Both the position numbers and the translations under genes were made by a program. DNA of 64,000 nt, taken from contig CAIVZR010000097.1 in the NCBI GenBank assembly GCA_903910445.1, positions 348-64,347 of the forward strand, given 5' to 3'. Origin of the DNA: an uncultured Bacteroidota bacterium (GTDB lineage: Bacteria > Bacteroidota > Bacteroidia > UKL13-3). This document shows positions 1-64,000 of this stretch, piece by piece (position 1 is the first letter of the stretch; each line of letters opens with the position of its first letter). Below the pieces are notes generated by a model. It did no database searches, was not told the DNA's origin, and was given only the letters and a program-made list of their open reading frames with translations.

Positions 1-490
1 TACTTACACCGCTATTCCCAATTTTACCATAGATATCGGGGCGGGTATGTGGGTCTTCTCCATAAAGTGTAACACTGTCGAAGGCGGTACTTAATCGTTT
101 GGCTGGCTGTCCAAGGCTCACGTAGTGAAATCGTTTATTGGTACGCTCGGGTCCGCCTTCTCCTGCAAACATGCGGGTAGGGTCTTCCCCTTCACGCTTG
201 AAGGGGTAGATTCCAGCGGTATACGGAAATTCGCCTGGAACATTTTCCTGTAATTGCCAATGAAGCAAATCGCCCCATGCCTGATAGCGTGGGGTACTAA
301 TTTTTGGAATTTTCGAATGACTTAAGCTTTCGGTATGAGTTTGTATTTTGATGGTTTTATTACGCACCGTAAAGTTATATTCATCATCTTTATATAACTT
401 CTCCTTTGCTTGCCAATTGTCAATCAGGTCGCGGCATTCGGGAGAAAGTTGTTTTTCCAGTGCGGTAATTTTTTCGTGAATCTTTTGCAT
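1..490 (-). CDS. B12-dependent acyl-CoA mutase catalytic (substrate-binding) domain, IcmF/MCM-like, N-terminal part only; the gene runs off the window start
   Basis: Minus-strand ATG at 488-490. The translation contains [34 protein letters not shown] and [32 protein letters not shown], which match the conserved N-terminal block of the IcmF/methylmalonyl-CoA mutase catalytic domain. The ORF stays open to position 1. Confidence 0.7.
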
Positions 491-500
491 GTAGTTATAC

Positions 501-1907
501 TTATTTTTCCTTACTCAAAATTTCTAAGGTGCCTTTTAGTTGATATAGTTTTTGTGCGGTATCACTTTGTTTCTCTGCCCATTCGTCGTAGCGTTTGTTA
601 TTCTCAACAATTTCTGCGAGGTAGCGAACACGTTCAGGAGGAATCACAAATATTTTCTTGCTTTGTTCGGTAGTGAGTTGTGCTGTACTTTCGAGATGGG
701 CTTTAGTTTTAGAAACAATTGTATCCATCACGGCCTTATACAAATTGTTCATGCCGGGGTCGTTGAACTGTGATGCGATGGTAGCATATACTGGCAGGCT
801 TTCGTCGGTGGCTTCAAATAAATTATGATTTCGTTTATACTGTTTGCGGACATCACGAATCGCATCTAAACTTCCTTTTTTATCAAACTTATTAATGGCA
901 ACCAGGTCGGCAAAGTCGAGCATATCGATTTTTTCTAATTGAGAGGCGGCTCCATATTCGCTGGTCATCACATATAAACTCACGTCGCAGTGTTCGGTAA
1001 TTTCTGTATCACTTTGACCAATGCCACTCGTTTCTACGATAATCATATCAAAATCGGCCGATTTACAAATGTCGATGCTCTCTTGCACGTATTTACTCAG
1101 GGCCAGATTGGCTTGTCGGGTGGCCAATGAACGCATATATACTCTGTTATTATCGATGCTATTCATTCGAATACGATCGCCAAGTAAGGCACCACCAGTT
1201 TTTCTTTTGCTTGGGTCGACCGAGATGATGGCTAACGATTTATCAGAGAAATCGTTCAAATAACGACGCACCAATTCATCTACTAAGCTCGATTTACCAG
1301 CTCCGCCAGTACCGGTAATACCTAAAACCGGTATAACTTTCGTTGGTTTTTCAAGTTTTGATTTGTCAAATGCTTCGGGGTGATTCTCAGCAACAGTAAT
1401 CGTTTGGGCTATGGTTTGTGGGTTTTTGTTTTTCAGTTCTTTGAGATGATCGAACAATTGAATGATGGTTTCATAATCAGATTGTTCAACGAGGTCGTTA
1501 ATCATTCCTTGCAATCCCATGACGCGGCCATCATCGGGACTATATATACGAGCAATGCCATAATTATGGAGTTCTTCAATCTCTGAAGGAAGGATAACAC
1601 CACCACCTCCGGCAAAAATTTTAATATGACCGGCACCTTTCTCTTTAAGCAGGTCGTACATATATTTAAAATACTCTATATGTCCGCCTTGGTAGCTGGT
1701 CATGGCGATGGATTGTGCATCCTCTTGAATAGCACAATTCACTACTTCTTCCACGCTGCGATTGTGGCCTAGGTGAATTACTTCACAGCCTGTAGCCTGT
1801 ATAATACGGCGCATAACGTTGATGGCAGCGTCGTGCCCATCGAAGAGAGCAGCGGCAGTAACGATACGTATCTTGTGCTTGGGTTGATATTTTATAATTT
1901 CTTGCAT
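501..1907 (-). CDS. Cobalamin(B12)-binding domain fused to a MeaB/ArgK-type G-protein chaperone (the N-terminal two thirds of an IcmF-like mutase)
   Basis: The N-terminal ~130 aa have a B12-binding Rossmann fold ([39 protein letters not shown]). They are followed by a P-loop GTPase ([32 protein letters not shown]) typical of MeaB/ArgK. The ORF ends 10 nt before the start of the catalytic-domain ORF. Confidence 0.8.
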
Positions 1908-2145
1908 GAACTAATAATTCATTTTTTGACGAGCAAAAGTAAGTTTTTAATTATTTGTCGAAAGCAAAATTTAAGCAGTCAAAACAGAATCATTTTTACC
2001 TTTTCTGAAAAAAAGTTTGTACAAAAAATATTTTTACATACTTTTGCACTCCTTTGAAAAACAGGTAAACTGTGTTTCAAAGTAATGTTCTTTAACACAA
2101 CCCTTATCCGCTTTGCATTTGAAGTAGGTGAGGAAATGAAAATAG

Positions 2146-2218
2146 GCCAAATTAGCTCAGCTGGTAGAGCAACTGATTTGTAATCAGTAGGTCGCTGGTT
2201 CGATCCCGGCATTTGGCT
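2146..2218 (+). tRNA. tRNA-Thr(TGT)
   Basis: Cloverleaf with acceptor GCCAAAT/ATTTGGC, anticodon arm ACTGA-TTTGTAA-TCAGT (anticodon TGT) and T-loop GGTTCGATCC. Coordinates are +/-2 nt. Confidence 0.85.
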
Positions 2219-2297
2219 CATTCAATTTTCGTAGTGCATTTTTATTAATTTATTTTCAATAATAAAACAAGTAAGAATGTAACTGAAAGTTGTGAAA

Positions 2298-2378
2298 GGG
2301 GAGATTCCAGAGCGGTCAAATGGGACGGACTGTAAATCCGTTACTTCGGTTTCGAAGGTTCAAATCCTTCTCTCCCCA
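2298..2378 (+). tRNA. tRNA-Tyr(GTA)
   Basis: Acceptor GGGGAGA/TCTCCCC, anticodon arm ACGGA-CTGTAAA-TCCGT (anticodon GTA), a long variable arm and T-loop GGTTCAAATCC. Confidence 0.85.
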
Positions 2379-2387
2379 CGGAAATAA

Positions 2388-2461
<74 letters not shown>

Positions 2462-2500
2462 AAGAAATACAAGAAGGGCAGGTAGTGATAAAAAACAAAT

Positions 2501-2573
2501 GCGGGAGTAGCTCAGTTGGTAGAGCGGCAGCCTTCCAAGCTGCAGGTCGCGGGTTCGAGCCTCGTCTCCCGCT
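2501..2573 (+). tRNA. tRNA-Gly(TCC)
   Basis: Acceptor GCGGGAG/CTCCCGC, anticodon arm GCAGC-CTTCCAA-GCTGC (anticodon TCC), T-loop GGTTCGAGCC and discriminator U. Confidence 0.85.
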
Positions 2574-2658
2574 CAATTTTAAGAATAAGGATAGAAAGAA
2601 GAAAGCAACATTATTAAATAGTATTTTAAATTTAACACAACACTCAAAATAATCAATC

Positions 2659-3858
2659 ATGGCAACTAAAGAGAAATTTGACCGCAGCAAACCACACGTA
2701 AACGTTGGTACTATCGGTCACGTAGACCACGGCAAAACTACTTTAACCGCTGCAATCACCAGCGTATTAGCCGCTGCTGGTCTTTCAGAAAAACGTTCTT
2801 TCGAATCAATCGACTCAGCTCCTGAAGAAAAAGAACGCGGTATTACCATTAATACTGCACACGTAGAATATACTACAGCAAATCGTCACTATGCACACGT
2901 TGACTGTCCAGGCCACGCTGACTATGTTAAGAACATGGTTACTGGTGCTGCACAAATGGACGGAGCAATCTTGGTAGTTGCTGCAACTGATGGTCCTATG
3001 CCACAAACTCGCGAGCACATTCTTTTGGCTCGTCAAGTAGGTGTGCCTCGTATCGTTGTGTTCATGAATAAAGTGGATATGGTTGATGATCCAGAAATTT
3101 TGGACATCGTTGAGATGGAAATTCGTGAGTTATTGAACAAATACGAATTCCCTGGAGACGAGATTCCAATCGTTCGTGGTTCTGCCTTAGGTGGTTTGAA
3201 TAATGATCCGATATGGGTTGAGAAAATCATGGAATTGATGAACTATGTTGATACTTATATCCCAGTTCCTCCACGTTTGACTGAACTTCCTATGTTGATG
3301 CCAGTTGAAGACGTATTCTCGATCACTGGTCGTGGTACTGTTGCAACAGGTCGTATCGAAAGAGGAGTGATCAACTCAAATGAAGCAGTTGAAATCATTG
3401 GTTTACAAAAAGAAGGTGAGAAAACATTAACTTCAGTTGTAACTGGTGTTGAGATGTTCCGTAAGATCTTGGATCGCGGTGAGGCTGGTGATAACGTAGG
3501 TTTATTGTTACGTGGTATTGAAAAAGAAGCTATCCGTAGAGGTATGGTTATTTGCAAGCCAGGTTCGGTAACTCCACATACACACTTCAAAGGCGAAATC
3601 TACGTATTGAGCAAAGATGAAGGTGGTCGTCACACACCATTCTTTAACAAATACCGTCCGCAATTTTATTTCCGTACCACTGACGTAACAGGTGAAATCA
3701 CCTTACCAGAAGGAGTAGAAATGATTATGCCAGGCGATAACGTAACAATCAATGTAGTTTTGATTACCCCAATTGCAATGGAAAAAGGTCTTCGTTTCGC
3801 GATCCGCGAAGGTGGACGTACCATTGGTGCAGGTCAGGTAACTGAAATCACTAAGTAA
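2659..3858 (+). CDS. tuf: Translation elongation factor Tu
   Basis: 399 aa with [23 protein letters not shown] and NKVD GTPase motifs. It sits immediately downstream of the tRNA Thr-Tyr-Thr-Gly cluster, the classical tuf context. Confidence 0.98.
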
Positions 3859-3880
3859 TATAAAGTTCTAAACTTTGAAA

Positions 3881-3914
3881 GCCCTCTTCCGAATAGGAAG
3901 GGGGCTTTTTTATT
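3881..3914 (+). terminator. Rho-independent terminator after tuf
   Basis: GC-rich hairpin GCCCTCTTCC-gaata-GGAAGGGGGC followed by TTTTTTATT. Confidence 0.75.
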
Positions 3915-4002
3915 GCCTATCTATTGCCCAAAAATTAATATCAGAATTCAATCTTATTTGTTTCCTTTGTTTTAACTAATTTCAAACTAATCAATCAAAA
4001 AA

Positions 4003-4335
4003 ATGGATAATATTTTAATCACTACAAGTACTCAACTAGATGGCTATAAAGTAAAAACCCAATTGGGTTTGGTTCGTGGAATCACCGTTCGTTCACGAAG
4101 CATTTTAGGGAATATGGCTGGAGGCTTTATGACCATCTTCGGTGGCAAGAGCAGCATATATACCGAGTTATGCGAAAACTCACGTGAAGAAGCATTACAA
4201 CTGATGATACAACACAGCCGTGCATTAGGAGCCAATGCAATTATCAATATGCGATATGAATCGAATGAGGTGATGCAAGGATTGACGGAGGTTTTGGCTT
4301 ATGGAACTGCCGTTGTTGTTGAGAAAGAGAACTAA
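4003..4335 (+). CDS. YbjQ/UPF0145 (DUF74) family protein
   Basis: 110 aa. The conserved core ILGNMAGGFMTIFGG..S..YTEL...REEAL..M...A..LGANAIINMRYE matches the YbjQ heavy-metal-binding-like family. Confidence 0.75.
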   Translation: MDNILITTSTQLDGYKVKTQLGLVRGITVRSRSILGNMAGGFMTIFGGKSSIYTELCENSREEALQLMIQHSRALGANAIINMRYESNEVMQGLTEVLAYGTAVVVEKEN

Positions 4336-4460
4336 TTCCGCGACTTTTTTTCACAGTTTTAAGCATCATATCACGCTATAAATGATGAGAATCATATTGT
4401 CTATTTAGATTAATTATATTTAATTCGCATTGTATTTATAATTAATCTAAATAATACCTA

Positions 4461-5681
4461 ATGCGTTACCTCTCTACTTCTATATTTCTTTCAATTTCAA
4501 TATTATTTTCCAAGGTGGCTTCAGCCCAAATTCTTACCAATGAAGACTCTTTGGCTGCAGGGCTCCAGAAGAAGGATTTGAATAGCACGTATAGCTCTGG
4601 TTATGGTGAATCGGTAATTCAATATAATTTACGCTCAAAATTGGCGAATGCTAATTTAACGCGCAATGTTCTTTTCATAGGTCATCGATTCAGCAACAAA
4701 GTGAATTTTTTTAGTGAGTGGGAACTAGAAGATGCCAAAATTGAAGGGGGAGAAGCTGGTGGTGAATTAGCGATTGAGCAAATGTTTATCAAATTCGATT
4801 TGAACAGCAATAATTATATCTCAGCGGGGTTAATCATTCCTCGCATTGGAATCATCAATGAAAATCATTTACCCACCACTTTTAATTCGAATGCCCGACC
4901 AGTCTTAGAGACTATTTTAATTCCTTCAACATGGAGAGAAATAGGGGTTTGTTATTATGGCAATTCTAAAAAGGTGGCAGGATTAAATTATTCACTAGGT
5001 ATTTTCAATGGACTCAACGCTGCATCATTCAGCAGTGGTAAGGGAATTAGAGGTGGACGTTTTGAAGGTAGAGATGCAACCATGTCGAATATTGCAGTGA
5101 CAGGATCCGTTCTTTATTACTATCAGAATTTTAGAATTCAAGCATCAACTTATCTAGGAGGTTCGAATGGAATTAGTAATACAGAAGCCGATAGCCTAAA
5201 ATTAAAAAACGGTTTATTTGGAACCCCAGTTTCATTATCCGAATTTAATATTCAGTACACAAAAAATAATTTTTCACTAAAATTATTAGGCGCTGCACTA
5301 CTTATTCCAGATGCCTTTGCAATCAATAGGGCTTTTAACAATAATACTCCTCAAGAAGCTTATGGGACCTACGCCGAGGTGTCGTATAATATCGCTCCCT
5401 TAATAAAAATGAATGACTTGAAACAATTAATTATTTTTACTCGATATGAGTATATTAATTTGAATGCAAAAATTGCAAGTAATGGGATTGAGAATAAAGT
5501 GTTCGAAAAAATGTATTTATTTGCAGGGTTGGTTTATAAACCAATTCGAGGGGTAAGTATAAAGTTTGATTATATGTTTGCACGCACAGGGCAACAAAAT
5601 GAAGCCATTATAAATCCAACAAACACCCCATTTTACAGGAATAATAGCCAGTTGAACCTTGGACTTGGATATAGTTTTTAG
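4461..5681 (+). CDS. Outer-membrane beta-barrel (porin-like) protein of unknown function
   Basis: It has a signal peptide ending in an ASA-Q cleavage site. The body shows alternating amphipathic beta-strand periodicity and the C-terminus GLGYSF ends in an aromatic residue. It is 406 aa. Confidence 0.5.
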   Translation: MRYLSTSIFLSISILFSKVASAQILTNEDSLAAGLQKKDLNSTYSSGYGESVIQYNLRSKLANANLTRNVLFIGHRFSNKVNFFSEWELEDAKIEGGEAGGELAIEQMFIKFDLNSNNYISAGLIIPRIGIINENHLPTTFNSNARPVLETILIPSTWREIGVCYYGNSKKVAGLNYSLGIFNGLNAASFSSGKGIRGGRFEGRDATMSNIAVTGSVLYYYQNFRIQASTYLGGSNGISNTEADSLKLKNGLFGTPVSLSEFNIQYTKNNFSLKLLGAALLIPDAFAINRAFNNNTPQEAYGTYAEVSYNIAPLIKMNDLKQLIIFTRYEYINLNAKIASNGIENKVFEKMYLFAGLVYKPIRGVSIKFDYMFARTGQQNEAIINPTNTPFYRNNSQLNLGLGYSF

Positions 5682-5689
5682 TTGAACAA

Positions 5690-6097
5690 ATGCAGAGAAA
5701 AGAATTCATTAAGAATAGTTGCTTGTTATGTTTTGGAGTAGCTGCCGGATTATCACTATCAGGTTGCGGTGCGATACCGATTTACAAACCAACCATTGAG
5801 AATAAAATCATTTATTTAGATGAGCAGAAAATGGTGGTCAACAAATTAAATATTATTCAGCATGCCTCTTTACCTTATGATATACTGCTTGTGAAAAACG
5901 AAAAGGGATTTTATGCTTTAAGGATGCAATGCACCCATCAGAACCAACCCTTGGTTGCCACCAATACTGGGCTGTTTTGCAATGCTCATGGGAGTTCATT
6001 TAATTTGGATGGGAAAGCGATGAAAGAACCCGCAATCAATCCTTTGAAAAAATATATTGTTACCAAAGTGGGTCAACAATTACTAATTCAACTTTAA
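5690..6097 (+). CDS. Rieske [2Fe-2S] domain lipoprotein
   Basis: Lipobox LSLSGC. Rieske box CTHQ-(15 aa)-CNAHG has the CxH...CxxH spacing. It is 135 aa and lies 9 bp downstream of the beta-barrel gene. Confidence 0.65.
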   Translation: MQRKEFIKNSCLLCFGVAAGLSLSGCGAIPIYKPTIENKIIYLDEQKMVVNKLNIIQHASLPYDILLVKNEKGFYALRMQCTHQNQPLVATNTGLFCNAHGSSFNLDGKAMKEPAINPLKKYIVTKVGQQLLIQL

Positions 6098-6126
6098 TTT
6101 TAAAATTAATTTCGGAGTTTGACTTA

Positions 6127-6828
6127 TTATTTTGTTTGATAAAAATAGTAATAAGCGCCAACGGCTAATGCGGCAGTTTCTGTGCGTAGCCGACTCGATC
6201 CAAGGGCTACTTCTATAAACTGATTTTCACGGGCAAGGATGATTTCCGGTTTAGAGAAATCGCCTTCGGGGCCAATACAGCAAATGGTTTTAGGAAGGAG
6301 GTTAAGAGATGCAATTTCGTTTTTAATACCACTTTCATCGCAGTGCGCAATGATTTTACTGCAATTAGGGCCGTGATTCATTTCAATAAATTTCTTGAAT
6401 GTAATCAATGGATTTATTTTAGGAAGTACCGATTTGAGTGATTGTTTCATTGCAGAGATCGCAATACGTTCACACCGTTCTAAATTTATTTTAGTTCGTT
6501 CGCTGTGATCGCAATCAATGAATGTAATTTCTCCAATACCAAACTCAATAAGTTTTTCAATCATCCAATCGGTGCGCTCTCCACTCTTGGTAGGAGCTAC
6601 AGCAATATGTAAAGAATGACGTGATGCATTTGGGTCATTTTCTTTACGAATTATTTTAAGCGACGCATCCTTTGAGTTCAGAATTTCACAATCGTAAAAT
6701 GAGCCTTTACCATCGGTAACACGTATTATATCACCCACTTGATGACGAAGAATTTTAAGGCAATGTTTGGCTTCATCGACGGGGAGTTGGGCACTAAGCT
6801 CTAGTTCGGGGGCGTAAAATAATTGCAT
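6127..6828 (-). CDS. rsmE: 16S rRNA (uracil1498-N3)-methyltransferase RsmE
   Basis: 233 aa SPOUT-fold protein with an N-terminal PUA-like region (RHQVGDIIRVTDGKG), the HIAVAPTKSGERTDWMIEKLIEFGI block and the C-terminal knot region GPEGDFS..E. Confidence 0.8.
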   Translation of the reverse strand: MQLFYAPELELSAQLPVDEAKHCLKILRHQVGDIIRVTDGKGSFYDCEILNSKDASLKIIRKENDPNASRHSLHIAVAPTKSGERTDWMIEKLIEFGIGEITFIDCDHSERTKINLERCERIAISAMKQSLKSVLPKINPLITFKKFIEMNHGPNCSKIIAHCDESGIKNEIASLNLLPKTICCIGPEGDFSKPEIILARENQFIEVALGSSRLRTETAALAVGAYYYFYQTK

Positions 6829-6877
6829 GTATTGAGCATCGAAAATAAGAAATGAAATTTAATATTTACTTTGCAAT

Positions 6878-7573
6878 ATGAATATCGTAGTAACCGGTGG
6901 AACCAAAGGCATTGGCCGTGCAATAAATGAGGCCTTTGCAGGCATTGGATTTAATATCATTAGTTGTGCTCGTAACCAAGAAGCTTTGGACATCTTAAAC
7001 AAGGAATTAACCAATAAATATCCGGAGGCTAAAGTTTTTACACAGGTATGTGATATGGGTAAAAAGGAAGAGGTTTTGAATTTTGCATCAACCATTAAAC
7101 AGCAATTTTCAAAAATTGATGTACTTGTAAATAATGCAGGAGTTTTTATGCCCGGTACCCTTGAAAGTGAGGCTGATGGAACCTTTGAAACGTTAATGAA
7201 TTTAAATATCGGAGGTAGCTATCATATCACAAGGGCTTTACTTCCTCTAATAAAAATGTGTCAAGGGCATATTTTCAATATTTGTTCAACGGCAAGCATT
7301 ACCGCATATACCAACGGAGGAAGCTATTGCATTAGTAAATTTGCGATGTTAGGCATGAGCAAGGTTTTACGGGAAGAGTTGAAACCACAAGGAGTTCGTG
7401 TAACGTCGGTTTTGCCTGGAGCTACTTTAACGCATTCGTGGGAAGGAACCTCCTTACCTGAAACCAGATTTATGAATCCAAATGATATTGCCAAAGCGAT
7501 TGTTGAATGCTACCAACTAAAAACTGCGGTAGTAGAAGAATTATTACTTCGTCCTCAGTTGGGCGATATATAA
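6878..7573 (+). CDS. Short-chain dehydrogenase/reductase (SDR) family oxidoreductase
   Basis: TGGTKGIGRAI cofactor motif, NNAG, and a catalytic S...YxxxK (YCISK). Confidence 0.8.
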   Translation: MNIVVTGGTKGIGRAINEAFAGIGFNIISCARNQEALDILNKELTNKYPEAKVFTQVCDMGKKEEVLNFASTIKQQFSKIDVLVNNAGVFMPGTLESEADGTFETLMNLNIGGSYHITRALLPLIKMCQGHIFNICSTASITAYTNGGSYCISKFAMLGMSKVLREELKPQGVRVTSVLPGATLTHSWEGTSLPETRFMNPNDIAKAIVECYQLKTAVVEELLLRPQLGDI

Positions 7574-7607
7574 AGCTAATTTTAGGTTTTGTAGAAGTCG
7601 TAATAGA

Positions 7608-7904
7608 TCACCATACGCTGTTTAATAAGGCCTTTCCAAAATGGATAGCATATTTAACCCAATAATATATCAATCCGGGTAGAACCACGATAATTAATTT
7701 ATTGAAATGCCACGCATTGGGGAAATCTAAATGCATTGCATGTTGCACTGAGCGTGTGATGCCACATCCAGGGCAGTTTCTGTGCAGAAACATCTGAGAG
7801 GGGCAAAGGGGCGGTAAACCGCTGTCAAAAAAATCAGCGGGTAGAGACCATAACACAATGGGAATGGCAACTAACCCGCTGAAAATTAAAATATTTTTAA
7901 TCAC
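7608..7904 (-). CDS. DUF2752-like small membrane protein
   Basis: 98 aa. CPSQMF..NCPGCGITRS cysteine motif followed by a hydrophobic segment. The stop abuts the start of the upstream gene. Confidence 0.45.
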   Translation of the reverse strand: MIKNILIFSGLVAIPIVLWSLPADFFDSGLPPLCPSQMFLHRNCPGCGITRSVQHAMHLDFPNAWHFNKLIIVVLPGLIYYWVKYAIHFGKALLNSVW

Positions 7905-7907
7905 GAA

Positions 7908-8486
7908 TTAACTGTTCTTGTTTATGTAGATAATTGCGTGAATAATTCCTGGAATCCAACAAAGGACTGTTAAAAGCAGATTCAATAGGATAGCATTTGT
8001 ATCATCCCAATCAGACACGATTCCAACAGCTACAGGAGGGATTAAAATGGCTAATATAATTAATACAATTTTTTCAACTGCATGATTATTGCTGCCACTG
8101 TGTTTCAATGCTTTTGCAATAGTAAAAGGTGCAGTGATTTTTGCATTGGGTACAAAAGTGCTTTTGTTTTTAAACATTTTAGCAATGCTTTTGGTAGTTA
8201 CTTGTTTAGTAACATTAGATTGTTCTACTGTTTTAACTGCTTGTTCAGCATTGAATGCTGGAGCAATTTCTAGTGTATTTCCAGCTTCAGCAACAGCAGG
8301 TGTTTCGGTTGCTTCGGTGGTGTTCACTTCAGAGGCTGCCGGGGTAGATTTTTCTACTTTTGCAGTTTCTTTAGCTTTAACGTTTCCACGTTGAATGCTA
8401 CCATAACGTTCGTTGCTACAAGAGGCCAAGAATAATACCACAGCTGAAATAATCGCCAAGGATTTTAGTGAGGAAAAAGATTTCAT
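7908..8486 (-). CDS. Lipoprotein with a C-terminal Pmp3/YqaE (UPF0057) proteolipid domain
   Basis: Lipobox FLASCS. A low-complexity A/T/E-rich linker follows. The C-terminal 50 aa (LILAILIPPVAVGIVSDW..NLLLTVLCWIPGIIHAIIYI) match the Pmp3/YqaE signature. Confidence 0.6.
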   Translation of the reverse strand: MKSFSSLKSLAIISAVVLFLASCSNERYGSIQRGNVKAKETAKVEKSTPAASEVNTTEATETPAVAEAGNTLEIAPAFNAEQAVKTVEQSNVTKQVTTKSIAKMFKNKSTFVPNAKITAPFTIAKALKHSGSNNHAVEKIVLIILAILIPPVAVGIVSDWDDTNAILLNLLLTVLCWIPGIIHAIIYINKNS

Positions 8487-8598
8487 AATAATAATGGGTT
8501 TAGGATTTGATTCAGCAAATCTATAAGAATTTTTTAGACAACAAAATTTTTGTGGAAATAAATAAAATTTTAAAAAAAATATTCATAATTCACAATCA

Positions 8599-8632
8599 AA
8601 AAAAAAGCGCCACAATAAGTGACGCTTTTTAA
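8599..8632 (-). terminator. Rho-independent terminator downstream of gltA (bidirectional hairpin)
   Basis: Hairpin GCGCCAC-aataa-GTGACGC flanked by an A-run on one side and a T-run on the other. It lies 15 bp past the gltA stop. Confidence 0.65.
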
Positions 8633-8648
8633 TGAAATTATTATTTGA

Positions 8649-9947
8649 TTAAGAAATTCCTAATTTCTTTTTTACCGCCTCTGTTGTAATTGATTTTGGT
8701 CGTTCAAGAGGCAAGCCCAAAGCACGATCCCAAACCAAGGATGCTAAAACGCCTAGTGAGCGAGAAACACCAAACAATACGGTATAGAAATCCTCCTCAA
8801 CAAAACCATAATGCTGTAAAAGAGCTCCAGAGTGAGCATCAACATTTGGCCAAGGGTTTTTTACTTTACCTAAAGATTCAAGAATTGGTGGCACCGTTTC
8901 ATACACGTTCCAAACTGTATTCACCATATCATCGTCAGGGAAATAAGTTTTAGCAAATTCCATCTGAGCGGTGAAGCGTGGATCTGTTTTACGCAATACT
9001 GCATGACCGTATCCTGGTACAACTTGCCCTGCGGTAAGGGTATCTTGCACATATTTTGCAATTTGTTCCTTAGTAGGACGGGCAACACCTAATTGTTCGC
9101 ACATTTTCTTAAGCCAGCGAATTACTTCTTGATTGGCTAATCCGTGGAGTGGTCCAGCGAGTCCGTTCATTGCTGCAGCGAATGATAAATAAGGGTCGCT
9201 CAGCGCTGAACCTACGAGATGGGTTGTATGAGCAGAAACATTACCTCCTTCATGATCGGCATGGATGGTAAGGTAGAGGCGCATTAATTTTCTAAATTCC
9301 TCACCGTCATATCCAAGCATGTGGGCAAAATTTCCAGCCCAATCGAGTTTTGTATCCGGTTCAATATGTTTGCTGTCTTTATAAACCCGGCGATAGATAT
9401 AGGCAGCAATACGAGGTAATCGAGCGATGAGGTTCATTGCATCCTCGAATTGGTATGCCCAATAATCTTTCTTATTGATACCGTCGTGGTAAGCTTTTGC
9501 GAAAACGCTATCCGTTTGCATGGCCATGATACCAATGCTAAACTGAGTCATTGGATGGGTGGTGATTGGCAAGCTATCCAAGGTTTTGAATACATGAGCA
9601 GGTACTTCCCAACGAGCGGTCCATTGTTTATTTATTTCTCGGGTATCTTCAACGGTAGGCAATTCATCATAAAGCATGAGATAAAATAAACCTTCAGGGT
9701 AGGGAGTGCCATTTCCAGGCAATTTTTCACAAAGTTCGGGAATAGAGTATCCTCGGAAGCGAATTCCTTCGTTGGCATCGAGGGCTGAGGTTTCTGTAAC
9801 CAAGCCGGTGATTCCTTTCATACCGCCATAAACATCGTCTACGGTATATTCCCCAAACTTTTCGGTACCATGATTTTTAATGATATCCTTCACTACTGCT
9901 GCGTAAGCGGTAGCTTTTAGCGAAAACTTTTCTTTTAATTTATCCAT
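8649..9947 (-). CDS. gltA: Citrate synthase
   Basis: 432 aa with [47 protein letters not shown] and DPRF motifs of the dimeric (eukaryote-like) citrate synthase. Confidence 0.95.
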
Positions 9948-10255
9948 GACTTTTTCAGAGTGCTAAAATAGTGAATCAGCCATTTACGAAAAAATGATTT
10001 TCATTATATTTTGAAAGAAGTATTTTGGTTAGAAGGGGGTTGGGGGCAAAATTTAGAAAATGATCGTATCTGGATCTTCCTATAAGAGGTTTTAAGTTAC
10101 GATAACCAATTTGGTTTTTAATAAGTGCATTATGTGGTTGTAATTCTGCATTCGGTAATTAGATATTGTTAAAATGTTACTCGAATTTGATTGTATGGAC
10201 TTTTATTAGGTTTTTAAACAATCATAGTTGCAATATTAAATTCACATTTTCTAAG

Positions 10256-11464
10256 TTAATTCATAATCTGAATTTTTCGCAGTAGTATTCCGTTAATCGA
10301 AATAAGCTGAATTACATAGAAACCTGATTTTGAAATTTCTAATATAAACGAGTTGCAATATGGTGTTGAGCTAAAAATTATGGAGCCAGACATGTCAAAT
10401 ACTATTGCTTTCTCAATTATAGCATCTCCATTAATTTCAATTTTTCCAGTGGAAGGATTTGGGTAGAATTTATATTTTAAGGAACAGTCAGATCCTTCTC
10501 TAATGGCTGAAAGTGCCGCCCCATTTCTTACACAGATAATATAATTCTTATTGGTTTTTTCTAAATAAGTAGTAATGCCAAAATGAGTATCCAGATACCA
10601 GGCTTTACTTGTTTGATTCGGAAGTGTAGTCGATGACCAGTAATTTCCAATTTTCATACCAGTAAAAAAAGTTAGATTGACTGACGGGTTTATTTGTCCT
10701 TCATCATTTATTGATTGCAGCTCCTTAATGTCAGGTAAGCGCCAATCGGAATATCCGGCAAATGACAATCCTTCTGCATCAATGAGCGCTTGCTCCCAAG
10801 TAACAGAGTCAATAAGTGGTACTTGCTTCCACATCAGACCAGTAAGTAAATCGGTAACTGTACCATCGTTATTGTTTATAAAATGATTGGGAATGGTTGA
10901 GGGGTTTGAAATATCTCGTACTGCTCTAACATGAAATTTTTTTGTTCCGCCGGCACTAATTGTTTCTAATTTGGGGTGATTTCCGATACCTCCACCAGCA
11001 TTCGTGCACCATACTTTTGATGCATCATTTGCTTGTTTCTGGCTGCTCCACCAGTACTCTGCCAAGGAGGCGGTGAAATAGGTAGTGTTCAATGCAGGGT
11101 TCGCTTTACTATGATTAAGTATGCTAAAGAGCTCATGGCAATTTGGTAAACGCCAGTCGCTAAATCCGCCCAAAGTTAGTGTATCGCAATAGATTGTTGC
11201 ATTCTCAATCGTCATTTCCCCACCATCGGTTTTTTGCCACATCAATCCAGTTACAGTATCTGTAACGGTACCATTCCCGTTTAGAATAAAGAATGGCGGA
11301 TTGAAATTGTAATCGGCATCTTCTCCAAAGGTTGTAGTATAACTGGTCGTTTGACCAGTTCCTGGCAACCGCTTCATGGTTTTTAAAACAGGTTGAGCAG
11401 ATAATAAAACACATATTATTAGAGGAAATATGTTCAGGATGAACTTTGTTGTTTTATTTAACAT
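10256..11464 (-). CDS. Secreted protein with two DUF1566 (Lcl C-terminal-like) domains and a T9SS C-terminal sorting domain
   Basis: Signal peptide. GLMWQK...GGFSDWRLPNCHEL and GLMWKQ...AGYSDWRLPDIKEL are DUF1566 signatures. The tail KYKFYPNPSTGKIEI...GFYVIQL is a type-A T9SS CTD. Confidence 0.7.
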   Translation of the reverse strand: MLNKTTKFILNIFPLIICVLLSAQPVLKTMKRLPGTGQTTSYTTTFGEDADYNFNPPFFILNGNGTVTDTVTGLMWQKTDGGEMTIENATIYCDTLTLGGFSDWRLPNCHELFSILNHSKANPALNTTYFTASLAEYWWSSQKQANDASKVWCTNAGGGIGNHPKLETISAGGTKKFHVRAVRDISNPSTIPNHFINNNDGTVTDLLTGLMWKQVPLIDSVTWEQALIDAEGLSFAGYSDWRLPDIKELQSINDEGQINPSVNLTFFTGMKIGNYWSSTTLPNQTSKAWYLDTHFGITTYLEKTNKNYIICVRNGAALSAIREGSDCSLKYKFYPNPSTGKIEINGDAIIEKAIVFDMSGSIIFSSTPYCNSFILEISKSGFYVIQLISINGILLRKIQIMN

Positions 11465-11530
11465 ATTATCAATTTAAATAGTATTAAATACTATGCTTTA
11501 TATTTTATGGTTTTCACGATATTCAATTTT

Positions 11531-12085
11531 TTAGGTCAAGAATCTTTCAACGGCCCAAAATAGGGCAATCGATGAAATTATTATTGATAATGGTTTAACA
11601 AATTTTGTTTGATACCATACTTTTTTTTGAATCAAACGAGCGACAAAAAAGTAACAAAACGCAATTACAGTTAATTGTGCGGCTTCCACTCCAAGGTTAA
11701 ATGCGAGCAATGCGATGAGAAATTTGTTTTGAGGAATTCCTATTTCGTTAAGTGCAGATGCAAATCCTAAACCATGTAATAATCCAAATAGGAAGATGAA
11801 AGCCAATCGCCAAACTTGCAATTTAGTTTCTATTAAATTCTCCAATGCAACAAAAAAGATGGAGAGTGCAATAGTTCCTTCAATAACACTGGAATTAAAA
11901 TTCAAATACCCTAAAGTAGCTAAAGCCAAGGTGCTTGAATGCGCAATGGTAAAGATTGAACATTGTATTATAGCACTTTTGATTTTTGAATTAAAGAAAA
12001 ATAGAGAGATTATAAACAGCATATGATCGTAACCAAAAGGGATTACGTGTTCAAATCCTAGGCTGAAATAACTCGGAAATATCAT
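11531..12085 (-). CDS. HupE/UreJ-2 family membrane protein (putative Ni/Co-type metal permease)
   Basis: 184 aa with 5-6 TM segments, an N-terminal FEHVIPFGYDHMLF (HxxxGxDH-like) motif and a second LLHGLGFASAL motif. It starts 5 bp after the stop of the YHYH gene. Confidence 0.5.
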   Translation of the reverse strand: MIFPSYFSLGFEHVIPFGYDHMLFIISLFFFNSKIKSAIIQCSIFTIAHSSTLALATLGYLNFNSSVIEGTIALSIFFVALENLIETKLQVWRLAFIFLFGLLHGLGFASALNEIGIPQNKFLIALLAFNLGVEAAQLTVIAFCYFFVARLIQKKVWYQTKFVKPLSIIISSIALFWAVERFLT

Positions 12086-12090
12086 TTCAT

Positions 12091-13707
12091 TTAATTAATT
12101 ATTAGTTTGGCAGTATAGGTAGTGTTTAAAGTTTGAATAAGTATAATATATACCCCTTTTTGGAAATTACTGGTGTTTATCTTTTCAGTAAATGAGGGAG
12201 TATCGTAAACCACTTTGCCACTGCTTGTAAAAATTGAAACTTTTGTTATCTCATTTAATGCGATTTCATTACTAACATTAATAAATAGGTCCTTGCTATT
12301 TGGATTTGGATAAATTTGGATTTTGTTTTTACTGGTGTTATCGCTTTTTACTCCCTGAGTTAAAATACATGGCTTAAATCCATTATAATTTGAAGTCGTG
12401 GTGCCACCTGGACTGATAAAATTGAAGGTATAGACACCATTGCTAGTCCAGCTATAGCTCACCTTGTAAGTTTGCCCATTGAGAGTATATGAAAGAATAT
12501 ATCCATTGGTTCCATTAGCGATACAACTTGTTATCACGGCACCTTTTAATGGAGTACCTGCTGGCCTTATTGGATTAGCAGATGCTTGAGGAATTATTTG
12601 ATGCGTGGTGTCTTCAGTAATTTGCCCTACCATATTTCCAATCATATAAGGTGCAGTTGCAGTTCCATGATAATGGTAAACACCATTGGTTCCATAGTGT
12701 CCATGATTGGTATCAAGCGATTTCATTGATGAACCATCGGGTTCATAACTTCCATATACCGCATAGCCATCCAAGCCATAAGCAATAGGAAGTGTTTTGC
12801 TGGTAGTGCCATATAAATGTAAGGGTGCAGTGTGGTAGTGATAATCATCAGCACGACCGCAATGACCTCCCCAATTATCAAGTTGCCCGTCTAAATAAGC
12901 ATCGACTCCTGTATTTGTGTAAGGATTGAAAATTGCGATACCATTTACAGCAATTGCAATAGCTCCACGTGAAAAATGAGATGGATTAACAGGCACGGGA
13001 ACCGAAGCAATCACAGGGTTTAATGGAATACTCCACGCATTTGAACCAATATAACATTGTGGAATTGGCACTTGTTGTTGCCAGCCAGTAATTCCAGTCA
13101 TCATGGCATGAGTCGTTGGGATGCCTTGTGATTCAACATAGAAGTAGTTATTATCCCAATGTGTCACAATATTGGGTTTAAATGGAGTGAAAGCTGAGTC
13201 AACACTTATTGGATTACTTGTTGAGTTTATCCTTCTTATATAATTTGATGTGAAACTATAACCGACAGAAACTAAACCAACTATTAAGAAATAGTTTAGA
13301 TATTTTAGCTGAACTATTTTGAACCTAAGATAAATGATTGCCCAAATTACCAAAAGAATCACTGTAATTATTCCAGCTCTTAAAAAGTTGAAAGATGGTT
13401 TTGATATTGGGCTAGATACGGTCGGTGTTTCAATTTGAGCATTAAGTTGCTCAATAGCGGTATACCTTTTAATTATATAGGCTTGATCTTTTGCTGAGAA
13501 TGATGACAAAGGATAATGTATCGTTATGTTATCTGACAATTGAAGATAAACCTCATTGTGTTTTACCATCAATAATGAAGCCTTAACCTTTTGATGATTG
13601 TTCAGATCCCATTCGTGAAGTTTGAGTTGATGCATATCCAAGTTGTGGCTGAACATGGCAACATTCAAGAGTATGGCAACTATGGTACTTATAAATTTAC
13701 GATACAT
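12091..13707 (-). CDS. YHYH-motif domain protein with a T9SS C-terminal sorting domain
   Basis: Two YHYH boxes (GRADDYHYHTAPLHLY and NGVYHYHGT) separated by a His-rich stretch (DTNHGHYG). Hydrophobic segments lie at residues ~110-160. The C-terminus IQIYPNPNSKDLFI...YTAKLIIN is a T9SS CTD. Confidence 0.6.
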   Translation of the reverse strand: MYRKFISTIVAILLNVAMFSHNLDMHQLKLHEWDLNNHQKVKASLLMVKHNEVYLQLSDNITIHYPLSSFSAKDQAYIIKRYTAIEQLNAQIETPTVSSPISKPSFNFLRAGIITVILLVIWAIIYLRFKIVQLKYLNYFLIVGLVSVGYSFTSNYIRRINSTSNPISVDSAFTPFKPNIVTHWDNNYFYVESQGIPTTHAMMTGITGWQQQVPIPQCYIGSNAWSIPLNPVIASVPVPVNPSHFSRGAIAIAVNGIAIFNPYTNTGVDAYLDGQLDNWGGHCGRADDYHYHTAPLHLYGTTSKTLPIAYGLDGYAVYGSYEPDGSSMKSLDTNHGHYGTNGVYHYHGTATAPYMIGNMVGQITEDTTHQIIPQASANPIRPAGTPLKGAVITSCIANGTNGYILSYTLNGQTYKVSYSWTSNGVYTFNFISPGGTTTSNYNGFKPCILTQGVKSDNTSKNKIQIYPNPNSKDLFINVSNEIALNEITKVSIFTSSGKVVYDTPSFTEKINTSNFQKGVYIILIQTLNTTYTAKLIIN

Positions 13708-13789
13708 AATATCACTAATAGGTTATTTGTTTTAAATTATTTAGACGACATACTTGAAATTTTCACGCGATAATTAATTAATTTATTTA

Positions 13790-15505
13790 TTAACGGAGCA
13801 GTATAATCTTCTCACTTTGCATTCCAATTTTATCACCCGTTAGAATAAAATAATAGTTACCTGCAGGCAATGGCATTCCAAAGCCATTATTCCCATCCCA
13901 AATAATTTGAAATTTCCCTTCAGGAACGATACTCTCATCTATTAATTTTCGAACGGGCATTCCATTCTCATTATAAATGACAAGATTTATTAAATCAGCG
14001 GTCTTTAATAAAAACTCAATTTTAGTTTCTGTTTGAAATGGATTCGGATATATTAGCTCTTCAGAATAATTACTATTCCAAAGTACTGGAACGCCCGTCG
14101 ATGCAGAATCGTAGCAATTCTTAACACCAATAAAATAAGTTGCAGAAACATCCTTATTATGGCGTGTCCCAGTTTCATTAGCCGCTTTGTAAGCTCTTAC
14201 ATATTCAACTTTAACGCCTAAGGGGCTTACTGTTACTCTAAGGTGACCAGAGTTAGGAAGAATTTGTCCTTGAAAATACCCATATGCATTTGCCTGGGCC
14301 GCGCTCGCAAAATTAGGGTGACTAGGTTGAGGCGTTTCTTGATAAATCATACAGTCTTTTTCCTGCTTACCAAAGAAATGATCATGACCATGAAAGAAAA
14401 TATTCACTCTGTTTTCTGCTAATAAATCTTTAATAGGTTTGTACCACCCTGGCCGATTTGTTGCGAAACCACTGGTGCCATCGAGATTCTTGCCTCCCCA
14501 TTCATAACGGTCGGCAAACTCTACCCCACCACGACCTTCAGGGTCTCCTCCAATAATTTGATGAGAGAAAACAAACTTGAATTTCGCTTTGCTGTTTTCT
14601 AATGTAGATTTTAACCAATCATATTGAACCTTGCCCAAGGTCCAACGCCAGCCATTAAGGGAATCGGGTTTTACCTGAGTATACCAATAAGGGTCGAGTA
14701 CTATAAAGAGCGCATCACCCCAAGTCCAGGCATAATAATTTTGTCGCTGCCCAATATATTTATTGGTGGTTGTATCCCCTGTATAAAAGTTATCAGGAGC
14801 AGGATTTACAAAGTACTTCTTGCGTTCTATAGCATCCCAAACTGCAATATTATTTGCCGTTCCGTTATTATACCAGCCCGCTTCACCCTCGTGGTTGCCA
14901 AGTGCAATAAATACTGGAACTGAATGAGAAGCGGTTTCATAGGCTTTTCGTAAAAGGTTGCAACGGTATGGAATCGTATCATGAGGAACTACTTTGGAGG
15001 CATTCCATAACTTATCAGTCATTAAAAAATCACCAAGGTCTATCATGAAATCGGGATTATCTTCCAGCTGATTTCTTAAGCAGCGTTGATAGATTGCAGT
15101 ATCAGTTTGTTCGTCCATATGCGGGTCTGCTTGCACTACAAAAGTAAATGTGCTTCCGGCTGATCGTTGCGTTTGAAAAGTATATTCAGGCCTGCTGGTA
15201 TAATTAGTTAAGCCAGGCTTTCGATAGTTAACTCTATAAAAATATTTTGTATTAGCACTTAATCCAATAATATTTATTTCGGCAGATGCGCTATCACTAA
15301 ATCGCTGCCATGATGTTTGATTGGAATATGTTCCAGAACTTGTGCCATATTGCACTTGTACCTCAGCCGAATCTTTGAACATCACTTGGACCGTAATACT
15401 ATGATCAGTGGGGCGCCCAAGCATTTCTAAATGAAGGATTGTTTGACTTTGTATGCAGGTTTTTATTAGGAAGAGTAAGATCAGAAGGGTAAAGGGTTTT
15501 TTCAT
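13790..15505 (-). CDS. Purple-acid-phosphatase-like metallophosphoesterase, T9SS cargo (paralog 1)
   Basis: Signal peptide, then an Fn3-like PAP N-terminal domain (..NTKYFYRV). Metallophosphoesterase motifs follow in order: ADPH, GDF, GNHEGE, SHQ, GHDHFF. It has a C-terminal T9SS CTD (LIYPNPFQTETKIEF...YYFIL). Confidence 0.8.
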   Translation of the reverse strand: MKKPFTLLILLFLIKTCIQSQTILHLEMLGRPTDHSITVQVMFKDSAEVQVQYGTSSGTYSNQTSWQRFSDSASAEINIIGLSANTKYFYRVNYRKPGLTNYTSRPEYTFQTQRSAGSTFTFVVQADPHMDEQTDTAIYQRCLRNQLEDNPDFMIDLGDFLMTDKLWNASKVVPHDTIPYRCNLLRKAYETASHSVPVFIALGNHEGEAGWYNNGTANNIAVWDAIERKKYFVNPAPDNFYTGDTTTNKYIGQRQNYYAWTWGDALFIVLDPYWYTQVKPDSLNGWRWTLGKVQYDWLKSTLENSKAKFKFVFSHQIIGGDPEGRGGVEFADRYEWGGKNLDGTSGFATNRPGWYKPIKDLLAENRVNIFFHGHDHFFGKQEKDCMIYQETPQPSHPNFASAAQANAYGYFQGQILPNSGHLRVTVSPLGVKVEYVRAYKAANETGTRHNKDVSATYFIGVKNCYDSASTGVPVLWNSNYSEELIYPNPFQTETKIEFLLKTADLINLVIYNENGMPVRKLIDESIVPEGKFQIIWDGNNGFGMPLPAGNYYFILTGDKIGMQSEKIILLR

Positions 15506-15538
15506 CTATTCTGAGGTGTTGTATGGATTTAAATTTAA

Positions 15539-17227
15539 TTAATGATTGACAATTACTTTTCGAACAACATGGCTTTTTTCTGTGTCGACATGAATGGTGT
15601 ATATTCCATTAGGAATATCTTTTAAATTTATTACCTCTGAATGTGATGGCAATACAATTTGACCTAATGCGTTCACCAAATTTATTTGATGAATGATGAT
15701 GGATTCATCCATTTTAATTGAAATTTGATCATTGGCTGGGTTAGGGAATACCTGGAAGGCTTCATCTAGATTTGGATTTTCAATTCCTGAATTAGCGCAT
15801 TTGCCAATGGTGTATGAAAACCCAATTTCTCCATTTTTATGTATTCCACTAAGCGTATCGGCTGGTAAATAAGCTCTCACAAAATCTACTTTTATGCATG
15901 TAGGATTAACTGTAACTCTAATATGCCCAGTGCCAGGAATTGTATCAGCAGTGTATGCACCTGCATTAGCGAGCATTCCAATCTGGTATGTAGAGTCGGC
16001 AGCCATGGGGACTTCCTGGTAGGTTACACTATCAAGTATTTCATGGGCAAACAGATGATCATGGCCTTGAAAGAAAATATTTACATGGTTATCGATGAAG
16101 AGCTGATGAATTGTTTTGGGCCAGCCCGGTCGATAAGTGGCAAATTTGTTGGTATTGCCATCAAGGCCACCCCATTCGAATTGGGTAGCATTGGTAATTC
16201 CCCCTCGGCCTTGTCCACGAATATGATGTGCAAATACAAATTTATATTTTGATGTGCTGGATTCGAGTGTGTTTTTAAGCCAGGTATATTGAGGTAAACC
16301 TAGCGACCACGCCCATTTTTGAGGCTTACTGGAGGTGTCGCATTCGTCGCGATAAACGTCAAGAACAATAAATTGTGCATCTCCCCAGGTCCATGCAAAG
16401 TAGTTCTCTGGATTCCCAATACCATAGGGTTCATTATCAGTATTTCCACTGTAAAAGCCGTTCGGATAAGGATTTGGATAATAATATTTTCGCCATTGAG
16501 TTCCCCATACACAAAGGTTATTGGGAGGAGAAAAACTGTAGTAGTAGTCGTTCTCGCCTTCATGATTGCCAAGACAAATATAAAACGGTATAGAATGACA
16601 AACACTTCCTAAAAACGGCCTGTAGTCCTTATGAAGTGAATCAAGTTCTGCGGAGGTAATGGTGAACGGATTATGATCATCTCCAAAAATATCACCCAAA
16701 GAAAGCATGAAGTCGGGATTATCCTTTGCTTGATTATTTAATGTAACCTGATACATGCTTTTTACACCTTTAATATCGTATAAATGCTCATCCGCTTCAA
16801 TTGTGAAAGTGAAAGTACTTCCTTTAGATCTAGCAGTATGAAAAGAATATTCTGGAGAAGGGACGAATGTGCCCGTACTTGTTAGGTGGTAAAGTACTCT
16901 ATAAAAATATTTGGTGTCAGGAAGCAAGGGATGTAAATCAATCTCGTCAGGCTGGTTGGCTTTACCTGCATATTGTTTTGAAACCTGCGTGTAATTTCCC
17001 GAATTGATTCCAAATTCAAAATAGTAAATCATGTTTTGATCAAATACGATACTGGCAGTAATGGAGGTATCGGTAGGCCTACCCAAAATTATAGATTTAG
17101 TTTGCGAATAACTGCTTTCATAAAGAGTAAAAAGACTAATAATGATTAAAATTATTCGCAAAATGAATGTATGTTTGAGTTTTAGGCACTCATAGTTAGA
17201 TTCTAAGTCACACTTGTGATAATTCAT
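15539..17227 (-). CDS. Purple-acid-phosphatase-like metallophosphoesterase, T9SS cargo (paralog 2)
   Basis: Same architecture as its neighbour (..DTKYFYRV; ADEH, GDIFGDD, GNHEGE, AHH, GHDHLF), with a T9SS CTD (FQVFPNPANDQISIK...GIYTIHV). The proteins are roughly 35-40% identical by eye. Confidence 0.8.
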   Translation of the reverse strand: MNYHKCDLESNYECLKLKHTFILRIILIIISLFTLYESSYSQTKSIILGRPTDTSITASIVFDQNMIYYFEFGINSGNYTQVSKQYAGKANQPDEIDLHPLLPDTKYFYRVLYHLTSTGTFVPSPEYSFHTARSKGSTFTFTIEADEHLYDIKGVKSMYQVTLNNQAKDNPDFMLSLGDIFGDDHNPFTITSAELDSLHKDYRPFLGSVCHSIPFYICLGNHEGENDYYYSFSPPNNLCVWGTQWRKYYYPNPYPNGFYSGNTDNEPYGIGNPENYFAWTWGDAQFIVLDVYRDECDTSSKPQKWAWSLGLPQYTWLKNTLESSTSKYKFVFAHHIRGQGRGGITNATQFEWGGLDGNTNKFATYRPGWPKTIHQLFIDNHVNIFFQGHDHLFAHEILDSVTYQEVPMAADSTYQIGMLANAGAYTADTIPGTGHIRVTVNPTCIKVDFVRAYLPADTLSGIHKNGEIGFSYTIGKCANSGIENPNLDEAFQVFPNPANDQISIKMDESIIIHQINLVNALGQIVLPSHSEVINLKDIPNGIYTIHVDTEKSHVVRKVIVNH

Positions 17228-17250
17228 ATTTGCGGGCTGGTTATTCTGAT

Positions 17251-17754
17251 TTAATTATTTGATTTCTTTTTTGGTTGATTGTCGGGTCTGAAATAATCTC
17301 GTATTTCTAGCACGAGATGCTCAAATTTCTCTAATTGTTCAGGAGTACATATTGCTTTGAGCTGTTGGGCTTGTTCATATCTCAGCAATTCCATTTTGTA
17401 CTCATTTTGTGAAATCTCAAGCGCCAAATTCTTTATCAATGTTTCATCGGTATTTTTATTAAACATGGAGGCATTCATGGAATCCCGCTCTTGACGGATA
17501 ATAATAGCAAGTTGGCGTTCCTTTTCAAAAAAGAAGGCGCGAAGATTTTTTATTTGTTCGGCTTGTTTTTCCGAAAGTTGCAACTCCTCTTTTAGAACCC
17601 CTGAAACATCTCTATATTCTGCTGAGGGAAATAATTCAGGTTCATGCCGATGACCATTAAATTTCCAAATCAAAATCCCAAAAAAAAGCGCATTTATGAA
17701 AACCAATAAGTAGGTTACCCGTTTCCACATTTTCTTTTCTGTGAATATTTCCAT
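17251..17754 (-). CDS. Membrane-anchored periplasmic LTXXQ-motif (Spy/CpxP-like) protein
   Basis: One N-terminal TM helix. LSEKQAEQIKNLR and EQAQQLKAICTPEQLEKFE resemble LTXXQ periplasmic repeats. It is the third gene of an ECF sigma / anti-sigma module. Confidence 0.5.
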   Translation of the reverse strand: MEIFTEKKMWKRVTYLLVFINALFFGILIWKFNGHRHEPELFPSAEYRDVSGVLKEELQLSEKQAEQIKNLRAFFFEKERQLAIIIRQERDSMNASMFNKNTDETLIKNLALEISQNEYKMELLRYEQAQQLKAICTPEQLEKFEHLVLEIRDYFRPDNQPKKKSNN

Positions 17755-17756
17755 GA

Positions 17757-18110
17757 TTAGTAAGAAGCGGAACTTGGATTAATTAATAATTCTTTTGAAA
17801 TAAGTTTCAACTTATTATCATTAGCATTTGACTCCCTCGGGTTAGTTGCCAGGAAAAATGACAATAACAAAACATTTATTATCACCAAAGAAGCCATCGT
17901 ATAGATTAATTTTTGAGGATCGTTCTTAGCAATCCCATCTTTTTTGAAATTGTATAATTTTTTTTGAAGGCTATCATTCCATTCAATAGAGGGTTGAATA
18001 GTATCAAGTGATTCAAAGTTGCTAAGAATCTTATCTATATTTTGATTTAATTCGGATTCATTCATGGTATTAATTCTTTTTTTGACGATATTTAGTTTCA
18101 ATTCACGCAC
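17757..18110 (-). CDS. Putative anti-sigma factor (single-pass membrane protein)
   Basis: 117 aa with one central TM segment (LIYTMASLVIINVLLLSFFLA). It lies 3 bp downstream of the ECF sigma gene on the same strand, the canonical position. Confidence 0.45.
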   Translation of the reverse strand: MRELKLNIVKKRINTMNESELNQNIDKILSNFESLDTIQPSIEWNDSLQKKLYNFKKDGIAKNDPQKLIYTMASLVIINVLLLSFFLATNPRESNANDNKLKLISKELLINPSSASY

Positions 18111-18112
18111 TT

Positions 18113-18682
18113 TTAATCAGAGTTTGATAAAATTTGTTTTAAATTTTCCCTCATTTTCACCTTTGCTCTGTAAACAAGTGACTCAACACTTCGGGTACTG
18201 GTTTGCATTATTTCGGCTATTTCTTGATTATTATATCCTTCAATTCTACCCAAGGTAAAGGCGATTCGTTGGTTATCAGGGAGTTTGTTTAATGCGATGT
18301 GTAGTTCTCTGTTTCTTTCTTTGTTTAAGATGGTTTCATCCGATTTACTGCCACCTTCCAACCAATTAGATATTTCATCTAGATGCAATATTTTGGCAAT
18401 GGATGAAAATCGTTTTTTTCGACGTTGTCTTTTCAATTCATCGATGCTTTTTGTCACTGCAATTCTATATATCCAGGTAGAAAGCTTGGAATCTCCCCTG
18501 AAAAATTGAATGGATTGAAATACCTCGACAAAAACTTCTTGGGCAATATCCTGAGCCTCTTCTTTATTTAATAAAAAACGGTAACAGGTGTTGATTACTT
18601 GAGATTGGTAAAGTTTAACCAACGATTTGAATGCAGATTCAGAACCGGCCTTTAGATTGTTTATAAACTCCAAATCATCCAT
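18113..18682 (-). CDS. ECF-type RNA polymerase sigma-70 factor
   Basis: 189 aa. Region 2 (AQDIAQEVFVEVFQS...FRGDSKLSTWIYRIAVTKSID) and region 4 (LPDNQRIAFTL..IEGYNNQEIAEIMQTSTRSVESLVYRAKVKMRENL). Confidence 0.9.
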   Translation of the reverse strand: MDDLEFINNLKAGSESAFKSLVKLYQSQVINTCYRFLLNKEEAQDIAQEVFVEVFQSIQFFRGDSKLSTWIYRIAVTKSIDELKRQRRKKRFSSIAKILHLDEISNWLEGGSKSDETILNKERNRELHIALNKLPDNQRIAFTLGRIEGYNNQEIAEIMQTSTRSVESLVYRAKVKMRENLKQILSNSD

Positions 18683-18950
18683 TCGATACTAAAAGCAGTA
18701 ATTCATTGCAAAATATTTATTATTTAGTTATTTCAAGAGCAGGGGCTTTCTTGAGATGCTATTTACTTTTTTCTAATTTTAGAATGTTTTAAAACTATTT
18801 AATAGAATTATAGGAGTAGTTTTACAATCCTGTCTTATGAAATAATTAATGGGGTTCGACAAATAAAAGTGTCGATGGTTTAATTCCTTTTTAGTTTTTT
18901 TTTAACGCTAACTTTTTGGTCTGGATTGTTTTTCCGGATGCGGTGTTACG

Positions 18951-20828
18951 CTATTCTTCCTTTATTGCTAGTTTGTAGGTGTAGTGATTGTTTTCATTTT
19001 CTAATACTAGGAAATATAATCCAGCTGCAATATCATTAATTGAAATTGAATTTTGCTCGATGGGGCCTCTTTGTATCTCAGTTCCATTGGGCGACACTAA
19101 TCGATAATCGTATTTTTGTTCGATTGGCAGTGATGTGATTTGAAGCATTGATTGCCGTTTGCATGGATTGGGGTAAATTGAAGGTATTGGTTGATGGGCC
19201 AGTTTAATCCCTGCAATAGCATAGAACTCCAAGGCTCCAACATTCGTCATAGGGCTTTGTCTTGGCCGGTTGAGATAATCAGAGTTTAGGCTCGATAATG
19301 GTGCTAATGCGTTATAGGCTAAGGCAAGGTGTGCTTGGCTTGGTTGAATGGTTTGGAGTTGAAGGGTGTCGATAAGCAAATTCGTGCTTACTGGAAGGTT
19401 ATTTCTAATTAAATCGGTGGTGCTTAAATAGGAATGAGATTTTACCCAGATATTGTTGCTAAACTGAATGTCTTTCGGTCCAGGATGTTGAGGATGGAAG
19501 TTCATAATTATTGGAGTCATCGCAAGAAAAGCGGCAGTATCATAAGTGAAAATGTTATTCGAGATTCGAATATTTTGAAGGTATCCGTAATTGCTATTGG
19601 TGAGGATATTATAACTAGGATAATAAACTCTAACGAGCGCGCCTCCAATGGCCCCAGGTAATCCCATTACACCAATGATGGTATTGTTGTAAATCCACAC
19701 ATTCCGAATACAGTTGATTCCAATAGAGCCAGTAGCCCCCTCCCAAAATCCAATGGCCTGTCCAACGTTCTGGAAAATATTATTATAGATGAACATACTA
19801 TCTACATTTGAGAAAGTTTCATTTGGCAGAATGCATTTTGTTTGGCAGTTATTAAAAGAGGGCAGGCTACCAAAAACACAGGAGCCTTCATTAGCAATAA
19901 GAATGCCGCTCGATGCCCAAATTTTATCGGTATCGGCTGGACAATTACGCCAATATTGAGTTCCAATACCAGGGGTATTATATAAAATATTCTTGTAGAT
20001 ATAGAGCTTTGATGAATTGTCGTTATATAAATTTAAACCATTATCGTGCAACCTATTTTGTGATGCTTGGCAGCGAATGCTATTCTGAAAATTAAGCCCT
20101 TCACCCCGAGAGTAACCAACCTCACAATTGAACACCGAACCATCGGTACAATTGAAGAGCTTAAAACCACTGGGCCACTGACAAGGTGAGGTAAGAGACC
20201 CATTGCCTGGTCGGCTTGAGTAACGAAAAGCAGAATTGTTAATTAGGAGTGTGTCGACGCTGGTAAAGAGTGCGCAAAAGGAGCCAACGCTATCAACAGA
20301 AACATGATCAACCAGGATATTGTTTTGTCGTGGATAGGTTAAATTGTTTCTATTGCAATATATTCCAACCCCGGTGGAATATTTAAGTGTTATGTTTTTT
20401 ATAAAAATATGATCTCCAATTAAAACCAATAAGTTACTATTGGCGAATGTGTTTTGAGTACCGCCAATTACGACGTCGCCCAACCCTTCGATACTTACAT
20501 TTCGAAAGGTGTTGCCATTTTTCCAATTGCTAATGGTTTGTTGAAAACCGCTATTGGTGGCATAATAGCCGGGTTTCATCTTTATTAAACCATAGGCATT
20601 CCCGCCATTAACACCGGCCACTCCAAATGGCAATTTAAGTATGGCGGCGTTAAAAGTTTTTACAGGTAATGTGTTGGTTCCTGGATTGTTGTCATCGCCG
20701 TTAGGATCCATGTATACGGAATCGGTGATGGCATATTTGCCAGTATTGACAATAGGAGTGTTTACTACAAACTGGGCGTGTAGTGAAATCGAGAGTGCAA
20801 AAAGCACAATCAAGGTTTTAATTCTCAT
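18951..20828 (-). CDS. Secreted right-handed parallel beta-helix (pectate-lyase-fold) protein, T9SS cargo
   Basis: Many N-x-I/V beta-helix rungs (NNIFQNV, NNTIIGV, NNIFTYD, NNIWVKS) and a T9SS CTD (IYPNPCKRQSMLQI...GLYFLVL). The start was moved to the internal Met of MRIKTLIVLFALSISLHAQ (signal peptide). The upstream 16 codons of the longest ORF look non-coding. Confidence 0.65.
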   Translation of the reverse strand: MRIKTLIVLFALSISLHAQFVVNTPIVNTGKYAITDSVYMDPNGDDNNPGTNTLPVKTFNAAILKLPFGVAGVNGGNAYGLIKMKPGYYATNSGFQQTISNWKNGNTFRNVSIEGLGDVVIGGTQNTFANSNLLVLIGDHIFIKNITLKYSTGVGIYCNRNNLTYPRQNNILVDHVSVDSVGSFCALFTSVDTLLINNSAFRYSSRPGNGSLTSPCQWPSGFKLFNCTDGSVFNCEVGYSRGEGLNFQNSIRCQASQNRLHDNGLNLYNDNSSKLYIYKNILYNTPGIGTQYWRNCPADTDKIWASSGILIANEGSCVFGSLPSFNNCQTKCILPNETFSNVDSMFIYNNIFQNVGQAIGFWEGATGSIGINCIRNVWIYNNTIIGVMGLPGAIGGALVRVYYPSYNILTNSNYGYLQNIRISNNIFTYDTAAFLAMTPIIMNFHPQHPGPKDIQFSNNIWVKSHSYLSTTDLIRNNLPVSTNLLIDTLQLQTIQPSQAHLALAYNALAPLSSLNSDYLNRPRQSPMTNVGALEFYAIAGIKLAHQPIPSIYPNPCKRQSMLQITSLPIEQKYDYRLVSPNGTEIQRGPIEQNSISINDIAAGLYFLVLENENNHYTYKLAIKEE

Positions 20829-21019
20829 TTGGAAAGTAAAAATATAGAAAAGAATCAAATCTCCAAGTGGAAACATCGGGATAAAACTCTTTGATTGGGA
20901 GTGATATTAGTGATATACTTTGGAATCGCACTTAAATAGTCCTTCTTTAATTTCAAGAAGATCAATTGATATACCCTAAGATAATTAGAACAGAATCATG
21001 ACGACAGATTCTGATTCTT

Positions 21020-21415
21020 CTAATTTCTTTCTAAAGTTGCCGACCTTGAGTCCCATCCATCAAAATGTTCCAATTGAATAATTTTTCTGGATCTGGATTT
21101 TATCGACCAGTCAAAATTAAATTTGATGGCAATGCAAGAAATAGGGAATTCAACAGTGATTTTTTTTGAATCTTCATTGTAACTCCAAACTCCTTTGTCG
21201 AATGTGCCTTGATTATAGCCTCCCTTCACGGTGCCATCGTCGAGGAATTCCATGTTATAGCCAGTGAAATTCGCTGATACATCTTTTCCATTGTCATTAA
21301 AGGAGGTGATTTTCCAGGTACCCCTTTCGATAGTTCTTTCTGGTGCTTTTTTACATGAAACAAGCATAAGTGTTGCAATAACACTGTACATGAGTATTCT
21401 CGTTAATTTATTCAC
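21020..21415 (-). CDS. Small lipoprotein of unknown function
   Basis: Lipobox MLVSCKK. 131 aa, beta-rich. Confidence 0.5.
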   Translation of the reverse strand: MNKLTRILMYSVIATLMLVSCKKAPERTIERGTWKITSFNDNGKDVSANFTGYNMEFLDDGTVKGGYNQGTFDKGVWSYNEDSKKITVEFPISCIAIKFNFDWSIKSRSRKIIQLEHFDGWDSRSATLERN

Positions 21416-21595
21416 GGGTTGGTTTATTAATATTAAAATTTAACCAGCTTAACGCTGAAATGGTGAATATAGTATTTCATGCCAACTAACTGTTATTGAT
21501 TTTATTTTAAGAGACGATGGATTTAGTAGATTTAAGGTTGCAAAGGCTGGAGCCTGCTTCATATTTCGTGTCACCCTTCCGGTAAATTAGATTTG

Positions 21596-21628
21596 TAAAA
21601 ATATAAAAGGTCAGCAAAATTGCTGACC
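21596..21628 (-). terminator. Rho-independent terminator after the degenerate tRNA copy
   Basis: Minus-strand hairpin GGTCAGCAA-ttt-TGCTGACC followed by TTTTATATTTTT. Confidence 0.65.
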
Positions 21629-21648
21629 TTGATTCTCTTGTAGCGGGA

Positions 21649-21716
21649 GCAGTCCCGATAGCTATCGGGATCGAACCTACGCCCTTCCGATTTCGGAAGG
21701 GTATGAGCCCGACGAG
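21649..21716 (-). pseudogene. Degenerate 3'-partial copy of tRNA-Met(CAT) carrying two hairpin insertions
   Basis: It shares CTCGTCGGGCTCATA..CCC..GTAGGTTCGA..CTGCTCCCGCTACA with the intact tRNA 45 bp upstream. It lacks the acceptor 5' strand and D-arm. It carries inserted hairpins TTCCGAAATCGGAA and CCCGATAGCTATCGGG. Confidence 0.6.
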
Positions 21717-21725
21717 TTTTTGATA

Positions 21726-21754
21726 AATAAAAAAGGCCAGCAAAATTGCTGACC
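21726..21754 (-). terminator. Rho-independent terminator after tRNA-Met
   Basis: Minus-strand hairpin GGTCAGCAA-ttt-TGCTGGCC followed by TTTTTT. It is a near-identical copy of the terminator at 21596-21628. Confidence 0.65.
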
Positions 21755-21764
21755 TTGATTCTCT

Positions 21765-21838
<74 letters not shown>

Positions 21839-22049
21839 TTGTTTATAAGGGCGCAAAGGTAATGTTTCTTATTGTGTTATACAAGTTTATTCGAATTTAG
21901 TTCGAAGCCAATCCTGGCTATGTTTTGAATATGATGGATTTATGGTATTTTTGTTTGAGAAAATCAGCAACTATTTACTTTTTATGCAAAAAGGGAAATA
22001 ACCTATCATTACCCTAAACATCAAGTAAATAGCGCTATTTCATCAGTCT

Positions 22050-23699
22050 ATGAAACGTATTCTTCTAAGCTTAACCCTCCTTTGTTCGCTTGTAACTGCT
22101 CGTTACTCGTTGGCTCAAACAGCCGAAACAACTAAGCTTGTGGTAGATTACGTAAATCAATATCGGGATATTGCCGTTTTCGAAATGCTGCGAACTCGCA
22201 TCCCTGCCAGCATCACCCTCGCTCAGGGAATTCTTGAATCGAAAAGTGGCACCAGCCGACTTGCCGTTGAAGGACATAATCATTTTGGTATCAAATGTAA
22301 AAGCACCTGGACAGGCAAAGTGATACTAGAAGACGATGATGACTTTCAAGAGTGCTTCCGCTCCTACGACGATGCCTACCTCTCTTACCAAGACCATTCA
22401 AATTTCCTGCTCTCCTCCAACAGATACGCTTACCTCTTCGACCTCGATGTAACCGATTATCGCAGCTGGGCTTATGGACTGAAAGAAGCAGGATATGCTA
22501 CGAGCCCAACTTATGCCAAACAATTGATAGAGCTCATTGAGAAATATAATCTGAAACAATACGATCGGTATACCAAGAATCCGGCTGGCATGAAGGATAC
22601 CACAGCCAAGCATGAAGTGGTGAGCACCAACGGAATCTCATCTACCAAAGCGAAGGAATACGATTCTTATACCAAAATTGCTACCGAAAATAAAATGAAG
22701 GTGAATGATTTACTGGTGATTAACGACCTCTCCGAAATTAAGGAATTGCATTATGGTGATGTCGTATATCTTAAATCAAAACATACTGAAAACAATAATT
22801 ACGAAACACATACTGTTCAAATAGGAGAGTCGATGCGTGATATTTCACAGCGATACGGTATCAAACTCTCCTTGCTTCTCGAACGTAACGGACTGAAACC
22901 AGGAGAGGAGCCAAGCAAAGGGGAAGTTTTAACACTCAATAAAAAAAATAGCAGAGACGTTAAAAAAAGAAAGGTGGTTTCTAACGGAACAAAAACAGTT
23001 GATATGCGCATCCATATGGGTGAACGAAGCCAAACAGATAGTATCATAGAGGCGAAATATAATACTGAAGCTAATTACGAGAAAAAAATTGATAGTGTTG
23101 TTTCGGCCATACCACCCACACCTGCACCTGATTCGGATTATGTGGGTAATGTGAAAAAGACAGATAATAAAGAAGATGATCACTTAGATGAAGTAATCAA
23201 TAATGAATTATATCATTACGTGCGCAAAGGCGAAACCTTGTATGGTATTGCCAAGGCCTATGATATCACAGTTGACGAACTTAAGGCATGGAATAAATTA
23301 AAAGATAATTCACTTCATATTTTCCAGAAATTGCAAGTCACCAACCACCAGCAAACAGGAATCAAAGATGTGAAGATTTATAAGTCGGATTCGAGAGGCT
23401 ATTATCGAATACAGGAAGGTGATTCACTGAACGAGATTGCACTGCATTTTGGATTCAGCACCGAAGAACTTGCCGACCTAAATAAAATCAATATCACCGA
23501 TACCCTTTTAGTAGGCAACCTTTTAAAGGTAAGGAAGGCACCATCAAAAACCTTCCGACCACCTGTATACACTGTAAAAAGTGGTGATACCCTCGAAGCA
23601 ATAAGCCGGCGATATGATATTTCGGTTGCCGAAATCAAACGATTGAATTCATTAAATGATAGTAAGATCCAGGTGGGGCAAAAATTATTTCTGCAATAA
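22050..23699 (+). CDS. Peptidoglycan hydrolase: N-acetylglucosaminidase domain plus four LysM domains
   Basis: Signal peptide. The glucosaminidase domain (ASITLAQGILESKSGTSRLA..HNHFGIKC...YATSPTYAKQL) is followed by four LysM repeats (YTVQIGESMRDISQRYG, HYVRKGETLYGIAKAYD, YRIQEGDSLNEIALHFG, YTVKSGDTLEAISRRYD). Confidence 0.85.
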   Translation: MKRILLSLTLLCSLVTARYSLAQTAETTKLVVDYVNQYRDIAVFEMLRTRIPASITLAQGILESKSGTSRLAVEGHNHFGIKCKSTWTGKVILEDDDDFQECFRSYDDAYLSYQDHSNFLLSSNRYAYLFDLDVTDYRSWAYGLKEAGYATSPTYAKQLIELIEKYNLKQYDRYTKNPAGMKDTTAKHEVVSTNGISSTKAKEYDSYTKIATENKMKVNDLLVINDLSEIKELHYGDVVYLKSKHTENNNYETHTVQIGESMRDISQRYGIKLSLLLERNGLKPGEEPSKGEVLTLNKKNSRDVKKRKVVSNGTKTVDMRIHMGERSQTDSIIEAKYNTEANYEKKIDSVVSAIPPTPAPDSDYVGNVKKTDNKEDDHLDEVINNELYHYVRKGETLYGIAKAYDITVDELKAWNKLKDNSLHIFQKLQVTNHQQTGIKDVKIYKSDSRGYYRIQEGDSLNEIALHFGFSTEELADLNKINITDTLLVGNLLKVRKAPSKTFRPPVYTVKSGDTLEAISRRYDISVAEIKRLNSLNDSKIQVGQKLFLQ

Positions 23700-23700
23700 T

Positions 23701-24588
23701 TTAGAATAACAATCCATTGCCACCCCATACACCGCCTGTATGAATGGTTAAGATTTTTGATCCTGGTTTAAAATAATTTTCTTCAGCGAGTTGAATAATT
23801 GCAATCAACATTTTTGCAGTATATATAGGTTCAATCACGATGCCAGTATTACGAGCGAAATTGCGTGCAAAAACCACCAGTTCATTATCCGTTCTTGCAT
23901 AGCCACCCCGGTGAAATTGGGTATGTAACTGAAATGGAATATCACCAATCCAGTTTTTTATTTCTTGAATTAAATATTCGCCCCCTTTGATTACTGCGAT
24001 ACCATTCACTATTGTGGTAAGTTGATGTTGGTGCACACCCAATGCCAAGCCGGACAAGGTGCCTCCTGTACCACTTGCTGTGAAAATTTCGTCATAGGTG
24101 TTGGGCAGCTCCCCAATTATTTCGGCCACGCCTGGCAAAGCTTCCAGGCAGCTACCACCTTCTGGAACAAAATAAACGGAGGGGTCGTTATTGAAGTACT
24201 TCTGATAAACTATTTCTTTATCACGATAATCATTGCGTGGAATGAAAATGAGTCGCATGCCAAACAAATGGCACATTTTCAAAACAGGGTTTTTAATTTC
24301 CAGTTCCTCCCCACGCACAAAGCCCGTGGTTTTAAATCCGAAGGTGGCACCTGCACAGGCCACAGCCAGCAAGTGATTGCTGAAGGCTCCTCCAAAAGTA
24401 GCGAGCATGGTTTTTTGCTTCTCTCGAGCATCACGTAAAACATATTTTAATTTACGCCATTTATTTCCACTGATAAATGGATGAATCAAATCATCACGTT
24501 TCATAAAAACCTCCATTCCTTTCTCTGTAAAGATAGGGAGCTGTATAGGTTCAATAATCGAGGCCAGGGTATTGAGTTCGGGAGTCAA
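23701..24588 (-). CDS. PLP-dependent enzyme of the ACC deaminase / D-cysteine desulfhydrase family
   Basis: KRDDLIHPFISGNKWRKL (the PLP lysine region), a Gly-rich loop TASGTGGTLSGLALG and a tryptophan-synthase-beta-like fold. The start was set to a TTG at 24588. The ATG at 24777 adds ~60 non-conserved residues and overlaps the divergent LysE gene, so the start is uncertain. Confidence 0.7.
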   Translation of the reverse strand: MTPELNTLASIIEPIQLPIFTEKGMEVFMKRDDLIHPFISGNKWRKLKYVLRDAREKQKTMLATFGGAFSNHLLAVACAGATFGFKTTGFVRGEELEIKNPVLKMCHLFGMRLIFIPRNDYRDKEIVYQKYFNNDPSVYFVPEGGSCLEALPGVAEIIGELPNTYDEIFTASGTGGTLSGLALGVHQHQLTTIVNGIAVIKGGEYLIQEIKNWIGDIPFQLHTQFHRGGYARTDNELVVFARNFARNTGIVIEPIYTAKMLIAIIQLAEENYFKPGSKILTIHTGGVWGGNGLLF

Positions 24589-24692
24589 GTAACAAAATGT
24601 TGAACGGCAAAAATAAAACCCTTTGCACAGAATATAGGCATGATATAAATATCTTTTCTTTTCCAATTCTTTTTCTATTTTCGCAAGAGCAC

Positions 24693-25328
24693 ATGATAAA
24701 TTATATAACCGCTTTTTTTTCGGGCGCTGCAATTGGGGTTCCGATGTGCTTTGCATTAGGGCCTGTATTTTTTGCACTCATTCAAAATAGTTTAAGCAAT
24801 GGCTTTCGTTCGGCGTTTTACATTGCCAGTGGCGTTATTGTAGCCGATGTTATATTGTTTGCAGCCGCATATACGGGCACTCATTTATTTATGGAAGGGC
24901 AAAATGCCGATAAAACCAGTATGAATTTTTGGGTTGAATTGGCAGGTGGAATCATCCTAGTGCTCATGGGTTTCTTTACCATCAGAAAGCATGTTACAGA
25001 AACCAATGAACGGAAATTTTTCCATAACCCGGTGATGTATTTCATGAGGGGCTTCGCTTTAAATTTCCTGAACCCAATTAATTTTTTCGCCTGGGTGATT
25101 TTGGTAGCTAGCGTAAATGTAGCCTATAGTACAACCTCCTATCGCTTCACCTTTTACATCACCACTTTGGCTTCCATTTTCGCCACCGAAGTAGTGATTT
25201 CTTATTTCGCTGCACGCATTACTAAGATACTTAATGCCCGAGTGTTAAAGCTAATAAGCACAGGCAATGGAATGGTATTTATGGGATGTGGCATTTGGTT
25301 ATTAGGAATTGCATTCGGTTTTTTTTAA
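24693..25328 (+). CDS. LysE/RhtB family amino-acid exporter
   Basis: About 211 aa with 6 TM segments. The N-terminal FFSGAAIGVPMCFALGPVFFALIQNSL matches the LysE-type translocator family. The start was placed at the internal Met (MINYITAFF); the longer ORF from 24597 looks over-extended. Confidence 0.7.
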   Translation: MINYITAFFSGAAIGVPMCFALGPVFFALIQNSLSNGFRSAFYIASGVIVADVILFAAAYTGTHLFMEGQNADKTSMNFWVELAGGIILVLMGFFTIRKHVTETNERKFFHNPVMYFMRGFALNFLNPINFFAWVILVASVNVAYSTTSYRFTFYITTLASIFATEVVISYFAARITKILNARVLKLISTGNGMVFMGCGIWLLGIAFGFF

Positions 25329-25339
25329 TCATCTCATTC

Positions 25340-26524
25340 ATGATCCCAGAAATTAGAGAATCATTCAATCAACAGTTTAGTGATGCAGCTTATGCCGCAC
25401 TATTGGAAGATATTCAAAACAAATACCCCAATCAGTTAGAGTTTAGGGTAGGAGAAACTCCTGTGTTTTTTGATAAGGCCTTGACGCAAAAATTAATTAA
25501 TGCAAGCGAAAAGATTGTAGATGTGGTGATGCGACCAGAGTTTATGGAGCAATCGGAAAGAGCCATTCCTCCTGCCTATTTTGTGCCAGGTAAGGAAGGT
25601 CGCCCCCATTATATGGCATTCGATTTTGCCATTTGCAAAGAAGGGGAGATATTGACACCAAAGCTAATTGAATTGCAAGGTTTCGCTACCTTGTTTGGAT
25701 TTCAGGAATATTTAGGAAAAGTATACGAGCAGTTTTATAACATGCCAGCAGGGTTTAGCATGTATTTCAATGGGCATGATCATGCGAGTTATATAGCTCT
25801 TTTGAAAAAAGTAATTCTTGGCAAATATCTACCCAGCGAAGTTGTGTTGATGGATGTAAAGCCAGAGATTCAAAAAACGCGCATCGATTTCCATATCATG
25901 CATCATGAACTTGGAATTCCTATTGTGGATTTTTATGAGATCAAATCGGAAGGTAAAAATTTGTTTTATGAACGTGATGGCAAAAGGCATCGGATACAAC
26001 GGATTTTTAACCGATTAATATTCGATGATTTGCAACAGCAAAAGGAAACGCCCTCATTCTCTCTTTTTAGCGAATACGATGTGGAATGGATTACCCATCC
26101 CAATTGGTTTTATCGGATTAGTAAATTCACATTGCCATTTTTGAATTTTGACTTTGTGCCGCATACTCGTTTTGTGAGTGATCTTACCGAATACCCAAAT
26201 GATTTAGAGAATTATGTTTTGAAACCATTGTATTCATTCAGTGGACAAGGGGTAATCATTGATGTAACAAAAAATGATTTAGATAACGTTGAGGATAAAG
26301 AAAATTGGATTTTGCAGCGAAAAGTAAAATACGAACCTGTGGTTCTTTCTCCCGAAGGAGGAGTGCAATGCGAGATTCGTATGATTTATTTTTGGGAGGA
26401 TGATAAGCCTCGTCCAGCGCCTGCCCTTAACCTCATGCGATTGAGCAGAGGTAAGATGATAGGGGTTCGATATAATCGTGATTTCAGTTGGGTAGGAGCG
26501 AGCATGGGATTTTTTGAGCAATAA
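25340..26524 (+). CDS. Hypothetical cytosolic protein with ATP-grasp-like features
   Basis: About 394 aa from the internal Met (MIPEIRESF). VLKPLYSFSGQGVII resembles the ATP-grasp glycine-rich loop. No definitive family assignment is possible from sequence alone. Confidence 0.4.
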   Translation: MIPEIRESFNQQFSDAAYAALLEDIQNKYPNQLEFRVGETPVFFDKALTQKLINASEKIVDVVMRPEFMEQSERAIPPAYFVPGKEGRPHYMAFDFAICKEGEILTPKLIELQGFATLFGFQEYLGKVYEQFYNMPAGFSMYFNGHDHASYIALLKKVILGKYLPSEVVLMDVKPEIQKTRIDFHIMHHELGIPIVDFYEIKSEGKNLFYERDGKRHRIQRIFNRLIFDDLQQQKETPSFSLFSEYDVEWITHPNWFYRISKFTLPFLNFDFVPHTRFVSDLTEYPNDLENYVLKPLYSFSGQGVIIDVTKNDLDNVEDKENWILQRKVKYEPVVLSPEGGVQCEIRMIYFWEDDKPRPAPALNLMRLSRGKMIGVRYNRDFSWVGASMGFFEQ

Positions 26525-26535
26525 GAAAATAGGTT

Positions 26536-27591
26536 ATGGAAAAAACAGATTATATCATAGTAGGCAGCGGACTCGCAGGAATTACGCTTGCACATCAACT
26601 AAAACAAGCGGGTTATAAAATAAAAGTTATCTCTGAGCCATCGCTCTCTAAAAGCAGTAGGGTTGCAGCAGGAATATTTAATCCAGTTGTTTTTTTTCGT
26701 ATTACTAAAAGTTACTTAGCCGATTTGGCTTTGCCGTTTGCCATCGATTTTTATACTCAAATCGAATCATTACTATCCATCAGTATTCTTCAGAAAAGAT
26801 CAATCGCAAAATTTTTCGGAGCTCCCGATGAACCCATTTTATGGATGAAGAGAATGGAGGAGGGTGTAGGAAGTTATCTTAGCGAAATTAATAGCCAATA
26901 TACTGAATCAATTACCTTAAATGCCAAGCATAGTATGGGTATGGTGCATAAGGCAGGTGCAGTTGATTGCGGTACATATTTGGACGCTTCGGTGCATTAT
27001 TTTGGCAATGATTTTATACGCGAGAAAATTGATTATAAGAAAATATCCTTAGTGCCTGAAGGCGTGATTTATAAAGATATTGAAGCTAGGAAGATGATTT
27101 TCTGTGAAGGTCATTTTATTTCCGATAATCCTTTCTTCAATTATATTCAACTAAAGCCAGTAAAAGGGGAGGTGCTTACTATTGAATTTGAGCAAGACTT
27201 TCCTGAAGGCAGTGAGAATTTTTTATTGAATAAGAAATGCTATTTGCTTCCACTAGGTCAGCGCAAGTATAGAGTTGGTGCCACTTATAACTGGAAAGAT
27301 TTGAATGAAGAAGTCTCGGAGGTGGGCTTAGCCGAATTAACAGCCCATATAAAGGAAATAACCCCAATTCCATTTAAGGTACTGGTGCATGATGCGGGTG
27401 TACGTCCGGCTTCAACCGATAGAAGGCCAATTATTGGCACCCACCGTGAACATGAACAGTTGGCTGTGTTTAATGGTTTGGGAGCAAAGGGAGTGATGCT
27501 TGCACCCTATTTTGCAAAGGAGTTGGTATTGCACCTAACACAAAAAAAAGTGCCGCACAAAGAATATGGTGCGGCACGTTATAATCGGTAA
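26536..27591 (+). CDS. FAD-dependent oxidoreductase (DAO/glycine-oxidase-like)
   Basis: N-terminal dinucleotide-binding motif YIIVGSGLAGITLA, 351 aa. It lies 12 bp after the previous gene. Confidence 0.65.
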   Translation: MEKTDYIIVGSGLAGITLAHQLKQAGYKIKVISEPSLSKSSRVAAGIFNPVVFFRITKSYLADLALPFAIDFYTQIESLLSISILQKRSIAKFFGAPDEPILWMKRMEEGVGSYLSEINSQYTESITLNAKHSMGMVHKAGAVDCGTYLDASVHYFGNDFIREKIDYKKISLVPEGVIYKDIEARKMIFCEGHFISDNPFFNYIQLKPVKGEVLTIEFEQDFPEGSENFLLNKKCYLLPLGQRKYRVGATYNWKDLNEEVSEVGLAELTAHIKEITPIPFKVLVHDAGVRPASTDRRPIIGTHREHEQLAVFNGLGAKGVMLAPYFAKELVLHLTQKKVPHKEYGAARYNR

Positions 27592-27604
27592 TAAAATTAG
27601 TAGC

Positions 27605-30307
27605 TTATCTAACTACCACTATTTTTTTAGTTTCTTTTATTCCATCATGATTTACAATCACGATATAATTTCCATTGGTTAAATTATTTACATAGAAGCT
27701 GTAATTGTTTTTACCACTTGTAGTGTTAATCTCTTCATTGATAACCAATTGACCTTGTAAATTATAAACGCTGATTGTTGCTTTATCGCTACGTTTACTG
27801 ATAAATGATAAGGTGGTGGTTGTTTTTGCTGGATTAGGATAAACATTCAATGTACCTTCAAATTTATCAGCTGCATTCATACCGGTACGAGCATAGGTTG
27901 TACTAACAAACATACCTCTACCGTGTGTGCCTATATAAAAGCGTGATCCAGGCCAGTTATTGTATTTGTATTGACGTAATTGGAATACTGGAACATTGGC
28001 CATACCTGAGTTTTCGAGAGTATATGCAGGGGTGGCTGAATTTAAATTTTTGCTCACGTACATACCATGCTCCGAAGCAACTACTAAAGTATTAGGATCA
28101 TCCCAAAGAACTTCGGCATCGTATAATGGAATCGTTGGTAAGTTGCCTTGAATTGAAGCGAAAGTAGGAGTAGCTGAATTTAAATTCGTACTATAATATA
28201 AGTAGTTACTATTTCCATAGTTACCTAAGGTAATCACTGCTCTATTAGAGTTAGTTTTACTGAATGAAACACCAGTTACGAATCGGCCAGGCGCGCTAAA
28301 TACTACTGAAACATTTACATTGCTCAAGGTAGCATTTGCCGAATCAAAAATACCTTTAGTAAGTACACTATCAACACGATAAACAACACCTGAATTGGTT
28401 CCAATTAATAAGCTATTTCCATCATTTGAAATATCTACGCAACTTCCGCTACCAGAAATTTGAGCAACACGATACCAGTTTGGCACTTTTGTAAGGTCGG
28501 CATAAATATTTTTCGCAATCCATGCAGTGCCTCTTGCCGCAACTAAGAACAATGAGTTAGAATCGGCCTTGGTTGATTCCCATAAGGTGAATGGGGTATT
28601 AAACTGACCTGAATCTTTGCAATAAGCAGACATACGATCGTTGTAAAATGTTTGATCGTATTTTTGCGTGAAGTCGTTATCGCGTGAAGTGAATTTTAGG
28701 TAAGATGATAATTCAGAATCGTAAGTTGAGAAGATGCCATATCCAGGTAGTTTTTGAGATAATTCTGCATGGAATCCGTCGCCACCTTTGGTTTTAACAC
28801 CACTCATTATGGTGTTTCCTAGGCCATCAACAACCCAGGTACCATTGTCTTGAGTACCACCAGCGGCTACCCAACCGTTACGAATATCATCGCGAACATA
28901 AGCAGCACACATCGCATAAAATTGAGTTACGCAGTAGCCATGATTAGAAGAAGCAAAATTCAATCCTTTATCATACGATTTGAAAACACCACCGTCATTA
29001 CCAATATACATGATTGCTGGATTTGCTTTTAAATCCCAAACGATGGCGTGATTATCCGCGTGTACATATTTATTAGAAGTAATGGAGTTGCTCCATACCG
29101 AAATAGGTTTGATACCACCTGTTGGTGTCCAATCCCATAAATCAATACCTCCAAAATAAGCGTGCTCAGGGTTGGAAGGGTCAACTGAAGTAACATTGTT
29201 CCACCATCCTTGGCCTTGAAGGTCGCTACCCAATACATCTACATAAGGAGTTGAGCCAGTCACGATGCGGGTCCAGTGTTGTCCTTTATCCTTGGATTGA
29301 ACGATTGAAAGTAAACGGCTATCAGTATTTCTTGAAGCCATCGCATAAATATAATTGTTGTCGCTAGGTGCAATCGCAATGCTTATACGGGCAGGTGTTC
29401 CACCCCATTCGCCTAAAGATCCTGTAGCAGGAGATAAACGGTTAAAGGTAGCACCACCATCAGTTGATACCACAACAGCGATTCCAATCACAGCAGCGAT
29501 GGTTTGACCATCAGGACTCATATCGATATCTACACAGTTACCAGTAGTAGCAGGAACTGTATTAGCTCTAGCCCAGGTAGTTCCACCATCAGTAGTTACA
29601 TAGAGTCCACTCGAGTTACAAGCATAAATTTTACCAGCAATATTTGGATCGGCTTTCATATCATTGGTATTTGCCCAGAATGATTTGCCTGATAAACTAG
29701 CATCAGTAGCCGGTAATAAATTAAAAGTAACACCACCATCGGTTGATTTCAATACCCCAGTTCCATCAAAACCAGAACTACCCGCGGTATTTCCACCACC
29801 ATTTCCAAATGATTCACCGGTACCAGCATAGATACTTCCATCGGCTCCCTGAGTTAAGGATCCAATATTTAAGCTTGACATGTTATCGTTTACACGAGTC
29901 CAAGAAGCACCAGCGGTTGTTGATTTCCAGATACCTCCAGAAACAGATCCAGCATAAATGATATTGCTGTTATTGCGATCGATAAGGATACTGCGGGTAC
30001 GACCTCCAACATTATTGGGGCCTACTTCAATCCAATCCATACCAGCATTGGTTTTTTTCAATGCAGCTTGGGCTTCAATTTCTTTATTGATACGAGCAAC
30101 TTCTGCTGCATCAACAGTCCCAGTAATTTGATTATTGAGAATTTGGTTTCTCCAGGTTACATAACCATCGGCGCTTTCACGTTCCATTTTCTCTTCCTGC
30201 GCTTCACCGAAACGCTCATCTTCTCTTTCAACGGCAGCAAAGGAAAGTGCTGTTAAAACCAATGCACTGATGGCCAAACTGAATATCGTATATTTTTTCA
30301 TCTTCAT
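27605..30307 (-). CDS. BNR/Asp-box repeat beta-propeller protein (Ycf48/xyloglucanase-like), T9SS cargo
   Basis: Signal peptide, a Glu-rich N-terminal segment, then repeated SxDxGxTW boxes (SVSGGIWKSTTAGASW, STDGGVTF, TTDGGTTW, STDGGATF, SKDKGQHW). The T9SS CTD is LNVYPNPAKTTTTLSF...GNYIVIV. It is 900 aa. Confidence 0.7.
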   Translation of the reverse strand: MKMKKYTIFSLAISALVLTALSFAAVEREDERFGEAQEEKMERESADGYVTWRNQILNNQITGTVDAAEVARINKEIEAQAALKKTNAGMDWIEVGPNNVGGRTRSILIDRNNSNIIYAGSVSGGIWKSTTAGASWTRVNDNMSSLNIGSLTQGADGSIYAGTGESFGNGGGNTAGSSGFDGTGVLKSTDGGVTFNLLPATDASLSGKSFWANTNDMKADPNIAGKIYACNSSGLYVTTDGGTTWARANTVPATTGNCVDIDMSPDGQTIAAVIGIAVVVSTDGGATFNRLSPATGSLGEWGGTPARISIAIAPSDNNYIYAMASRNTDSRLLSIVQSKDKGQHWTRIVTGSTPYVDVLGSDLQGQGWWNNVTSVDPSNPEHAYFGGIDLWDWTPTGGIKPISVWSNSITSNKYVHADNHAIVWDLKANPAIMYIGNDGGVFKSYDKGLNFASSNHGYCVTQFYAMCAAYVRDDIRNGWVAAGGTQDNGTWVVDGLGNTIMSGVKTKGGDGFHAELSQKLPGYGIFSTYDSELSSYLKFTSRDNDFTQKYDQTFYNDRMSAYCKDSGQFNTPFTLWESTKADSNSLFLVAARGTAWIAKNIYADLTKVPNWYRVAQISGSGSCVDISNDGNSLLIGTNSGVVYRVDSVLTKGIFDSANATLSNVNVSVVFSAPGRFVTGVSFSKTNSNRAVITLGNYGNSNYLYYSTNLNSATPTFASIQGNLPTIPLYDAEVLWDDPNTLVVASEHGMYVSKNLNSATPAYTLENSGMANVPVFQLRQYKYNNWPGSRFYIGTHGRGMFVSTTYARTGMNAADKFEGTLNVYPNPAKTTTTLSFISKRSDKATISVYNLQGQLVINEEINTTSGKNNYSFYVNNLTNGNYIVIVNHDGIKETKKIVVVR

Positions 30308-30397
30308 GAGGTGTAAAAGGGTATTTATACTAAATCGAAAAACGGGGTCTTTTGGTTGCTTCTATAGGATTGCAAATAAATAAAAAAAAATCAATAA

Positions 30398-31261
30398 TTA
30401 GAGATGTCTTTCCGCATGATATGAAGAACGAACCAAGGGTCCTGACTCCACAAAATTGAACCCTCGTTTCATTCCCTCTTCCTGAAACAGGGCGAAGGTG
30501 TCGGGGTGTACAAATTCTTTCACGTTTAAGTGCATTTTGGTAGGTTGTAAATATTGTCCTAAGGTAAGTACATCACAGCCATGGGCTGCCAAGTCGTCCA
30601 TTATTTCAAATACTTCGTCATTCGTTTCGCCCAAGCCAAGCATAATACCACTTTTGGTTCTATGCCCATCTTCCTTGGTACGTTTTATTTGCTCTAGGCT
30701 TCGTTCATATTTGGCTTGAGGCCTTACCAGCTTATAAAGTCTTTTTACCGTTTCCATATTATGTGAAATTACTTCAGGCTTCTCACGCACCACTTGGTAT
30801 AACAAATCCCATTGTGCTTTGAAGTCGGGAATGAGTGTTTCCATGGTGGTTCCTGGATTGAGTAATTTCACCTCACGGATGGTTTCGGCCCATACGGTGG
30901 CACCTTTATCTTTTAACTCATCTCGGTTTACGGAAGTAAGCACAGCATGTTTTACCTTCATTAATCGAATGGCTTCGGCTACACGGCGAGGTTCATCACG
31001 ATCGTATTCGGTAGGGCGACCCGTAGCAACAGCGCAAAAGGAGCAGCCACGAGTACAAATATTTCCTAAAATCATGAAGGTGGCTGTACCTGCGCCCCAG
31101 CATTCGCCCATATTTGGGCAATTGCCACTTTCGCAAATGGTGTGAAGCTTGTGGTTGTCGACTATTTTCCTAACGTTGGCGTAGCTTTCGCCTACTGGAA
31201 GTTTTACTTTTAACCAAGATGGTTTTTTGGTTCTCGTTACTAAATCTACTTGCTCTGTCAT
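30398..31261 (-). CDS. lipA: Lipoyl synthase
   Basis: [13 protein letters not shown] and [10 protein letters not shown] radical-SAM/[4Fe-4S] cysteine clusters. 287 aa. Confidence 0.95.
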
Positions 31262-31289
31262 TACAATATCTGCTGAATTCTAAAAAAAT

Positions 31290-32024
31290 CTACCAAAATC
31301 TACCCAAATTAAAATTCAAATAAAAGGAAGGGTAGATGAAATTATTTTTGGTGTTGGCCATGATGGGTAGTTCTTTGGTATATACTTCCATGAGTGCACC
31401 AATTTCTACGGCGTGGTATTCGTTATAATATTTGCCCCAGTTAAAGAGCATGCTTATTTTTCCAAAAGCTCCCGGAACTACTTGAAGCTGATTTATTCCA
31501 ACAAAAAAGGAAGCGCCTCCCATAATATTATCCAAGTTGATATTGGCTTCTCCATTGTACTTAATCAATTTCTCTGAACTGTATAAAGCGCCAGGGTTTT
31601 CGAGTACAAAAAGATATACGGGTTTCATCAAGGCAAAGCGGGGGCCCAATTGATATGACCAGGATACTCCAACATCATTCTTGCTATTGCGCACACCCAA
31701 AACGTAATAACGGCCAATACCAATACTTAGAGGTAGGGCAATGTTTTTACGGCCGAATACAAAACCATTGTAGTGGCCATTTCCAAGGTATCTAAATTCT
31801 TTTGAATGTTTTAATCTGCCCAAATCAAAAGAGTAAAAAGTAAAACGAGTTGGCACGGATGCATGTGCCCATTTAAAATTGATTCCATATCCATTGGTTT
31901 GGATTGATGGAGAAAAACTAAAGAAACGGGTTGAATTGACATTTGAGCCAGCAGTTTGCGCGCTCATTCCTATGCCACAAAAAAGCATAATCAGTAATAC
32001 AAATATGGAACGAGGGGCAATCAT
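31290..32024 (-). CDS. Outer-membrane beta-barrel protein of unknown function
   Basis: Signal peptide, amphipathic strand periodicity and a C-terminal aromatic residue (..NLGRFW). 244 aa. Confidence 0.5.
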   Translation of the reverse strand: MIAPRSIFVLLIMLFCGIGMSAQTAGSNVNSTRFFSFSPSIQTNGYGINFKWAHASVPTRFTFYSFDLGRLKHSKEFRYLGNGHYNGFVFGRKNIALPLSIGIGRYYVLGVRNSKNDVGVSWSYQLGPRFALMKPVYLFVLENPGALYSSEKLIKYNGEANINLDNIMGGASFFVGINQLQVVPGAFGKISMLFNWGKYYNEYHAVEIGALMEVYTKELPIMANTKNNFIYPSFYLNFNLGRFW

Positions 32025-32205
32025 CTGTTTATAACATACAAAAGTAATACTTGTTCTTTGAATACCGCTATCGGTAAGAAAATAATTACTATTTGATTTT
32101 TTACTCTTTAGAATGCAAAGTATTCCTAAATTTGAAACTAATTATTCATTCCGCAAAAACAAACGAGTAGGGTAGAAATCCCACTCAAACTCAATAAAAT
32201 AAGCC

Positions 32206-32733
32206 ATGGTAGCCTTTGATCCATATATTATAGTCGAAAATTCTCCAGGCAAATTGCATTTGAAATTATCATTTAAAGATCGTTTTCTTAGCATAATCGC
32301 TTCTCGTATTGTCCCATTTTTAATCATCATCATCTTATTAGTAACCTTGCAAAAGGAGGAGGCTTCTGGCTCTATAATCGTGCTTGCAGGGTTAGTTTCA
32401 TTGGCAATCAGTACGATATTAATATTGAATGCAAAAACAGGAATTGAGCTTGTTTTTGAACAGGAAGCCTTGGAAATTGTTTCTTTGCGCATGCTTGGAA
32501 AGCGTCGCAATCGAATTGCTTATTCAGAAGTGCGTTATATTCATTTAGAAATATTTCAAGACCCAGAAGTATCGGGCGCTTACTATTACCTAGTTATGAA
32601 AGATGGGCATCGTAAAATCTTACTCAAAGTTCCCGAGACCGGAGATAAAAATTTATTAATTCCAATTAATAATACGCTCAGCGAATTAACCAAATTGGAT
32701 GTAAAAGAGGAAGCACTTCCTCAATTGAAATAG
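32206..32733 (+). CDS. Hypothetical membrane protein (two TM helices plus a cytosolic domain)
   Basis: 175 aa, no recognisable motif. Confidence 0.4.
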   Translation: MVAFDPYIIVENSPGKLHLKLSFKDRFLSIIASRIVPFLIIIILLVTLQKEEASGSIIVLAGLVSLAISTILILNAKTGIELVFEQEALEIVSLRMLGKRRNRIAYSEVRYIHLEIFQDPEVSGAYYYLVMKDGHRKILLKVPETGDKNLLIPINNTLSELTKLDVKEEALPQLK

Positions 32734-32755
32734 CGTAATTTATAGGCCGTTTTAT

Positions 32756-35700
32756 TTAATCCTTCTTCAATAATATAACCGGAATATTTGACTCTCTTGC
32801 GAGGTCGTTAAAGGTTTTTAAATCGATGTCGATAATGGCTTTGAGCTGATTCAAATAATTATCCGAGCGTGTACTTAATTCTGCAAAAACATCCTGGGCT
32901 TGCTTGCTAGGGGCTGTAACCCCCGAGGCAGCAGCGTCATACACAAAAGACAATTTGTCATTGAGCTTAATTGGATAATTCAATACATCTTGAAAAGCCT
33001 TCGATTTGGTTTGGTAGAATTCGTTTTCGAGAGCCGTTATCTTTTTAATGATAAAGGCTGCGGTATCCTTCAATGCTTTGGGGCAATCGGTGCCTAATTT
33101 ATCGGTAACCGAATTAAGCTGTGCGCGAATTTCTCTAATGCGAATAACCGCATGCTGCACTTCATTAAATTTATCACGTACCTGCAATAAAAAATTGGTT
33201 TGTGCTTCAATATCGGCTATGCTGGTATTGTAATTCGGATCGGGTTTCACCAACACATTGGTAGTATTACTATCCTTACCTACATATAAAGTTGCCGTGT
33301 AATTTCCAGGTGCCAGCTTAGGCCCTCCAGGGGTGCCATTCCATAATATCATGCCATCGATGGCTTCTCCTCCATCATAATACATATCCCAAACTAAAGT
33401 GTTTAATCCACTATCGGCATCTAATTGCACTTCCTTTTTTTCTGGTTTAGAAGCAAATGTTTTAATTGTTTCACCTTTCGAATTCATGAATTTTATTTTC
33501 ACCGATTTTGCATCAACACCCGATTTTATATAGTAATTTAATGCAATTCCATTGGGCGGATTTTCACCTGTATTGGCTTGCTGTCCTTGGTATCCATTCA
33601 TACGGTAGGTTACTTGAGGTGCATATAAAAAGGAAGCCTGTTGGTTGATTTTTTTACTAACTGTTTGTTGAATTACATTGAGGTTATCGAGAATCCAGAA
33701 GCTACGACCTTGGGTTGCAACAATTAAATTATTTTCTTTGATACAAAGGTCGGTGATAGGTACGATGGGTAAATTATTTTGAAATTTATTCCAATGTAAT
33801 CCAGCATCCGAAGATAGGTACATGCCATGCTCTGTGCCGCAATACCAAAGGCCTTTCTTTACTTCATCACACCGAACCACGCGCACAAAATCAGTTTTAG
33901 AAATTCCTACATTTAATAATTTCCAAGTAGCACCATAATCGTTGGTATAATAAATATAAGGAGTATAGTCGTCGCTTTTATAACGAGTGCCAGCTAGAAT
34001 ACAACTTCCTGGAACAAAGGGATCTTCTTCCATACTGTTTATTTGCATCCATTCGGGCATTCCTTTGGGTGTTACATTGGTCCATGTATCGCCTCCATTT
34101 TTACTTACATGTACGAGGCCATCATCGCTACCACACCATAATAACTGGGCTTGTTTCTTGCTTTCAAATGCGTAAAAGATGGTACAGTAATATTCCACAC
34201 CCGTATTGTCTTTGGTGATGATGCCCCCACTGGCTTTTTGACGACTCTTATCGTTTCGCGTTAAATCGGGGCTGATGGCCTCCCAGCTTTGCCCTTCATT
34301 ATCGGTTTTGAAAAGTATATTACCGGCTGCGTAAAGTCGTTTAGGATTGTGAGGTGAATAGAAAATTGGGAAGTTCCACTGGAATCTATACTTCAATGAG
34401 TCGGCTCCCCAACCTACGCTGCTATTGGGATATACACTTACAATACGTTGTTCGCCTGTGCGATGATTTAATCGGGAAATGAAACCGAAATAGTTGCCAC
34501 CATAAACGATATCATCATTTAAAGGATCGGGAGCTAGCCATCCACTTTCGAACCCTGCGGTGCCTTCCCAATTTTCTTGGGAGATGTTTCCTCCATAGGT
34601 TCGGCTAGCAATTCGCACTGTTGAATTATCTTGTTGTGCTCCATATATTCGATAAGGGAAATGCGTATCAGTAGCCACACGATAGAATTGTGCGGTAGCT
34701 TGATTATAATATGTGCTCCAGTGATTTCCACCATCGAAACTAGTTTGAGCGCCACCATCATCTCCAACAATCATTCGTTGCGGATCATTTTCATCAATCC
34801 AAAAATCATGATGATCGCCATGTGGGGTATAAACTGTAGAGAAGCTGCGGCCTCCATCGGTGCTTTTGTAAAACTCTACATTACATATATATACCACGTT
34901 CTCGTTTTTTGGGTCGGCGGTAATCTTGCTAAAGTACCATGCGCGCTGACGGATTTTATTTTCATCACTTTGCTTTGTCCATGTTTCGCCTCCATCTTCA
35001 CTTCTAAACAATCCACCCGTTGGGCTTTCGATGATGGCATATATGCGATCACTATTATTATTACTTATTGCAATGCCTATGATACCGAGGGTATCCTTGG
35101 GCAAGCCCTGATTTCTTGAAATGTTTTTCCATGTTTCTCCACCATCAATGCTCTTCCATAGGCCACTTCCTTCGCCGCCACTTTCGAGGGTATATGGTGC
35201 CCGTTGAACACGCCATGTACTTGCATAAATAATATTGGGGTTCATAGGGTCGAGAATCAAATCAACCGCACCAGCGTATTTATTTGAGAACAATACCTTT
35301 CTCCAGGTTTTACCACCATCGGTGGTTTTGTATACCCCACGTTCATCATTCGAGCCAAATAAATGCCCAAGGCATGCTGCATATACAATATCCGAATTTT
35401 TAGGATGGATACGAATACGGGTTATATGTCGTGACTCAGGCAATCCGATATACTTCCAGGTTTTGCCACCATCTTCACTCTTCCACATTCCGTTACCTTC
35501 ACTTACATTGCCACGTAAAGAATTTTCTCCAGTGCCAACATATATCACCTTTTCATCGCTTGGCGCAATGGCAATACTACCAATACTTCCACCGAAAAAT
35601 TTGTCACTTATATTGATCCAATTATTCCCACCATCTTTTGTTTTCCATACGCCACCGCCTGTGCTTCCAAAATAAAAAAGTTGTTTGTTTTTAAGATCAC

Positions 35701-35833
35701 CACAAACCGCAGTACTTCGCCCTCCTCGGTAAGGGCCGATGCTTCTAAATTTTAAACTATTTAGAATTAAAGAATCCTGAGCTTGAATGAAGGTGCAGAC
35801 AAAAATGAAAATTGCAAATTGAATTTTACGCAT
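32756..35833 (-). CDS. Large BNR/Asp-box repeat (sortilin/Vps10-like) beta-propeller protein, secreted
   Basis: 1025 aa with a signal peptide and at least 11 SxDxGxTW-type boxes (STGGGVWKTKDGGNNW, SEDGGKTW, TTDGGKTW, SIDGGETW, SEDGGETW, STDGGRSF, SFDGGNHW, TDNEGQSW, SKNGGDTW, TNDYGATW, SSDAGLHW). No T9SS tail. Confidence 0.7.
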   Translation of the reverse strand: MRKIQFAIFIFVCTFIQAQDSLILNSLKFRSIGPYRGGRSTAVCGDLKNKQLFYFGSTGGGVWKTKDGGNNWINISDKFFGGSIGSIAIAPSDEKVIYVGTGENSLRGNVSEGNGMWKSEDGGKTWKYIGLPESRHITRIRIHPKNSDIVYAACLGHLFGSNDERGVYKTTDGGKTWRKVLFSNKYAGAVDLILDPMNPNIIYASTWRVQRAPYTLESGGEGSGLWKSIDGGETWKNISRNQGLPKDTLGIIGIAISNNNSDRIYAIIESPTGGLFRSEDGGETWTKQSDENKIRQRAWYFSKITADPKNENVVYICNVEFYKSTDGGRSFSTVYTPHGDHHDFWIDENDPQRMIVGDDGGAQTSFDGGNHWSTYYNQATAQFYRVATDTHFPYRIYGAQQDNSTVRIASRTYGGNISQENWEGTAGFESGWLAPDPLNDDIVYGGNYFGFISRLNHRTGEQRIVSVYPNSSVGWGADSLKYRFQWNFPIFYSPHNPKRLYAAGNILFKTDNEGQSWEAISPDLTRNDKSRQKASGGIITKDNTGVEYYCTIFYAFESKKQAQLLWCGSDDGLVHVSKNGGDTWTNVTPKGMPEWMQINSMEEDPFVPGSCILAGTRYKSDDYTPYIYYTNDYGATWKLLNVGISKTDFVRVVRCDEVKKGLWYCGTEHGMYLSSDAGLHWNKFQNNLPIVPITDLCIKENNLIVATQGRSFWILDNLNVIQQTVSKKINQQASFLYAPQVTYRMNGYQGQQANTGENPPNGIALNYYIKSGVDAKSVKIKFMNSKGETIKTFASKPEKKEVQLDADSGLNTLVWDMYYDGGEAIDGMILWNGTPGGPKLAPGNYTATLYVGKDSNTTNVLVKPDPNYNTSIADIEAQTNFLLQVRDKFNEVQHAVIRIREIRAQLNSVTDKLGTDCPKALKDTAAFIIKKITALENEFYQTKSKAFQDVLNYPIKLNDKLSFVYDAAASGVTAPSKQAQDVFAELSTRSDNYLNQLKAIIDIDLKTFNDLARESNIPVILLKKD

Positions 35834-35945
35834 GGGTATATATGGAATAGACCTGCAATTAAACTAAATTTATGTGTATGAAAAAGGGGAGATTTGAGAG
35901 GAATAAAATTAGCAAGAAGGAATTGATTCTTTGATTCTATTGATG

Positions 35946-36533
35946 CTACCAGAAAAGCAGAAATAGTAATATAATGATTGCAATGAATGATAATAAGATT
36001 GCAGCGTTTATAATGAGACCATATTCAATTTTACGGCGATTTTTTACTGGAAGATCATATGCTATCATTTTTTGATAAGCAATAACACTAAAAATTAATC
36101 CAACAACCGACATGATACTTAGCAGTGGAAGGAGTAATAATGAAATTAAGGATGCCAAACCTATCATATAACCTTTCTTCCCATAATCTTCAGCAATCTT
36201 TGTTTCATGCACAATATCAATTTCTATAGAATCATCGGGCAAGGTATCCGGAGGAAGTATAATGGATTGCTGGTAGGTTTTATGGTCTTGTATTCTTGAT
36301 TCATCGGCTATTTCGGATTGATTCTCTTCTCTTTCTGAATTATCTGTTGGCGCATTATTAAGGGTTTCTGTGTTGTTTTGTGGCTGAATTCGAGCTTGAG
36401 CCAATTGCCTGGAATCTTGAGGCTTGGTAGCATGCGACCGCGGAACGCGTGTATAACGGGCACTTGAGCATGCAGCAAGCAGGAAAATCAAGGCGAAGAT
36501 TGAAAGATAGCGTATTGACTGTTGCGTTTTCAT
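35946..36533 (-). CDS. Lipoprotein with a C-terminal two-TM domain, unknown function
   Basis: Lipobox LLAACSS, a Q/E/N-rich linker and a hydrophobic C-terminus. Confidence 0.45.
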   Translation of the reverse strand: MKTQQSIRYLSIFALIFLLAACSSARYTRVPRSHATKPQDSRQLAQARIQPQNNTETLNNAPTDNSEREENQSEIADESRIQDHKTYQQSIILPPDTLPDDSIEIDIVHETKIAEDYGKKGYMIGLASLISLLLLPLLSIMSVVGLIFSVIAYQKMIAYDLPVKNRRKIEYGLIINAAILLSFIAIIILLFLLFW

Positions 36534-36628
36534 GAATCAAGTTTGAAAATTTAAAAAACGAATGTAGGATAAAGTATCCTAACAAGTAAATTGATTTTTA
36601 AAATACCTTTGCATCCAAATATAGAACA

Positions 36629-37729
36629 ATGCTGCAAAATTTTTATCAATTTATAAGTGAAAATCCTTTATGGGTTTATGGAAGCGCTGGCTTACTACTT
36701 TTATTAGGCTGGCTCTTAAAACGGTTTGGCGCGAAATTGCTGAGTGCCATCGTTTATACCATCTTTAAGAGGTATTCGAAAAACTTGCATGCAAAGCAGT
36801 TTGTGGTTTTAATACGAAAGCCTGCCGAGCATTTTTTCATGTGCTTAATCATCATTGGGGTATATCAAATACTTCGTTTCTCCAACGATTTAAAATTATG
36901 GACTCGCGATTTAGGAATTGGGCCATATATTATCGATGTATTTAAGATTTATATTATTGTAACCCTTACCTGGATGGTGATGCGGGTGGCCGATTTTATT
37001 GGATATGTTTTTAAAATCAAGACCCGTAAGTTCAATAAATTGGATCCGCAAATGATTTTGTTTTTGAAGGATCTTACTAAAATTGGGATCATACTTATTA
37101 GTTTCTTTATCATTCTCAAAAAGGTTTTTCATGAAGATGCGGCTGGTGTAATAGCGGGTTTGGGAATTGGTGGATTGGCAATTGCATTGGCTGCACAAGA
37201 AACGATTGCGAACCTTATAGGTAGCATTATCATTTTTAGTGATAAGCCATTTACTGTAGGCGATTTGGTGGAGACTTCAGAAATCAAAGGGGTTATTGAA
37301 CAAGTAGGATTTAGAAGTACCCGCATTCGAACCATGGATAAAACGTTGCTTTCGGTACCCAATAAAAAGCTGGTCGATAGTGCCTTGAATAACCTTTCCA
37401 GAGCTGAGATACGAAGGATTCGATTCACACTTTGTCTTACGTATGATGCCACAGCGCAGCAAATTCAGAATGTTATTTCCGATATTAAAAAAGAGCTTCA
37501 ACAGAATGAACAGGTAGAAAAAAACTATTTAGTAACCTTTGCGGAATTGCAAAACAATTATCTGGGAATCGATGTAATTTATTTTGCCAATACCGATGAT
37601 TTCGATATTCTAGCTGAGGTAAGACAAGAAATAAACTATAAGATTATTGATATCGTGCACAACAATAATGCACGATTTGTGGCTCAGAATCCATCTCTTA
37701 TTTTTGCCGATAACTTCAAGAAGAAGTAG
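36629..37729 (+). CDS. Mechanosensitive ion channel, MscS family
   Basis: The pore-lining TM3 GGLAIALAAQETIANLIGSIIIFSDKPFTVGDLVE plus the beta-domain is diagnostic of MscS. Confidence 0.85.
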   Translation: MLQNFYQFISENPLWVYGSAGLLLLLGWLLKRFGAKLLSAIVYTIFKRYSKNLHAKQFVVLIRKPAEHFFMCLIIIGVYQILRFSNDLKLWTRDLGIGPYIIDVFKIYIIVTLTWMVMRVADFIGYVFKIKTRKFNKLDPQMILFLKDLTKIGIILISFFIILKKVFHEDAAGVIAGLGIGGLAIALAAQETIANLIGSIIIFSDKPFTVGDLVETSEIKGVIEQVGFRSTRIRTMDKTLLSVPNKKLVDSALNNLSRAEIRRIRFTLCLTYDATAQQIQNVISDIKKELQQNEQVEKNYLVTFAELQNNYLGIDVIYFANTDDFDILAEVRQEINYKIIDIVHNNNARFVAQNPSLIFADNFKKK

Positions 37730-37881
37730 ACCACTGTAATTTACAAAGTACGATTAACTAATGCGGAAAGCCCATCTGGGTTTGATAAAACGTGGTTTGA
37801 TACTCACTTGGTTTTCTATCCTCGTTTTTAATTGTCAATTCCTTACTTTTGCCACTCAAAAATCATTAAATCCAATATTCT

Positions 37882-39270
37882 ATGAATTTAGATGTAATTG
37901 TCATTGGCAGCGGTCCAGGCGGATATGTAGCAGCAATCAGAGCTTCACAACTGGGCTTGAAAGTAGGAATTATAGAGAAAGCCGAAATCGGTGGAATATG
38001 CTTAAACTGGGGATGTATTCCTACCAAAGCACTTCTTAAGTCGGCTCAAGTATTTGAATATATCAAGCATGCTTCCGATTATGGAATCAATGTAAAAGAT
38101 TATAGCCAAGATTTTACCGCCGTAGTAAAACGCAGCCGTGAGGTAGCCAACGGAATGAGCAAAGGAGTTCAGTTCCTTATGAAGAAAAACAAAATTGAAG
38201 TGATCAATGGCTTTGGAAAGCTTGCTGGTAGTGGCAAAGTGGAAGTAACTAAAGAAGATGGCACTAAGGAAACGCATACCGCCAAGCATATCATTTTGGC
38301 AACAGGAGCTCGCAGTCGCGAACTTCCGAATATTAAAATCGACAATCAAAAAATTATTGGATATCGTAAAGCCATGGCTTTGGAGTCGTTGCCAAAATCG
38401 ATGGTGATCATGGGAAGTGGGGCTATAGGAATGGAGTTCGCTTATTTCTATAATTCGATGGGAACTAAGGTTACTATTGTGGAATTTTTGCCAAATATTT
38501 TGCCAGTAGAAGATGAGGAAATTTCAAAACAAATGGAGCGCATCTTCAAAAAGAATGGTGTTACCATCATGACCAACTCATCTGTAGAAAGCGTTGATAC
38601 TGCAGGTGAAGGATGTAAGGTAAATATTAAAACTGCTAAAGGCAATGAAGTGATTGAATGTGATGTGGTATTGTCGGCGGTAGGTATTACCACCAATCTG
38701 GAAAATTTGGGATTGGAAGAAAATAAGGTAGCTGTTGATAAAGGAAAGGTATTGGTAGATGAATATTATCGCACCAATGTACCAGGAGTTTATGCCATTG
38801 GTGATATTACTAGTGGTCCAGCGTTGGCTCACGTGGCCAGTGCCGAAGGAATTATTTGCGTAGAAAATATTGCCGGATTAAAACCACATCCATTGAACTA
38901 TGGTAATATTCCGGGATGTACTTATACCAATCCGGAAGTAGCATCGGTAGGACTTACCGAGAAAGCTGCCAAGGAAAAAGGTTACGATATCAAAGTTGGT
39001 AAATTCCCATTCTCTGCTTCCGGAAAGGCTTCTGCTGCTGGAACAAAAGATGGAATGATCAAAGTGATTTTTGATGCGAAATATGGCGAATGGTTGGGAG
39101 CACATTTTATTGGTGCTGGGGTTACTGAGTTAATTGCTGAAGTAGTAGTTGCTCGTAATTTGGAAACAACAGGTCATGAAATTATCAAAAGCGTACATCC
39201 TCACCCAACAATGAGTGAGGCGATTATGGAAGCTGTGGCACAAGCCTATGGCGAATGTATTCATTTATAG
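37882..39270 (+). CDS. lpdA: Dihydrolipoyl dehydrogenase (E3)
   Basis: VIGSGPGGYVAAIRASQLG FAD motif, redox disulfide GGICLNWGCIPTKAL, NAD motif GSGAIGMEF and C-terminal HAHPT.SE. 462 aa. Confidence 0.95.
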   Translation: MNLDVIVIGSGPGGYVAAIRASQLGLKVGIIEKAEIGGICLNWGCIPTKALLKSAQVFEYIKHASDYGINVKDYSQDFTAVVKRSREVANGMSKGVQFLMKKNKIEVINGFGKLAGSGKVEVTKEDGTKETHTAKHIILATGARSRELPNIKIDNQKIIGYRKAMALESLPKSMVIMGSGAIGMEFAYFYNSMGTKVTIVEFLPNILPVEDEEISKQMERIFKKNGVTIMTNSSVESVDTAGEGCKVNIKTAKGNEVIECDVVLSAVGITTNLENLGLEENKVAVDKGKVLVDEYYRTNVPGVYAIGDITSGPALAHVASAEGIICVENIAGLKPHPLNYGNIPGCTYTNPEVASVGLTEKAAKEKGYDIKVGKFPFSASGKASAAGTKDGMIKVIFDAKYGEWLGAHFIGAGVTELIAEVVVARNLETTGHEIIKSVHPHPTMSEAIMEAVAQAYGECIHL

Positions 39271-39428
39271 CACTTCGTTTTTTTTTCAGCTGTTTGTCAA
39301 TGGTGAATTCCCGTTGAAACCTCTTATTGGGGGGCATCCCCCATACAAAGTGAATTTTTTCAAAAGATAACATTTTGCCCTTTCCTTTCGTCGAATGGTG
39401 GCAAACTCCGTTATATTTACCCCTTCAT

Positions 39429-41840
39429 ATGAAACAATTTTTTACACTAATATTCTTTTTTATTTCATTAGGCCTTTTTGCGCAAAAGGAAATTCAACTC
39501 AGCGGAATCATTACCGATGAAACAGATAATACCCCAATTGATTTAGCGGCCGTTATTTTAAAATCGAGTGATAGTGTTTATATCGCTGATGTGTTTACCA
39601 ATTCGGCCGGTAAGTTCTTATTTGCAAAAACACCTGCTGGAAAATTTTATATTGAGATTAGCTATATTGGTTTTGATAAATATTATTCGAATTTGATGGA
39701 GATTAAAACTAATACTGAAATTCCATCCATCAAATTAAAAAAGAATACGACCTTGAAAGAGGTGAATATTACTAAAGTGAAGAATGCATTGGAGTTTAAA
39801 GCAGGGAAAACTGTATATACAGTAGGCCGTGATCAAACCAATACAGGCCTTAACGGATTGGAAGTACTTCGTAAAATTCCAGGTGTGTTTATAGACAATA
39901 ATGATAAAATTACAGTAAGAGGCAAGAGTGGTATTAGAGTTTATGTTGACGATCGTCCATCATCATTATCTGCGGAGAGTCCAGCAGAAGCTATTAAATT
40001 TTTCCCTGCGGGAAGTATAGAAAGCATAGAAGTAATTACCAATCCAGGAGCGAAATATGATGCAGAAGGATCGGGAGCCATTATCAATATTCGATTGAAG
40101 AAAGAAAAGAAAATGGGATTCAATGGCAATGCATCAATAGGCGCTGGCTCGAAATATGAGTTTAGTGGAGTTAATAAGTACAATGGAACATTCAATGCTA
40201 ATATTCGCCGAAATAAAACCAATGTATTTGTAAACGCAGGGGGGCGCCAAGATGAACGCAGATCATACAACGAAAGTAATCGTATGGAAGCCAGTGGTGC
40301 CAAGCTTTCGAGCATCTCCGATGGATCATTTCGAGGAGCCAATATATTTGCAAAAGCTGGGCTTGATTATTTTATCAATGATAGGAATACATTCGGGGTT
40401 TCATACATGATTAATTCGAGTAAGAATCAAAATGCAGCCTTAGGAAAATCAACCAATAATTATAATAATCCATTATTTCTTGGAACCAATTCAAGCACAT
40501 CAACCAATGCTAGTTATTTATCGCATACGGTGAATTTCAATTATATTTTAAAAACGAAGCGTGCTGGTGAAGAGTTTTCACTGGATATTACACAAAGTAT
40601 GCTCGATAGAAATAGTACAGATAGTATTTCCACAGGCTTTGAAAATTTTCCCAATCTTAAATTAAATCAATTTAGTAATACAGGTGGAGGGGTTGTTAAT
40701 AATAGTTCGCAGCTCGATTATAGTCGTGCAATTAAAGGTGATGGCAAATTTGAAGCTGGATTTAAGAACAGCTATATTAGTAATCAGAGTACTTTTAATT
40801 TCTTCAATTTGAAAAGTCAGAATTGGTCGATGGACAGTGCTCGAAGCAATCGTTTTGATTATTATGAGAATGTTGCGGCGGCCTACAGCACGTATAGCAA
40901 TAAGTATAAAAAGTGGGATTATGAATTGGGTTTGAGAGGAGAGTATACCATAGTAAAATCAAATCTCACCGATGTTAATCAAAACTACCTCAACTTATTT
41001 CCAGATTTGCAAGTGAGTAAAAAATTTGAAGAAAGCAGAGAGCTCTCCTTTGCATACAGCCGTCGAATTAATCGCGTCCCATTCATGATGTTAAGCAATG
41101 CGGTGAGTTATTCCGATCGTTATGCAGGCCAACGAGGCAATCCCAATTTGAAGCCTGAAATAAGCAATTCGGTAAGTATTGATTTTCAAAAGCAATTTGA
41201 TAGTGACAAGGAATTTAAAGTAGGGGCTTTAGGGGCTTCCATCTATGGAGCACAGGCTAAAAACTCGGTAGGGTATGTTGTGCAAATTGATACTAATAAA
41301 GTTAGCTATATCACTTATGCAAATATTAAAAGCACGTATGCTTACGGTGCAGAAATGTATATTCAAGCATCTTATGCTAGATGGTATAATGCAACCGTTT
41401 CTGTTTCATCAAATTATAATTATTTAAATGAAACCAGTAAAGGTTTTGTAACAGGTATTTACACACAACATAGTTTCAAATTCTTGAAGCATCATAGCAT
41501 GAATTTGAATGGGTATTATAACTCTAAATTCTATACACCACAAGGATATCTAAAGGGCAACTATATGGTGAATTTTGGTTACCGTTATACCTTCTGGAAA
41601 GAAAAGGGAATACTTAGTTTGAATGTATCTGACTTATTTAAAACCGGAAAATACCTTTATGTTGTTCAGGCACAAGGGTATAACTTGAGTGGTGTATTCC
41701 AAACCGAATCGCGATTTGCCTATCTAACCTTCCAGTATAAATTTAGTAAAGGATGGCAAGGTGATGGGAAGAAACGTACCAAGAAAAACAATAAGGATAC
41801 CCGTCTCGACTATAATAATAATGGGGGAGGATTAAAGTAG
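39429..41840 (+). CDS. Outer-membrane beta-barrel protein with an N-terminal carboxypeptidase-regulatory-like domain (TonB-dependent-receptor-like)
   Basis: Signal peptide (MKQFF..LFAQ), a CarbopepD_reg-like beta-sandwich (LSGIITDETDNTPIDLAAVIL) and a plug-like segment (TVYTVGRDQTNTGLNGLEVLRKIPGV). A ~600-aa beta-rich barrel follows. The start is set at the internal Met. Confidence 0.6.
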   Translation: MKQFFTLIFFFISLGLFAQKEIQLSGIITDETDNTPIDLAAVILKSSDSVYIADVFTNSAGKFLFAKTPAGKFYIEISYIGFDKYYSNLMEIKTNTEIPSIKLKKNTTLKEVNITKVKNALEFKAGKTVYTVGRDQTNTGLNGLEVLRKIPGVFIDNNDKITVRGKSGIRVYVDDRPSSLSAESPAEAIKFFPAGSIESIEVITNPGAKYDAEGSGAIINIRLKKEKKMGFNGNASIGAGSKYEFSGVNKYNGTFNANIRRNKTNVFVNAGGRQDERRSYNESNRMEASGAKLSSISDGSFRGANIFAKAGLDYFINDRNTFGVSYMINSSKNQNAALGKSTNNYNNPLFLGTNSSTSTNASYLSHTVNFNYILKTKRAGEEFSLDITQSMLDRNSTDSISTGFENFPNLKLNQFSNTGGGVVNNSSQLDYSRAIKGDGKFEAGFKNSYISNQSTFNFFNLKSQNWSMDSARSNRFDYYENVAAAYSTYSNKYKKWDYELGLRGEYTIVKSNLTDVNQNYLNLFPDLQVSKKFEESRELSFAYSRRINRVPFMMLSNAVSYSDRYAGQRGNPNLKPEISNSVSIDFQKQFDSDKEFKVGALGASIYGAQAKNSVGYVVQIDTNKVSYITYANIKSTYAYGAEMYIQASYARWYNATVSVSSNYNYLNETSKGFVTGIYTQHSFKFLKHHSMNLNGYYNSKFYTPQGYLKGNYMVNFGYRYTFWKEKGILSLNVSDLFKTGKYLYVVQAQGYNLSGVFQTESRFAYLTFQYKFSKGWQGDGKKRTKKNNKDTRLDYNNNGGGLK

Positions 41841-41899
41841 GATTTTAGTATCAACCTACCTTGTATCTTTTTTAGTTATCTTGCATTATATAATAAATA

Positions 41900-42538
41900 A
41901 TGAAGATACTTCAGGTGATTCTTTGGCTCTTAATGGCTACTGTGCTTCAAGCACAGGTTAGAACTTTCGTTATTAAAAAGACGGAACCACAGGATACGCA
42001 ACATGTCACTTTAGCATTTAGCAAAGATTTCGCAGTAATGCCGCAATTTAATGGGGGTAAGAAGAATTACGATCTTGCCATTCAAAATGCCTATCAAAGG
42101 TTATTAGATAAAGATTCAAAGCCTATTCTTCTAGTTAAAACAAATGATATTGTTGAGACGGATACTAGTTCGTTATACGATACTACCAGCATTAAATATT
42201 ATGAAGGAAGGCCATTAGATAAAGCACGATTTATACTGGTTAAAACTTTCTGCGATACTGGAGGGAATATTCTCATCCTGCCACAAGAGATACCAGATGA
42301 TTATACGATGATGGCCATAGCAATGGTGCGACAACTGCCTAAGTTTATGCCAGCGTATTTTGAAGGGGAGGCAGTTCCTGTTTACTTAACCATTCCCATT
42401 CGGTTTTTAAATAGGATCACTAATGATCCTAAGATTCGCGATAATCCTGGGTTTGCATCACCAGTTAAGCGCCCCTGCTTTTTTATGCGTTGGATACGTA
42501 GGATTTTTCATTTTCGAGTAAATGGCAAAAATTATTAG
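41900..42538 (+). CDS. Hypothetical secreted protein
   Basis: Signal peptide ending ..LQAQ. 212 aa. It weakly resembles a TonB-C-like fold (AVMPQFNGG...; PAYFEGEAVPVYLTIPIRF). Confidence 0.35.
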   Translation: MKILQVILWLLMATVLQAQVRTFVIKKTEPQDTQHVTLAFSKDFAVMPQFNGGKKNYDLAIQNAYQRLLDKDSKPILLVKTNDIVETDTSSLYDTTSIKYYEGRPLDKARFILVKTFCDTGGNILILPQEIPDDYTMMAIAMVRQLPKFMPAYFEGEAVPVYLTIPIRFLNRITNDPKIRDNPGFASPVKRPCFFMRWIRRIFHFRVNGKNY

Positions 42539-42619
42539 TGATAATAAGTCGCCATTCGGTGCTTAGTTAACCACTAACGCTACTCGAATTACCTTTTAAG
42601 TTATACTCAAAACCTACTT

Positions 42620-43819
42620 TTAATTATCCGCTAAAATAGGGAGTGTTACAAAGAAGGAAGTCCCAGCAATGTTATCAAAGTCAAAATGAATAGTCCCCTT
42701 CAATAATTTAATTAAACCAGAAGTAATACTCAATCCAAGCCCACTGCCTTCATATCGGCGGGTAATAGAGTTGTTTTCTTGCATGAAAATTTCCAGCATT
42801 TGTTTTTGGGCTTGCAAGTCAACTCCAATTCCAGTGTCTTTAATAATAAATATTGCCTGATCATCTTTTAAATCAAAACCTATTGTTACGCTACCCTTGG
42901 GTGTGAATTTAATAGCGTTATCTATTATTTTCGATAAAGCTTTAATTAGTAATTCTTTATCCGTTTCTAGCTTTAACCCAATTGGGTTGGCGATATACTG
43001 CAATTTTAGCTTTAGATCTTTATTGTTGCATTGCTCGTAAAAATCATTATTTAAGGTTTGAAGTATAAAGAAGATGTCAACTAGTTCAAAATTAGCAACT
43101 AAATTACCTGAAGTAATTAAGGATATATCCATATAATCATTTACAGTATTTGTCAGTCGTTCGCTATTCTGTTTAAGAACTGTATAATACTCTTCTTTTT
43201 CATTCTGTGTAATTTCCGGGTTAATAATAAATGAGGCAAAGCCAAGAATACCTGCCAAAGGGGTACGAATTTCGTGTGAGATATTGTTTAGAAAGGCGGT
43301 CTTGAGACGATCACTGGCCTGTGCTTTTTCTTTTGAAATAATTAATTCTTTATTGTTCTCTTCAAGCTCTTTAGTTCGCTCTCTTACTTTGGATTCTAAA
43401 TTTAAATTCTGGCCTTCCAATTTCAAATATAAACTTCGAGTAAATATCATATTTTTAATACGTAAACCTACTTCAATTAAATCGAATGGTTTGGAGAGGA
43501 AATCAGTTGCTCCGGCAGCTAAGACACGAATTTTCACATCTCTTGAAATATCAGCAGTAAGCACAAGAATTGGGAAATAGGAACCTTTAGGAATTACTAA
43601 CTTGAGCTGATCCATTACTTCGTAGCCAGAAAGAAAGGGCATCATTAAATCGAGTAATAGGATATCAGGGTTTAATGTATGATACAATTCCAAAACCGTT
43701 CTGGAATCAGTGGTATTATATATATTATTATACCCTTGCATTCGGAGTAAATCCTCGAGTATACTAATATTAGCGACTTTATCATCTACAATTAGAATCG
43801 TTGCATCTAAATAATTCAT
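42620..43819 (-). CDS. Hybrid sensor histidine kinase with an N-terminal receiver domain (REC-HisKA-HATPase)
   Basis: REC (ILIVDDKVANI..DLMMPFLSGYEV), a coiled coil, H-box ISHEIRTPL and ATPase G-boxes (GSGLGLSITSGL). Confidence 0.85.
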   Translation of the reverse strand: MNYLDATILIVDDKVANISILEDLLRMQGYNNIYNTTDSRTVLELYHTLNPDILLLDLMMPFLSGYEVMDQLKLVIPKGSYFPILVLTADISRDVKIRVLAAGATDFLSKPFDLIEVGLRIKNMIFTRSLYLKLEGQNLNLESKVRERTKELEENNKELIISKEKAQASDRLKTAFLNNISHEIRTPLAGILGFASFIINPEITQNEKEEYYTVLKQNSERLTNTVNDYMDISLITSGNLVANFELVDIFFILQTLNNDFYEQCNNKDLKLKLQYIANPIGLKLETDKELLIKALSKIIDNAIKFTPKGSVTIGFDLKDDQAIFIIKDTGIGVDLQAQKQMLEIFMQENNSITRRYEGSGLGLSITSGLIKLLKGTIHFDFDNIAGTSFFVTLPILADN

Positions 43820-43858
43820 TTTTAATGAGAATGTTTTTTTCGAAGTTGAATTGAAATT

Positions 43859-46800
43859 TTATTTACTATTTTTTTTGGTGACATATTTGTCGACTAAATT
43901 GAGAAAATCAAATATGTCAAATGGTTTTGATAAGTAATCTGATGCACCGAGAGCAATCATATTTTCTCTCATTTCTGGCAATGCATTTGCGGAAACAATG
44001 ACTACTGGAATATTCAATGTTTTTTCTTCCTGCTTTAATTTTGCAAGAATTTTACTGCCATGAATTTCTGGCAAGTCAAGGTCAAGTAAAATTAAATCGG
44101 GTTGGTTTTCAATGGCTAATTTTAATGCCGAACCGCCTGTTGAATCAACCATTAATTTAATTCCGTTTAGTTTCGCACTGATAATATCCTCAACCAATTC
44201 GATATTCGATACATTATCTTCAACATATAGGATGCTGCCAAAATTGTCTACTACCGAATTTGTGCTGCTGCTATTAGAATTATTGTCGTTGCCATCAGAT
44301 TGACCATCCTGAATTGCAATTGGCAATTCGAATATAAAAGTGCTACCCTCATTTAAAACACTCTCTACTTCAATTGAGCCACCCATTGCTATCAAAAGTT
44401 TTTGAACCACGGCCAATCCAAGTCCAGTGCCCTCGGTAAGCGTTCTTTCAGCTCCAATACGTTCAAATGGGTTGAAAATTTTTGTGAGATTAGCTGGTGA
44501 AATCCCAATTCCACTATCACGTATTGATATTCTTAAGTTGGTTGACATGTTCTTATTTAGCCTTGTTTCGGTTGAAACTACTATTTCACCTCCTTCATTG
44601 CCATACTTTATCGAATTGTCAAGTAAGTTCAATAAAATCTGTTTTAATCTTAGGTGATCCGTCATTACTAATTCGTAGTTTGATGGCGAATCAAGTAAGT
44701 TGAATTTTATTTCTTTCTCTTTAATTTGGGGATCTAATACTTCAATAATTTCCTGTAGCACTAAATTAAATTTAGTAGGCTCAATAGAAAAAGAAATTCG
44801 ACCAGCTTCAATACTCGAGATATCAAGTACTTCATTAATTAATTGAAGTAAATGTTTCCCCCCGTTATAAATAAAATTGACATTTTTTTCTTGATTCTTA
44901 GTAAGTTCTCCCATTTGCATGAGTTGCGCAAAACCAAGAATTGAATTTAAAGGTGTACGCAGTTCATGACTCATACGGGATAAAAATTCACTTTTAGCAA
45001 TATTGGCCTGTTCGGCATCAAGCCTGGCTTTTATTGCCTCATCTTCAGCTTTCTTTCGGGTGGTAATATCTAGTGCGATTCCGCCAATAAATGATTCTTC
45101 ACCAATATCTTCAAGAACAAATTTTTGAGTTTCATAATGATGTAATTCTCCATCCAAATTAAAAAAGCTCTCCTCAATTCTTACTTTGCCTGCCTGAATT
45201 GTGTTTTTATCATCTTCTATTATTCTTCTAGAGGTCTCCGGGTCGAATATTTCGAATAACGATTTTCCTACCCAACTCTCGGATCCTAGTGCCTTATGCA
45301 TTGCCCTGTTTGAATAGACCATGCGGCTTTCTGTGTTTTTCATGAACACTAATGCCGGCAATTGATCCATGAATAATGAAAACATTGTTTCACTTTTTTT
45401 AAGGGCTTCTTCTGCCATTCTTTGCTCAGTAATATCTCGCAGTGAGGTAACCCGAACCATTTTGCCTTTATGGGGGTACATTTTTCCTCTCAGTGTGCAC
45501 GGAAATGTTGTCCCATCTTTTCTCAATGCTGTAACATCATAAGGTTTCTCATAGCCAGCCAACATGTTTTTCATTACCATATCTCGATCTTCGGGAACTA
45601 TCCAATCGGTACCAGGTCGTCCTATTGCCTCTTCATCCGAATATCCAAATATTTCTCTTGCTGCCTGGTTTTGCTCAATACATATACCTTTATCAGAAAA
45701 GAATATAGAATCAAATGATGCTTCGCTTAAACTTTTATGTTTTTCTCTGCTCTCTCTCAATTCTATTAAGTTCTGTTTAAGTTGCGTAATATCTTCGAAA
45801 ATGTAAAAACGACCAAAGTATTGATCAAATTCACCACGAATTTGAGTAGTATAACGCCGGATAGTCCGGTTGTTAATAAATTCAATCTCATCTCCTAAAA
45901 CAACTCGATTATTCTCATCCTGAAGCGGTCGACACGATTCGGCAAATGCAGGGATGTTTGCTAACATAGGTAAGCAATCGGGAATGATATCGTTGTTTTT
46001 CAATTCTCCTCGAGTCATTTTCTCCTCTAGATGTTCAATATTCCAAATCGAAACAAATTTTTTGTTGAAATATAAAATATCATCAGTTCTATTATCCACA
46101 ACCAAAAAACCGAGTGGTGATGAATTCGACATTAGTTCGAGCAACGATTGATTCCAATTTAAAGCATGTTCAGTCTTTAAATGCTCTTTAAGTTCACTTT
46201 CAAGTAGTTTTTTTGCATCATACAGCTCCTTAGTCCGCTCTTTTACTTTTAATTCAAGTGTTTCATTTAATTGTGCAATAGCAACTTTCGCATTTTTCTT
46301 TTCAGTGATATCTTTGTCTATAGCTAAAATATGAGTTGAATTATTCTTTTCATCAAGTATTGGTGAAATAATGGAGGATACCCAATATAGTTCTCCATTT
46401 TTTCGTTTGTGTTGGAATTCGCCAGTCCATTTATTTCCAGATAGCAAAATTTTAGCGATCTCGCTATAGGTTTCAGTGGTCACCGCCTCCGACTTCAACA
46501 TCTTAGGATTCTTCCCTAGTAATTCTTCTTGACTGTACCCAGTTAACTCAATCAATTTTGGATTAACATATTCAATAACACCTTCCATATTAGTTATGGT
46601 TATCATTACTGGAGATTGTTCTACAGCTTGCTGAATTTTTTTCAGCTCATGAATCGCATTCATCCGAATAGTTATATCGCGATATTTCCATAAATGACCT
46701 GAATACTTATGGTCCAAATAGGTAGGAATATAATCCCGTTCAAGATATCTTCCGTCTGCCAATAATAATTCGTCGTTGAAAACAGATTTTTTTTCTGCAA

Positions 46801-47905
46801 GAATTATATTGAGTTTGGCAACGAAGCCATCAGGGTCTTTAAAAAGGTGTTTGCTTTGTTCAGCATAGTTTGTGCAATCAGCACCTTCCATCGCTTCAGG
46901 TGCTACTGGGATACTGAACATTTCGCAAAATAGCTGGTTGGTTAAAACTATTTTCCGGTCCGAATTTTCCAACAAAACCCCTTCTTTTAAGTTGACGATT
47001 AAGTTTGAAAGAACGTTTGTTTTTTCCTTGTTTTCTGTTTCTAACTTCTTTCGTTCTGTGATATCTCTTTGTACATAAAGTATACTCTCAGGGTTTCCAT
47101 TATTGTCATACAATATAGAGGAGTTTATTTCTGCATAAAAACGACTTTGGTCCTTTTTTACCGAGAGATAAGTCGACGAATCATCTAACTTTTTTTTGGA
47201 TAGTAATTGCTGAATGTTTTTTGTTAATTTTTCGTGCTCTGATTTATCGATAAATTCATATACAGAATGCCCAATAAAGAAATCTTTTTCTTCAGCAGTG
47301 TAGCCAAACATTTTGGCCAAAGTATCCGAAACAAGCTGAATTTTCCCTTCAAGAGAAACCATTCCAATACCATCGGGGGAGGCGGAAATAATACTCTTCC
47401 ATTTCTGAATCGAAGCTTCAGCATTTTTTCTTCCTGTGATATCATAAATCATCGAATTGAGCATAATTGAATTATTATGCTCAATTGGATTCGAAAACAC
47501 CTCTATATCGCGCACTTCGCCACTGGCTAGTTTATGTTTGAAGTGGAAATGATTCCTTTTTCCTGAAACTGCCTTTTGCATTTCTTCATTTACCTCTTCA
47601 GGAGAATTGAGGCAGATTTCTGACATTTTTTTACTGCAAATTTCGGTGTACGTCCACCCATAGAATTTACATGCTGCAGGGTTCGCATGTTTTATTTCAC
47701 CACTTACGGGGTCAATTAATAGAATTGCAATTAGTGTGCTTTCGAAAACGGTATCATAGGCCCCCTCAAATTGAGAAATTTGCTCCCTTGATTTAGATTG
47801 CAAATTATTCGATCCGCTTAACTTTTCTTTCAAAATGTTAAGTTCTAAATTTAAGTTTTCAAGCTCCGATATGAGTTCGGGCTTTGTTTTGTTTTGATAG
47901 TTCAT
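43859..47905 (-). CDS. Multi-PAS sensor hybrid histidine kinase with a C-terminal receiver domain
   Basis: 1348 aa. At least five PAS/PAC-like modules, H-box MSHELRTPLNSILGF, HATPase (GTGLGLAVVQKL) and REC (ILYVEDNVSNIEL...DLDLPEIHGSKI..KPF). Confidence 0.85.
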   Translation of the reverse strand: MNYQNKTKPELISELENLNLELNILKEKLSGSNNLQSKSREQISQFEGAYDTVFESTLIAILLIDPVSGEIKHANPAACKFYGWTYTEICSKKMSEICLNSPEEVNEEMQKAVSGKRNHFHFKHKLASGEVRDIEVFSNPIEHNNSIMLNSMIYDITGRKNAEASIQKWKSIISASPDGIGMVSLEGKIQLVSDTLAKMFGYTAEEKDFFIGHSVYEFIDKSEHEKLTKNIQQLLSKKKLDDSSTYLSVKKDQSRFYAEINSSILYDNNGNPESILYVQRDITERKKLETENKEKTNVLSNLIVNLKEGVLLENSDRKIVLTNQLFCEMFSIPVAPEAMEGADCTNYAEQSKHLFKDPDGFVAKLNIILAEKKSVFNDELLLADGRYLERDYIPTYLDHKYSGHLWKYRDITIRMNAIHELKKIQQAVEQSPVMITITNMEGVIEYVNPKLIELTGYSQEELLGKNPKMLKSEAVTTETYSEIAKILLSGNKWTGEFQHKRKNGELYWVSSIISPILDEKNNSTHILAIDKDITEKKNAKVAIAQLNETLELKVKERTKELYDAKKLLESELKEHLKTEHALNWNQSLLELMSNSSPLGFLVVDNRTDDILYFNKKFVSIWNIEHLEEKMTRGELKNNDIIPDCLPMLANIPAFAESCRPLQDENNRVVLGDEIEFINNRTIRRYTTQIRGEFDQYFGRFYIFEDITQLKQNLIELRESREKHKSLSEASFDSIFFSDKGICIEQNQAAREIFGYSDEEAIGRPGTDWIVPEDRDMVMKNMLAGYEKPYDVTALRKDGTTFPCTLRGKMYPHKGKMVRVTSLRDITEQRMAEEALKKSETMFSLFMDQLPALVFMKNTESRMVYSNRAMHKALGSESWVGKSLFEIFDPETSRRIIEDDKNTIQAGKVRIEESFFNLDGELHHYETQKFVLEDIGEESFIGGIALDITTRKKAEDEAIKARLDAEQANIAKSEFLSRMSHELRTPLNSILGFAQLMQMGELTKNQEKNVNFIYNGGKHLLQLINEVLDISSIEAGRISFSIEPTKFNLVLQEIIEVLDPQIKEKEIKFNLLDSPSNYELVMTDHLRLKQILLNLLDNSIKYGNEGGEIVVSTETRLNKNMSTNLRISIRDSGIGISPANLTKIFNPFERIGAERTLTEGTGLGLAVVQKLLIAMGGSIEVESVLNEGSTFIFELPIAIQDGQSDGNDNNSNSSSTNSVVDNFGSILYVEDNVSNIELVEDIISAKLNGIKLMVDSTGGSALKLAIENQPDLILLDLDLPEIHGSKILAKLKQEEKTLNIPVVIVSANALPEMRENMIALGASDYLSKPFDIFDFLNLVDKYVTKKNSK

Positions 47906-48125
47906 AACTTTTCAAATTGGCTTTTAATGCAAGGCATAAAACTTCGATAGTGTAATTCCAGTAAAGGATATTGCACATGAGTTCCATTATTAATTACATT
48001 TTTACTTTGGAACTAATTATGGTGCTTAGCAATTTTACGAAAGTACATGGAATTTATCTGAAAAGCAATATCTCAAGCCGCTAATAATTTTTTACTGTTT
48101 TCAATTTCATTATATTCGCGCAATT

Positions 48126-49100
48126 ATGAGCAAAGGACCTGTATCGCAATATATTGAACACCATTACCGTCATTTCAATGCAGCTGCATTAATGGATGCT
48201 GCTAAAGGCTATGAAACACATTTAGCCGAAGGAGGCAAGATGATGATAACACTCGCAGGTGCCATGAGTACCGCCGAGTTAGGATTGAGTTTGGCCGAAA
48301 TGATTCGCCAGGATAAAGTGCAAATCATTAGTTGTACAGGTGCGAACCTGGAAGAAGACATCATGAATTTGGTGGCCCATTCGCATTACAAGCGTGTCCC
48401 AAATTATCGCGATTTGAGCCCACAAGAAGAATGGGACTTGCTCGAAAATCATTATAATCGTGTAACTGATACTTGCATCCCTGAAGAAGAGGCATTTCGT
48501 AGATTACAAAAGCATATTCACCAACTTTGGGCCGATGCAGAAGCAAAATGCGAACGCTATTTCCCACATGAGTTCATGTATAAGATGTTGTTGAGTGGCG
48601 TTTTAGAGCAATACTATGAAATTGATCCAAAGAATAGCTGGATGCTTGCTGCCGCACAAAAAAATATTCCAATTGTAGTGCCAGGATGGGAGGATAGTAC
48701 CATGGGTAATATTTTCGCATCTTATGTTATAAAAAATGAGTTGAAAGCGTCTACCGTAAAAAGTGGAATAGAGTATATGGTGTGGTTGGCCGATTGGTAC
48801 CGTAATAATTCATCGGGCAAAGGGGTGGGATTCTTCCAAGTAGGAGGAGGTATTGCAGGCGATTTTCCAATATGTGTGGTGCCTATGATGTACCAGGATT
48901 TGGAATGGCACGATGTTCCTTTCTGGGGTTATTTCTGTCAAGTTAGTGATAGTACCACTTCTTATGGAAGTTATAGTGGGGCGGTGCCAAATGAGAAAAT
49001 TACCTGGGGTAAACTCGATATCCATACTCCCAAATTTATTGTGGAGAGTGATGCCACCATCGTAGTTCCTTTGATATTTGCCTGGCTCTTAGGCTGGTAA
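48126..49100 (+). CDS. Deoxyhypusine synthase-like (DHS family) protein
   Basis: 324 aa. ITLAGAMSTAELGLSLAEMIRQDKVQIISCTGANLEEDI and the C-terminal GGGIAGDF block resemble the DHS/homospermidine-synthase NAD-binding fold. Confidence 0.55.
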   Translation: MSKGPVSQYIEHHYRHFNAAALMDAAKGYETHLAEGGKMMITLAGAMSTAELGLSLAEMIRQDKVQIISCTGANLEEDIMNLVAHSHYKRVPNYRDLSPQEEWDLLENHYNRVTDTCIPEEEAFRRLQKHIHQLWADAEAKCERYFPHEFMYKMLLSGVLEQYYEIDPKNSWMLAAAQKNIPIVVPGWEDSTMGNIFASYVIKNELKASTVKSGIEYMVWLADWYRNNSSGKGVGFFQVGGGIAGDFPICVVPMMYQDLEWHDVPFWGYFCQVSDSTTSYGSYSGAVPNEKITWGKLDIHTPKFIVESDATIVVPLIFAWLLGW

Positions 49101-49107
49101 GTTTTGT

Positions 49108-49533
49108 TTATGGTGCTTTCTTAAACACGTAGTAGAAACAATCGTAGCATAAAGGAGCATCCTCGATATATAAATTTTCATCATCGAAGCGGGTGATATA
49201 CTGCCCACTTAGGATATTATCCCGCTTTTTTAAATCATCGGAAACGAGGCCATAGGCATTGCCATTCTTGCGCAAACGCCCATGTTCAACTTGCTTACTG
49301 CTTTTATATAAAGTATAATTCCCATCGGCTGACAGCTCAAGTTTCAGGGTAAAACCAACAGTCGAAGGATTTTGCCCGTTACCACCGCCCGAAAATCCAC
49401 CATCAATTCGGATCCAGTTCCATGTGCCAATTAAAGCGGAGGCATTTCCCTGAAGGGCATCCTTTTTGCAAGAAAGGAGGCTGGTTAGGGCGAGGGCGAA
49501 ACAAAGAATGACGATATTTTGGAATCGATTCAT
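49108..49533 (-). CDS. Small lipoprotein of unknown function
   Basis: Lipobox LLSCKK. 141 aa. Confidence 0.45.
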   Translation of the reverse strand: MNRFQNIVILCFALALTSLLSCKKDALQGNASALIGTWNWIRIDGGFSGGGNGQNPSTVGFTLKLELSADGNYTLYKSSKQVEHGRLRKNGNAYGLVSDDLKKRDNILSGQYITRFDDENLYIEDAPLCYDCFYYVFKKAP

Positions 49534-49686
49534 GGCAATTAAGTGATTAACAATGCTTTAATAATGCCTTTAAACGCAATAATGACGGTAGTTTCGGGGA
49601 TTCTTCTTCATCAAATATATCGACTAAGGGGGCAGAACCAACAATCTTGAAATTCGTCCTTCAATTTTCGCTAAAAATTATTACTT

Positions 49687-50241
49687 TTGCAATCCTTTTT
49701 TAAAACAAGGGAAGAATTGGAAAAGCTTAAAGCATTCGATATAGAGTTTATGAGACTCAGCGATGGGGATCACGATTTTAGTTTTGATATTGACGATGCC
49801 TTTTTTAAAGCCTTTCCTCAAGACCGTATCAAAAGTGGCCAACTGACCTGCCAAGTCGCGCTTCATAAGGAAGAAACTTTGCTTCAGTTTCAGTTTGAAA
49901 CGGAAGGTTCTGTAAATACTACTTGCGATCGTTGCTTGAATGAGATTGCTTATCCGGTGGAATCATTTGAAACCCTGATTGTAACATTGGGGAGTTCATA
50001 CCAGGAGCAGGATGCAGATGTGATAGAAATACCGTCGACAGAGCACAAGCTCAATGTAGCACAGTATATTTATGAGTATATCCTAACGGCTTTACCAATG
50101 AATATTAACTGCGATGGATTGGAGGATGTGGTATGTGATGAGCAGATACTTAAGTACATCGACCCTGATACGCAAGGAGAAGCCAAAGAGCCAGGAGATC
50201 CACGTTGGAACGCTTTAAAAGATATAGATTTAGACAAGTAA
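49687..50241 (+). CDS. YceD/DUF177 family protein (large-subunit rRNA accumulation protein)
   Basis: CDRCL...(metal-binding Cys pair) and a conserved position directly upstream of rpmF and plsX. Confidence 0.75.
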   Translation: MQSFFKTREELEKLKAFDIEFMRLSDGDHDFSFDIDDAFFKAFPQDRIKSGQLTCQVALHKEETLLQFQFETEGSVNTTCDRCLNEIAYPVESFETLIVTLGSSYQEQDADVIEIPSTEHKLNVAQYIYEYILTALPMNINCDGLEDVVCDEQILKYIDPDTQGEAKEPGDPRWNALKDIDLDK

Positions 50242-50280
50242 AAATATAATTAACCATAGACCATTAAATAGAATTAAGTC

Positions 50281-50460
50281 ATGCCAAATCCAAAACGAAA
50301 GATATCGAAACAACGCCGTAACAAACGCCGTACTCATGATAAAGCTGCGCTTCCTACTTTGCGTAAGGATGCAAATACCGGTAACATTTCTTTATATCAC
50401 CGTATTGATATGGAAAACGGAATGTACAGAGGTAAGCAGGTATTTGAAGTTAAAGCCTAA
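50281..50460 (+). CDS. rpmF: 50S ribosomal protein L32
   Basis: The 59-aa ORF MPNPKRKISKQRRNKRRTHDKAALPTL...YRGKQV is below the 60-aa cutoff of the ORF track. It has the conserved KRRxSKxRxxxRRxH L32 N-terminus and the rpmF-plsX synteny. Confidence 0.85.
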   Translation: MPNPKRKISKQRRNKRRTHDKAALPTLRKDANTGNISLYHRIDMENGMYRGKQVFEVKA

Positions 50461-50605
50461 CAACAGGGTTTTAATGAATCATTCCCAATAAAATTATGGA
50501 TTAAGCTTACTAGCTTAGTCCTTTTTTTGTTTAATCAAAGATGCATTCATCTTTTTTATACCCAAATAAACATTTATACATTCGAACCCAACCGATAGCT
50601 ATATC

Positions 50606-51565
50606 ATGAAAATAGGAATTGACATAATGGGCGGTGATTTTGCTCCACGGGAAGCTGTACTTGGTGCCATTGAAGCACAAAAACTAATTCCTGCCGATTG
50701 CCAAATAGTTATGGTAGGCGATGAGGCTCAGGCCCGTATCCTTTTAACCGAATTTCAATGCGATGCATCGCTTTTTGAATTCGTACATACTACGGAGGTA
50801 ATTGAAATGGGGGAGCATCCCACCAAGGCAATTGCTTCAAAGAAAAATTCCAGCATCAATGTAGGTTTCGCAATGCTAGCCCAGCAGCAGATTGATGTAT
50901 TTATGAGTGCCGGAAATACAGGCGCTGTAATGGTTGGTGCGGTGTTCAGTGTAAAACAAATTGAAGGGGTAACACGCCCAACAATTATTTCGGTATTGCC
51001 TAAATTAAAAGGTGGCTTCGGTGTTCTTGTTGATGCAGGCACCAATGCCGATTGTAAGCCAGAAATGATGAATCAATTCGCAATTCTTGGTTCCATCTTC
51101 TGTGAAGCCATTTACAATATTCCTAAACCTAAGGTAGCCTTGATGAGTGTAGGTGAAGAGAAAGAAAAAGGGAATGCCTTAACGCTAGCAACCTATCCAT
51201 TACTCGAACAAAATCCACATATTAATTTCATTGGCAATGTGGAAGGTTATAATCTCTTCGACGAAAAAGCAGATGTCATTGTATGCGATGGATTTACCGG
51301 AAACATCATGATGAAGGTAGCTCAAAGCATCTATAAAATCATGCGTAAGATGGGAAATAGCAATGCCTATTTCGATCGTTTCAATTATGAGATCTATGGC
51401 GGTACACCTGTTTTAGGGGTGAATGCTCCAGTACTTATTGGTCACGGAATTTCCAATGCAGAAGCTTTCAAGAATATGATTCTTTTAGGCAAGGCAATGG
51501 TAGAAAAAGAGGTGACCGAAAAAATCAAAAAGGAATTATTAACGATTCAAAGCAATCAAAACTAA
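50606..51565 (+). CDS. plsX: Phosphate acyltransferase PlsX
   Basis: MKIGIDIMGGDFAP..., MVGD and DAGTNADCKPE motifs. 319 aa. Confidence 0.9.
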   Translation: MKIGIDIMGGDFAPREAVLGAIEAQKLIPADCQIVMVGDEAQARILLTEFQCDASLFEFVHTTEVIEMGEHPTKAIASKKNSSINVGFAMLAQQQIDVFMSAGNTGAVMVGAVFSVKQIEGVTRPTIISVLPKLKGGFGVLVDAGTNADCKPEMMNQFAILGSIFCEAIYNIPKPKVALMSVGEEKEKGNALTLATYPLLEQNPHINFIGNVEGYNLFDEKADVIVCDGFTGNIMMKVAQSIYKIMRKMGNSNAYFDRFNYEIYGGTPVLGVNAPVLIGHGISNAEAFKNMILLGKAMVEKEVTEKIKKELLTIQSNQN

Positions 51566-51634
51566 TAAGCGGAATGGTATTTGTTTTTCAACGAATACAA
51601 TTCAACTAATTAATATTTATTCAATCTTATCGTC

Positions 51635-52348
51635 ATGACTAAAAAATTTCTTGCCCTTTCCCTTTTGAGTATCTTCTTCGCTTCTTGCGATATTTTAAAA
51701 ACAGTGGCCACCCAAGCACTTGCTATTCCAACCAGTACTGAAGCCGCCAGCGGATTAAAAGATGCCTTGAAACAAGGATTCGGCAACGGGGTTGATTTTC
51801 TTTCAGCTAAAGGTGGATTCTTAAATAATGCTGCGTACAAAATATTATTACCTCCCGATGCACAAAAAATTGCTGATAAATTAAGCAGTATGGGTATGCA
51901 ACCACAAGTTGATAATGTAATTGCAAAACTTAACGAAGGTGCCGAGAGTGCTGTAAAAACTGCCAAGCCAATTTTTATAGATGCCGTAACCAGCATGAAT
52001 TTTAGTGATGCGATGGGCGTTTTAACTGGTGGTCAAGGTGCTGCAACCAATTATTTAAAAAATACCACCACCACCTCCCTTACCACTGCTTTTCGTCCAA
52101 AAATTCAAGCAGCACTAGATCAAGTGGGTGTTACTAAATATTGGGGCGACCTCGTTGCTATTTATAATAAGATTCCATTGGTTCAAAAATTAAACCCTGA
52201 TTTGAACGCGTTTGTAACTGATAAAGCTTTGGTAGCATTGTTTAGCAGAGTTGAACAAGAAGAGAATACGATCCGCACAAATATTGGAAGTCGCAGTACA
52301 GATTTAATGCGTAAAGCATTTGCATATGCAGATACGATGAAGAAATAA
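51635..52348 (+). CDS. Lipoprotein, DUF4197-like
   Basis: Lipobox FFASCD. 237 aa, alpha-helical, with an A/T/G-rich composition typical of this Bacteroidota-specific family. Confidence 0.4.
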   Translation: MTKKFLALSLLSIFFASCDILKTVATQALAIPTSTEAASGLKDALKQGFGNGVDFLSAKGGFLNNAAYKILLPPDAQKIADKLSSMGMQPQVDNVIAKLNEGAESAVKTAKPIFIDAVTSMNFSDAMGVLTGGQGAATNYLKNTTTTSLTTAFRPKIQAALDQVGVTKYWGDLVAIYNKIPLVQKLNPDLNAFVTDKALVALFSRVEQEENTIRTNIGSRSTDLMRKAFAYADTMKK

Positions 52349-52386
52349 AAAAAAATGATGGAAGGAACTGATGGGTATCAGACGCG

Positions 52387-53166
52387 TCAGTTCCCGAAAT
52401 CACCTTCGAATGATTTCAAGGCGGGCCCGATTAAGAAAATATTTTTAAAGGACGACAGACCATCATATTCGAATGATACTCTTAAATTCCCTCCTTCCGA
52501 TTTAAGTTTCGTTTCATATTTCCCTTTTGGCATTTTCGATTGTACTGCATTTGACAAGGCTGCAGCAGTGATACCTGTTCCACAGCTTAAAGTTTCATCC
52601 TCTACGCCACGTTCATACGTGCGTATATGCAGCACATCCAAATCGTTTGATACAAAGTTAATATTCGTCCCTTCTGCTTTAAAGCGATTGTTATAACGGA
52701 TTGCTCGGCCTTCTTTTATGATATCAATTGAGGCAATATCATCCAAGTATTTCACTACATGCGGAGAGCCTGTATTTAAGAAATAAAATTCCGAAGAAAT
52801 TTCTATCGCATCAACATCCTTCATTTTAAGGGCCACCTCATTGTCATTCAGGGTGGCTTCATGCAAGCCGTCCACAGCCATAAAAGTGCAGTTGTTTTTA
52901 ATGATACCGAGCTGCTGTGCAAAGCGTGCAATACAACGACCACCATTGCCACACATACTACTCAAATTGCCATCACTATTATAATAAATCATTTCGAAGT
53001 CGAGCTCTTTGTGATTTCTTAATAAGATCAGTCCATCAGCACCAATACCAAAACGGCGGTTACATAAATGGTTTACCAATTCGGTATCCTTGATATTGAA
53101 GCGCTCTTGGCGATCATCTATCATCACAAAATCGTTGCCCGTACCTTGGTATTTATAAAAGTGCAT
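52387..53166 (-). CDS. dapF: Diaminopimelate epimerase
   Basis: MHFYKYQGTGNDFVMID, the catalytic SMCGNGGRC and the second catalytic Cys in LSCGTGITAAA. 259 aa. Confidence 0.92.
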   Translation of the reverse strand: MHFYKYQGTGNDFVMIDDRQERFNIKDTELVNHLCNRRFGIGADGLILLRNHKELDFEMIYYNSDGNLSSMCGNGGRCIARFAQQLGIIKNNCTFMAVDGLHEATLNDNEVALKMKDVDAIEISSEFYFLNTGSPHVVKYLDDIASIDIIKEGRAIRYNNRFKAEGTNINFVSNDLDVLHIRTYERGVEDETLSCGTGITAAALSNAVQSKMPKGKYETKLKSEGGNLRVSFEYDGLSSFKNIFLIGPALKSFEGDFGN

Positions 53167-53168
53167 GA

Positions 53169-55736
53169 TTATTTATAGTTCTCAAGAAAAAACTTCAGGT
53201 ATTCTTCATCGTCTTTTTTCTTCATCAGGATTTTGAAATTCTCCTCACTGATAATGCATTGAGAATATTCTTCTATCCCTGCCTTCTCAAAGAAAATGGT
53301 ATTGTTTACCAACTCACGATAGTATTCCAACCCTTTAGCACCATTAATGAATGGCTTGATAACGATGAGTTTTGTTTTGTCGCCAAGGATATAAGTATTG
53401 ATTGAATAAGATTCTAGGCGATGATACTCTGCATTATAATCCGAATAGTTGGCTTTGATGGTTTCAACATTTGCCGTTGCTTCGTCGGTAAGCAATATAT
53501 AATAATGCTCACTTGAAGGGTCGTACCCATATTTTGCGGCAGCAGTAGCTTCTGGTTGCGGGTTGTTCTTGCGTTTCAAGTAATCGAGAATATTATTGGC
53601 TGCCACAAATACATCTGTATTCGGATAGGTTTTTGTGACGTCAGTAAGTGCTGCGATAAAACTAGTCTCTGATTCCGTTTTCCCAACAGCTAAGGCACGC
53701 AGGTAGTCAAATTTTGCCATCAATCCACCACCGCTATATTTTACCCGTGCTTCATCACATCGCCTTTTTACTTCGGTGTAGTTTCCCCCTTTATAAATAT
53801 CGTAGGTAGCAACATAATACTTCGATTCCTCACTGCCTCCTGCCGCGGTGCTATTGCCTGTATTCTTAATAATTCCAGCATAGTCGCTTGAAGCATATTT
53901 ATTCAATACCAATTCACGGTATTTATTCGCTTCTGTAGGATTGTTTAAATCAGAATAGCATTTGTATAGATAGTAGTAAACCTTTGCCAGATAGGGGTTT
54001 TCGGGGAATCGTTGTAGGAGGGTTTCGAAAATCTTGATGGCCTCTTTGGTGTCATTTAATTTGTCTTTGTAAATTAATCCATTGGCAACATATGCATCGA
54101 TAATTCGATTATTAGAAACGATGACATCTTCGGCAGTAACTGGGATTTTTGGTCTGCTGTCGGTTGGTGCCTTCTTTACATTCTTGTCATTATTACGTTT
54201 TGCAGTGCTTGTATCTTTGTTATTGGGGTCGGCTTTCGGGTCGATATCAGCATTATTGTTATTATTATCTCCCGATGTTTTACGGTCAAGAATCGGCCAG
54301 TAATCTTCGTTATTACGGTTGCCCCATTTACGAGTGAACTCACTATAACCTACTGCCATGGCGGTGGGGTTATAGAAGTACCATTCATCCCCGGGTCCTT
54401 GCTGATAGTTATTATTATTGTTTGCGTTATTGTTATTCGCGTTATTATTATTATTATCTATCGGGTTTTGATTATCGTTGCGACGGTTTTTCTCTGCTTT
54501 TTTATCGGCTCTTTGTTGGTCGTCTTTGTATTTTTCTAAGATGCGTTTACGTTCTTCATCAGTTAGTTTTCCGAGGCGCTGAAGACTGTCTTCTGTTTCA
54601 ATAGTAATAAGATTCTTAATGATTTCTGAAAGCACCTTCTTTTTTGCAAGAAGCTTTTCATACCCTTCATATTTCGCATTAAGAAACATGCCAGTACTAT
54701 CGTAATATAATTTGGAGAGTGTGTAATTTGGTTGACGGAAGTACAAATCGGCCAACTGCAAATAGGTTAGTGCCTTGGTATTCTGATCTTTATAATTAAG
54801 TAATCCTAATTTGTAATTGGTTACCGCAATATCTTGTTTGCCTTCCACCTCTGCTATTTTTCCTAACTCATAATAAATACGATCGAGATAATTAAGATTC
54901 TTGTCGTCCTTGGCCATGGCACGCAGGTAGGAGCGTGCAGCCTTTACCGATTCGGGCTTGGTAATATCGTAAGTACGGCCAATATTTAACTTAGAGAAGA
55001 ATGCCATCTCATAAGGAGGGTTACGTTTAATAACCGCTTTATAGTTGAGTATTGCCTGAGTTGTTTTGCCGTTGCGTTGGTAAAGTTGAGCAAGGATAAA
55101 TTTTAGCCGGGTACGATATGTTTTCCCTTCAGCATATTTTAGCGTACGGAAAATATATTTCTGAGCTTGCACATATTCTTGTTGACGAATATAGTATTCG
55201 GCCATGGTAGCATTAAAGAGCGAACGATTTTGTTCGTTCATAAAATCCAAATCCGTTTTTAGCGATGTAGAAACAGAAAACGCTTCATCATCTTTATTAA
55301 GCATGAGTTTGCAAATCATGATCCAGATGGTTGCTTCATAGCTTTCCTGGGTGTTCTTATAACGATCATTGATATATTGAAACACCTCAATAGCAGAATA
55401 AAAATCGCGCTTATAGAAATGTGATTTAGCTACCAACAGATAGCTATTATCTACCCATTTACTAATTGGATGACGTTGAATGATGACCCCTGCCTTTTTG
55501 AATATTTCATCCATATCGGGCTGAACGGCTTTGCTTTTCGACTCGTCGCCAAATTGAAAAACACTTAGGATTTTGTCATAATCATCCACATTGCTGCGCT
55601 CAAGCGTAAGCTGCGACTGCTTCAATCGTTCGGTAGCATTATAGTAGCCGTTGAATCGGGCAGTGGTATTATGATAAATCTTACTTTTGCACGCAGCAAC
55701 AGCAAAAAACAAGAAAAGATAACTTAGCTTTTTCAA
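53169..55736 (-). CDS. TPR-repeat lipoprotein with an Asn-rich low-complexity insert, SprE/PorW-like (candidate T9SS/gliding component)
   Basis: Lipobox FAVAACKS. Multiple TPR-like helical repeats lie in the N-terminal 400 aa and the C-terminal 300 aa. The central disordered region contains NNNNNANNNNANNNNNYQQ and NNNNNADIDPKAD. Its size (855 aa) and architecture match SprE/PorW. The window is rich in T9SS cargo. Confidence 0.45.
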   Translation of the reverse strand: MKKLSYLFLFFAVAACKSKIYHNTTARFNGYYNATERLKQSQLTLERSNVDDYDKILSVFQFGDESKSKAVQPDMDEIFKKAGVIIQRHPISKWVDNSYLLVAKSHFYKRDFYSAIEVFQYINDRYKNTQESYEATIWIMICKLMLNKDDEAFSVSTSLKTDLDFMNEQNRSLFNATMAEYYIRQQEYVQAQKYIFRTLKYAEGKTYRTRLKFILAQLYQRNGKTTQAILNYKAVIKRNPPYEMAFFSKLNIGRTYDITKPESVKAARSYLRAMAKDDKNLNYLDRIYYELGKIAEVEGKQDIAVTNYKLGLLNYKDQNTKALTYLQLADLYFRQPNYTLSKLYYDSTGMFLNAKYEGYEKLLAKKKVLSEIIKNLITIETEDSLQRLGKLTDEERKRILEKYKDDQQRADKKAEKNRRNDNQNPIDNNNNNANNNNANNNNNYQQGPGDEWYFYNPTAMAVGYSEFTRKWGNRNNEDYWPILDRKTSGDNNNNNADIDPKADPNNKDTSTAKRNNDKNVKKAPTDSRPKIPVTAEDVIVSNNRIIDAYVANGLIYKDKLNDTKEAIKIFETLLQRFPENPYLAKVYYYLYKCYSDLNNPTEANKYRELVLNKYASSDYAGIIKNTGNSTAAGGSEESKYYVATYDIYKGGNYTEVKRRCDEARVKYSGGGLMAKFDYLRALAVGKTESETSFIAALTDVTKTYPNTDVFVAANNILDYLKRKNNPQPEATAAAKYGYDPSSEHYYILLTDEATANVETIKANYSDYNAEYHRLESYSINTYILGDKTKLIVIKPFINGAKGLEYYRELVNNTIFFEKAGIEEYSQCIISEENFKILMKKKDDEEYLKFFLENYK

Positions 55737-55923
55737 AACACTTACATTTATTATACTGCGTAAACGTGTACCGATAACTTTTATTTTTTAGGATGGTAGT
55801 GCAATTATACAAAATTTACGACGGTTATTTAAACCTTTTCATAGGTGCAGAGTCATACCGACATAATATTATAAAAAATAAACTAAATTTCAATTTTTAA
55901 ATACATTCAAATTACTAATCATC

Positions 55924-56745
55924 ATGAAAACATCCATTCTAAAAACCTTCACTATTTGCCTAGTAAGTATTTCCTTATTAGGGCTTGTTGTTACCTCTTG
56001 CCAAAAAAACTCTGATACTGCTAACGATGAAAGCGTAGCAGCTGACAATGCCACAGCAGAAGCCAATTTCAGCGATATTGCTCGCATTGTAGATGTTGCC
56101 GCCATAGAGAATGGATTGGGTAAAACCACCGGAACTTGCCCTGCTGTTACTATCGATACAATGAGCACTCCACATTCAATGACCCTCGATTTTGGATCTT
56201 CTAATTGTACAGGTGCCGATGGCAAATTACGCAGAGGTAAAATTATTGTGACATGGACTGGAAAATATCGTCAGTCGGGAACCGTTATCACCCACACTTT
56301 TGTTGATTTTTATCAAAACGACAATAAGATAGAAGGAACTAAAACAGTGACAAATAATGGTTTGAATAATGCAGGTCATATTTATTTCACTGTACAAGTT
56401 ACCAATGCTAAAATTACTAAAGCCAGTGGCAAAATAATTAGTTGGAACAGCACCCGCACCCGCGAATGGATTCAAGGTGCCAATACGCCAGCGGTGGCCG
56501 ACGATATTTACAATATTACGGGTAGTGCAAGTGGCACCGATGCCAATGGTAATGCTTATAGCATGACAATTACAAAAGCTTTAACAATTGATTTTAGCTG
56601 TCAGTATCATTTAACTTCAGGAACAATTGAAGTAACTCCAACTGGCAAGGCCACCCGTGTTATTGATTACGGAAATGGCAATTGCGATGATGATGCCACC
56701 CTTACTGTAGGTAAGAAAACCATCGCCTTTAAAATCAAAAGATAA
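55924..56745 (+). CDS. Lipoprotein of unknown function
   Basis: Lipobox VVTSCQK. 273 aa, beta-rich, with two Cys pairs. Confidence 0.45.
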   Translation: MKTSILKTFTICLVSISLLGLVVTSCQKNSDTANDESVAADNATAEANFSDIARIVDVAAIENGLGKTTGTCPAVTIDTMSTPHSMTLDFGSSNCTGADGKLRRGKIIVTWTGKYRQSGTVITHTFVDFYQNDNKIEGTKTVTNNGLNNAGHIYFTVQVTNAKITKASGKIISWNSTRTREWIQGANTPAVADDIYNITGSASGTDANGNAYSMTITKALTIDFSCQYHLTSGTIEVTPTGKATRVIDYGNGNCDDDATLTVGKKTIAFKIKR

Positions 56746-56791
56746 TTAGATTCATCATATCAATTAATTCAGGTTAAATTAAAAATCAGCC

Positions 56792-57049
56792 ATGAAAAAG
56801 TTAATCATCACTGCACTCTTAAGCCTTATCATTGGTTTGGGAGCAGTACAAGCCAAGGGAATTATTCCCCCACATCGTAAGGAAGCCAGAGAATTACGTC
56901 ATGATCGTCATGAAGTGCGTCGCGACAAACATCGCCTGAAACATAATAAGGCAGAAGGCAATCAAGTGAAAGCTCGTCATAATAGGAGAGAATTGCATCG
57001 CGACAGAAAAGAGTTGCACCATGATAGAAAAGTCCGAAGCCATCGCTAA
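56792..57049 (+). CDS. Small secreted His/Arg-rich repeat protein
   Basis: Signal peptide (..GAVQA), then three imperfect repeats (ELRHDRHEVRRDKHR / ELHRDRKELHHDRK). 85 aa. A clean terminator follows immediately. Confidence 0.5.
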   Translation: MKKLIITALLSLIIGLGAVQAKGIIPPHRKEARELRHDRHEVRRDKHRLKHNKAEGNQVKARHNRRELHRDRKELHHDRKVRSHR

Positions 57050-57068
57050 TAAACTACTTTAAAAATAA

Positions 57069-57099
57069 ATCCCTGCCGAGTAATTGGCGGGGATTTTTT
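57069..57099 (+). terminator. Rho-independent terminator
   Basis: Hairpin ATCCCTGCC-gagtaat-GGCGGGGAT followed by TTTTTTTTGTT. Confidence 0.75.
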
Positions 57100-57113
57100 T
57101 TGTTCCCTAAAAA

Positions 57114-57989
57114 TTGAGTTCATTTGCACACCTATTCAATTTACCTATGAGCCTTTTGAGTGATAAAAATTTTCAAACCCGTGCAATTACCGGTGCCTTA
57201 TTCGTGGGTATAGTCGTTGCAGGTATATTTCTTCACTTTTATGCTTTTTTGGGATTGTTACTTGTCATAAATTTGTTTTGTTTGATAGAGTTGTACCGAC
57301 TTACTATAGACAAGAATCAGGTATTTTTTATTGGATATTCAGTTTTTACAGCAATCTTATTTACTACGGTGATGGCGATTGCGCCTGCGTTTTCAGTGTT
57401 TGATAATACGGTGCAGAAATTATTTTTGGTATTGGCATGTGCAATCTTTTTTCAAATGTTCATTCAGCTTTTTTATAAATCGGAGAAGCCTTTTGCCAAT
57501 TTGGGATTTTCGTTTTTGGGTATCGTTTATATTAGTATCCCCATTATTTTGTTATTAGCCAATAGCCGTAATTTTAGTGATGATTACAATCCTTCTTTTG
57601 TACTGCTATTGTTTATGTTGGTATGGATTAATGATACTGGCGCTTATTTAGCAGGTAATTTCTTTGGTAAAACAAAATTATTTGAACGCATTTCGCCCAA
57701 AAAAACCTGGGAAGGATTTATCGGAGGTTTGATCTTGAGTATGATGGTGGCCGCGCCTTTTGGGAAGTTTGTCTTACATCAATCACCTTGGTTGTTTTGT
57801 GGATTGGGATTAACCATCGGCATTTTTTCTACACTGGGCGACCTCATTGAATCGCAACTGAAAAGAAGTTTGCAAATAAAGGATAGTGGCAATTTCTTAC
57901 CTGGGCATGGTGGATTTTTAGACCGCTTCGATGGCTTCTTGATGGCGATGCCAGCGGCCTTTTTCTATATGGCAATTTTTGCCTGGTAA
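57114..57989 (+). CDS. cdsA: Phosphatidate cytidylyltransferase
   Basis: Polytopic membrane protein with the C-terminal CTP-transferase signature S.KR...KDSG.F.PGHGG.LDR.D. The start may be the internal Met at 57147. Confidence 0.85.
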   Translation: MSSFAHLFNLPMSLLSDKNFQTRAITGALFVGIVVAGIFLHFYAFLGLLLVINLFCLIELYRLTIDKNQVFFIGYSVFTAILFTTVMAIAPAFSVFDNTVQKLFLVLACAIFFQMFIQLFYKSEKPFANLGFSFLGIVYISIPIILLLANSRNFSDDYNPSFVLLLFMLVWINDTGAYLAGNFFGKTKLFERISPKKTWEGFIGGLILSMMVAAPFGKFVLHQSPWLFCGLGLTIGIFSTLGDLIESQLKRSLQIKDSGNFLPGHGGFLDRFDGFLMAMPAAFFYMAIFAW

Positions 57990-58005
57990 TAAAATCCTAA
58001 AAAAT

Positions 58006-58242
58006 TTATTCAGTAGTTCTTGGCGTTCTCATTGCACGATACAAACGAAATCCGCCGTATATAACCAATCCTATTCCTAGTATTTTACTATAGGTTTCAT
58101 CCATTGAAAAATTCATTGCTGCGAGGTCGATGGCTTTTGTGAAAATGCCCATGCCTAATACAATATATACAAACGACATCACCATGCCGAGGATACGGAT
58201 GAATTTTTCGGCGCCACTTTGTTTTTGGGGTTGGTTTTCCAT
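58006..58242 (-). CDS. Small two-TM membrane protein, unknown function
   Basis: 78 aa with two hydrophobic helices and its own intergenic space. Confidence 0.35.
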   Translation of the reverse strand: MENQPQKQSGAEKFIRILGMVMSFVYIVLGMGIFTKAIDLAAMNFSMDETYSKILGIGLVIYGGFRLYRAMRTPRTTE

Positions 58243-58342
58243 GAATGAGTAAAAATATTTTCAGCAAAGTTAAACAATCCATCTTTTTGCTTTCAACAAT
58301 TTTTACTTCTTTTACCATTCAATATAATTTAACTAAAACATC

Positions 58343-59713
58343 ATGTCAACCCAATCCGAATATATCACTGCCAATAAGGATCGTTTCCTAAATGAGTTGC
58401 TCGACTTACTTCGCATTCCTAGTGTGAGTGCACGTTCTGAGCACAATGCCGATACCCTTCAATGCGCCGAAGCGGTAGCACAAAAGCTACGTGATGCAGG
58501 AGCCGAAGGAGTGGAGGTATGTGCCACCGAAGGGCATCCTATTGTGTATGCGCATAAAATTATCGACCCGAAACTCCCGACCATCCTGGTTTACGGGCAT
58601 TATGATGTGCAACCACCCGACCCATTGGAATTGTGGACTTCACCTCCATTTGAACCGGTAATTAAAGACGGGAAAATTTATGCGAGGGGTGCTTGTGATG
58701 ATAAAGGGCAAATGTATATGCATGTGAAGGCATTTGAAACCATGATGCAAACCAATACACTCACTTGTAATGTTAAGTTCATGATTGAAGGAGAAGAGGA
58801 GGTGGGAAGCAGCAATCTAGGGAAATTTGTAGCCTCCAATAAGGAGCGCTTGAAAGCTGATGTCATCTTGATTTCGGATACCTCGATGATTAGTATGGAT
58901 ACCCCAAGTATTGATGTGGGCCTGCGCGGACTGGCTTATATGGAAGTAGAAGTGGTAGGTCCGAATAGAGATTTGCATAGTGGCGTGTATGGTGGTGCTG
59001 TAGCCAATCCTGCAACAATTTTGGCCAAGATGATTGCAGGAATGCATGATGAAAATAATCATATCACCATCCCCGGATTTTATGATGATGTAAATAATTT
59101 AACAGAAGCCGAACGCAAAGATTTGAATGCTGCACCTTTTGATCAGGCAGAGTTTAATACCGACTTGGGTATCACGCAAGAATGGGGAGAGAAAGGATAT
59201 TCAACCTTTGAAAGAACGGGTACACGCCCTACTTTGGAGGTGAATGGAATTTGGAGTGGTTACACAGGAGAAGGAGCCAAAACTGTATTGCCATCGAAAG
59301 CCAATGCTAAAATAAGCATGCGATTGGTGCCCAATCAAAACAGTGATAAAATTTCGAAGCTCTTCGCCGATTATTTCAAAAGTGTTGCACCACCTACCGT
59401 GAAAGTGAGTGTTCATGAGCATCATGGAGGTGAGCCGTATTTAACACCTACCGATTCAATCCCATATTTGGCCGCATCTAAAGCCATTGAAAAATCGTTT
59501 GGCAAGAAACCAATTCCTACCAGAGGTGGGGGCAGTATTCCTATAGTTGCTTTGTTTGAGCGCGAACTCGGATTGAAGAGTATGTTGTTTGGTTTTGGAT
59601 TGGATAGCGACAACTTACATAGTCCGAATGAGAAATATGATATTTTCAATTTCTATAAAGGCATCGAAACCATCCCTTACTTCTACAACTATTTTGCTGA
59701 GTTGAGTAATTAG
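58343..59713 (+). CDS. M20 family dipeptidase (PepV / Sapep-like metallopeptidase)
   Basis: YGHYDVQPP, the metal ligands ARGACDDKGQ and the catalytic EGEEE motif. 456 aa. Confidence 0.85.
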   Translation: MSTQSEYITANKDRFLNELLDLLRIPSVSARSEHNADTLQCAEAVAQKLRDAGAEGVEVCATEGHPIVYAHKIIDPKLPTILVYGHYDVQPPDPLELWTSPPFEPVIKDGKIYARGACDDKGQMYMHVKAFETMMQTNTLTCNVKFMIEGEEEVGSSNLGKFVASNKERLKADVILISDTSMISMDTPSIDVGLRGLAYMEVEVVGPNRDLHSGVYGGAVANPATILAKMIAGMHDENNHITIPGFYDDVNNLTEAERKDLNAAPFDQAEFNTDLGITQEWGEKGYSTFERTGTRPTLEVNGIWSGYTGEGAKTVLPSKANAKISMRLVPNQNSDKISKLFADYFKSVAPPTVKVSVHEHHGGEPYLTPTDSIPYLAASKAIEKSFGKKPIPTRGGGSIPIVALFERELGLKSMLFGFGLDSDNLHSPNEKYDIFNFYKGIETIPYFYNYFAELSN

Positions 59714-59716
59714 TTT

Positions 59717-59747
59717 ACTAAATACTAAATACTAAATACTAAATACT
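59717..59747. repeat. Tandem heptamer repeat (ACTAAAT) x 4.4 in a convergent intergenic spacer
   Basis: Direct reading: actaaat actaaat actaaat actaaat act. It lies between the stops of two convergent genes. Confidence 0.9.
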
Positions 59748-59754
59748 CCTAACT

Positions 59755-60060
59755 CTAAATCGCTTCCATAATGGAACGGAAGGCGTAGAATTTTCCTGGG
59801 AATTTTTTATTCGTTTCTTCTTTTAGTGCTGGAGCAAATTCAGCAGCATAACGCTCATAGTCTTCCATCGAGGCGCATTGGTACTGAATACAGAAGGTAG
59901 TGCCCTCCTCGTCTTCCTGACGCGTAAGGAGCTGATACATCGAGTAGTTCAGGAACATGCCGGTAGCCATTACTTGTGGAAGGTGAATTTCTTTCATCCA
60001 TTTCACATATTCTTCCTGTACGTCATCATGTACATTAATAGTTACATTGTATACAATCAT
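59755..60060 (-). CDS. Small cytosolic protein, DUF4286-like
   Basis: 101 aa with an acidic conserved core and no signal peptide. Confidence 0.35.
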   Translation of the reverse strand: MIVYNVTINVHDDVQEEYVKWMKEIHLPQVMATGMFLNYSMYQLLTRQEDEEGTTFCIQYQCASMEDYERYAAEFAPALKEETNKKFPGKFYAFRSIMEAI

Positions 60061-60138
60061 GGTGTAAAAGTAGGTTTTTAAATGCTATTTCCTTTGGTTT
60101 ATCAATCTATCTTTGTAGAAATTTGCTATATCCATAAC

Positions 60139-60780
60139 ATGAAAGAGGCTACTTCTAAAGAAAAGGTATTAAAGCGAATCCGTCAAGCGCTCATCTACAA
60201 AACGGATTATAAGTTTGCCGATATCGACTTAGATACCAATGTGTATGCTCAAAGTGGGGAAGATCCTGCAGTGCAGTTTGCACAAGCTTTTTCGGAGGTG
60301 AATGGAAAATTTGTTTACAACGAAAATGAAGCAGCATTGGAAACCAATTTGAAAGCATTGCTAAGCCGCTATGGGATGGTGTTTTGTTTTGAGAAAAGCC
60401 TGCAACGAATATTGGGCAATAGTGAGATTGCATTTGAAAGTAACGATGTACGATTGAAAGAAATGGAAGTGAGTGTAACTAGCTGTGAAGCGCTCATAGC
60501 CCGAACCGGTAGTGTTGTAATTACCTCAGGAACCAATAGCGGCCGACGTATGAGCGTTTACGCCCCAGTTCATATTGTGATTGCTTATACCTATCAATTA
60601 TTTCCGGAAATTAAGGACGCGCTCGCTACGATTCGCACCAAATATAATGGAAGCATGCCCAGTTTAATTAGTCTCACAACAGGACCGAGTCGCACTTCCG
60701 ATATCGAAAAAACACTGGTACTTGGAGCGCATGGTCCGAAAGAAATGTTTGTGTTCTTGTTAGAAAAGAGCGGCGAATAA
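60139..60780 (+). CDS. LUD-domain protein (LutC/YkgG-like)
   Basis: ALIARTGSVVITSGTNSGRRMSVYAPVHIVIAYTYQL....LTTGPSRTSDIEKTLVLGAHGPKE matches the LutC/DUF162 signature. The start is set at the internal Met (MKEATSKEK). Confidence 0.6.
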   Translation: MKEATSKEKVLKRIRQALIYKTDYKFADIDLDTNVYAQSGEDPAVQFAQAFSEVNGKFVYNENEAALETNLKALLSRYGMVFCFEKSLQRILGNSEIAFESNDVRLKEMEVSVTSCEALIARTGSVVITSGTNSGRRMSVYAPVHIVIAYTYQLFPEIKDALATIRTKYNGSMPSLISLTTGPSRTSDIEKTLVLGAHGPKEMFVFLLEKSGE

Positions 60781-60854
60781 TACCAAAAAGTACTAATAAA
60801 GAATTGAAGTGGTTTTGAATCGACTCAACTTCAACTTCAACTTCAATTTCATTC

Positions 60855-63800
60855 TTATTCTTTAACAATCTTTTTATTAATGACACCTTGCTTGGTTTTA
60901 ATTGCAAGGAGATAAACTCCCGATGCCTTATCGCTCAGATTTACAGTAGCAGAATTTGAACTCCACTCGATAGCACAATTCATTTTACTTCCTAATAAAT
61001 TATAGACCTCAATTTCCTCAATCTCAATAAGGCTTTGGATAGATACAATACCTCTAGTGGGGTTCGGAAATAGTTGGAGAATATTTTTATCCTGAACGCC
61101 TTGAACTCCTGTTTTACCAGTTGGTGCATTGAAATACGATTTGGTCAAACATCCCGTATCGTTTCCAACTTTAACCCAATAATAATTATTAGCGATATCG
61201 AGCTTATCGTAAAGGCACCAGGTGTTCGTTCTGCATGTTGTAATTTCTAGTGGGCTTGATTTGTTTTCATAACCCCATTCATAAATTTTATAATTACAAA
61301 ATTGGCATAGTAAAATATTGGTTGACAGATCATTCGCCTTTGCAATTACTATGGCTGCATTTGGAGCAATGCCTTTATTGAAATTTACTTTTAATGAATC
61401 AAATCCAATACAATAAGGGCTTACCCATTGATGTTCACTAACTTTGATGACTCCGTTATTGCCCGTATCCGACCAATGTACTTTTATACAGTTGGTGCCT
61501 TGCCCGTTTAAAATTACACCATTGCTAATACTCCAATTGATATTATTGGAAGTGTTATGAATACAATATTCTTTCCAACTCGAATTTTTGCAAACCGAAA
61601 TATCACCATTGATTTTCGGTAACGGATTTTGAAGCACCGTTATATTAACAGTGTCTGTTCCAGCACATCCATTACTATCAGTTACTGTTAAAATATAATT
61701 AGTTGTAATGTTTGGATTCGCAATTGGGTTTCTAATGGCATTATTACTTAAGCCTGCAATTGGGCTCCAGCTATAGGTTTTAGCAGTGCTTGCGTTCAGT
61801 ATAATACTATTGCCTTCACAAATAATAGCATCCAATCCGGCATTGGGTTTGGGATTTGGATTTACTTTAACAGTCAAAGTATCACTTTTAATACATCCGA
61901 AATTATTCGTAACAAATACGATATAATCAGTTGTTGCTGCAGGCGATGCTATTGGATTTGAGATGTTCGCATTACTCAACCCTATTGCAGGAACCCAACG
62001 ATAGGTGGTGCCGCCACTTGCATTAAGAGCTGCTCCAGATCCTTGACAAATACTAATATCATTACCTGCAAAAGCATTGGGTAGCGGATTTACCGTGATG
62101 CGTATTGTATCTTTACTAATACATCCACTAATATTTCCAACCGTAACGATATAGTTAGTGGTAACTGTTGGACTTGCAATTGGGTTAGGAATAGTAGTAT
62201 TACTTAATCCCACACTTGGGCTCCAGTTATAGGAGATGCCACCCGTAGCATTAAGTTGTAAGCTGTTTCCTTTGCATATTGCAGTATCAATACCAGCATT
62301 GGCAATGGGTAAAGCGTTTACTGTGATTTTTACTTCATCACTTGCCGTGCATCCATTCGAATCGGTTACTGTAACTGAGTAAATGGTGGTTGTTATAGGG
62401 CTTGCCAATGGATTCGCAATATTCGAATTGCTTAGCCCACTAGATGGATTCCAATGATAGCTAATTCCACCAGATGCGTTGAGCTGTGTACTTCCTCCCA
62501 AACAGATTGTAGCATCGAAACCTGCTTTTGCGGTGGGCAATGCATTTACCTTAACCTGAACATCGTCATTACTGCTGCAGCCGTTGGCATCGGTAACCTT
62601 TACAGTATAGGTGGTGATCGCCACAGGGCTGGCTATTGGATTGGAAATATATGGATTGCTTAATCCTGTGGATGGTGTCCATAAATAAGAAACACCTCCG
62701 CTTGCATTTAATTGAGTGCTGGAGCCCGAACATATAGAAACATCATTGCCAGCATTAACAATAGGTAAGGTATTCACTGTAACAATAACACTGTCGGAAC
62801 TAATGCAACCGTTGGAATTTTCAACGGCAACAATATAATTTGTCGTAATATTCGGGCTTGCAATGGGGTTAGAAATATTGGGATTGTTTAATCCAGTTGA
62901 AGGCGACCAGTGATACAATATTCCTCCACTGGCATTGAGTGTGGTGTTGCTTCCTTTGCATATTGAAATATCGGAACCTGCATTGGCGATTGGCAACGAA
63001 TTAACTATAACCTTAATATCATCGATGTTTTTACAGCCATTAATATCGGTTACGGTAACAGTGTAGGTGGTAGTGTTTACAGGGCTTGCTAAAGGATTGT
63101 TAATATTCGGATTGCTTAATCCGGTGGTTGGGCTCCATTGATAGCTAATACCTCCACTCGCTGAAAGCTGGGTACTCGTTCCTTTGCAAATAGTAATATC
63201 ACTTCCCGCATTTGCTGTTGGAAGAGAATTAACATTCACTACGATATCGTCTGCGTTGATACAACCATTAAAATCGGTGACCTTCACAACATAGGTAGTG
63301 TTGGTGGTTGGACTTGCAATAGGGTTAGCAATATTTGGATTGCTTAGTCCTGTAGTTGGCGTCCAACTGTAAGTGAATGGGGGCGTTCCACTCGTTACTG
63401 TAGCAGCTAAATTTACAGAGGATCCAGCACAAATTGAAATATTGGAACCCGCATTCACCAAGGGTTTTGGGTTCACAAATAAGTTGGCGTTATTGGAGGT
63501 CGCATTATTACATCCAGCATTGGAAATGATGCAACGATATTGGTAATAATTATTTGATGCTCCAATTCCGCTTAGTAATAAAGTGTATGTATTCCAATTG
63601 GAATAGGAAGGATTCGTACCACTCGATATAATGTTTGTAAATCCTGAACCAGTATTTACTTGCCACTGATAATTTAAGTTGGTACCATTCGCCACACACT
63701 GATACTGGGTGCTGCTGCCTTCGCAAACAGTGGAGTTTGCTGGATGAGAAGCAAATGATGGAATTGTATTCACCGACAAATTTGCGCTATTTGAATTAGC

Positions 63801-64000
63801 TGATGGAGTGCATAATCCAGCTACCACACAGCGATATTGATATCCTTGATTCCATGTTGCCACATTATTAACACCAAGTACAGCGGTATTCCAATTTGAA
63901 TAGGTTGGGTTTGACCCTGATATTGTTATGTCCGTCCAGGAGCCAGTTGCATTTACTTGCCATTGATAGGTAAGAAACGTACCCGTGGCCGCTGTGGTGT
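60855..64000 (-). CDS. Giant cell-surface adhesin-like protein with tandem Ig-like repeats and a T9SS C-terminal sorting domain (N-terminus beyond the window)
   Basis: Eight tandem ~76-aa repeats (LP.ANAG.D..IC.G.S..L.ASGG.SY.W.P..GLSN..I.NPIASP..TT.Y.V.V.D.NGC...D...V.VN). They are preceded by at least three ~50-aa YQWQVN..G..FT.I..G.NPSYS units. The T9SS CTD is ILQLFPNPTRGIVSIQ...GVYLLAI. The frame stays open to position 64000. Confidence 0.8.
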   Translation of the reverse strand, partial: TTAATGTFLTYQWQVNATGSWTDITISGSNPTYSNWNTAVLGVNNVATWNQGYQYRCVVAGLCTPSANSNSANLSVNTIPSFASHPANSTVCEGSSTQYQCVANGTNLNYQWQVNTGSGFTNIISSGTNPSYSNWNTYTLLLSGIGASNNYYQYRCIISNAGCNNATSNNANLFVNPKPLVNAGSNISICAGSSVNLAATVTSGTPPFTYSWTPTTGLSNPNIANPIASPTTNTTYVVKVTDFNGCINADDIVVNVNSLPTANAGSDITICKGTSTQLSASGGISYQWSPTTGLSNPNINNPLASPVNTTTYTVTVTDINGCKNIDDIKVIVNSLPIANAGSDISICKGSNTTLNASGGILYHWSPSTGLNNPNISNPIASPNITTNYIVAVENSNGCISSDSVIVTVNTLPIVNAGNDVSICSGSSTQLNASGGVSYLWTPSTGLSNPYISNPIASPVAITTYTVKVTDANGCSSNDDVQVKVNALPTAKAGFDATICLGGSTQLNASGGISYHWNPSSGLSNSNIANPLASPITTTIYSVTVTDSNGCTASDEVKITVNALPIANAGIDTAICKGNSLQLNATGGISYNWSPSVGLSNTTIPNPIASPTVTTNYIVTVGNISGCISKDTIRITVNPLPNAFAGNDISICQGSGAALNASGGTTYRWVPAIGLSNANISNPIASPAATTDYIVFVTNNFGCIKSDTLTVKVNPNPKPNAGLDAIICEGNSIILNASTAKTYSWSPIAGLSNNAIRNPIANPNITTNYILTVTDSNGCAGTDTVNITVLQNPLPKINGDISVCKNSSWKEYCIHNTSNNINWSISNGVILNGQGTNCIKVHWSDTGNNGVIKVSEHQWVSPYCIGFDSLKVNFNKGIAPNAAIVIAKANDLSTNILLCQFCNYKIYEWGYENKSSPLEITTCRTNTWCLYDKLDIANNYYWVKVGNDTGCLTKSYFNAPTGKTGVQGVQDKNILQLFPNPTRGIVSIQSLIEIEEIEVYNLLGSKMNCAIEWSSNSATVNLSDKASGVYLLAIKTKQGVINKKIVKE

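Follow-up and report, generated by a model that had tools for sequence, protein, structure and literature searches.

Per genome, ECF sigma factors are most numerous in Bacteroidota (PMC7826278). Very few of these factors have a known promoter or regulon; for the one described here we report a defined motif, map two sites and predict a regulon. The mechanism of CnrYXH from Cupriavidus metallidurans (ECF291) provides a precedent for the three-protein logic of the locus, combining the Ni/Co-responsive sigma factor CnrH with a short single-pass anti-sigma factor, CnrY, and a membrane-anchored sensor, CnrX (PMC6851896). In the ECF classification 2.0, groups ECF281 and ECF290 have the anti-sigma gene at position +1 after the sigma gene and a "heavy-metal resistance protein" (PF13801) at +2, with a predicted role in heavy-metal stress (PMC7826278). 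A similar, uncharacterised operon of RpoE8, a hypothetical protein plus a periplasmic sensor of heavy metals is reported in Azospirillum (PMC12826043). The putative sensor of the present locus also shares a superfamily with CpxP, Spy and ZraP of Enterobacteria, which act as periplasmic inhibitors, sensors or chaperones in envelope-stress systems; these proteins are soluble and paired with two-component systems (CpxAR, ZraSR, BaeSR), whereas the sensor here is membrane-anchored and partnered by an ECF sigma factor and an anti-sigma factor. CpxP, Spy and ZraP are induced by Cu and Zn.

We analysed a 64-kb stretch of DNA (the window) from a Bacteroidota genome of freshwater origin, in which a first-pass annotation had placed eight minus-strand genes. 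All eight ORFs were found where it had put them (Table 1), and seven of the eight family assignments held; the remaining protein, the candidate anti-sigma factor, had no family match and was placed by position and topology. The tight packing was also confirmed, with intergenic gaps of 2-82 bp, as was the lack of intervening terminators: the minus strand between 9800 and 19200 contained zero terminator-like sites, and no gap in the cluster folded more stably than shuffled sequence. An independent assembly was collinear with window positions 10323-21628 at 97.9% identity, and the gene arrangement is therefore not an assembly artefact.

Table 1. Features of the cluster, listed from the sigma gene onward.
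Feature	Coordinates	Strand	Evidence
ECF (group IV) sigma-70 factor, 189 aa	18113-18682	-	Sigma70_r2, Sigma70_r4_2, Sigma70_ECF
Predicted promoter P1 (AGTGCGTGAAttgaaactaaataTCGTCAAA)	18081-18111	-	PWM 21.4 bits
Candidate anti-sigma factor, 102 aa	17757-18065	-	Position and topology only
LTXXQ-like putative sensor, 167 aa	17251-17754	-	Metal_resist and LTXXQ
MPE1 phosphoesterase, 562 aa	15539-17227	-	Metallophos and Por_Secre_tail
MPE2 phosphoesterase, 571 aa	13790-15505	-	Metallophos
Predicted promoter P2 (ATCGCGTGAAaatttcaagtatgTCGTCTAA)	13741-13771	-	PWM 22.0 bits
YHYH-domain protein, 538 aa	12091-13707	-	YHYH and Por_Secre_tail
HupE/UreJ_2-family inner-membrane protein, 184 aa	11531-12085	-	HupE_UreJ_2
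Lcl_C (DUF1566) protein, 402 aa	10256-11464	-	Two Lcl_C/DUF1566 stretches

The first gene encodes a group IV (ECF) sigma factor. It is within the ~170-200 aa size range of the group and contains the sigma2 and sigma4 domains only, at residues 21-88 (Sigma70_r2, 2.4e-16) and 126-177 (Sigma70_r4_2, 2.3e-14); further matches were to Sigma70_ECF (3.2e-8) and TIGR02937 (98.5 bits, cutoff 42.9). The next gene was originally called as a 117-aa ORF with a GTG start (17757-18110). Its true product is almost certainly the 102-aa protein beginning at the ATG at 18065, because the independent assembly carries a gene call of that length, nearly all of ~96 relatives in a representative library are ~100 aa long, and the extra 5' part of the longer ORF holds a promoter-like site. 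Of the 98 cluster representatives in this conserved family, one was the protein of the window itself and another a protein of 4220 aa that was not aligned.

The 102-aa protein has a single membrane pass, with ~55 residues on the cytoplasmic side and, in the periplasm, a short tail that ends in a conserved (I/L)SKELLI; it contains neither Cys nor His and lies at +1 after the sigma gene in all triads. Topology and position thus fit the anti-sigma role first proposed for the 117-aa ORF, but no known anti-sigma family was matched: searches of Pfam, NCBIfam and the PDB with the protein or its profile returned no family. A CnrY homologue was considered and rejected, as the profile matched nothing in Pfam or in the PDB, which holds CnrY-CnrH. 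From its position and topology, we regard the protein as a candidate anti-sigma factor.

The third gene encodes a membrane-anchored periplasmic protein of the CpxP/Spy/ZraP/CnrX superfamily. Its original description as a membrane-anchored LTXXQ (Spy/CpxP-like) protein was borne out by scores above the curated cutoffs of both Pfam families (Metal_resist PF13801, 34.8 bits, cutoff 29.2; LTXXQ PF07813, 27.2 bits, cutoff 24.3), and two LTXXQ-like motifs, L(S/T)xxQ and C(T)PEQ, were conserved in the orthologue alignment. The orthologue profile matched Spy (3oeo) and ZraP (3lay) weakly in the PDB. Among 11-13 aligned orthologues D91, S92, M93, N94, M97, E118, M121, E122, R125 and Q128 were invariant and C136 nearly so, and no His was invariant; the Ni/Co site of CnrX is therefore missing, its ligands H42, H46, E63, H119 and M123 having no conserved counterparts. 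This protein could be a Spy-like chaperone instead of a metal sensor.

The triad thus resembles CnrYXH in its three-protein logic, in a very short single-pass anti-sigma factor with a cytoplasmic part of ~45-55 residues and a short tail in the periplasm, and in an N-terminally anchored PF13801 sensor. It differs in gene order (sigma, anti-sigma, sensor rather than cnrY-X-H), in the position of the ECF-type promoter, which follows the sigma gene rather than standing in front of the operon, and in output, which is an RND metal efflux pump in CnrYXH and T9SS-secreted enzymes with a HupE-type permease here. Gene order and sensor family are identical to those of ECF281 and ECF290, a likeness at the level of the gene neighbourhood, whereas the anti-sigma factors of those groups are of the zinc-finger (ECF281) or RskA (ECF290) type and the one here is free of Cys and His and belongs to no family. 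The module had been thought novel in composition; its sigma/anti-sigma/PF13801 order is already catalogued in these two groups, although no T9SS cargo regulon has been described for either.

Upstream of sigma genes, TCGTCTAA was overrepresented (nominal p ~1e-9). Motif discovery on 51 sites, anchored on CGTCTAA alone, returned an independent -35 block, GCCAGAA, at a fixed distance from the anchor, with 33-42 of the 51 sites matching at each position. The resulting motif, GCCAGAA-N13-TCGTCTAA, derived from other organisms, is bipartite and ECF-type, with a CGT-containing -10 element. When the 64-kb window was scanned with the PWM, from which this organism's sequences were excluded, only two hits exceeded 10 bits, both on the coding strand in gaps of the cluster (P1 and P2, Table 1); the maximum in shuffled sequence was 11.6 bits. 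P1 is inside the 47 nt that separate the stop codon of sigma from the ATG of the anti-sigma gene, and 51 of 61 triads from other organisms also have a site before the anti-sigma gene. P2, the top-scoring hit of the window, contains an exact TCGTCTAA and lies in the 82-nt gap between MPE2 and YHYH, 33 nt before the YHYH ATG. ECF promoters had been expected upstream of 18682 and of 17227; neither position bore this out, the best PWM scores there being 1.0 and -3.9 bits, so that the sigma gene itself has no motif upstream. As the ECF-type promoter usually follows the sigma gene and precedes the anti-sigma gene, which is an uncommon layout, we predict negative feedback without positive autoregulation.

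Inside the cluster, strong ECF-type sites precede both the anti-sigma gene and YHYH, and the single eight-gene operon originally proposed gives way to at least three predicted transcription units. On the predicted promoters, the cluster would form one regulon made up of sigma, anti-sigma-sensor-MPE1-MPE2, and YHYH-HupE-Lcl_C.

In 1.73 Mb of related loci the motif occurred 130 times at >=14 bits, and ~85 of these hits were at most 200 nt upstream of triad or cargo genes: anti-sigma (~50), YHYH (13), MPE1 (11), sigma (10) and the CueO-like oxidase (5). Another 21 of the 130 had no called same-strand gene within 200 nt and mostly fell at the ends of contigs or within regions that hold the triad or cargo. 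Upstream of 742 unrelated genes in the same loci there were ~2 hits. In two loci (L031 and L032) a motif site serves a divergently transcribed MPE1-MPE2 pair. The predicted sites are found both at the sigma factor's own locus and before its putative target genes, as is characteristic of cognate ECF promoters, and this co-location suggests that the sigma factor recognises them.

We sampled gene neighbourhoods from both sides. On the triad side, 60 metagenome contigs were chosen solely through the LTXXQ-like sensor, and as cargo we counted the PhoD/PAP-like phosphoesterases, YHYH and Lcl_C, whether or not the latter bore an FGE-like domain, as well as a CueO-like oxidase, MbnP and a thioredoxin-like protein. 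In 52 of the 60 contigs the next same-strand gene after the triad belonged to a cargo family (MPE1 in 14, YHYH in 11, Lcl_C+FGE in 9, CueO-like oxidase in 7, MPE2 in 6, Lcl_C in 3, MbnP and the thioredoxin-like protein in 1 each), in line with the neighbourhood conservation that the first-pass annotation had proposed as a check. The association between triad and cargo was kept despite shuffled gene order. On the cargo side, among species loci selected through MPE1, the triad was present in ~12 of 79; in other species the triad and the motif are both missing from the surroundings of most MPE1-MPE2-YHYH blocks, and some cargo loci carry a His_kinase/LytTR pair instead.

The proposal that the ECF factor drives the cargo is therefore upheld in part. 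Triad-side linkage, together with the motif before these gene families, supports ECF control of the downstream genes as a prediction from genome sequence, but the cargo usually lacks the triad, and ECF control is thus one regulatory option among several.

MPE1 matched Metallophos (2.1e-7) and Por_Secre_tail (5.5e-11), and its DxH, GD, GNHE, HH and GHDH motifs were invariant in 24 orthologues. The best PDB match of its predicted model (mean pLDDT just 68) was PhoD of Bacillus subtilis (2yeq, 1.9e-17), and others, including purple acid phytase, reached ~3e-16. MPE1 has in common with PhoD and the plant purple acid phosphatases and phytases an N-terminal beta-sandwich followed by a metallophosphatase domain, at a sequence identity of merely 14-16%; its PhoD Pfam score is below threshold, and it has an extra T9SS sorting domain. 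MPE2 is an MPE1 paralogue (40% identity; Metallophos 8.9e-10, FlgD_ig 29.4 bits) and comes after it in 35 of 37 species loci. Both scored above the Metallophos cutoff and are predicted to be PhoD/PAP-like calcineurin-like metallophosphoesterases. They had been called purple-acid-phosphatase-like, and the fold agrees with that description; what is missing is the defining ligand of purple acid phosphatases, a Tyr. Those enzymes bind metal through seven ligands in DxG, GDxxY, GNH(D/E), VxxH and GHxH, including the chromophoric Tyr. Membership of MPE1 was rejected: its first two motifs read ADEH (DxH) and GDIFG, the latter without Tyr, and Pur_ac_phosph_N is below cutoff, with GNHE, AHH and GHDH present.

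Pfam matches confirmed the identities originally given to the three last genes. The YHYH protein (YHYH 8.6e-12, Por_Secre_tail 1.4e-11) starts with a signal peptide and an invariant His; an SHD1-like domain and two hydrophobic helices come next, followed by the YHYH domain and finally a T9SS sorting domain. This architecture and the His-rich invariant columns are kept in 29 orthologues, and we predict a metal-dependent hydrolase. HupE follows after a 5-nt gap, an adjacency also seen in three related loci (L004, L005 and L008). It belongs to HupE_UreJ_2 (PF13795, 3.9e-43), which is sister to PF04955, the HupE/UreJ family that has been studied, and is a putative divalent-cation permease; the family name suggests the earlier reading as a metal importer. 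The two DUF1566 stretches of the Lcl_C protein matched at 1e-55, and its orthologues in many loci gain an FGE-sulfatase-fold domain.

Type A T9SS cargo is recognised by a C-terminal sorting domain (PF18962/TIGR04183) above cutoff and an N-terminal signal peptide, a combination found here. Of the four sorting tails originally assigned to the five downstream genes, those of MPE1 (43 bits), YHYH (44.9 bits) and Lcl_C (TIGR04183 25.7, cutoff 23) pass the curated cutoff; that of MPE2 is borderline (TIGR04183 22.8 against 23). The MPE1 tail matches a solved T9SS substrate CTD, 8glk_D (TM-score 0.80, normalised to the target).

The cluster probably combines a dedicated module for ECF signalling with its local regulon. 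The sigma factor would be expressed from its own promoter of a non-ECF type and held at the membrane by the single-pass anti-sigma factor, whose conserved periplasmic tail would be read by the CpxP/Spy/ZraP/CnrX-family protein, following the logic of CnrYXH. A periplasmic cue, most likely metal status and possibly copper, would free the sigma factor to fire two promoters of the GCCAGAA-N13-TCGTCTAA type. P1 would drive the anti-sigma factor, the sensor, MPE1 and MPE2, giving negative feedback with no positive autoregulation of sigma, and P2 would drive YHYH, HupE and Lcl_C. The predicted output is a set of T9SS-exported metalloenzymes (the two PhoD/PAP-like phosphoesterases and the His-rich YHYH protein), together with a lectin-like Lcl_C protein and a cation permease of the HupE/UreJ type. 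Genes, families, conserved linkage and the exclusive placement of the motif are observed; recognition of the motif by this sigma factor, the anti-sigma role of the small protein, its control by the sensor, the identity of the signal and the role of the cargo are the parts of this scheme that we infer.

The signal is suggested by copper-linked neighbours in relatives. There, the genes immediately upstream encode a CueO-like multicopper oxidase (1e-104) and ResA/TlpA-like oxidoreductases, and a paralogous sigma/84-aa/149-aa triad, whose 149-aa member is a homologue of the sensor (hhalign 94.5%), adjoins MbnP-MbnH. These neighbours suggest periplasmic metal status as the inducing signal; the 64-kb window itself has no copper genes (no oxidase, no MbnPH). 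Two points count against this reading. A metal cue leaves the response of the PhoD-like phosphatases unexplained, and HupE, as an inner-membrane permease, could load exported enzymes with metal by itself only if it acted as an exporter.

As a rival explanation, the cluster might scavenge phosphorus (and sulfur), with the ECF factor sensing a consequence of nutrient limitation rather than metal, and phosphoesterases secreted to mine organic esters. Both enzymes have complete catalytic motifs, cluster variants in relatives add T9SS-tagged sulfatases and arylsulfotransferases, and the relatives all come from freshwater metagenomes. Phosphorus is often limiting in fresh water. We nevertheless judge this explanation unlikely: the sensor is of a metal and envelope-stress family and not of a Pho-type system, the neighbourhoods examined contained no PhoB/R or Pst genes, and none of the linked CueO-like oxidase, MbnPH and HupE has to do with phosphorus.

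Metal would also lose its place as the primary signal in a Cpx/Spy-like loop for cargo folding, in which unfolded or unmetallated T9SS cargo titrates the LTXXQ chaperone/sensor and the ECF factor would tune production of anti-sigma, chaperone and cargo. The sensor agrees with such a role, as its nearest solved relatives by profile are Spy and ZraP and its LTXXQ-like motifs are conserved where metal-ligand His are not. The strongest and most conserved promoter, driving anti-sigma and sensor, has a negative-feedback design, and T9SS cargo makes up nearly all of the output. One would not expect a general stress loop to remain with one particular cargo set across shuffled gene orders, however, and the paralogous triad is linked to two copper proteins in particular, MbnP and MbnH, so that we hold this loop to be quite unlikely. 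That the triad merely neighbours independently regulated genes and has its real regulon elsewhere, as the many cargo blocks without a triad might suggest, is very improbable and already disfavoured, given cargo next to the triad in unbiased contigs and one motif that precedes anti-sigma and cargo genes and almost nothing else.

Returning to the dedicated signalling module, we raise as speculation, itself quite doubtful, that it represents an uncharacterised Bacteroidota ECF class in which a CpxP-family sensor, docked onto a family-less mini anti-sigma factor, monitors the metallation or folding of periplasmic T9SS cargo under a non-autoregulated sigma factor. Sigma would then co-activate its own inhibitors and a conserved exported-metalloenzyme kit of PhoD-like esterases, His-rich YHYH hydrolase and lectin-like Lcl_C. 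Within this kit the HupE-type permease would supply periplasmic metal, and the invariant His of YHYH, at the predicted mature N-terminus, could together with the membrane hairpin pass metal to or from HupE.

The regulator offers a handle for finding the inducing signal and the function of the cargo block, a widespread and conserved set of T9SS-secreted metalloenzymes, including the YHYH family, in freshwater Bacteroidota. MPE1 had 314 species-level matches and thousands of metagenome homologues.

The eight open reading frames packed on the minus strand of the cluster had coordinates that matched the first-pass annotation exactly, and Pfam and NCBIfam searches confirmed its family assignments for seven of the eight, leaving only the small ORF after the sigma gene without a family. 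The confirmed products are an ECF sigma factor, a membrane-anchored Metal_resist/LTXXQ protein (the sensor, for which both models exceeded their gathering scores), two calcineurin-like metallophosphoesterases that are 40% identical paralogues (MPE1 and MPE2), a YHYH protein, a HupE_UreJ_2 membrane protein (PF13795) and, encoded by the last gene, a protein bearing a pair of Lcl_C (DUF1566) domains. The small ORF, a candidate anti-sigma factor, almost certainly starts at the ATG at 18065; a second, independent gene call gives the same length of 102 aa, and ~96 relatives in a library of 1.84 billion sequences fit it too, nearly all being ~100 aa long. No match to this protein was found in Pfam or the PDB. 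Of the T9SS sorting tails proposed for four cargo proteins, those of MPE1, YHYH and Lcl_C scored above curated cutoffs, but that of MPE2 was only borderline. A terminator scan and folding of the intergenic gaps revealed neither terminator-like sites nor stable hairpins, as originally described, and an independent assembly (L006) was collinear over the whole cluster at 97.9% identity.

This compact arrangement had been interpreted as a single eight-gene operon, a view that gave way to a three-unit regulon when two internal ECF-type promoters were predicted. A generic sigma-70 promoter scan was not used, as promoter-like matches occurred at chance (37 versus 36 expected), and raw counting of bipartite k-mers, our first motif hunt, was dropped because AT-rich words dominated. 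Ranking words on a composition-corrected p-value recovered the motif: the octamer TCGTCTAA was over-represented upstream of sigma genes, and inspection of every CGTCTAA in the loci brought out another conserved block, at a constant spacing from it, giving the bipartite consensus A[GA][TC]GCCAGAA-N13-[GA]TCGTCTAA. The -35 word varies with lineage (GCCAGAA, GCGTGAA, GCCTGAT) and reads GCGTGAA in the window. A CGTC -10 element is typical of ECF promoters. Because sites were picked by the -10 word only, the -35 block provides independent evidence of a real bipartite element.

A weight matrix built from 51 sites in other organisms, with the window's own organism excluded, was used to scan both strands of the entire 64-kb window. 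P1 and P2 were the sole matches above 10 bits; shuffled sequence reached at most 11.6 bits. No motif site was present upstream of the sigma gene (18682) or of MPE1 (17227), the two positions at which a promoter had been proposed. Three more large T9SS-tailed proteins are encoded on the minus strand of the window, and the lack of an ECF-type motif upstream of any of them places them outside the regulon.

Coordinates of the cluster genes, the predicted promoters and other features of the window
Feature	Position	Strand	Remarks
ECF sigma factor	18113-18682	minus	
P1, predicted promoter	18081-18111	coding (minus)	21.4 bits; in the 47-nt gap from the stop codon of sigma to the ATG of anti-sigma
Candidate anti-sigma factor	17757-18065	minus	
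Sensor	17251-17754	minus	
MPE1	15539-17227	minus	
MPE2	13790-15505	minus	
P2, predicted promoter	13741-13771	coding (minus)	22.0 bits; in the 82-nt gap before YHYH
YHYH	12091-13707	minus	
HupE	11531-12085	minus	
Lcl_C	10256-11464	minus	
T9SS-tailed protein	18951-20876	minus	641 aa; no domain besides the T9SS tail
T9SS-tailed protein	27605-30307	minus	900 aa; Sortilin/BNR-like
T9SS-tailed protein	60855-63863	minus	1002 aa; PKD/Ig-rich
Fusion ORF	501-1907	minus	B12-binding domain and MeaB-type GTPase

In 1.73 Mb of related loci, the motif matched 130 times at 14 bits or more. About 85 of these matches were upstream of a triad or cargo gene at a distance of no more than 200 nt, 21 had no same-strand gene called over that distance, and only ~2 preceded any of the 742 unrelated genes. 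The position before the anti-sigma gene was by far the commonest (51 of 61 triads), and a site upstream of sigma was found in only 10 of 51. In 23 triads a site directly followed the sensor gene, and in two loci (L031 and L032) a site served a divergently transcribed MPE1-MPE2 pair.

The cluster is best read as a dedicated ECF module plus a local regulon of three units. In the predicted circuit, the sigma gene would be transcribed alone from a non-ECF promoter, P1 would drive the anti-sigma, sensor, MPE1 and MPE2 genes, and P2 would drive YHYH, HupE and Lcl_C; since there are no terminators, read-through between units is possible. Because the ECF-type promoter lies downstream of the sigma gene, sigma is predicted to induce its own anti-sigma factor and sensor and so to be under negative feedback, with the usual positive autoregulation absent. 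We consider this wiring, deduced from sequence comparisons, to be well supported computationally and likely to be correct.

Conservation of the cargo genes was assessed from both sides of the cluster. Homologues of MPE1 at 60-70% identity number in the thousands, and its relatives in 314 GTDB species all belong to Bacteroidota MAGs, mostly from freshwater. When the ORFs of 80 fetched loci were labelled by BLAST, a core block emerged in the order MPE1, MPE2, YHYH, an optional T9SS protein of 408 aa, Lcl_C (in many cases fused with an FGE-sulfatase-fold domain) and HupE; MPE2 came after MPE1 in 35 of the 37 loci with enough sequence. The sensor gene was also present in only ~12 of 79 loci from other species (L011-L089), which makes the triad less widespread than the cargo block. 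In the reverse direction, metagenome contigs were scanned with an alignment of sensor orthologues; in 52 of the 60 contigs that extended at least 400 bp beyond the sensor gene, the following same-strand gene belonged to the cargo set. The identity of this first cargo gene varied and was, for example, MPE1 (14 contigs), YHYH (11), Lcl_C+FGE (9) or a multicopper oxidase (7). The association is thus kept while cargo order is shuffled, a signature of functional linkage. The neighbourhoods of HupE in distant taxa were uninformative (AraC/TonB/HmuY in one, DUF4331/TPR in the other).

Further families present in variant loci are a T9SS-tailed multicopper oxidase of the CueO-like type, thiol-disulfide oxidoreductases resembling ResA/TlpA, and T9SS-tagged sulfatases and arylsulfotransferases. 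The T9SS-tagged arylsulfotransferases (PF05935) and arylsulfatase-like sulfatases occur at L090 16192-17880, L103 7628-9292, L144 10116-11609 and L029 5458-7047, and the sulfatases retain the CSPTR formylglycine motif. Some lineages may thus act on aryl esters or phenolics, as these enzymes and the CueO/laccase-like oxidase jointly hint. A His_kinase/LytTR two-component pair adjoins the MPE/YHYH/Lcl_C block in eight loci (L049, L068, L072, L078, L083, L116, L152 and L158), sometimes replacing the ECF triad, and different lineages appear to wire the cargo set to different sensors.

PDB sequence searches with MPE1, YHYH, the sensor and the candidate anti-sigma factor returned T9SS sorting domains as the only informative relatives. 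The MPE1 motifs DxH, GD, GNHE, H and GHxH are complete and invariant in 24 orthologues, and the predicted model (mean pLDDT 68) best matched PhoD (2yeq, 1.9e-17) and also wheat purple acid phytase, with its tail matching a solved T9SS substrate sorting domain. The earlier description of the esterases as purple-acid-phosphatase-like thus holds for MPE1 in the sense of a PhoD/PAP-like protein, but MPE1 is not a purple acid phosphatase proper, because the Tyr of GDxxY is missing. A fused Lcl_C+FGE protein was considered as a copper-dependent formylglycine-generating enzyme; this idea was dropped after a rough regex found the catalytic Cys pair in 0 of 20 such proteins, whose best NCBIfam matches were GldK, PvdO and GldJ.

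YHYH was predicted to be a Zn-dependent hydrolase in a comparative study by the Aravind group (PMC7824862), and its orthologues share numerous invariant His residues. One of these, H21, immediately follows a small residue at the predicted signal-peptidase site in 29 of 29 aligned orthologues; the mature protein may begin with His, as in histidine-brace copper proteins. The predicted structure was unusable as a whole (mean pLDDT 60, core below 50), and from it we retained only hydrophobic helices at 108-128 and 134-162. These follow an SHD1-like beta domain (pLDDT 80-90) located after H21 and precede the YHYH domain and T9SS tail. The helix pair looks like either a membrane hairpin or, from the K/R-rich, then hydrophobic, then YSF character of the second helix, an internal signal peptide; a membrane hairpin and a T9SS sorting tail are contradictory topological signals.

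The triad architecture is of an already known kind. The order sigma, anti-sigma (+1) and PF13801 (+2) is catalogued for ECF281 and ECF290, in which the anti-sigma factors are of the zinc-finger or RskA type (PMC7826278); the candidate described here is neither, and carries a conserved periplasmic tail, (I/L)SKELLI, which ends as ISKELLIN in the window's protein. As in CnrYXH (PMC6851896), a tiny single-pass anti-sigma factor accompanies an N-terminally anchored PF13801 partner. However, in aligned orthologues of the sensor the CnrX ligands are not conserved and an invariant His is wholly absent, so the protein is not a CnrX-type Ni/Co sensor. Its invariant residues are DSMN..M, E..ME, R and Q, with a nearly invariant Cys. 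A Met/Cys Cu(I) site drawn from DSMN..M, ME and C was set aside as speculation, the Mets not being conserved in a paralogue linked to MbnP-MbnH. A limited literature search found no description of a module with this combination of families; the candidate anti-sigma family, the promoter and its placement, and the T9SS-cargo regulon are apparently undescribed.

That paralogue belongs to a second triad found in variants (sigma, an 84-aa protein and a 149-aa LTXXQ-like protein), which adjoins MbnP-MbnH; the 149-aa protein is homologous to the sensor (hhalign probability 94.5%). MbnP is a copper-binding protein and MbnH its maturase, a MauG-like di-haem enzyme. The paralogous triad occurs at L004 2138-5129 and in L013, L045, L029, L058, L066 and L117, often within the same supercluster as the triad studied here, and CGTCTAA-type sites precede its genes.

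We infer that the inducing signal is periplasmic metal status, with copper the likeliest metal. The case for it is made up of the sensor's family, the HupE permease, the location of a CueO-like oxidase and of TlpA/ResA-like proteins immediately upstream of the triad in relatives, and the link of the paralogous triad to MbnP-MbnH. Against it, none of these copper genes lies in the window, obvious metal ligands are missing from the sensor, and nothing explains why copper should control PhoD-like esterases. Scavenging of organic phosphorus and sulfur is a rival reading of the module. Another is a cargo-folding stress loop, as the sensor could equally be a Spy/CpxP-like protein-folding sensor.

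One discordant contig was found among the comparison sequences. L010 (CAILCX010000126), the GTDB representative contig of the organism, is labelled 'uncultured Methylobacter sp.'; its 99.9% identity to the window is confined to window positions 12305-17284, and positions 1-9943 are 9.9 kb of unrelated upstream DNA, a little richer in GC, with the junction falling within the 3' end of the sensor gene. Because L006 and the synteny of other loci support the window's version, L010 is probably chimeric, either as a contig or through its bin, and this would account for its odd taxonomic label. L006 itself carries, at 11569-13038 (versus window 10046-10323), an extra 489-aa ORF between Lcl_C and citrate synthase that has no Pfam match and is absent from the window; beyond that point identity falls from 98% to 91%. 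In a Saprospiraceae MAG (L001-L003, ~17700-19660), four tandem 93-aa GIY-YIG genes, spaced ~560 bp apart, adjoin an unrelated HupE_UreJ_2 locus. Near the start of the window, a B12-binding domain and a GTPase of the MeaB type, the methylmalonyl-CoA mutase chaperone, are fused in one ORF.

Follow-up and report, generated by a model that had tools for sequence, protein, structure and literature searches.

The YHYH protein and the HupE/UreJ-2 permease (HupE2) that are encoded side by side in the window, the whole 64,000-nucleotide stretch of Bacteroidota DNA analysed here, may represent a split, trans-encoded variant of the anglerases, a reading that we prefer but hold tentatively. In anglerases a His1 domain (Ang-1 or Ang-2) is fused to a HupE/UreJ-2 permease (Franco Cairo et al., Nat Commun 2025; PMC12537917). 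The His1 domains of these PF13795 fusions bind Cu2+ (Kd ~60–75 nM) and Ni2+ (PMC12537917). An earlier interpretation made from the letters of the window (the sequence-only reading) had proposed a secreted metal binder that feeds the permease. As an idea, a capture module feeding a HupE/UreJ-2 permease has a published experimental precedent in the anglerases; the form that it would take here is different.

The operon and its relatives

Both genes are members of a minus-strand operon of eight genes (18682→10256; all features below lie on this strand), which encodes in order an ECF sigma factor, an anti-sigma-like protein, a CnrX-like protein, two T9SS metallophosphoesterases, the YHYH protein, HupE2 and a DUF1566/Lcl_C protein. 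The best explanation of this arrangement is a conserved, ECF-sigma-headed operon for transition-metal handling in the cell envelope, of which the YHYH and HupE2 genes are the central part.

The ECF sigma factor (189 residues; 18113..18682) matches Sigma70_r2 (E 2.4e-16), Sigma70_r4_2 (E 2.3e-14) and Sigma70_ECF (E 3.2e-08), and homologues are found upstream of the cluster in 13 of the 52 loci with sufficient upstream sequence. Its gene is abutted by that of a 117-residue single-pass membrane protein (17757..18110), which contains one hydrophobic helix (LIYTMASLVIINVLLLSFFLA) and gave no match in the Pfam search; in related loci the same slot is filled by an ORF of approximately 94–103 residues. 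By analogy with the position of CnrY in the nickel/cobalt-sensing module CnrYXH (PMC6851896) this protein may act as the anti-sigma factor. The third protein (167 residues; 17251..17754) is a membrane-anchored periplasmic Metal_resist/LTXXQ protein that is CnrX-like by family and position (PF13801, E 2.1e-08, 34.8 bits with a cut-off of 29.2; PF07813, E 6.9e-06). These three proteins are encoded together at the operon head, a trio repeated in related loci, and the layout of ECF sigma factor, single-pass protein and anchored Metal_resist protein is that of CnrYXH. However, the 16 homologues of the 167-residue protein conserve an RDSMNxxMFN motif, Cys136 and several glutamates but no histidine, so that the CnrX ligand set of three His, one Glu and one Met is not kept: CnrX His42, His46, Glu63 and His119 are without conserved counterparts, and Met93, Met97 and Cys136 are conserved here instead. 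Unlike those of CnrYXH, the targets in the window are also not an efflux pump.

The phosphoesterases pointed out next to the pair by the sequence-only reading are indeed two metallophosphoesterases with T9SS-type C-terminal domains. Metallophosphoesterase 2 (562 residues; 15539..17227) matches Metallophos (E 2.1e-07) and Por_Secre_tail (E 5.5e-11). Metallophosphoesterase 1 (571 residues; 13790..15505) matches Metallophos (E 8.9e-10), and the purple-acid-phosphatase N domain and PhoD also match weakly, below threshold; at its C-terminus FlgD_ig is above cut-off and TIGR04183, at 22.8 bits, just below the 23-bit cut-off. Each of the two enzymes is found in 27 of 52 related loci. The last gene (10256..11464) encodes a 402-residue T9SS protein with two Lcl_C/DUF1566 stretches (E 1e-55), the C-terminal domain of which is just sub-threshold in Pfam and above threshold in TIGR04183.

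The cluster recurs in classes of Bacteroidota and in Ignavibacteria, Kapabacteria and Chlorobiota MAGs. Across 58 informative loci it is Lcl_C that accompanies the YHYH protein most constantly (49 loci), and the two are fused in L056, L068 and P0125. HupE2 is present in 25, directly following the YHYH gene in only 8, and locus L093 is a minimal YHYH–HupE2 pair. The His1 module and membrane hairpin of the YHYH protein (see below) persist in the 33 clusters from which HupE2 is absent, and feeding HupE2 therefore cannot be the sole role of this protein.

Accessory enzymes vary between loci, with multicopper oxidases, sulfatases or MbnPH elsewhere taking the place of the phosphoesterases. In related loci the core is joined by copper-type genes (T9SS multicopper oxidases, 11 ORFs; MbnP, 5; MbnH, 5), by AhpC/TSA redoxins (11) and P-type ATPases that carry a metal-binding domain (3), and by an FGE-sulfatase in one locus; sulfatases (13), chondroitinase B, GH2 and DUF4861 are also among the accessory genes. 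MbnP binds copper (PMC11951088), and MbnPH and AhpC_TSA genes are recurrent in copper-uptake operons (PMC9426467). No multicopper oxidase, MbnP or redoxin is encoded in the window, where the accessory enzymes are phosphoesterases and not copper enzymes. Judged only from the company of the core in other genomes, the most likely metal is copper, at which these genes hint; nickel or another metal is a less likely alternative.

Architecture of the YHYH protein

The YHYH protein (538 residues; 12091..13707) consists of a signal peptide, a His1 tail, an SHD1-like domain, a two-helix hairpin, the YHYH domain, an Ig-like domain and a T9SS C-terminal domain (CTD). The position of the true start had been questioned. 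The annotated start is taken as genuine because the full-length architecture is kept at 48–64% identity in at least 119 other homologues listed.

A signal peptide is predicted at residues 1–20 (13648..13707; ...VAMFS|H). In all 62 homologues the residue at −1 is Ala, Ser, Cys or Gly and that at +1 is His, with a median presequence of 20 residues; cleavage would fall just ahead of the invariant His21. This tail (HNLDMH...) leads into a β domain (residues 21–95 in all; 13423..13647) that is matched by Foldseek to the SHD1 domain of Sla1 (2hbp; TM 0.70, r.m.s.d. 1.5 Å), the Pfam SHD1 model giving E 0.004, below threshold. Homology of this domain to Ang-1 or Ang-2 was considered and rejected, given its SHD1 fold, in contrast to the Ig-like sandwich of Ang-1: no chain of Ang-1 (PDB 9GCE) is among the best 50 of 1,369 Foldseek matches, and a phmmer search of the PDB returned nothing.

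The two hydrophobic segments previously noted at about residues 110–160 correspond to a predicted two-helix transmembrane hairpin (residues 108–160; 13228..13386), modelled by AF2 as helices 108–128 and 131–160, and two hydrophobic 19-mers are found in 61 of the 62 homologues. The loop between the helices has 2.9 Lys/Arg against 0.4 Asp/Glu in the homologues and is therefore probably cytoplasmic. In the homologue alignment there is no conserved cleavage site after the second helix, the residues ahead of a conserved YSF being variable and not small. The hairpin, its basic loop and the linker of approximately 11 residues that follows suggest that the protein is probably held in the inner membrane and not simply secreted, contrary to the freely secreted binder first envisaged. 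A T9SS cargo passes through a soluble, anchor-less periplasmic intermediate, and with a hairpin predicted in nearly every homologue this protein appears not to do so.

The YHYH domain (residues 165–400; 12508..13215) confirms the family assignment, with PF14240 matching residues 225–321 (E 8.6e-12, 45.8 bits with a cut-off of 25; model positions 2–110 of 193). The boxes DDYHYHTAPLHLY (residues 287–299) and GVYHYHGT (342–349) and the motif DTNHGHYG (332–339) are present as had been described, and all three are invariant or nearly so in the alignment of 62 homologues, the invariant residues including H282, D287, D288, H290, H292, D332, H337, H345 and H347. The conserved YHYH motif with its His triad and Asp that defines the domain (PMC7824862) is represented by DDYHYH (287–292), H282 and D332. 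Identity to the window's copy is 70–87% across the homologues. The AF2 model of the domain (pLDDT 81.6, pTM 0.84) resembles nothing in the PDB (best E 2.1); its predicted fold is shared with the YHYH protein of cyanophage S-RIM14 (Foldseek E 1.4e-07, TMq 0.52) and a YhyH protein of Megaviridae (E 4.6e-05).

Other PF14240 proteins, including those of phage tails and baseplates, have the first YH[YH]H box with its surrounding Gly, Asp and His residues. When a canonical YHYH paralogue is aligned, NYHHH stands at the first box and YCYF at the second. From this comparison the second box is lineage-specific, as the NHGH motif appears to be specific to the subfamily. The His1 N-module with its predicted membrane anchor is likewise found only here: all 54 representatives identified belong to the same YHYH family or are fragments of it, and none is a fusion of the N-module to HupE2. 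The proposal that the YHYH boxes are metal ligands thus gains from the invariant His and Asp residues, and loses as regards the second box; the best candidate for metal capture, the invariant His at the predicted mature N-terminus, had been overlooked. Candidate roles for the YHYH domain are a metal site, a metal-dependent enzyme or a lectin partner.

The protein ends in a type A T9SS CTD (residues 463–538; 12094..12321), as proposed, with PF18962 matching residues 465–537 (E 1.4e-11, 44.9 bits with a cut-off of 27) and TIGR04183 scoring 42.4 bits (cut-off 23). Foldseek matches it to the translocon-bound CTD of NucA (8glk_D; TM 0.83), to which the family profile gives E 1e-08. What purpose such a domain serves on a protein predicted to be anchored in the inner membrane is not obvious.

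Short permeases and a shared His1 tail

HupE2 (184 residues, about six transmembrane helices; 11531..12085) is a HupE/UreJ-2 permease, as originally assigned (PF13795, E 3.9e-43, 147.3 bits with a cut-off of 24.5; model positions 1–153 of 156). The reported gap of five nucleotides (atgaa) separates the YHYH stop codon (TAA, 12093–12091) from its ATG at 12085. Ten residues are invariant in 31 HupE2 sequences (H13, D20, H21, H49, E69, N83, H104, N130, E134 and Q137), and H13, D20, H21, H49, E69 and H104 account for the family signature of a first-helix His...Asp-His with further intramembrane His and Glu. The spacing of H21 and H49, 28 residues, is that of His201 and His229 in the predicted site of Ang-2–HupE/UreJ-2. 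Canonical HupE/UreJ nickel/cobalt permeases (PF04955), such as HupE of Rhizobium leguminosarum, are similarly small multi-helix inner-membrane proteins with the first-helix signature; unlike these, the window protein has no signal peptide, and there are no hydrogenase or urease genes nearby. Precomputed Pfam matches to PF04955 are recorded for close HupE2 homologues; in the Pfam scan of the window protein itself no match to this model came within E ≤ 0.01.

HupE2 begins directly at the GFxHVxPxGxDH motif, without signal peptide or His1, whereas relatives at ≤53% identity have a signal peptide followed by HT[IV]NY. Among the 120 closest relatives, 41 are such short forms (mostly 183–192 residues, starting at the TM1 motif), which include all 35 closest, and 71 are long forms with an N-terminal extension (mostly ~219–235 residues). 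A recognisable signal peptide followed by His, with the consensus HT[IV]NY, is present in 61 of the 71. The long forms of Bacteroidota (e.g. L084, 7875–8543) are approximately 50% identical to the window permease and share its intramembrane His, Asp and Glu residues. HupE2 is best explained as a truncated form, which would have kept these residues and lost the signal peptide and His1 tail of its closest long relatives.

The two forms also differ in their neighbourhoods. A short HupE2 lies within a YHYH cluster in all 30 genome loci that carry one, in all three close metagenome loci and in five of six contig look-ups, the exception being P0192, a solitary short HupE2 whose neighbours are an AraC regulator and a TonB-dependent receptor with HmuY. 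In all four cases seen, long forms lie in clusters of a TonB-dependent receptor or PorV-like gene, two DUF4331 genes and a TPR gene, without YHYH. The YHYH–HupE2 pairing originally proposed holds when viewed from the short permease, although it is not self-contained, HupE2 being present in under half of the clusters and Lcl_C in most.

The His1 element of the long permeases resembles the tail of the YHYH proteins: their mature N-terminus has the consensus H-T-[IV]-N-Y, against H-[NDT]-[IL]-[ND]-Y in the YHYH proteins. The window's HNLDMH has Met, not Tyr or Phe, at position 5 and fits at four of the five positions. The motif is absent from the 753 other ORFs of the loci. H-x-[IL]-[ND]-Y occurs in 16 of 28 YHYH proteins with HupE2 in the cluster and in 2 of 31 without it (Fisher p = 3.5e-05), a comparison of a motif of only five residues among sequences related to one another; the states do not group together on the tree, where the 59 tips fall into 22 runs. 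A functional link between the YHYH and HupE2 genes is supported by the occurrence of short HupE2 in YHYH clusters and by the minimal pair in L093.

Proposed mechanism, alternatives and significance

In the proposed split anglerase the YHYH protein would be exported by Sec, and removal of the signal peptide would expose the invariant His on a flexible tail ahead of the SHD1-like domain. The hairpin would then anchor the protein in the inner membrane, which would place both the His1 module and the YHYH domain on the periplasmic side, close to the membrane. There the protein may provide in trans the His1 capture element that the short HupE2 has lost, taking a metal ion and handing it to the mouth of HupE2 for import. 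As in the anglerases, a periplasmic module whose mature N-terminus is predicted to be an invariant His (62 of 62 homologues) is associated with a PF13795 permease, metallophosphatases are encoded in the vicinity and the same capture-and-feed mechanism is envisaged. The two differ in that module and permease are here separate genes, and in that the module carries its own predicted hairpin, behind which come a YHYH domain and a T9SS CTD. The present system is also from Bacteroidota, whereas Ang-1 is from Pseudomonadota and Ang-2 from Actinomycetota (PMC12537917).

The logic, although neither the folds nor the permease families, recalls the CopC/CopD and YcnI/YcnJ copper-uptake pairs mentioned in PMC9426467. 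In these pairs an extracytoplasmic copper binder with an N-terminal His, membrane-tethered in the case of YcnI, is encoded beside an inner-membrane importer.

The conservation of the YHYH domain is far above the need of a simple metal site and typical of enzymes, which lends some weight to a different, though rather unlikely, account of the operon as one of exoenzymes. The YHYH domain would then be a hydrolase that depends on a metal, or would bind glycans as a partner of the lectin-like Lcl_C. Once freed from its anchor, the protein would leave the cell by the T9SS along with phosphoesterases, sulfatases and oxidases for the processing of external organic matter, HupE2 topping up a cofactor metal or being incidental. 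YHYH has been predicted to be a Zn-dependent hydrolase, often fused to lectins in phage tails (Iyer et al.; PMC7824862), and the constancy of Lcl_C and its fusions, the accessory sulfatases, chondroitinase B, GH2 and DUF4861, and the bona fide type A signal are all in keeping with this. It leaves unexplained the invariant His1, the conserved hairpin and the loss from HupE2 of the very N-terminal element present in the YHYH protein; moreover, no signal-peptidase-like site is conserved behind the second helix, and the searches brought out no known hydrolase of similar structure. That the two genes are neighbours by chance, a membrane protein having been packed into the same operon as T9SS cargo without any specific link, is very improbable: HupE2 is indeed missing from over half of the clusters and varies in position, but the association recurs across Bacteroidota classes and beyond, the short and long permeases show a reciprocal dichotomy, and the tail motif correlates with the presence of HupE2.

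It is improbable that, as the sequence-only reading had it, a T9SS-secreted surface protein with the YHYH boxes as its metal site captures metal outside the cell, feeds HupE2 and so supplies the phosphoesterases. The invariant box residues, the CTD, the 5-nucleotide spacing and the metallophosphatases that also neighbour Ang-2–HupE/UreJ-2 genes, near which they are enriched (PMC12537917), speak for it, but a surface protein is separated by the outer membrane and the periplasm from an inner-membrane permease and cannot hand metal to it directly, free secretion is hard to square with the conserved hairpin and short linker, and the second box is not conserved in canonical members. Supply of the phosphoesterase metal centres is itself unsupported; unrelated enzymes replace the phosphoesterases in many clusters, and a HupE-type importer would drain metal into the cytoplasm from the periplasm, where T9SS cargo folds. 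A tethered YHYH protein that, with HupE2, loads T9SS metalloenzyme cargo before export, the CTD keeping it near the PorV/translocon route, is unlikely, if slightly less so. This would account for a CTD on an anchored protein, and most of the recurrent enzyme-type variable members are metalloenzymes or depend on a metal-requiring maturase (among them haem peroxidases, an M10 peptidase, binuclear phosphoesterases, four-copper oxidases, and sulfatases next to an FGE gene), several having a T9SS CTD; the long-form clusters, too, hold a PorV-like gene and a CTD-bearing DUF4331 protein. Against it, the accessory enzymes use differing metals, and Brito 2010, as cited in PMC12537917, describes proteins of the HupE family as importers.

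A bolder extension of the split anglerase, which we regard as improbable, is a trans-envelope relay: with the hairpin beside HupE2, the CTD would dock unsecreted at PorV or the translocon, and metal would pass between an outer-membrane route, the YHYH site, the His1 tail and the permease, or onto departing metalloenzyme cargo. If true, this would be the first inner-membrane-anchored protein to dock via a T9SS sorting domain and the first function for the YHYH fold. The conserved sorting domain on a predicted inner-membrane protein is a puzzle for the secretion field.

YHYH proteins form a large family in bacteria, phages, giant viruses and diatoms, for which we know of no solved structure and no tested function; to our knowledge the link between HupE/UreJ-2 permeases and metal capture dates from no earlier than 2025 and concerns fused proteins alone. 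The locus puts YHYH in a setting of metal handling where copper proteins (MbnPH, multicopper oxidases) recur, and the hypotheses for this locus are open to standard genetics and metal analytics in cultivable carriers. The comparative signature of short against long permeases, a shared His1 pentapeptide and its correlation with gene presence points to a widespread, uncharacterised protein of Bacteroidota that seems to supply the His lost by a neighbouring HupE/UreJ-type permease. If this is true, a capture element and its permease can be split over two genes.

The operon and its YHYH protein

The 538-aa YHYH protein (12091..13707, minus strand) is the product of the sixth of eight minus-strand genes that run head to tail from 18682 to 10256 with gaps of 0-82 nt. 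The first three genes encode an ECF sigma factor, a 117-aa single-pass membrane protein and a membrane-anchored Metal_resist/LTXXQ protein (17251-17754). These are followed by two paralogous metallophosphoesterases with T9SS-type C-terminal domains, the YHYH protein, the 184-aa HupE_UreJ_2 permease (HupE2, 11531..12085) and finally a protein with two Lcl_C/DUF1566 domains and a T9SS C-terminal sorting domain (CTD). A terminator scan found no minus-strand terminator-like site between the operon genes. The promoter scan was uninformative (37 found against 37.4 expected), and the Rfam search gave tRNAs as its sole matches, with no riboswitch or other regulatory RNA. The tRNA genes include a cluster of four (2146-2573) just upstream of the EF-Tu gene (2659-3858) and a single tRNA-Met (21766-21838) overlapped by a 110-aa ORF at 21507-21839.

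The observations of the sequence-only reading are confirmed. The larger protein belongs to the YHYH family (PF14240, E 8.6e-12, residues 225-321), contains all of the quoted His-rich motifs and ends in a T9SS sorting domain (PF18962, E 1.4e-11; TIGR04183, 42.4 bits against a cut-off of 23), while the smaller is a HupE/UreJ-2 protein (PF13795, E 3.9e-43). The junction between the two genes is as tight as described, the TAA stop at 12093-12091 being separated by five bases from the ATG at 12085, and the hydrophobic segments are real, at about residues 108-160. A mis-called start or a fused gene behind these segments is ruled out, as the layout is kept end to end in 119 other listed homologues at 48-64% identity. 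T9SS cargo genes are plentiful in the window, as shown by a 900-aa CTD protein with a weak sortilin/Vps10-type repeat match (27605-30307) and by other CTD proteins; one of 641 aa, with no other Pfam match, lies on the same strand just upstream of the operon (18951-20876). Elsewhere in the window a 192-aa protein (7908-8486), unusually long for the Pmp3 family, has a Pmp3 proteolipid match confined to its last 50 residues.

In a 62-sequence alignment of the YHYH protein and its relatives (YHYH-TM), the residue that follows the 20-aa signal-peptide-like presequence is always His (His1), and the residue before it is always A, S, C or G. Downstream of the His1 tail two hydrophobic 19-mers are found in 61 of the 62 sequences. 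The loop between them contains on average 2.9 K/R and 0.4 D/E, and by the positive-inside rule is therefore placed in the cytoplasm. The topology predicted from these features is a cleaved signal peptide, a periplasmic His1 tail and small domain, one helix running out-to-in and a second in-to-out, and a periplasmic YHYH domain reached by a linker of ~11 residues. The second helix is ruled out as an internal signal peptide, the residues preceding the conserved YSF not being small.

The AlphaFold2 model of the full protein is usable (mean pLDDT 82). Its N-domain has the SHD1 fold (Foldseek against the PDB: 2hbp, TM 0.70, r.m.s.d. 1.5 Å), and its C-terminus matches T9SS CTDs, including the translocon-bound CTD of NucA (8glk_D, TM 0.83). 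The YHYH domain has no Foldseek match in the PDB when taken from the whole-protein model. Modelled alone (pLDDT 81.6, pTM 0.84) its best PDB match has an E of 2.1, and the model matches phage and giant-virus YHYH proteins (E 1.4e-07). The one published view of YHYH that was found is a prediction of a tail-associated hydrolase in which three His and one Asp form a Zn site (PMC7824862); nothing was found in the literature on PF13795 or PF14240 beyond the papers cited here. The second YHYH box is specific to the subfamily, since the canonical paralogue reads YCYF there. The N-module (residues 1-165) is essentially confined to the YHYH-TM family: a search of 1.84 billion representatives gave 54 matches at E <= 0.001, each a YHYH-TM protein or a fragment of one, with no fusion of the N-module to HupE2 among them.

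Two forms of HupE2 and a shared N-terminal tail

The 120 closest listed relatives of the window HupE2 split cleanly into 41 short and 71 long forms, with 8 unclassified. The short form, typically 183-192 aa, includes all 35 closest matches (52-99% identity to the window protein) and starts directly at GFxHVxPxGxDH. The long form is typically about 219-235 aa, is at most 53% identical to the window protein, and carries an N-terminal extension in which a signal peptide and His are recognisable in 61 proteins, with the consensus H-T-[IV]-N-Y (for example AQA/HTINYDLAKL in locus L084). In the eight adjacent cases the preceding gene lies -26 to +45 nt from HupE2, which leaves no space for HupE2 to extend further upstream, either in the window or in related clusters.

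The two forms also occupy different neighbourhoods. Every one of the 30 genome loci with a short-form HupE2 has it within a YHYH cluster, and so do the 3 closest metagenome loci and 5 of 6 contig look-ups; the metagenome scan used HupE2 as a single-protein query and returned 5 loci, and an alignment query would reach further. One related locus (L093) consists of a minimal YHYH–HupE2 pair only. The sole exception, P0192, is a true short form that adjoins an AraC regulator and a divergent TonB-dependent receptor–HmuY pair; at the exception locus (L086, 6942-8564) the short-form HupE2 stands alone with in-frame stops upstream. YHYH is absent from all four long-form neighbourhoods (L084, 3951-13132; L094, 361-7681; L095, 653-7684; L096, 525-7681), which instead read TonB-dependent receptor or PorV-like protein, two DUF4331 proteins, TPR protein and HupE2. 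One of the two DUF4331 proteins carries a T9SS CTD; a literature search on DUF4331 gave nothing.

Taken over 117 YHYH proteins, the consensus of the mature N-terminus is H-[NDT]-[IL]-[ND]-Y, which matches the long-form HupE2 tail at positions 1, 3, 4 and 5. None of the 753 remaining ORFs of the loci has the pattern [ASGC]H.[ILVM][DN][YF] near its N-terminus. The motif is present in 16 of 28 YHYH proteins with HupE2 in the cluster and in 2 of 31 without (Fisher p = 3.5e-05, a value that overstates independence because the sequences are related). On a neighbour-joining tree of the YHYH domain only, the motif states are interleaved (22 runs in 59 tips), and therefore the association with HupE2 does not come from one clade. 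The window's own tail, HNLDMH, is off the motif at position 5, where it has Met. Where the cluster has no HupE2, the tail of the YHYH protein tends to be rich in His, as in HDAHQ, HSGHDH, HEGGHH, HHAHDG and HSTEHH (mature N-termini of this kind are found at loci such as L028, L042, L017, L057, L008 and L029).

The cluster across genomes

At least 587 stretches matched in the search for species-level genomes encoding relatives of the YHYH protein, and 80 loci were fetched, almost all from metagenome-assembled genomes (MAGs). Flavobacterium, Hymenobacter, Spirosoma and Haliscomenobacter are among the genera named in the MAG labels. The operon gene set recurs on the same strand in Chitinophagia, Saprospiraceae, Flavobacteriia and Cytophagia-type MAGs, and also in those of Ignavibacteria, Kapabacteria and Chlorobiota. 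The pairing of YHYH with HupE2 proposed from the sequence does recur in other genomes; however, among the 58 loci with at least 3.5 kb of downstream sequence HupE2 is present in 25 and immediately follows YHYH in 8, so that the tight junction of the window is one arrangement of a modular cluster. Lcl_C, present in 49 of the same 58 loci, is the more faithful partner of YHYH. Natural fusions of YHYH-TM and Lcl_C in one chain of 829-844 aa occur in L056 (5998-8487), L068 (5998-8520) and the protein P0125, and in the two loci HupE2 directly follows the fusion. Both phosphoesterases are found in 27 of the 52 loci whose upstream sequence is long enough. A conserved CTD protein of ~410 aa, with the sorting signal as its sole Pfam domain, usually lies between YHYH-TM and Lcl_C (L004, 7624-8865; L014, 7595-8827; L007, 7395-8660) and in some loci upstream of YHYH-TM (L001, 4706-5974); tblastn against the window gave matches at the level of the CTD only, and the protein is absent there.

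A single Pfam run over 128 otherwise unlabelled same-strand neighbours of the related loci returned Por_Secre_tail (38), sulfatase (13), multicopper oxidase (11), AhpC/TSA redoxin with CxxC (11), MbnP (5), the di-haem MauG-like peroxidase MbnH (5), a canonical YHYH + CTD paralogue (4) and a P-type ATPase with a metal-binding domain (3). Individual loci read MbnP–MbnH–canonical YHYH–(redoxin)–YHYH-TM or sigma/anti-sigma/LTXXQ–multicopper oxidase–YHYH-TM–Lcl_C–HupE2, and one reads multicopper oxidase–redoxin–sulfatase–FGE–CTD protein–YHYH-TM–HupE2–Lcl_C. The trio of MbnP, MbnH and canonical YHYH + CTD protein adjoins YHYH-TM in L016 (2864-5935), L010 (3921-5962) and L090 (3430-6547), as well as in L013 and L078. 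MbnP binds copper and is matured by MbnH (PMC11951088), and copper-uptake operons typically contain MbnPH-like and AhpC_TSA genes (PMC9426467). The trio suggests a link to copper handling in Bacteroidota for the entire YHYH family, and the gene context of the related loci points, only indirectly, to copper. The window variant has phosphoesterases and none of the copper genes: tblastn for MbnP, multicopper oxidase, redoxin and the canonical YHYH paralogue gave CTD-level matches only.

Relation to anglerases and possible function

A search for proteins with His as the mature N-terminus (Franco Cairo et al., 2025; PMC12537917) has described PF13795 permeases fused to one or the other of two unrelated domains, Ang-1 and Ang-2. 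Each domain binds Cu2+ (Kd about 60-75 nM) and Ang-1 binds Ni2+ too; the copper in Ang-1 is held by a mono-histidine brace (PDB 9GCE). These 'anglerases' were proposed to fish for metal ions and feed the permease, and Ang-2 genes have metallophosphatases among their most frequent neighbours (PMC12537917). The window system shares this logic and is filed here as one that would work like an anglerase. It is set apart from Ang-1 and Ang-2 because the His1 module and the permease are encoded by separate genes, and because the module brings its own membrane hairpin, precedes a YHYH domain and a T9SS CTD in the chain, and has an SHD1-like fold with no similarity to 9GCE (among the best 50 of 1,369 Foldseek matches and in a sequence search of the PDB). 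The three regulatory genes of the operon share the CnrH/CnrY/CnrX layout (PMC6851896). However, the histidines of CnrX are not conserved in the Metal_resist/LTXXQ family of the operon, which keeps Met93, Met97 and Cys136 (RDSMNxxMFN plus one Cys, and no conserved His), and its ligand chemistry, if any, is different from that of CnrX.

It is tentatively proposed that the YHYH protein sits anchored in the inner membrane next to the truncated HupE2 and provides in trans the N-terminal His element that related permeases carry themselves. A periplasmic metal ion, probably copper and possibly nickel, would then be captured and handed to HupE2. Such a model leaves without account the strong conservation of the YHYH domain (70-87% identity across homologues), the T9SS sorting domain on an anchored protein, and the role of the YHYH protein in the half of the clusters that have no HupE2. 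The main rival, which is considered rather unlikely, takes YHYH as a metal-dependent hydrolase or lectin partner of Lcl_C, exported with other enzymes, and HupE2 as peripheral; the Lcl_C counts and fusions speak for it, the link between tail motif and HupE2 against it.

The interpretation offered by the sequence-only reading, a secreted binder that feeds both the permease and the phosphoesterases, is only partly supported. It is the weaker account because a surface protein could not reach an inner-membrane permease, homologues keep the membrane anchor, and other enzymes can take the place of the phosphoesterases, as they do elsewhere. A more adventurous alternative would make the protein a metallation station or a trans-envelope relay, with the CTD as a docking device. 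YHYH is a large domain family without known function, the YHYH-TM architecture is odd for T9SS, and the locus would represent a variant of a recently described kind of system.
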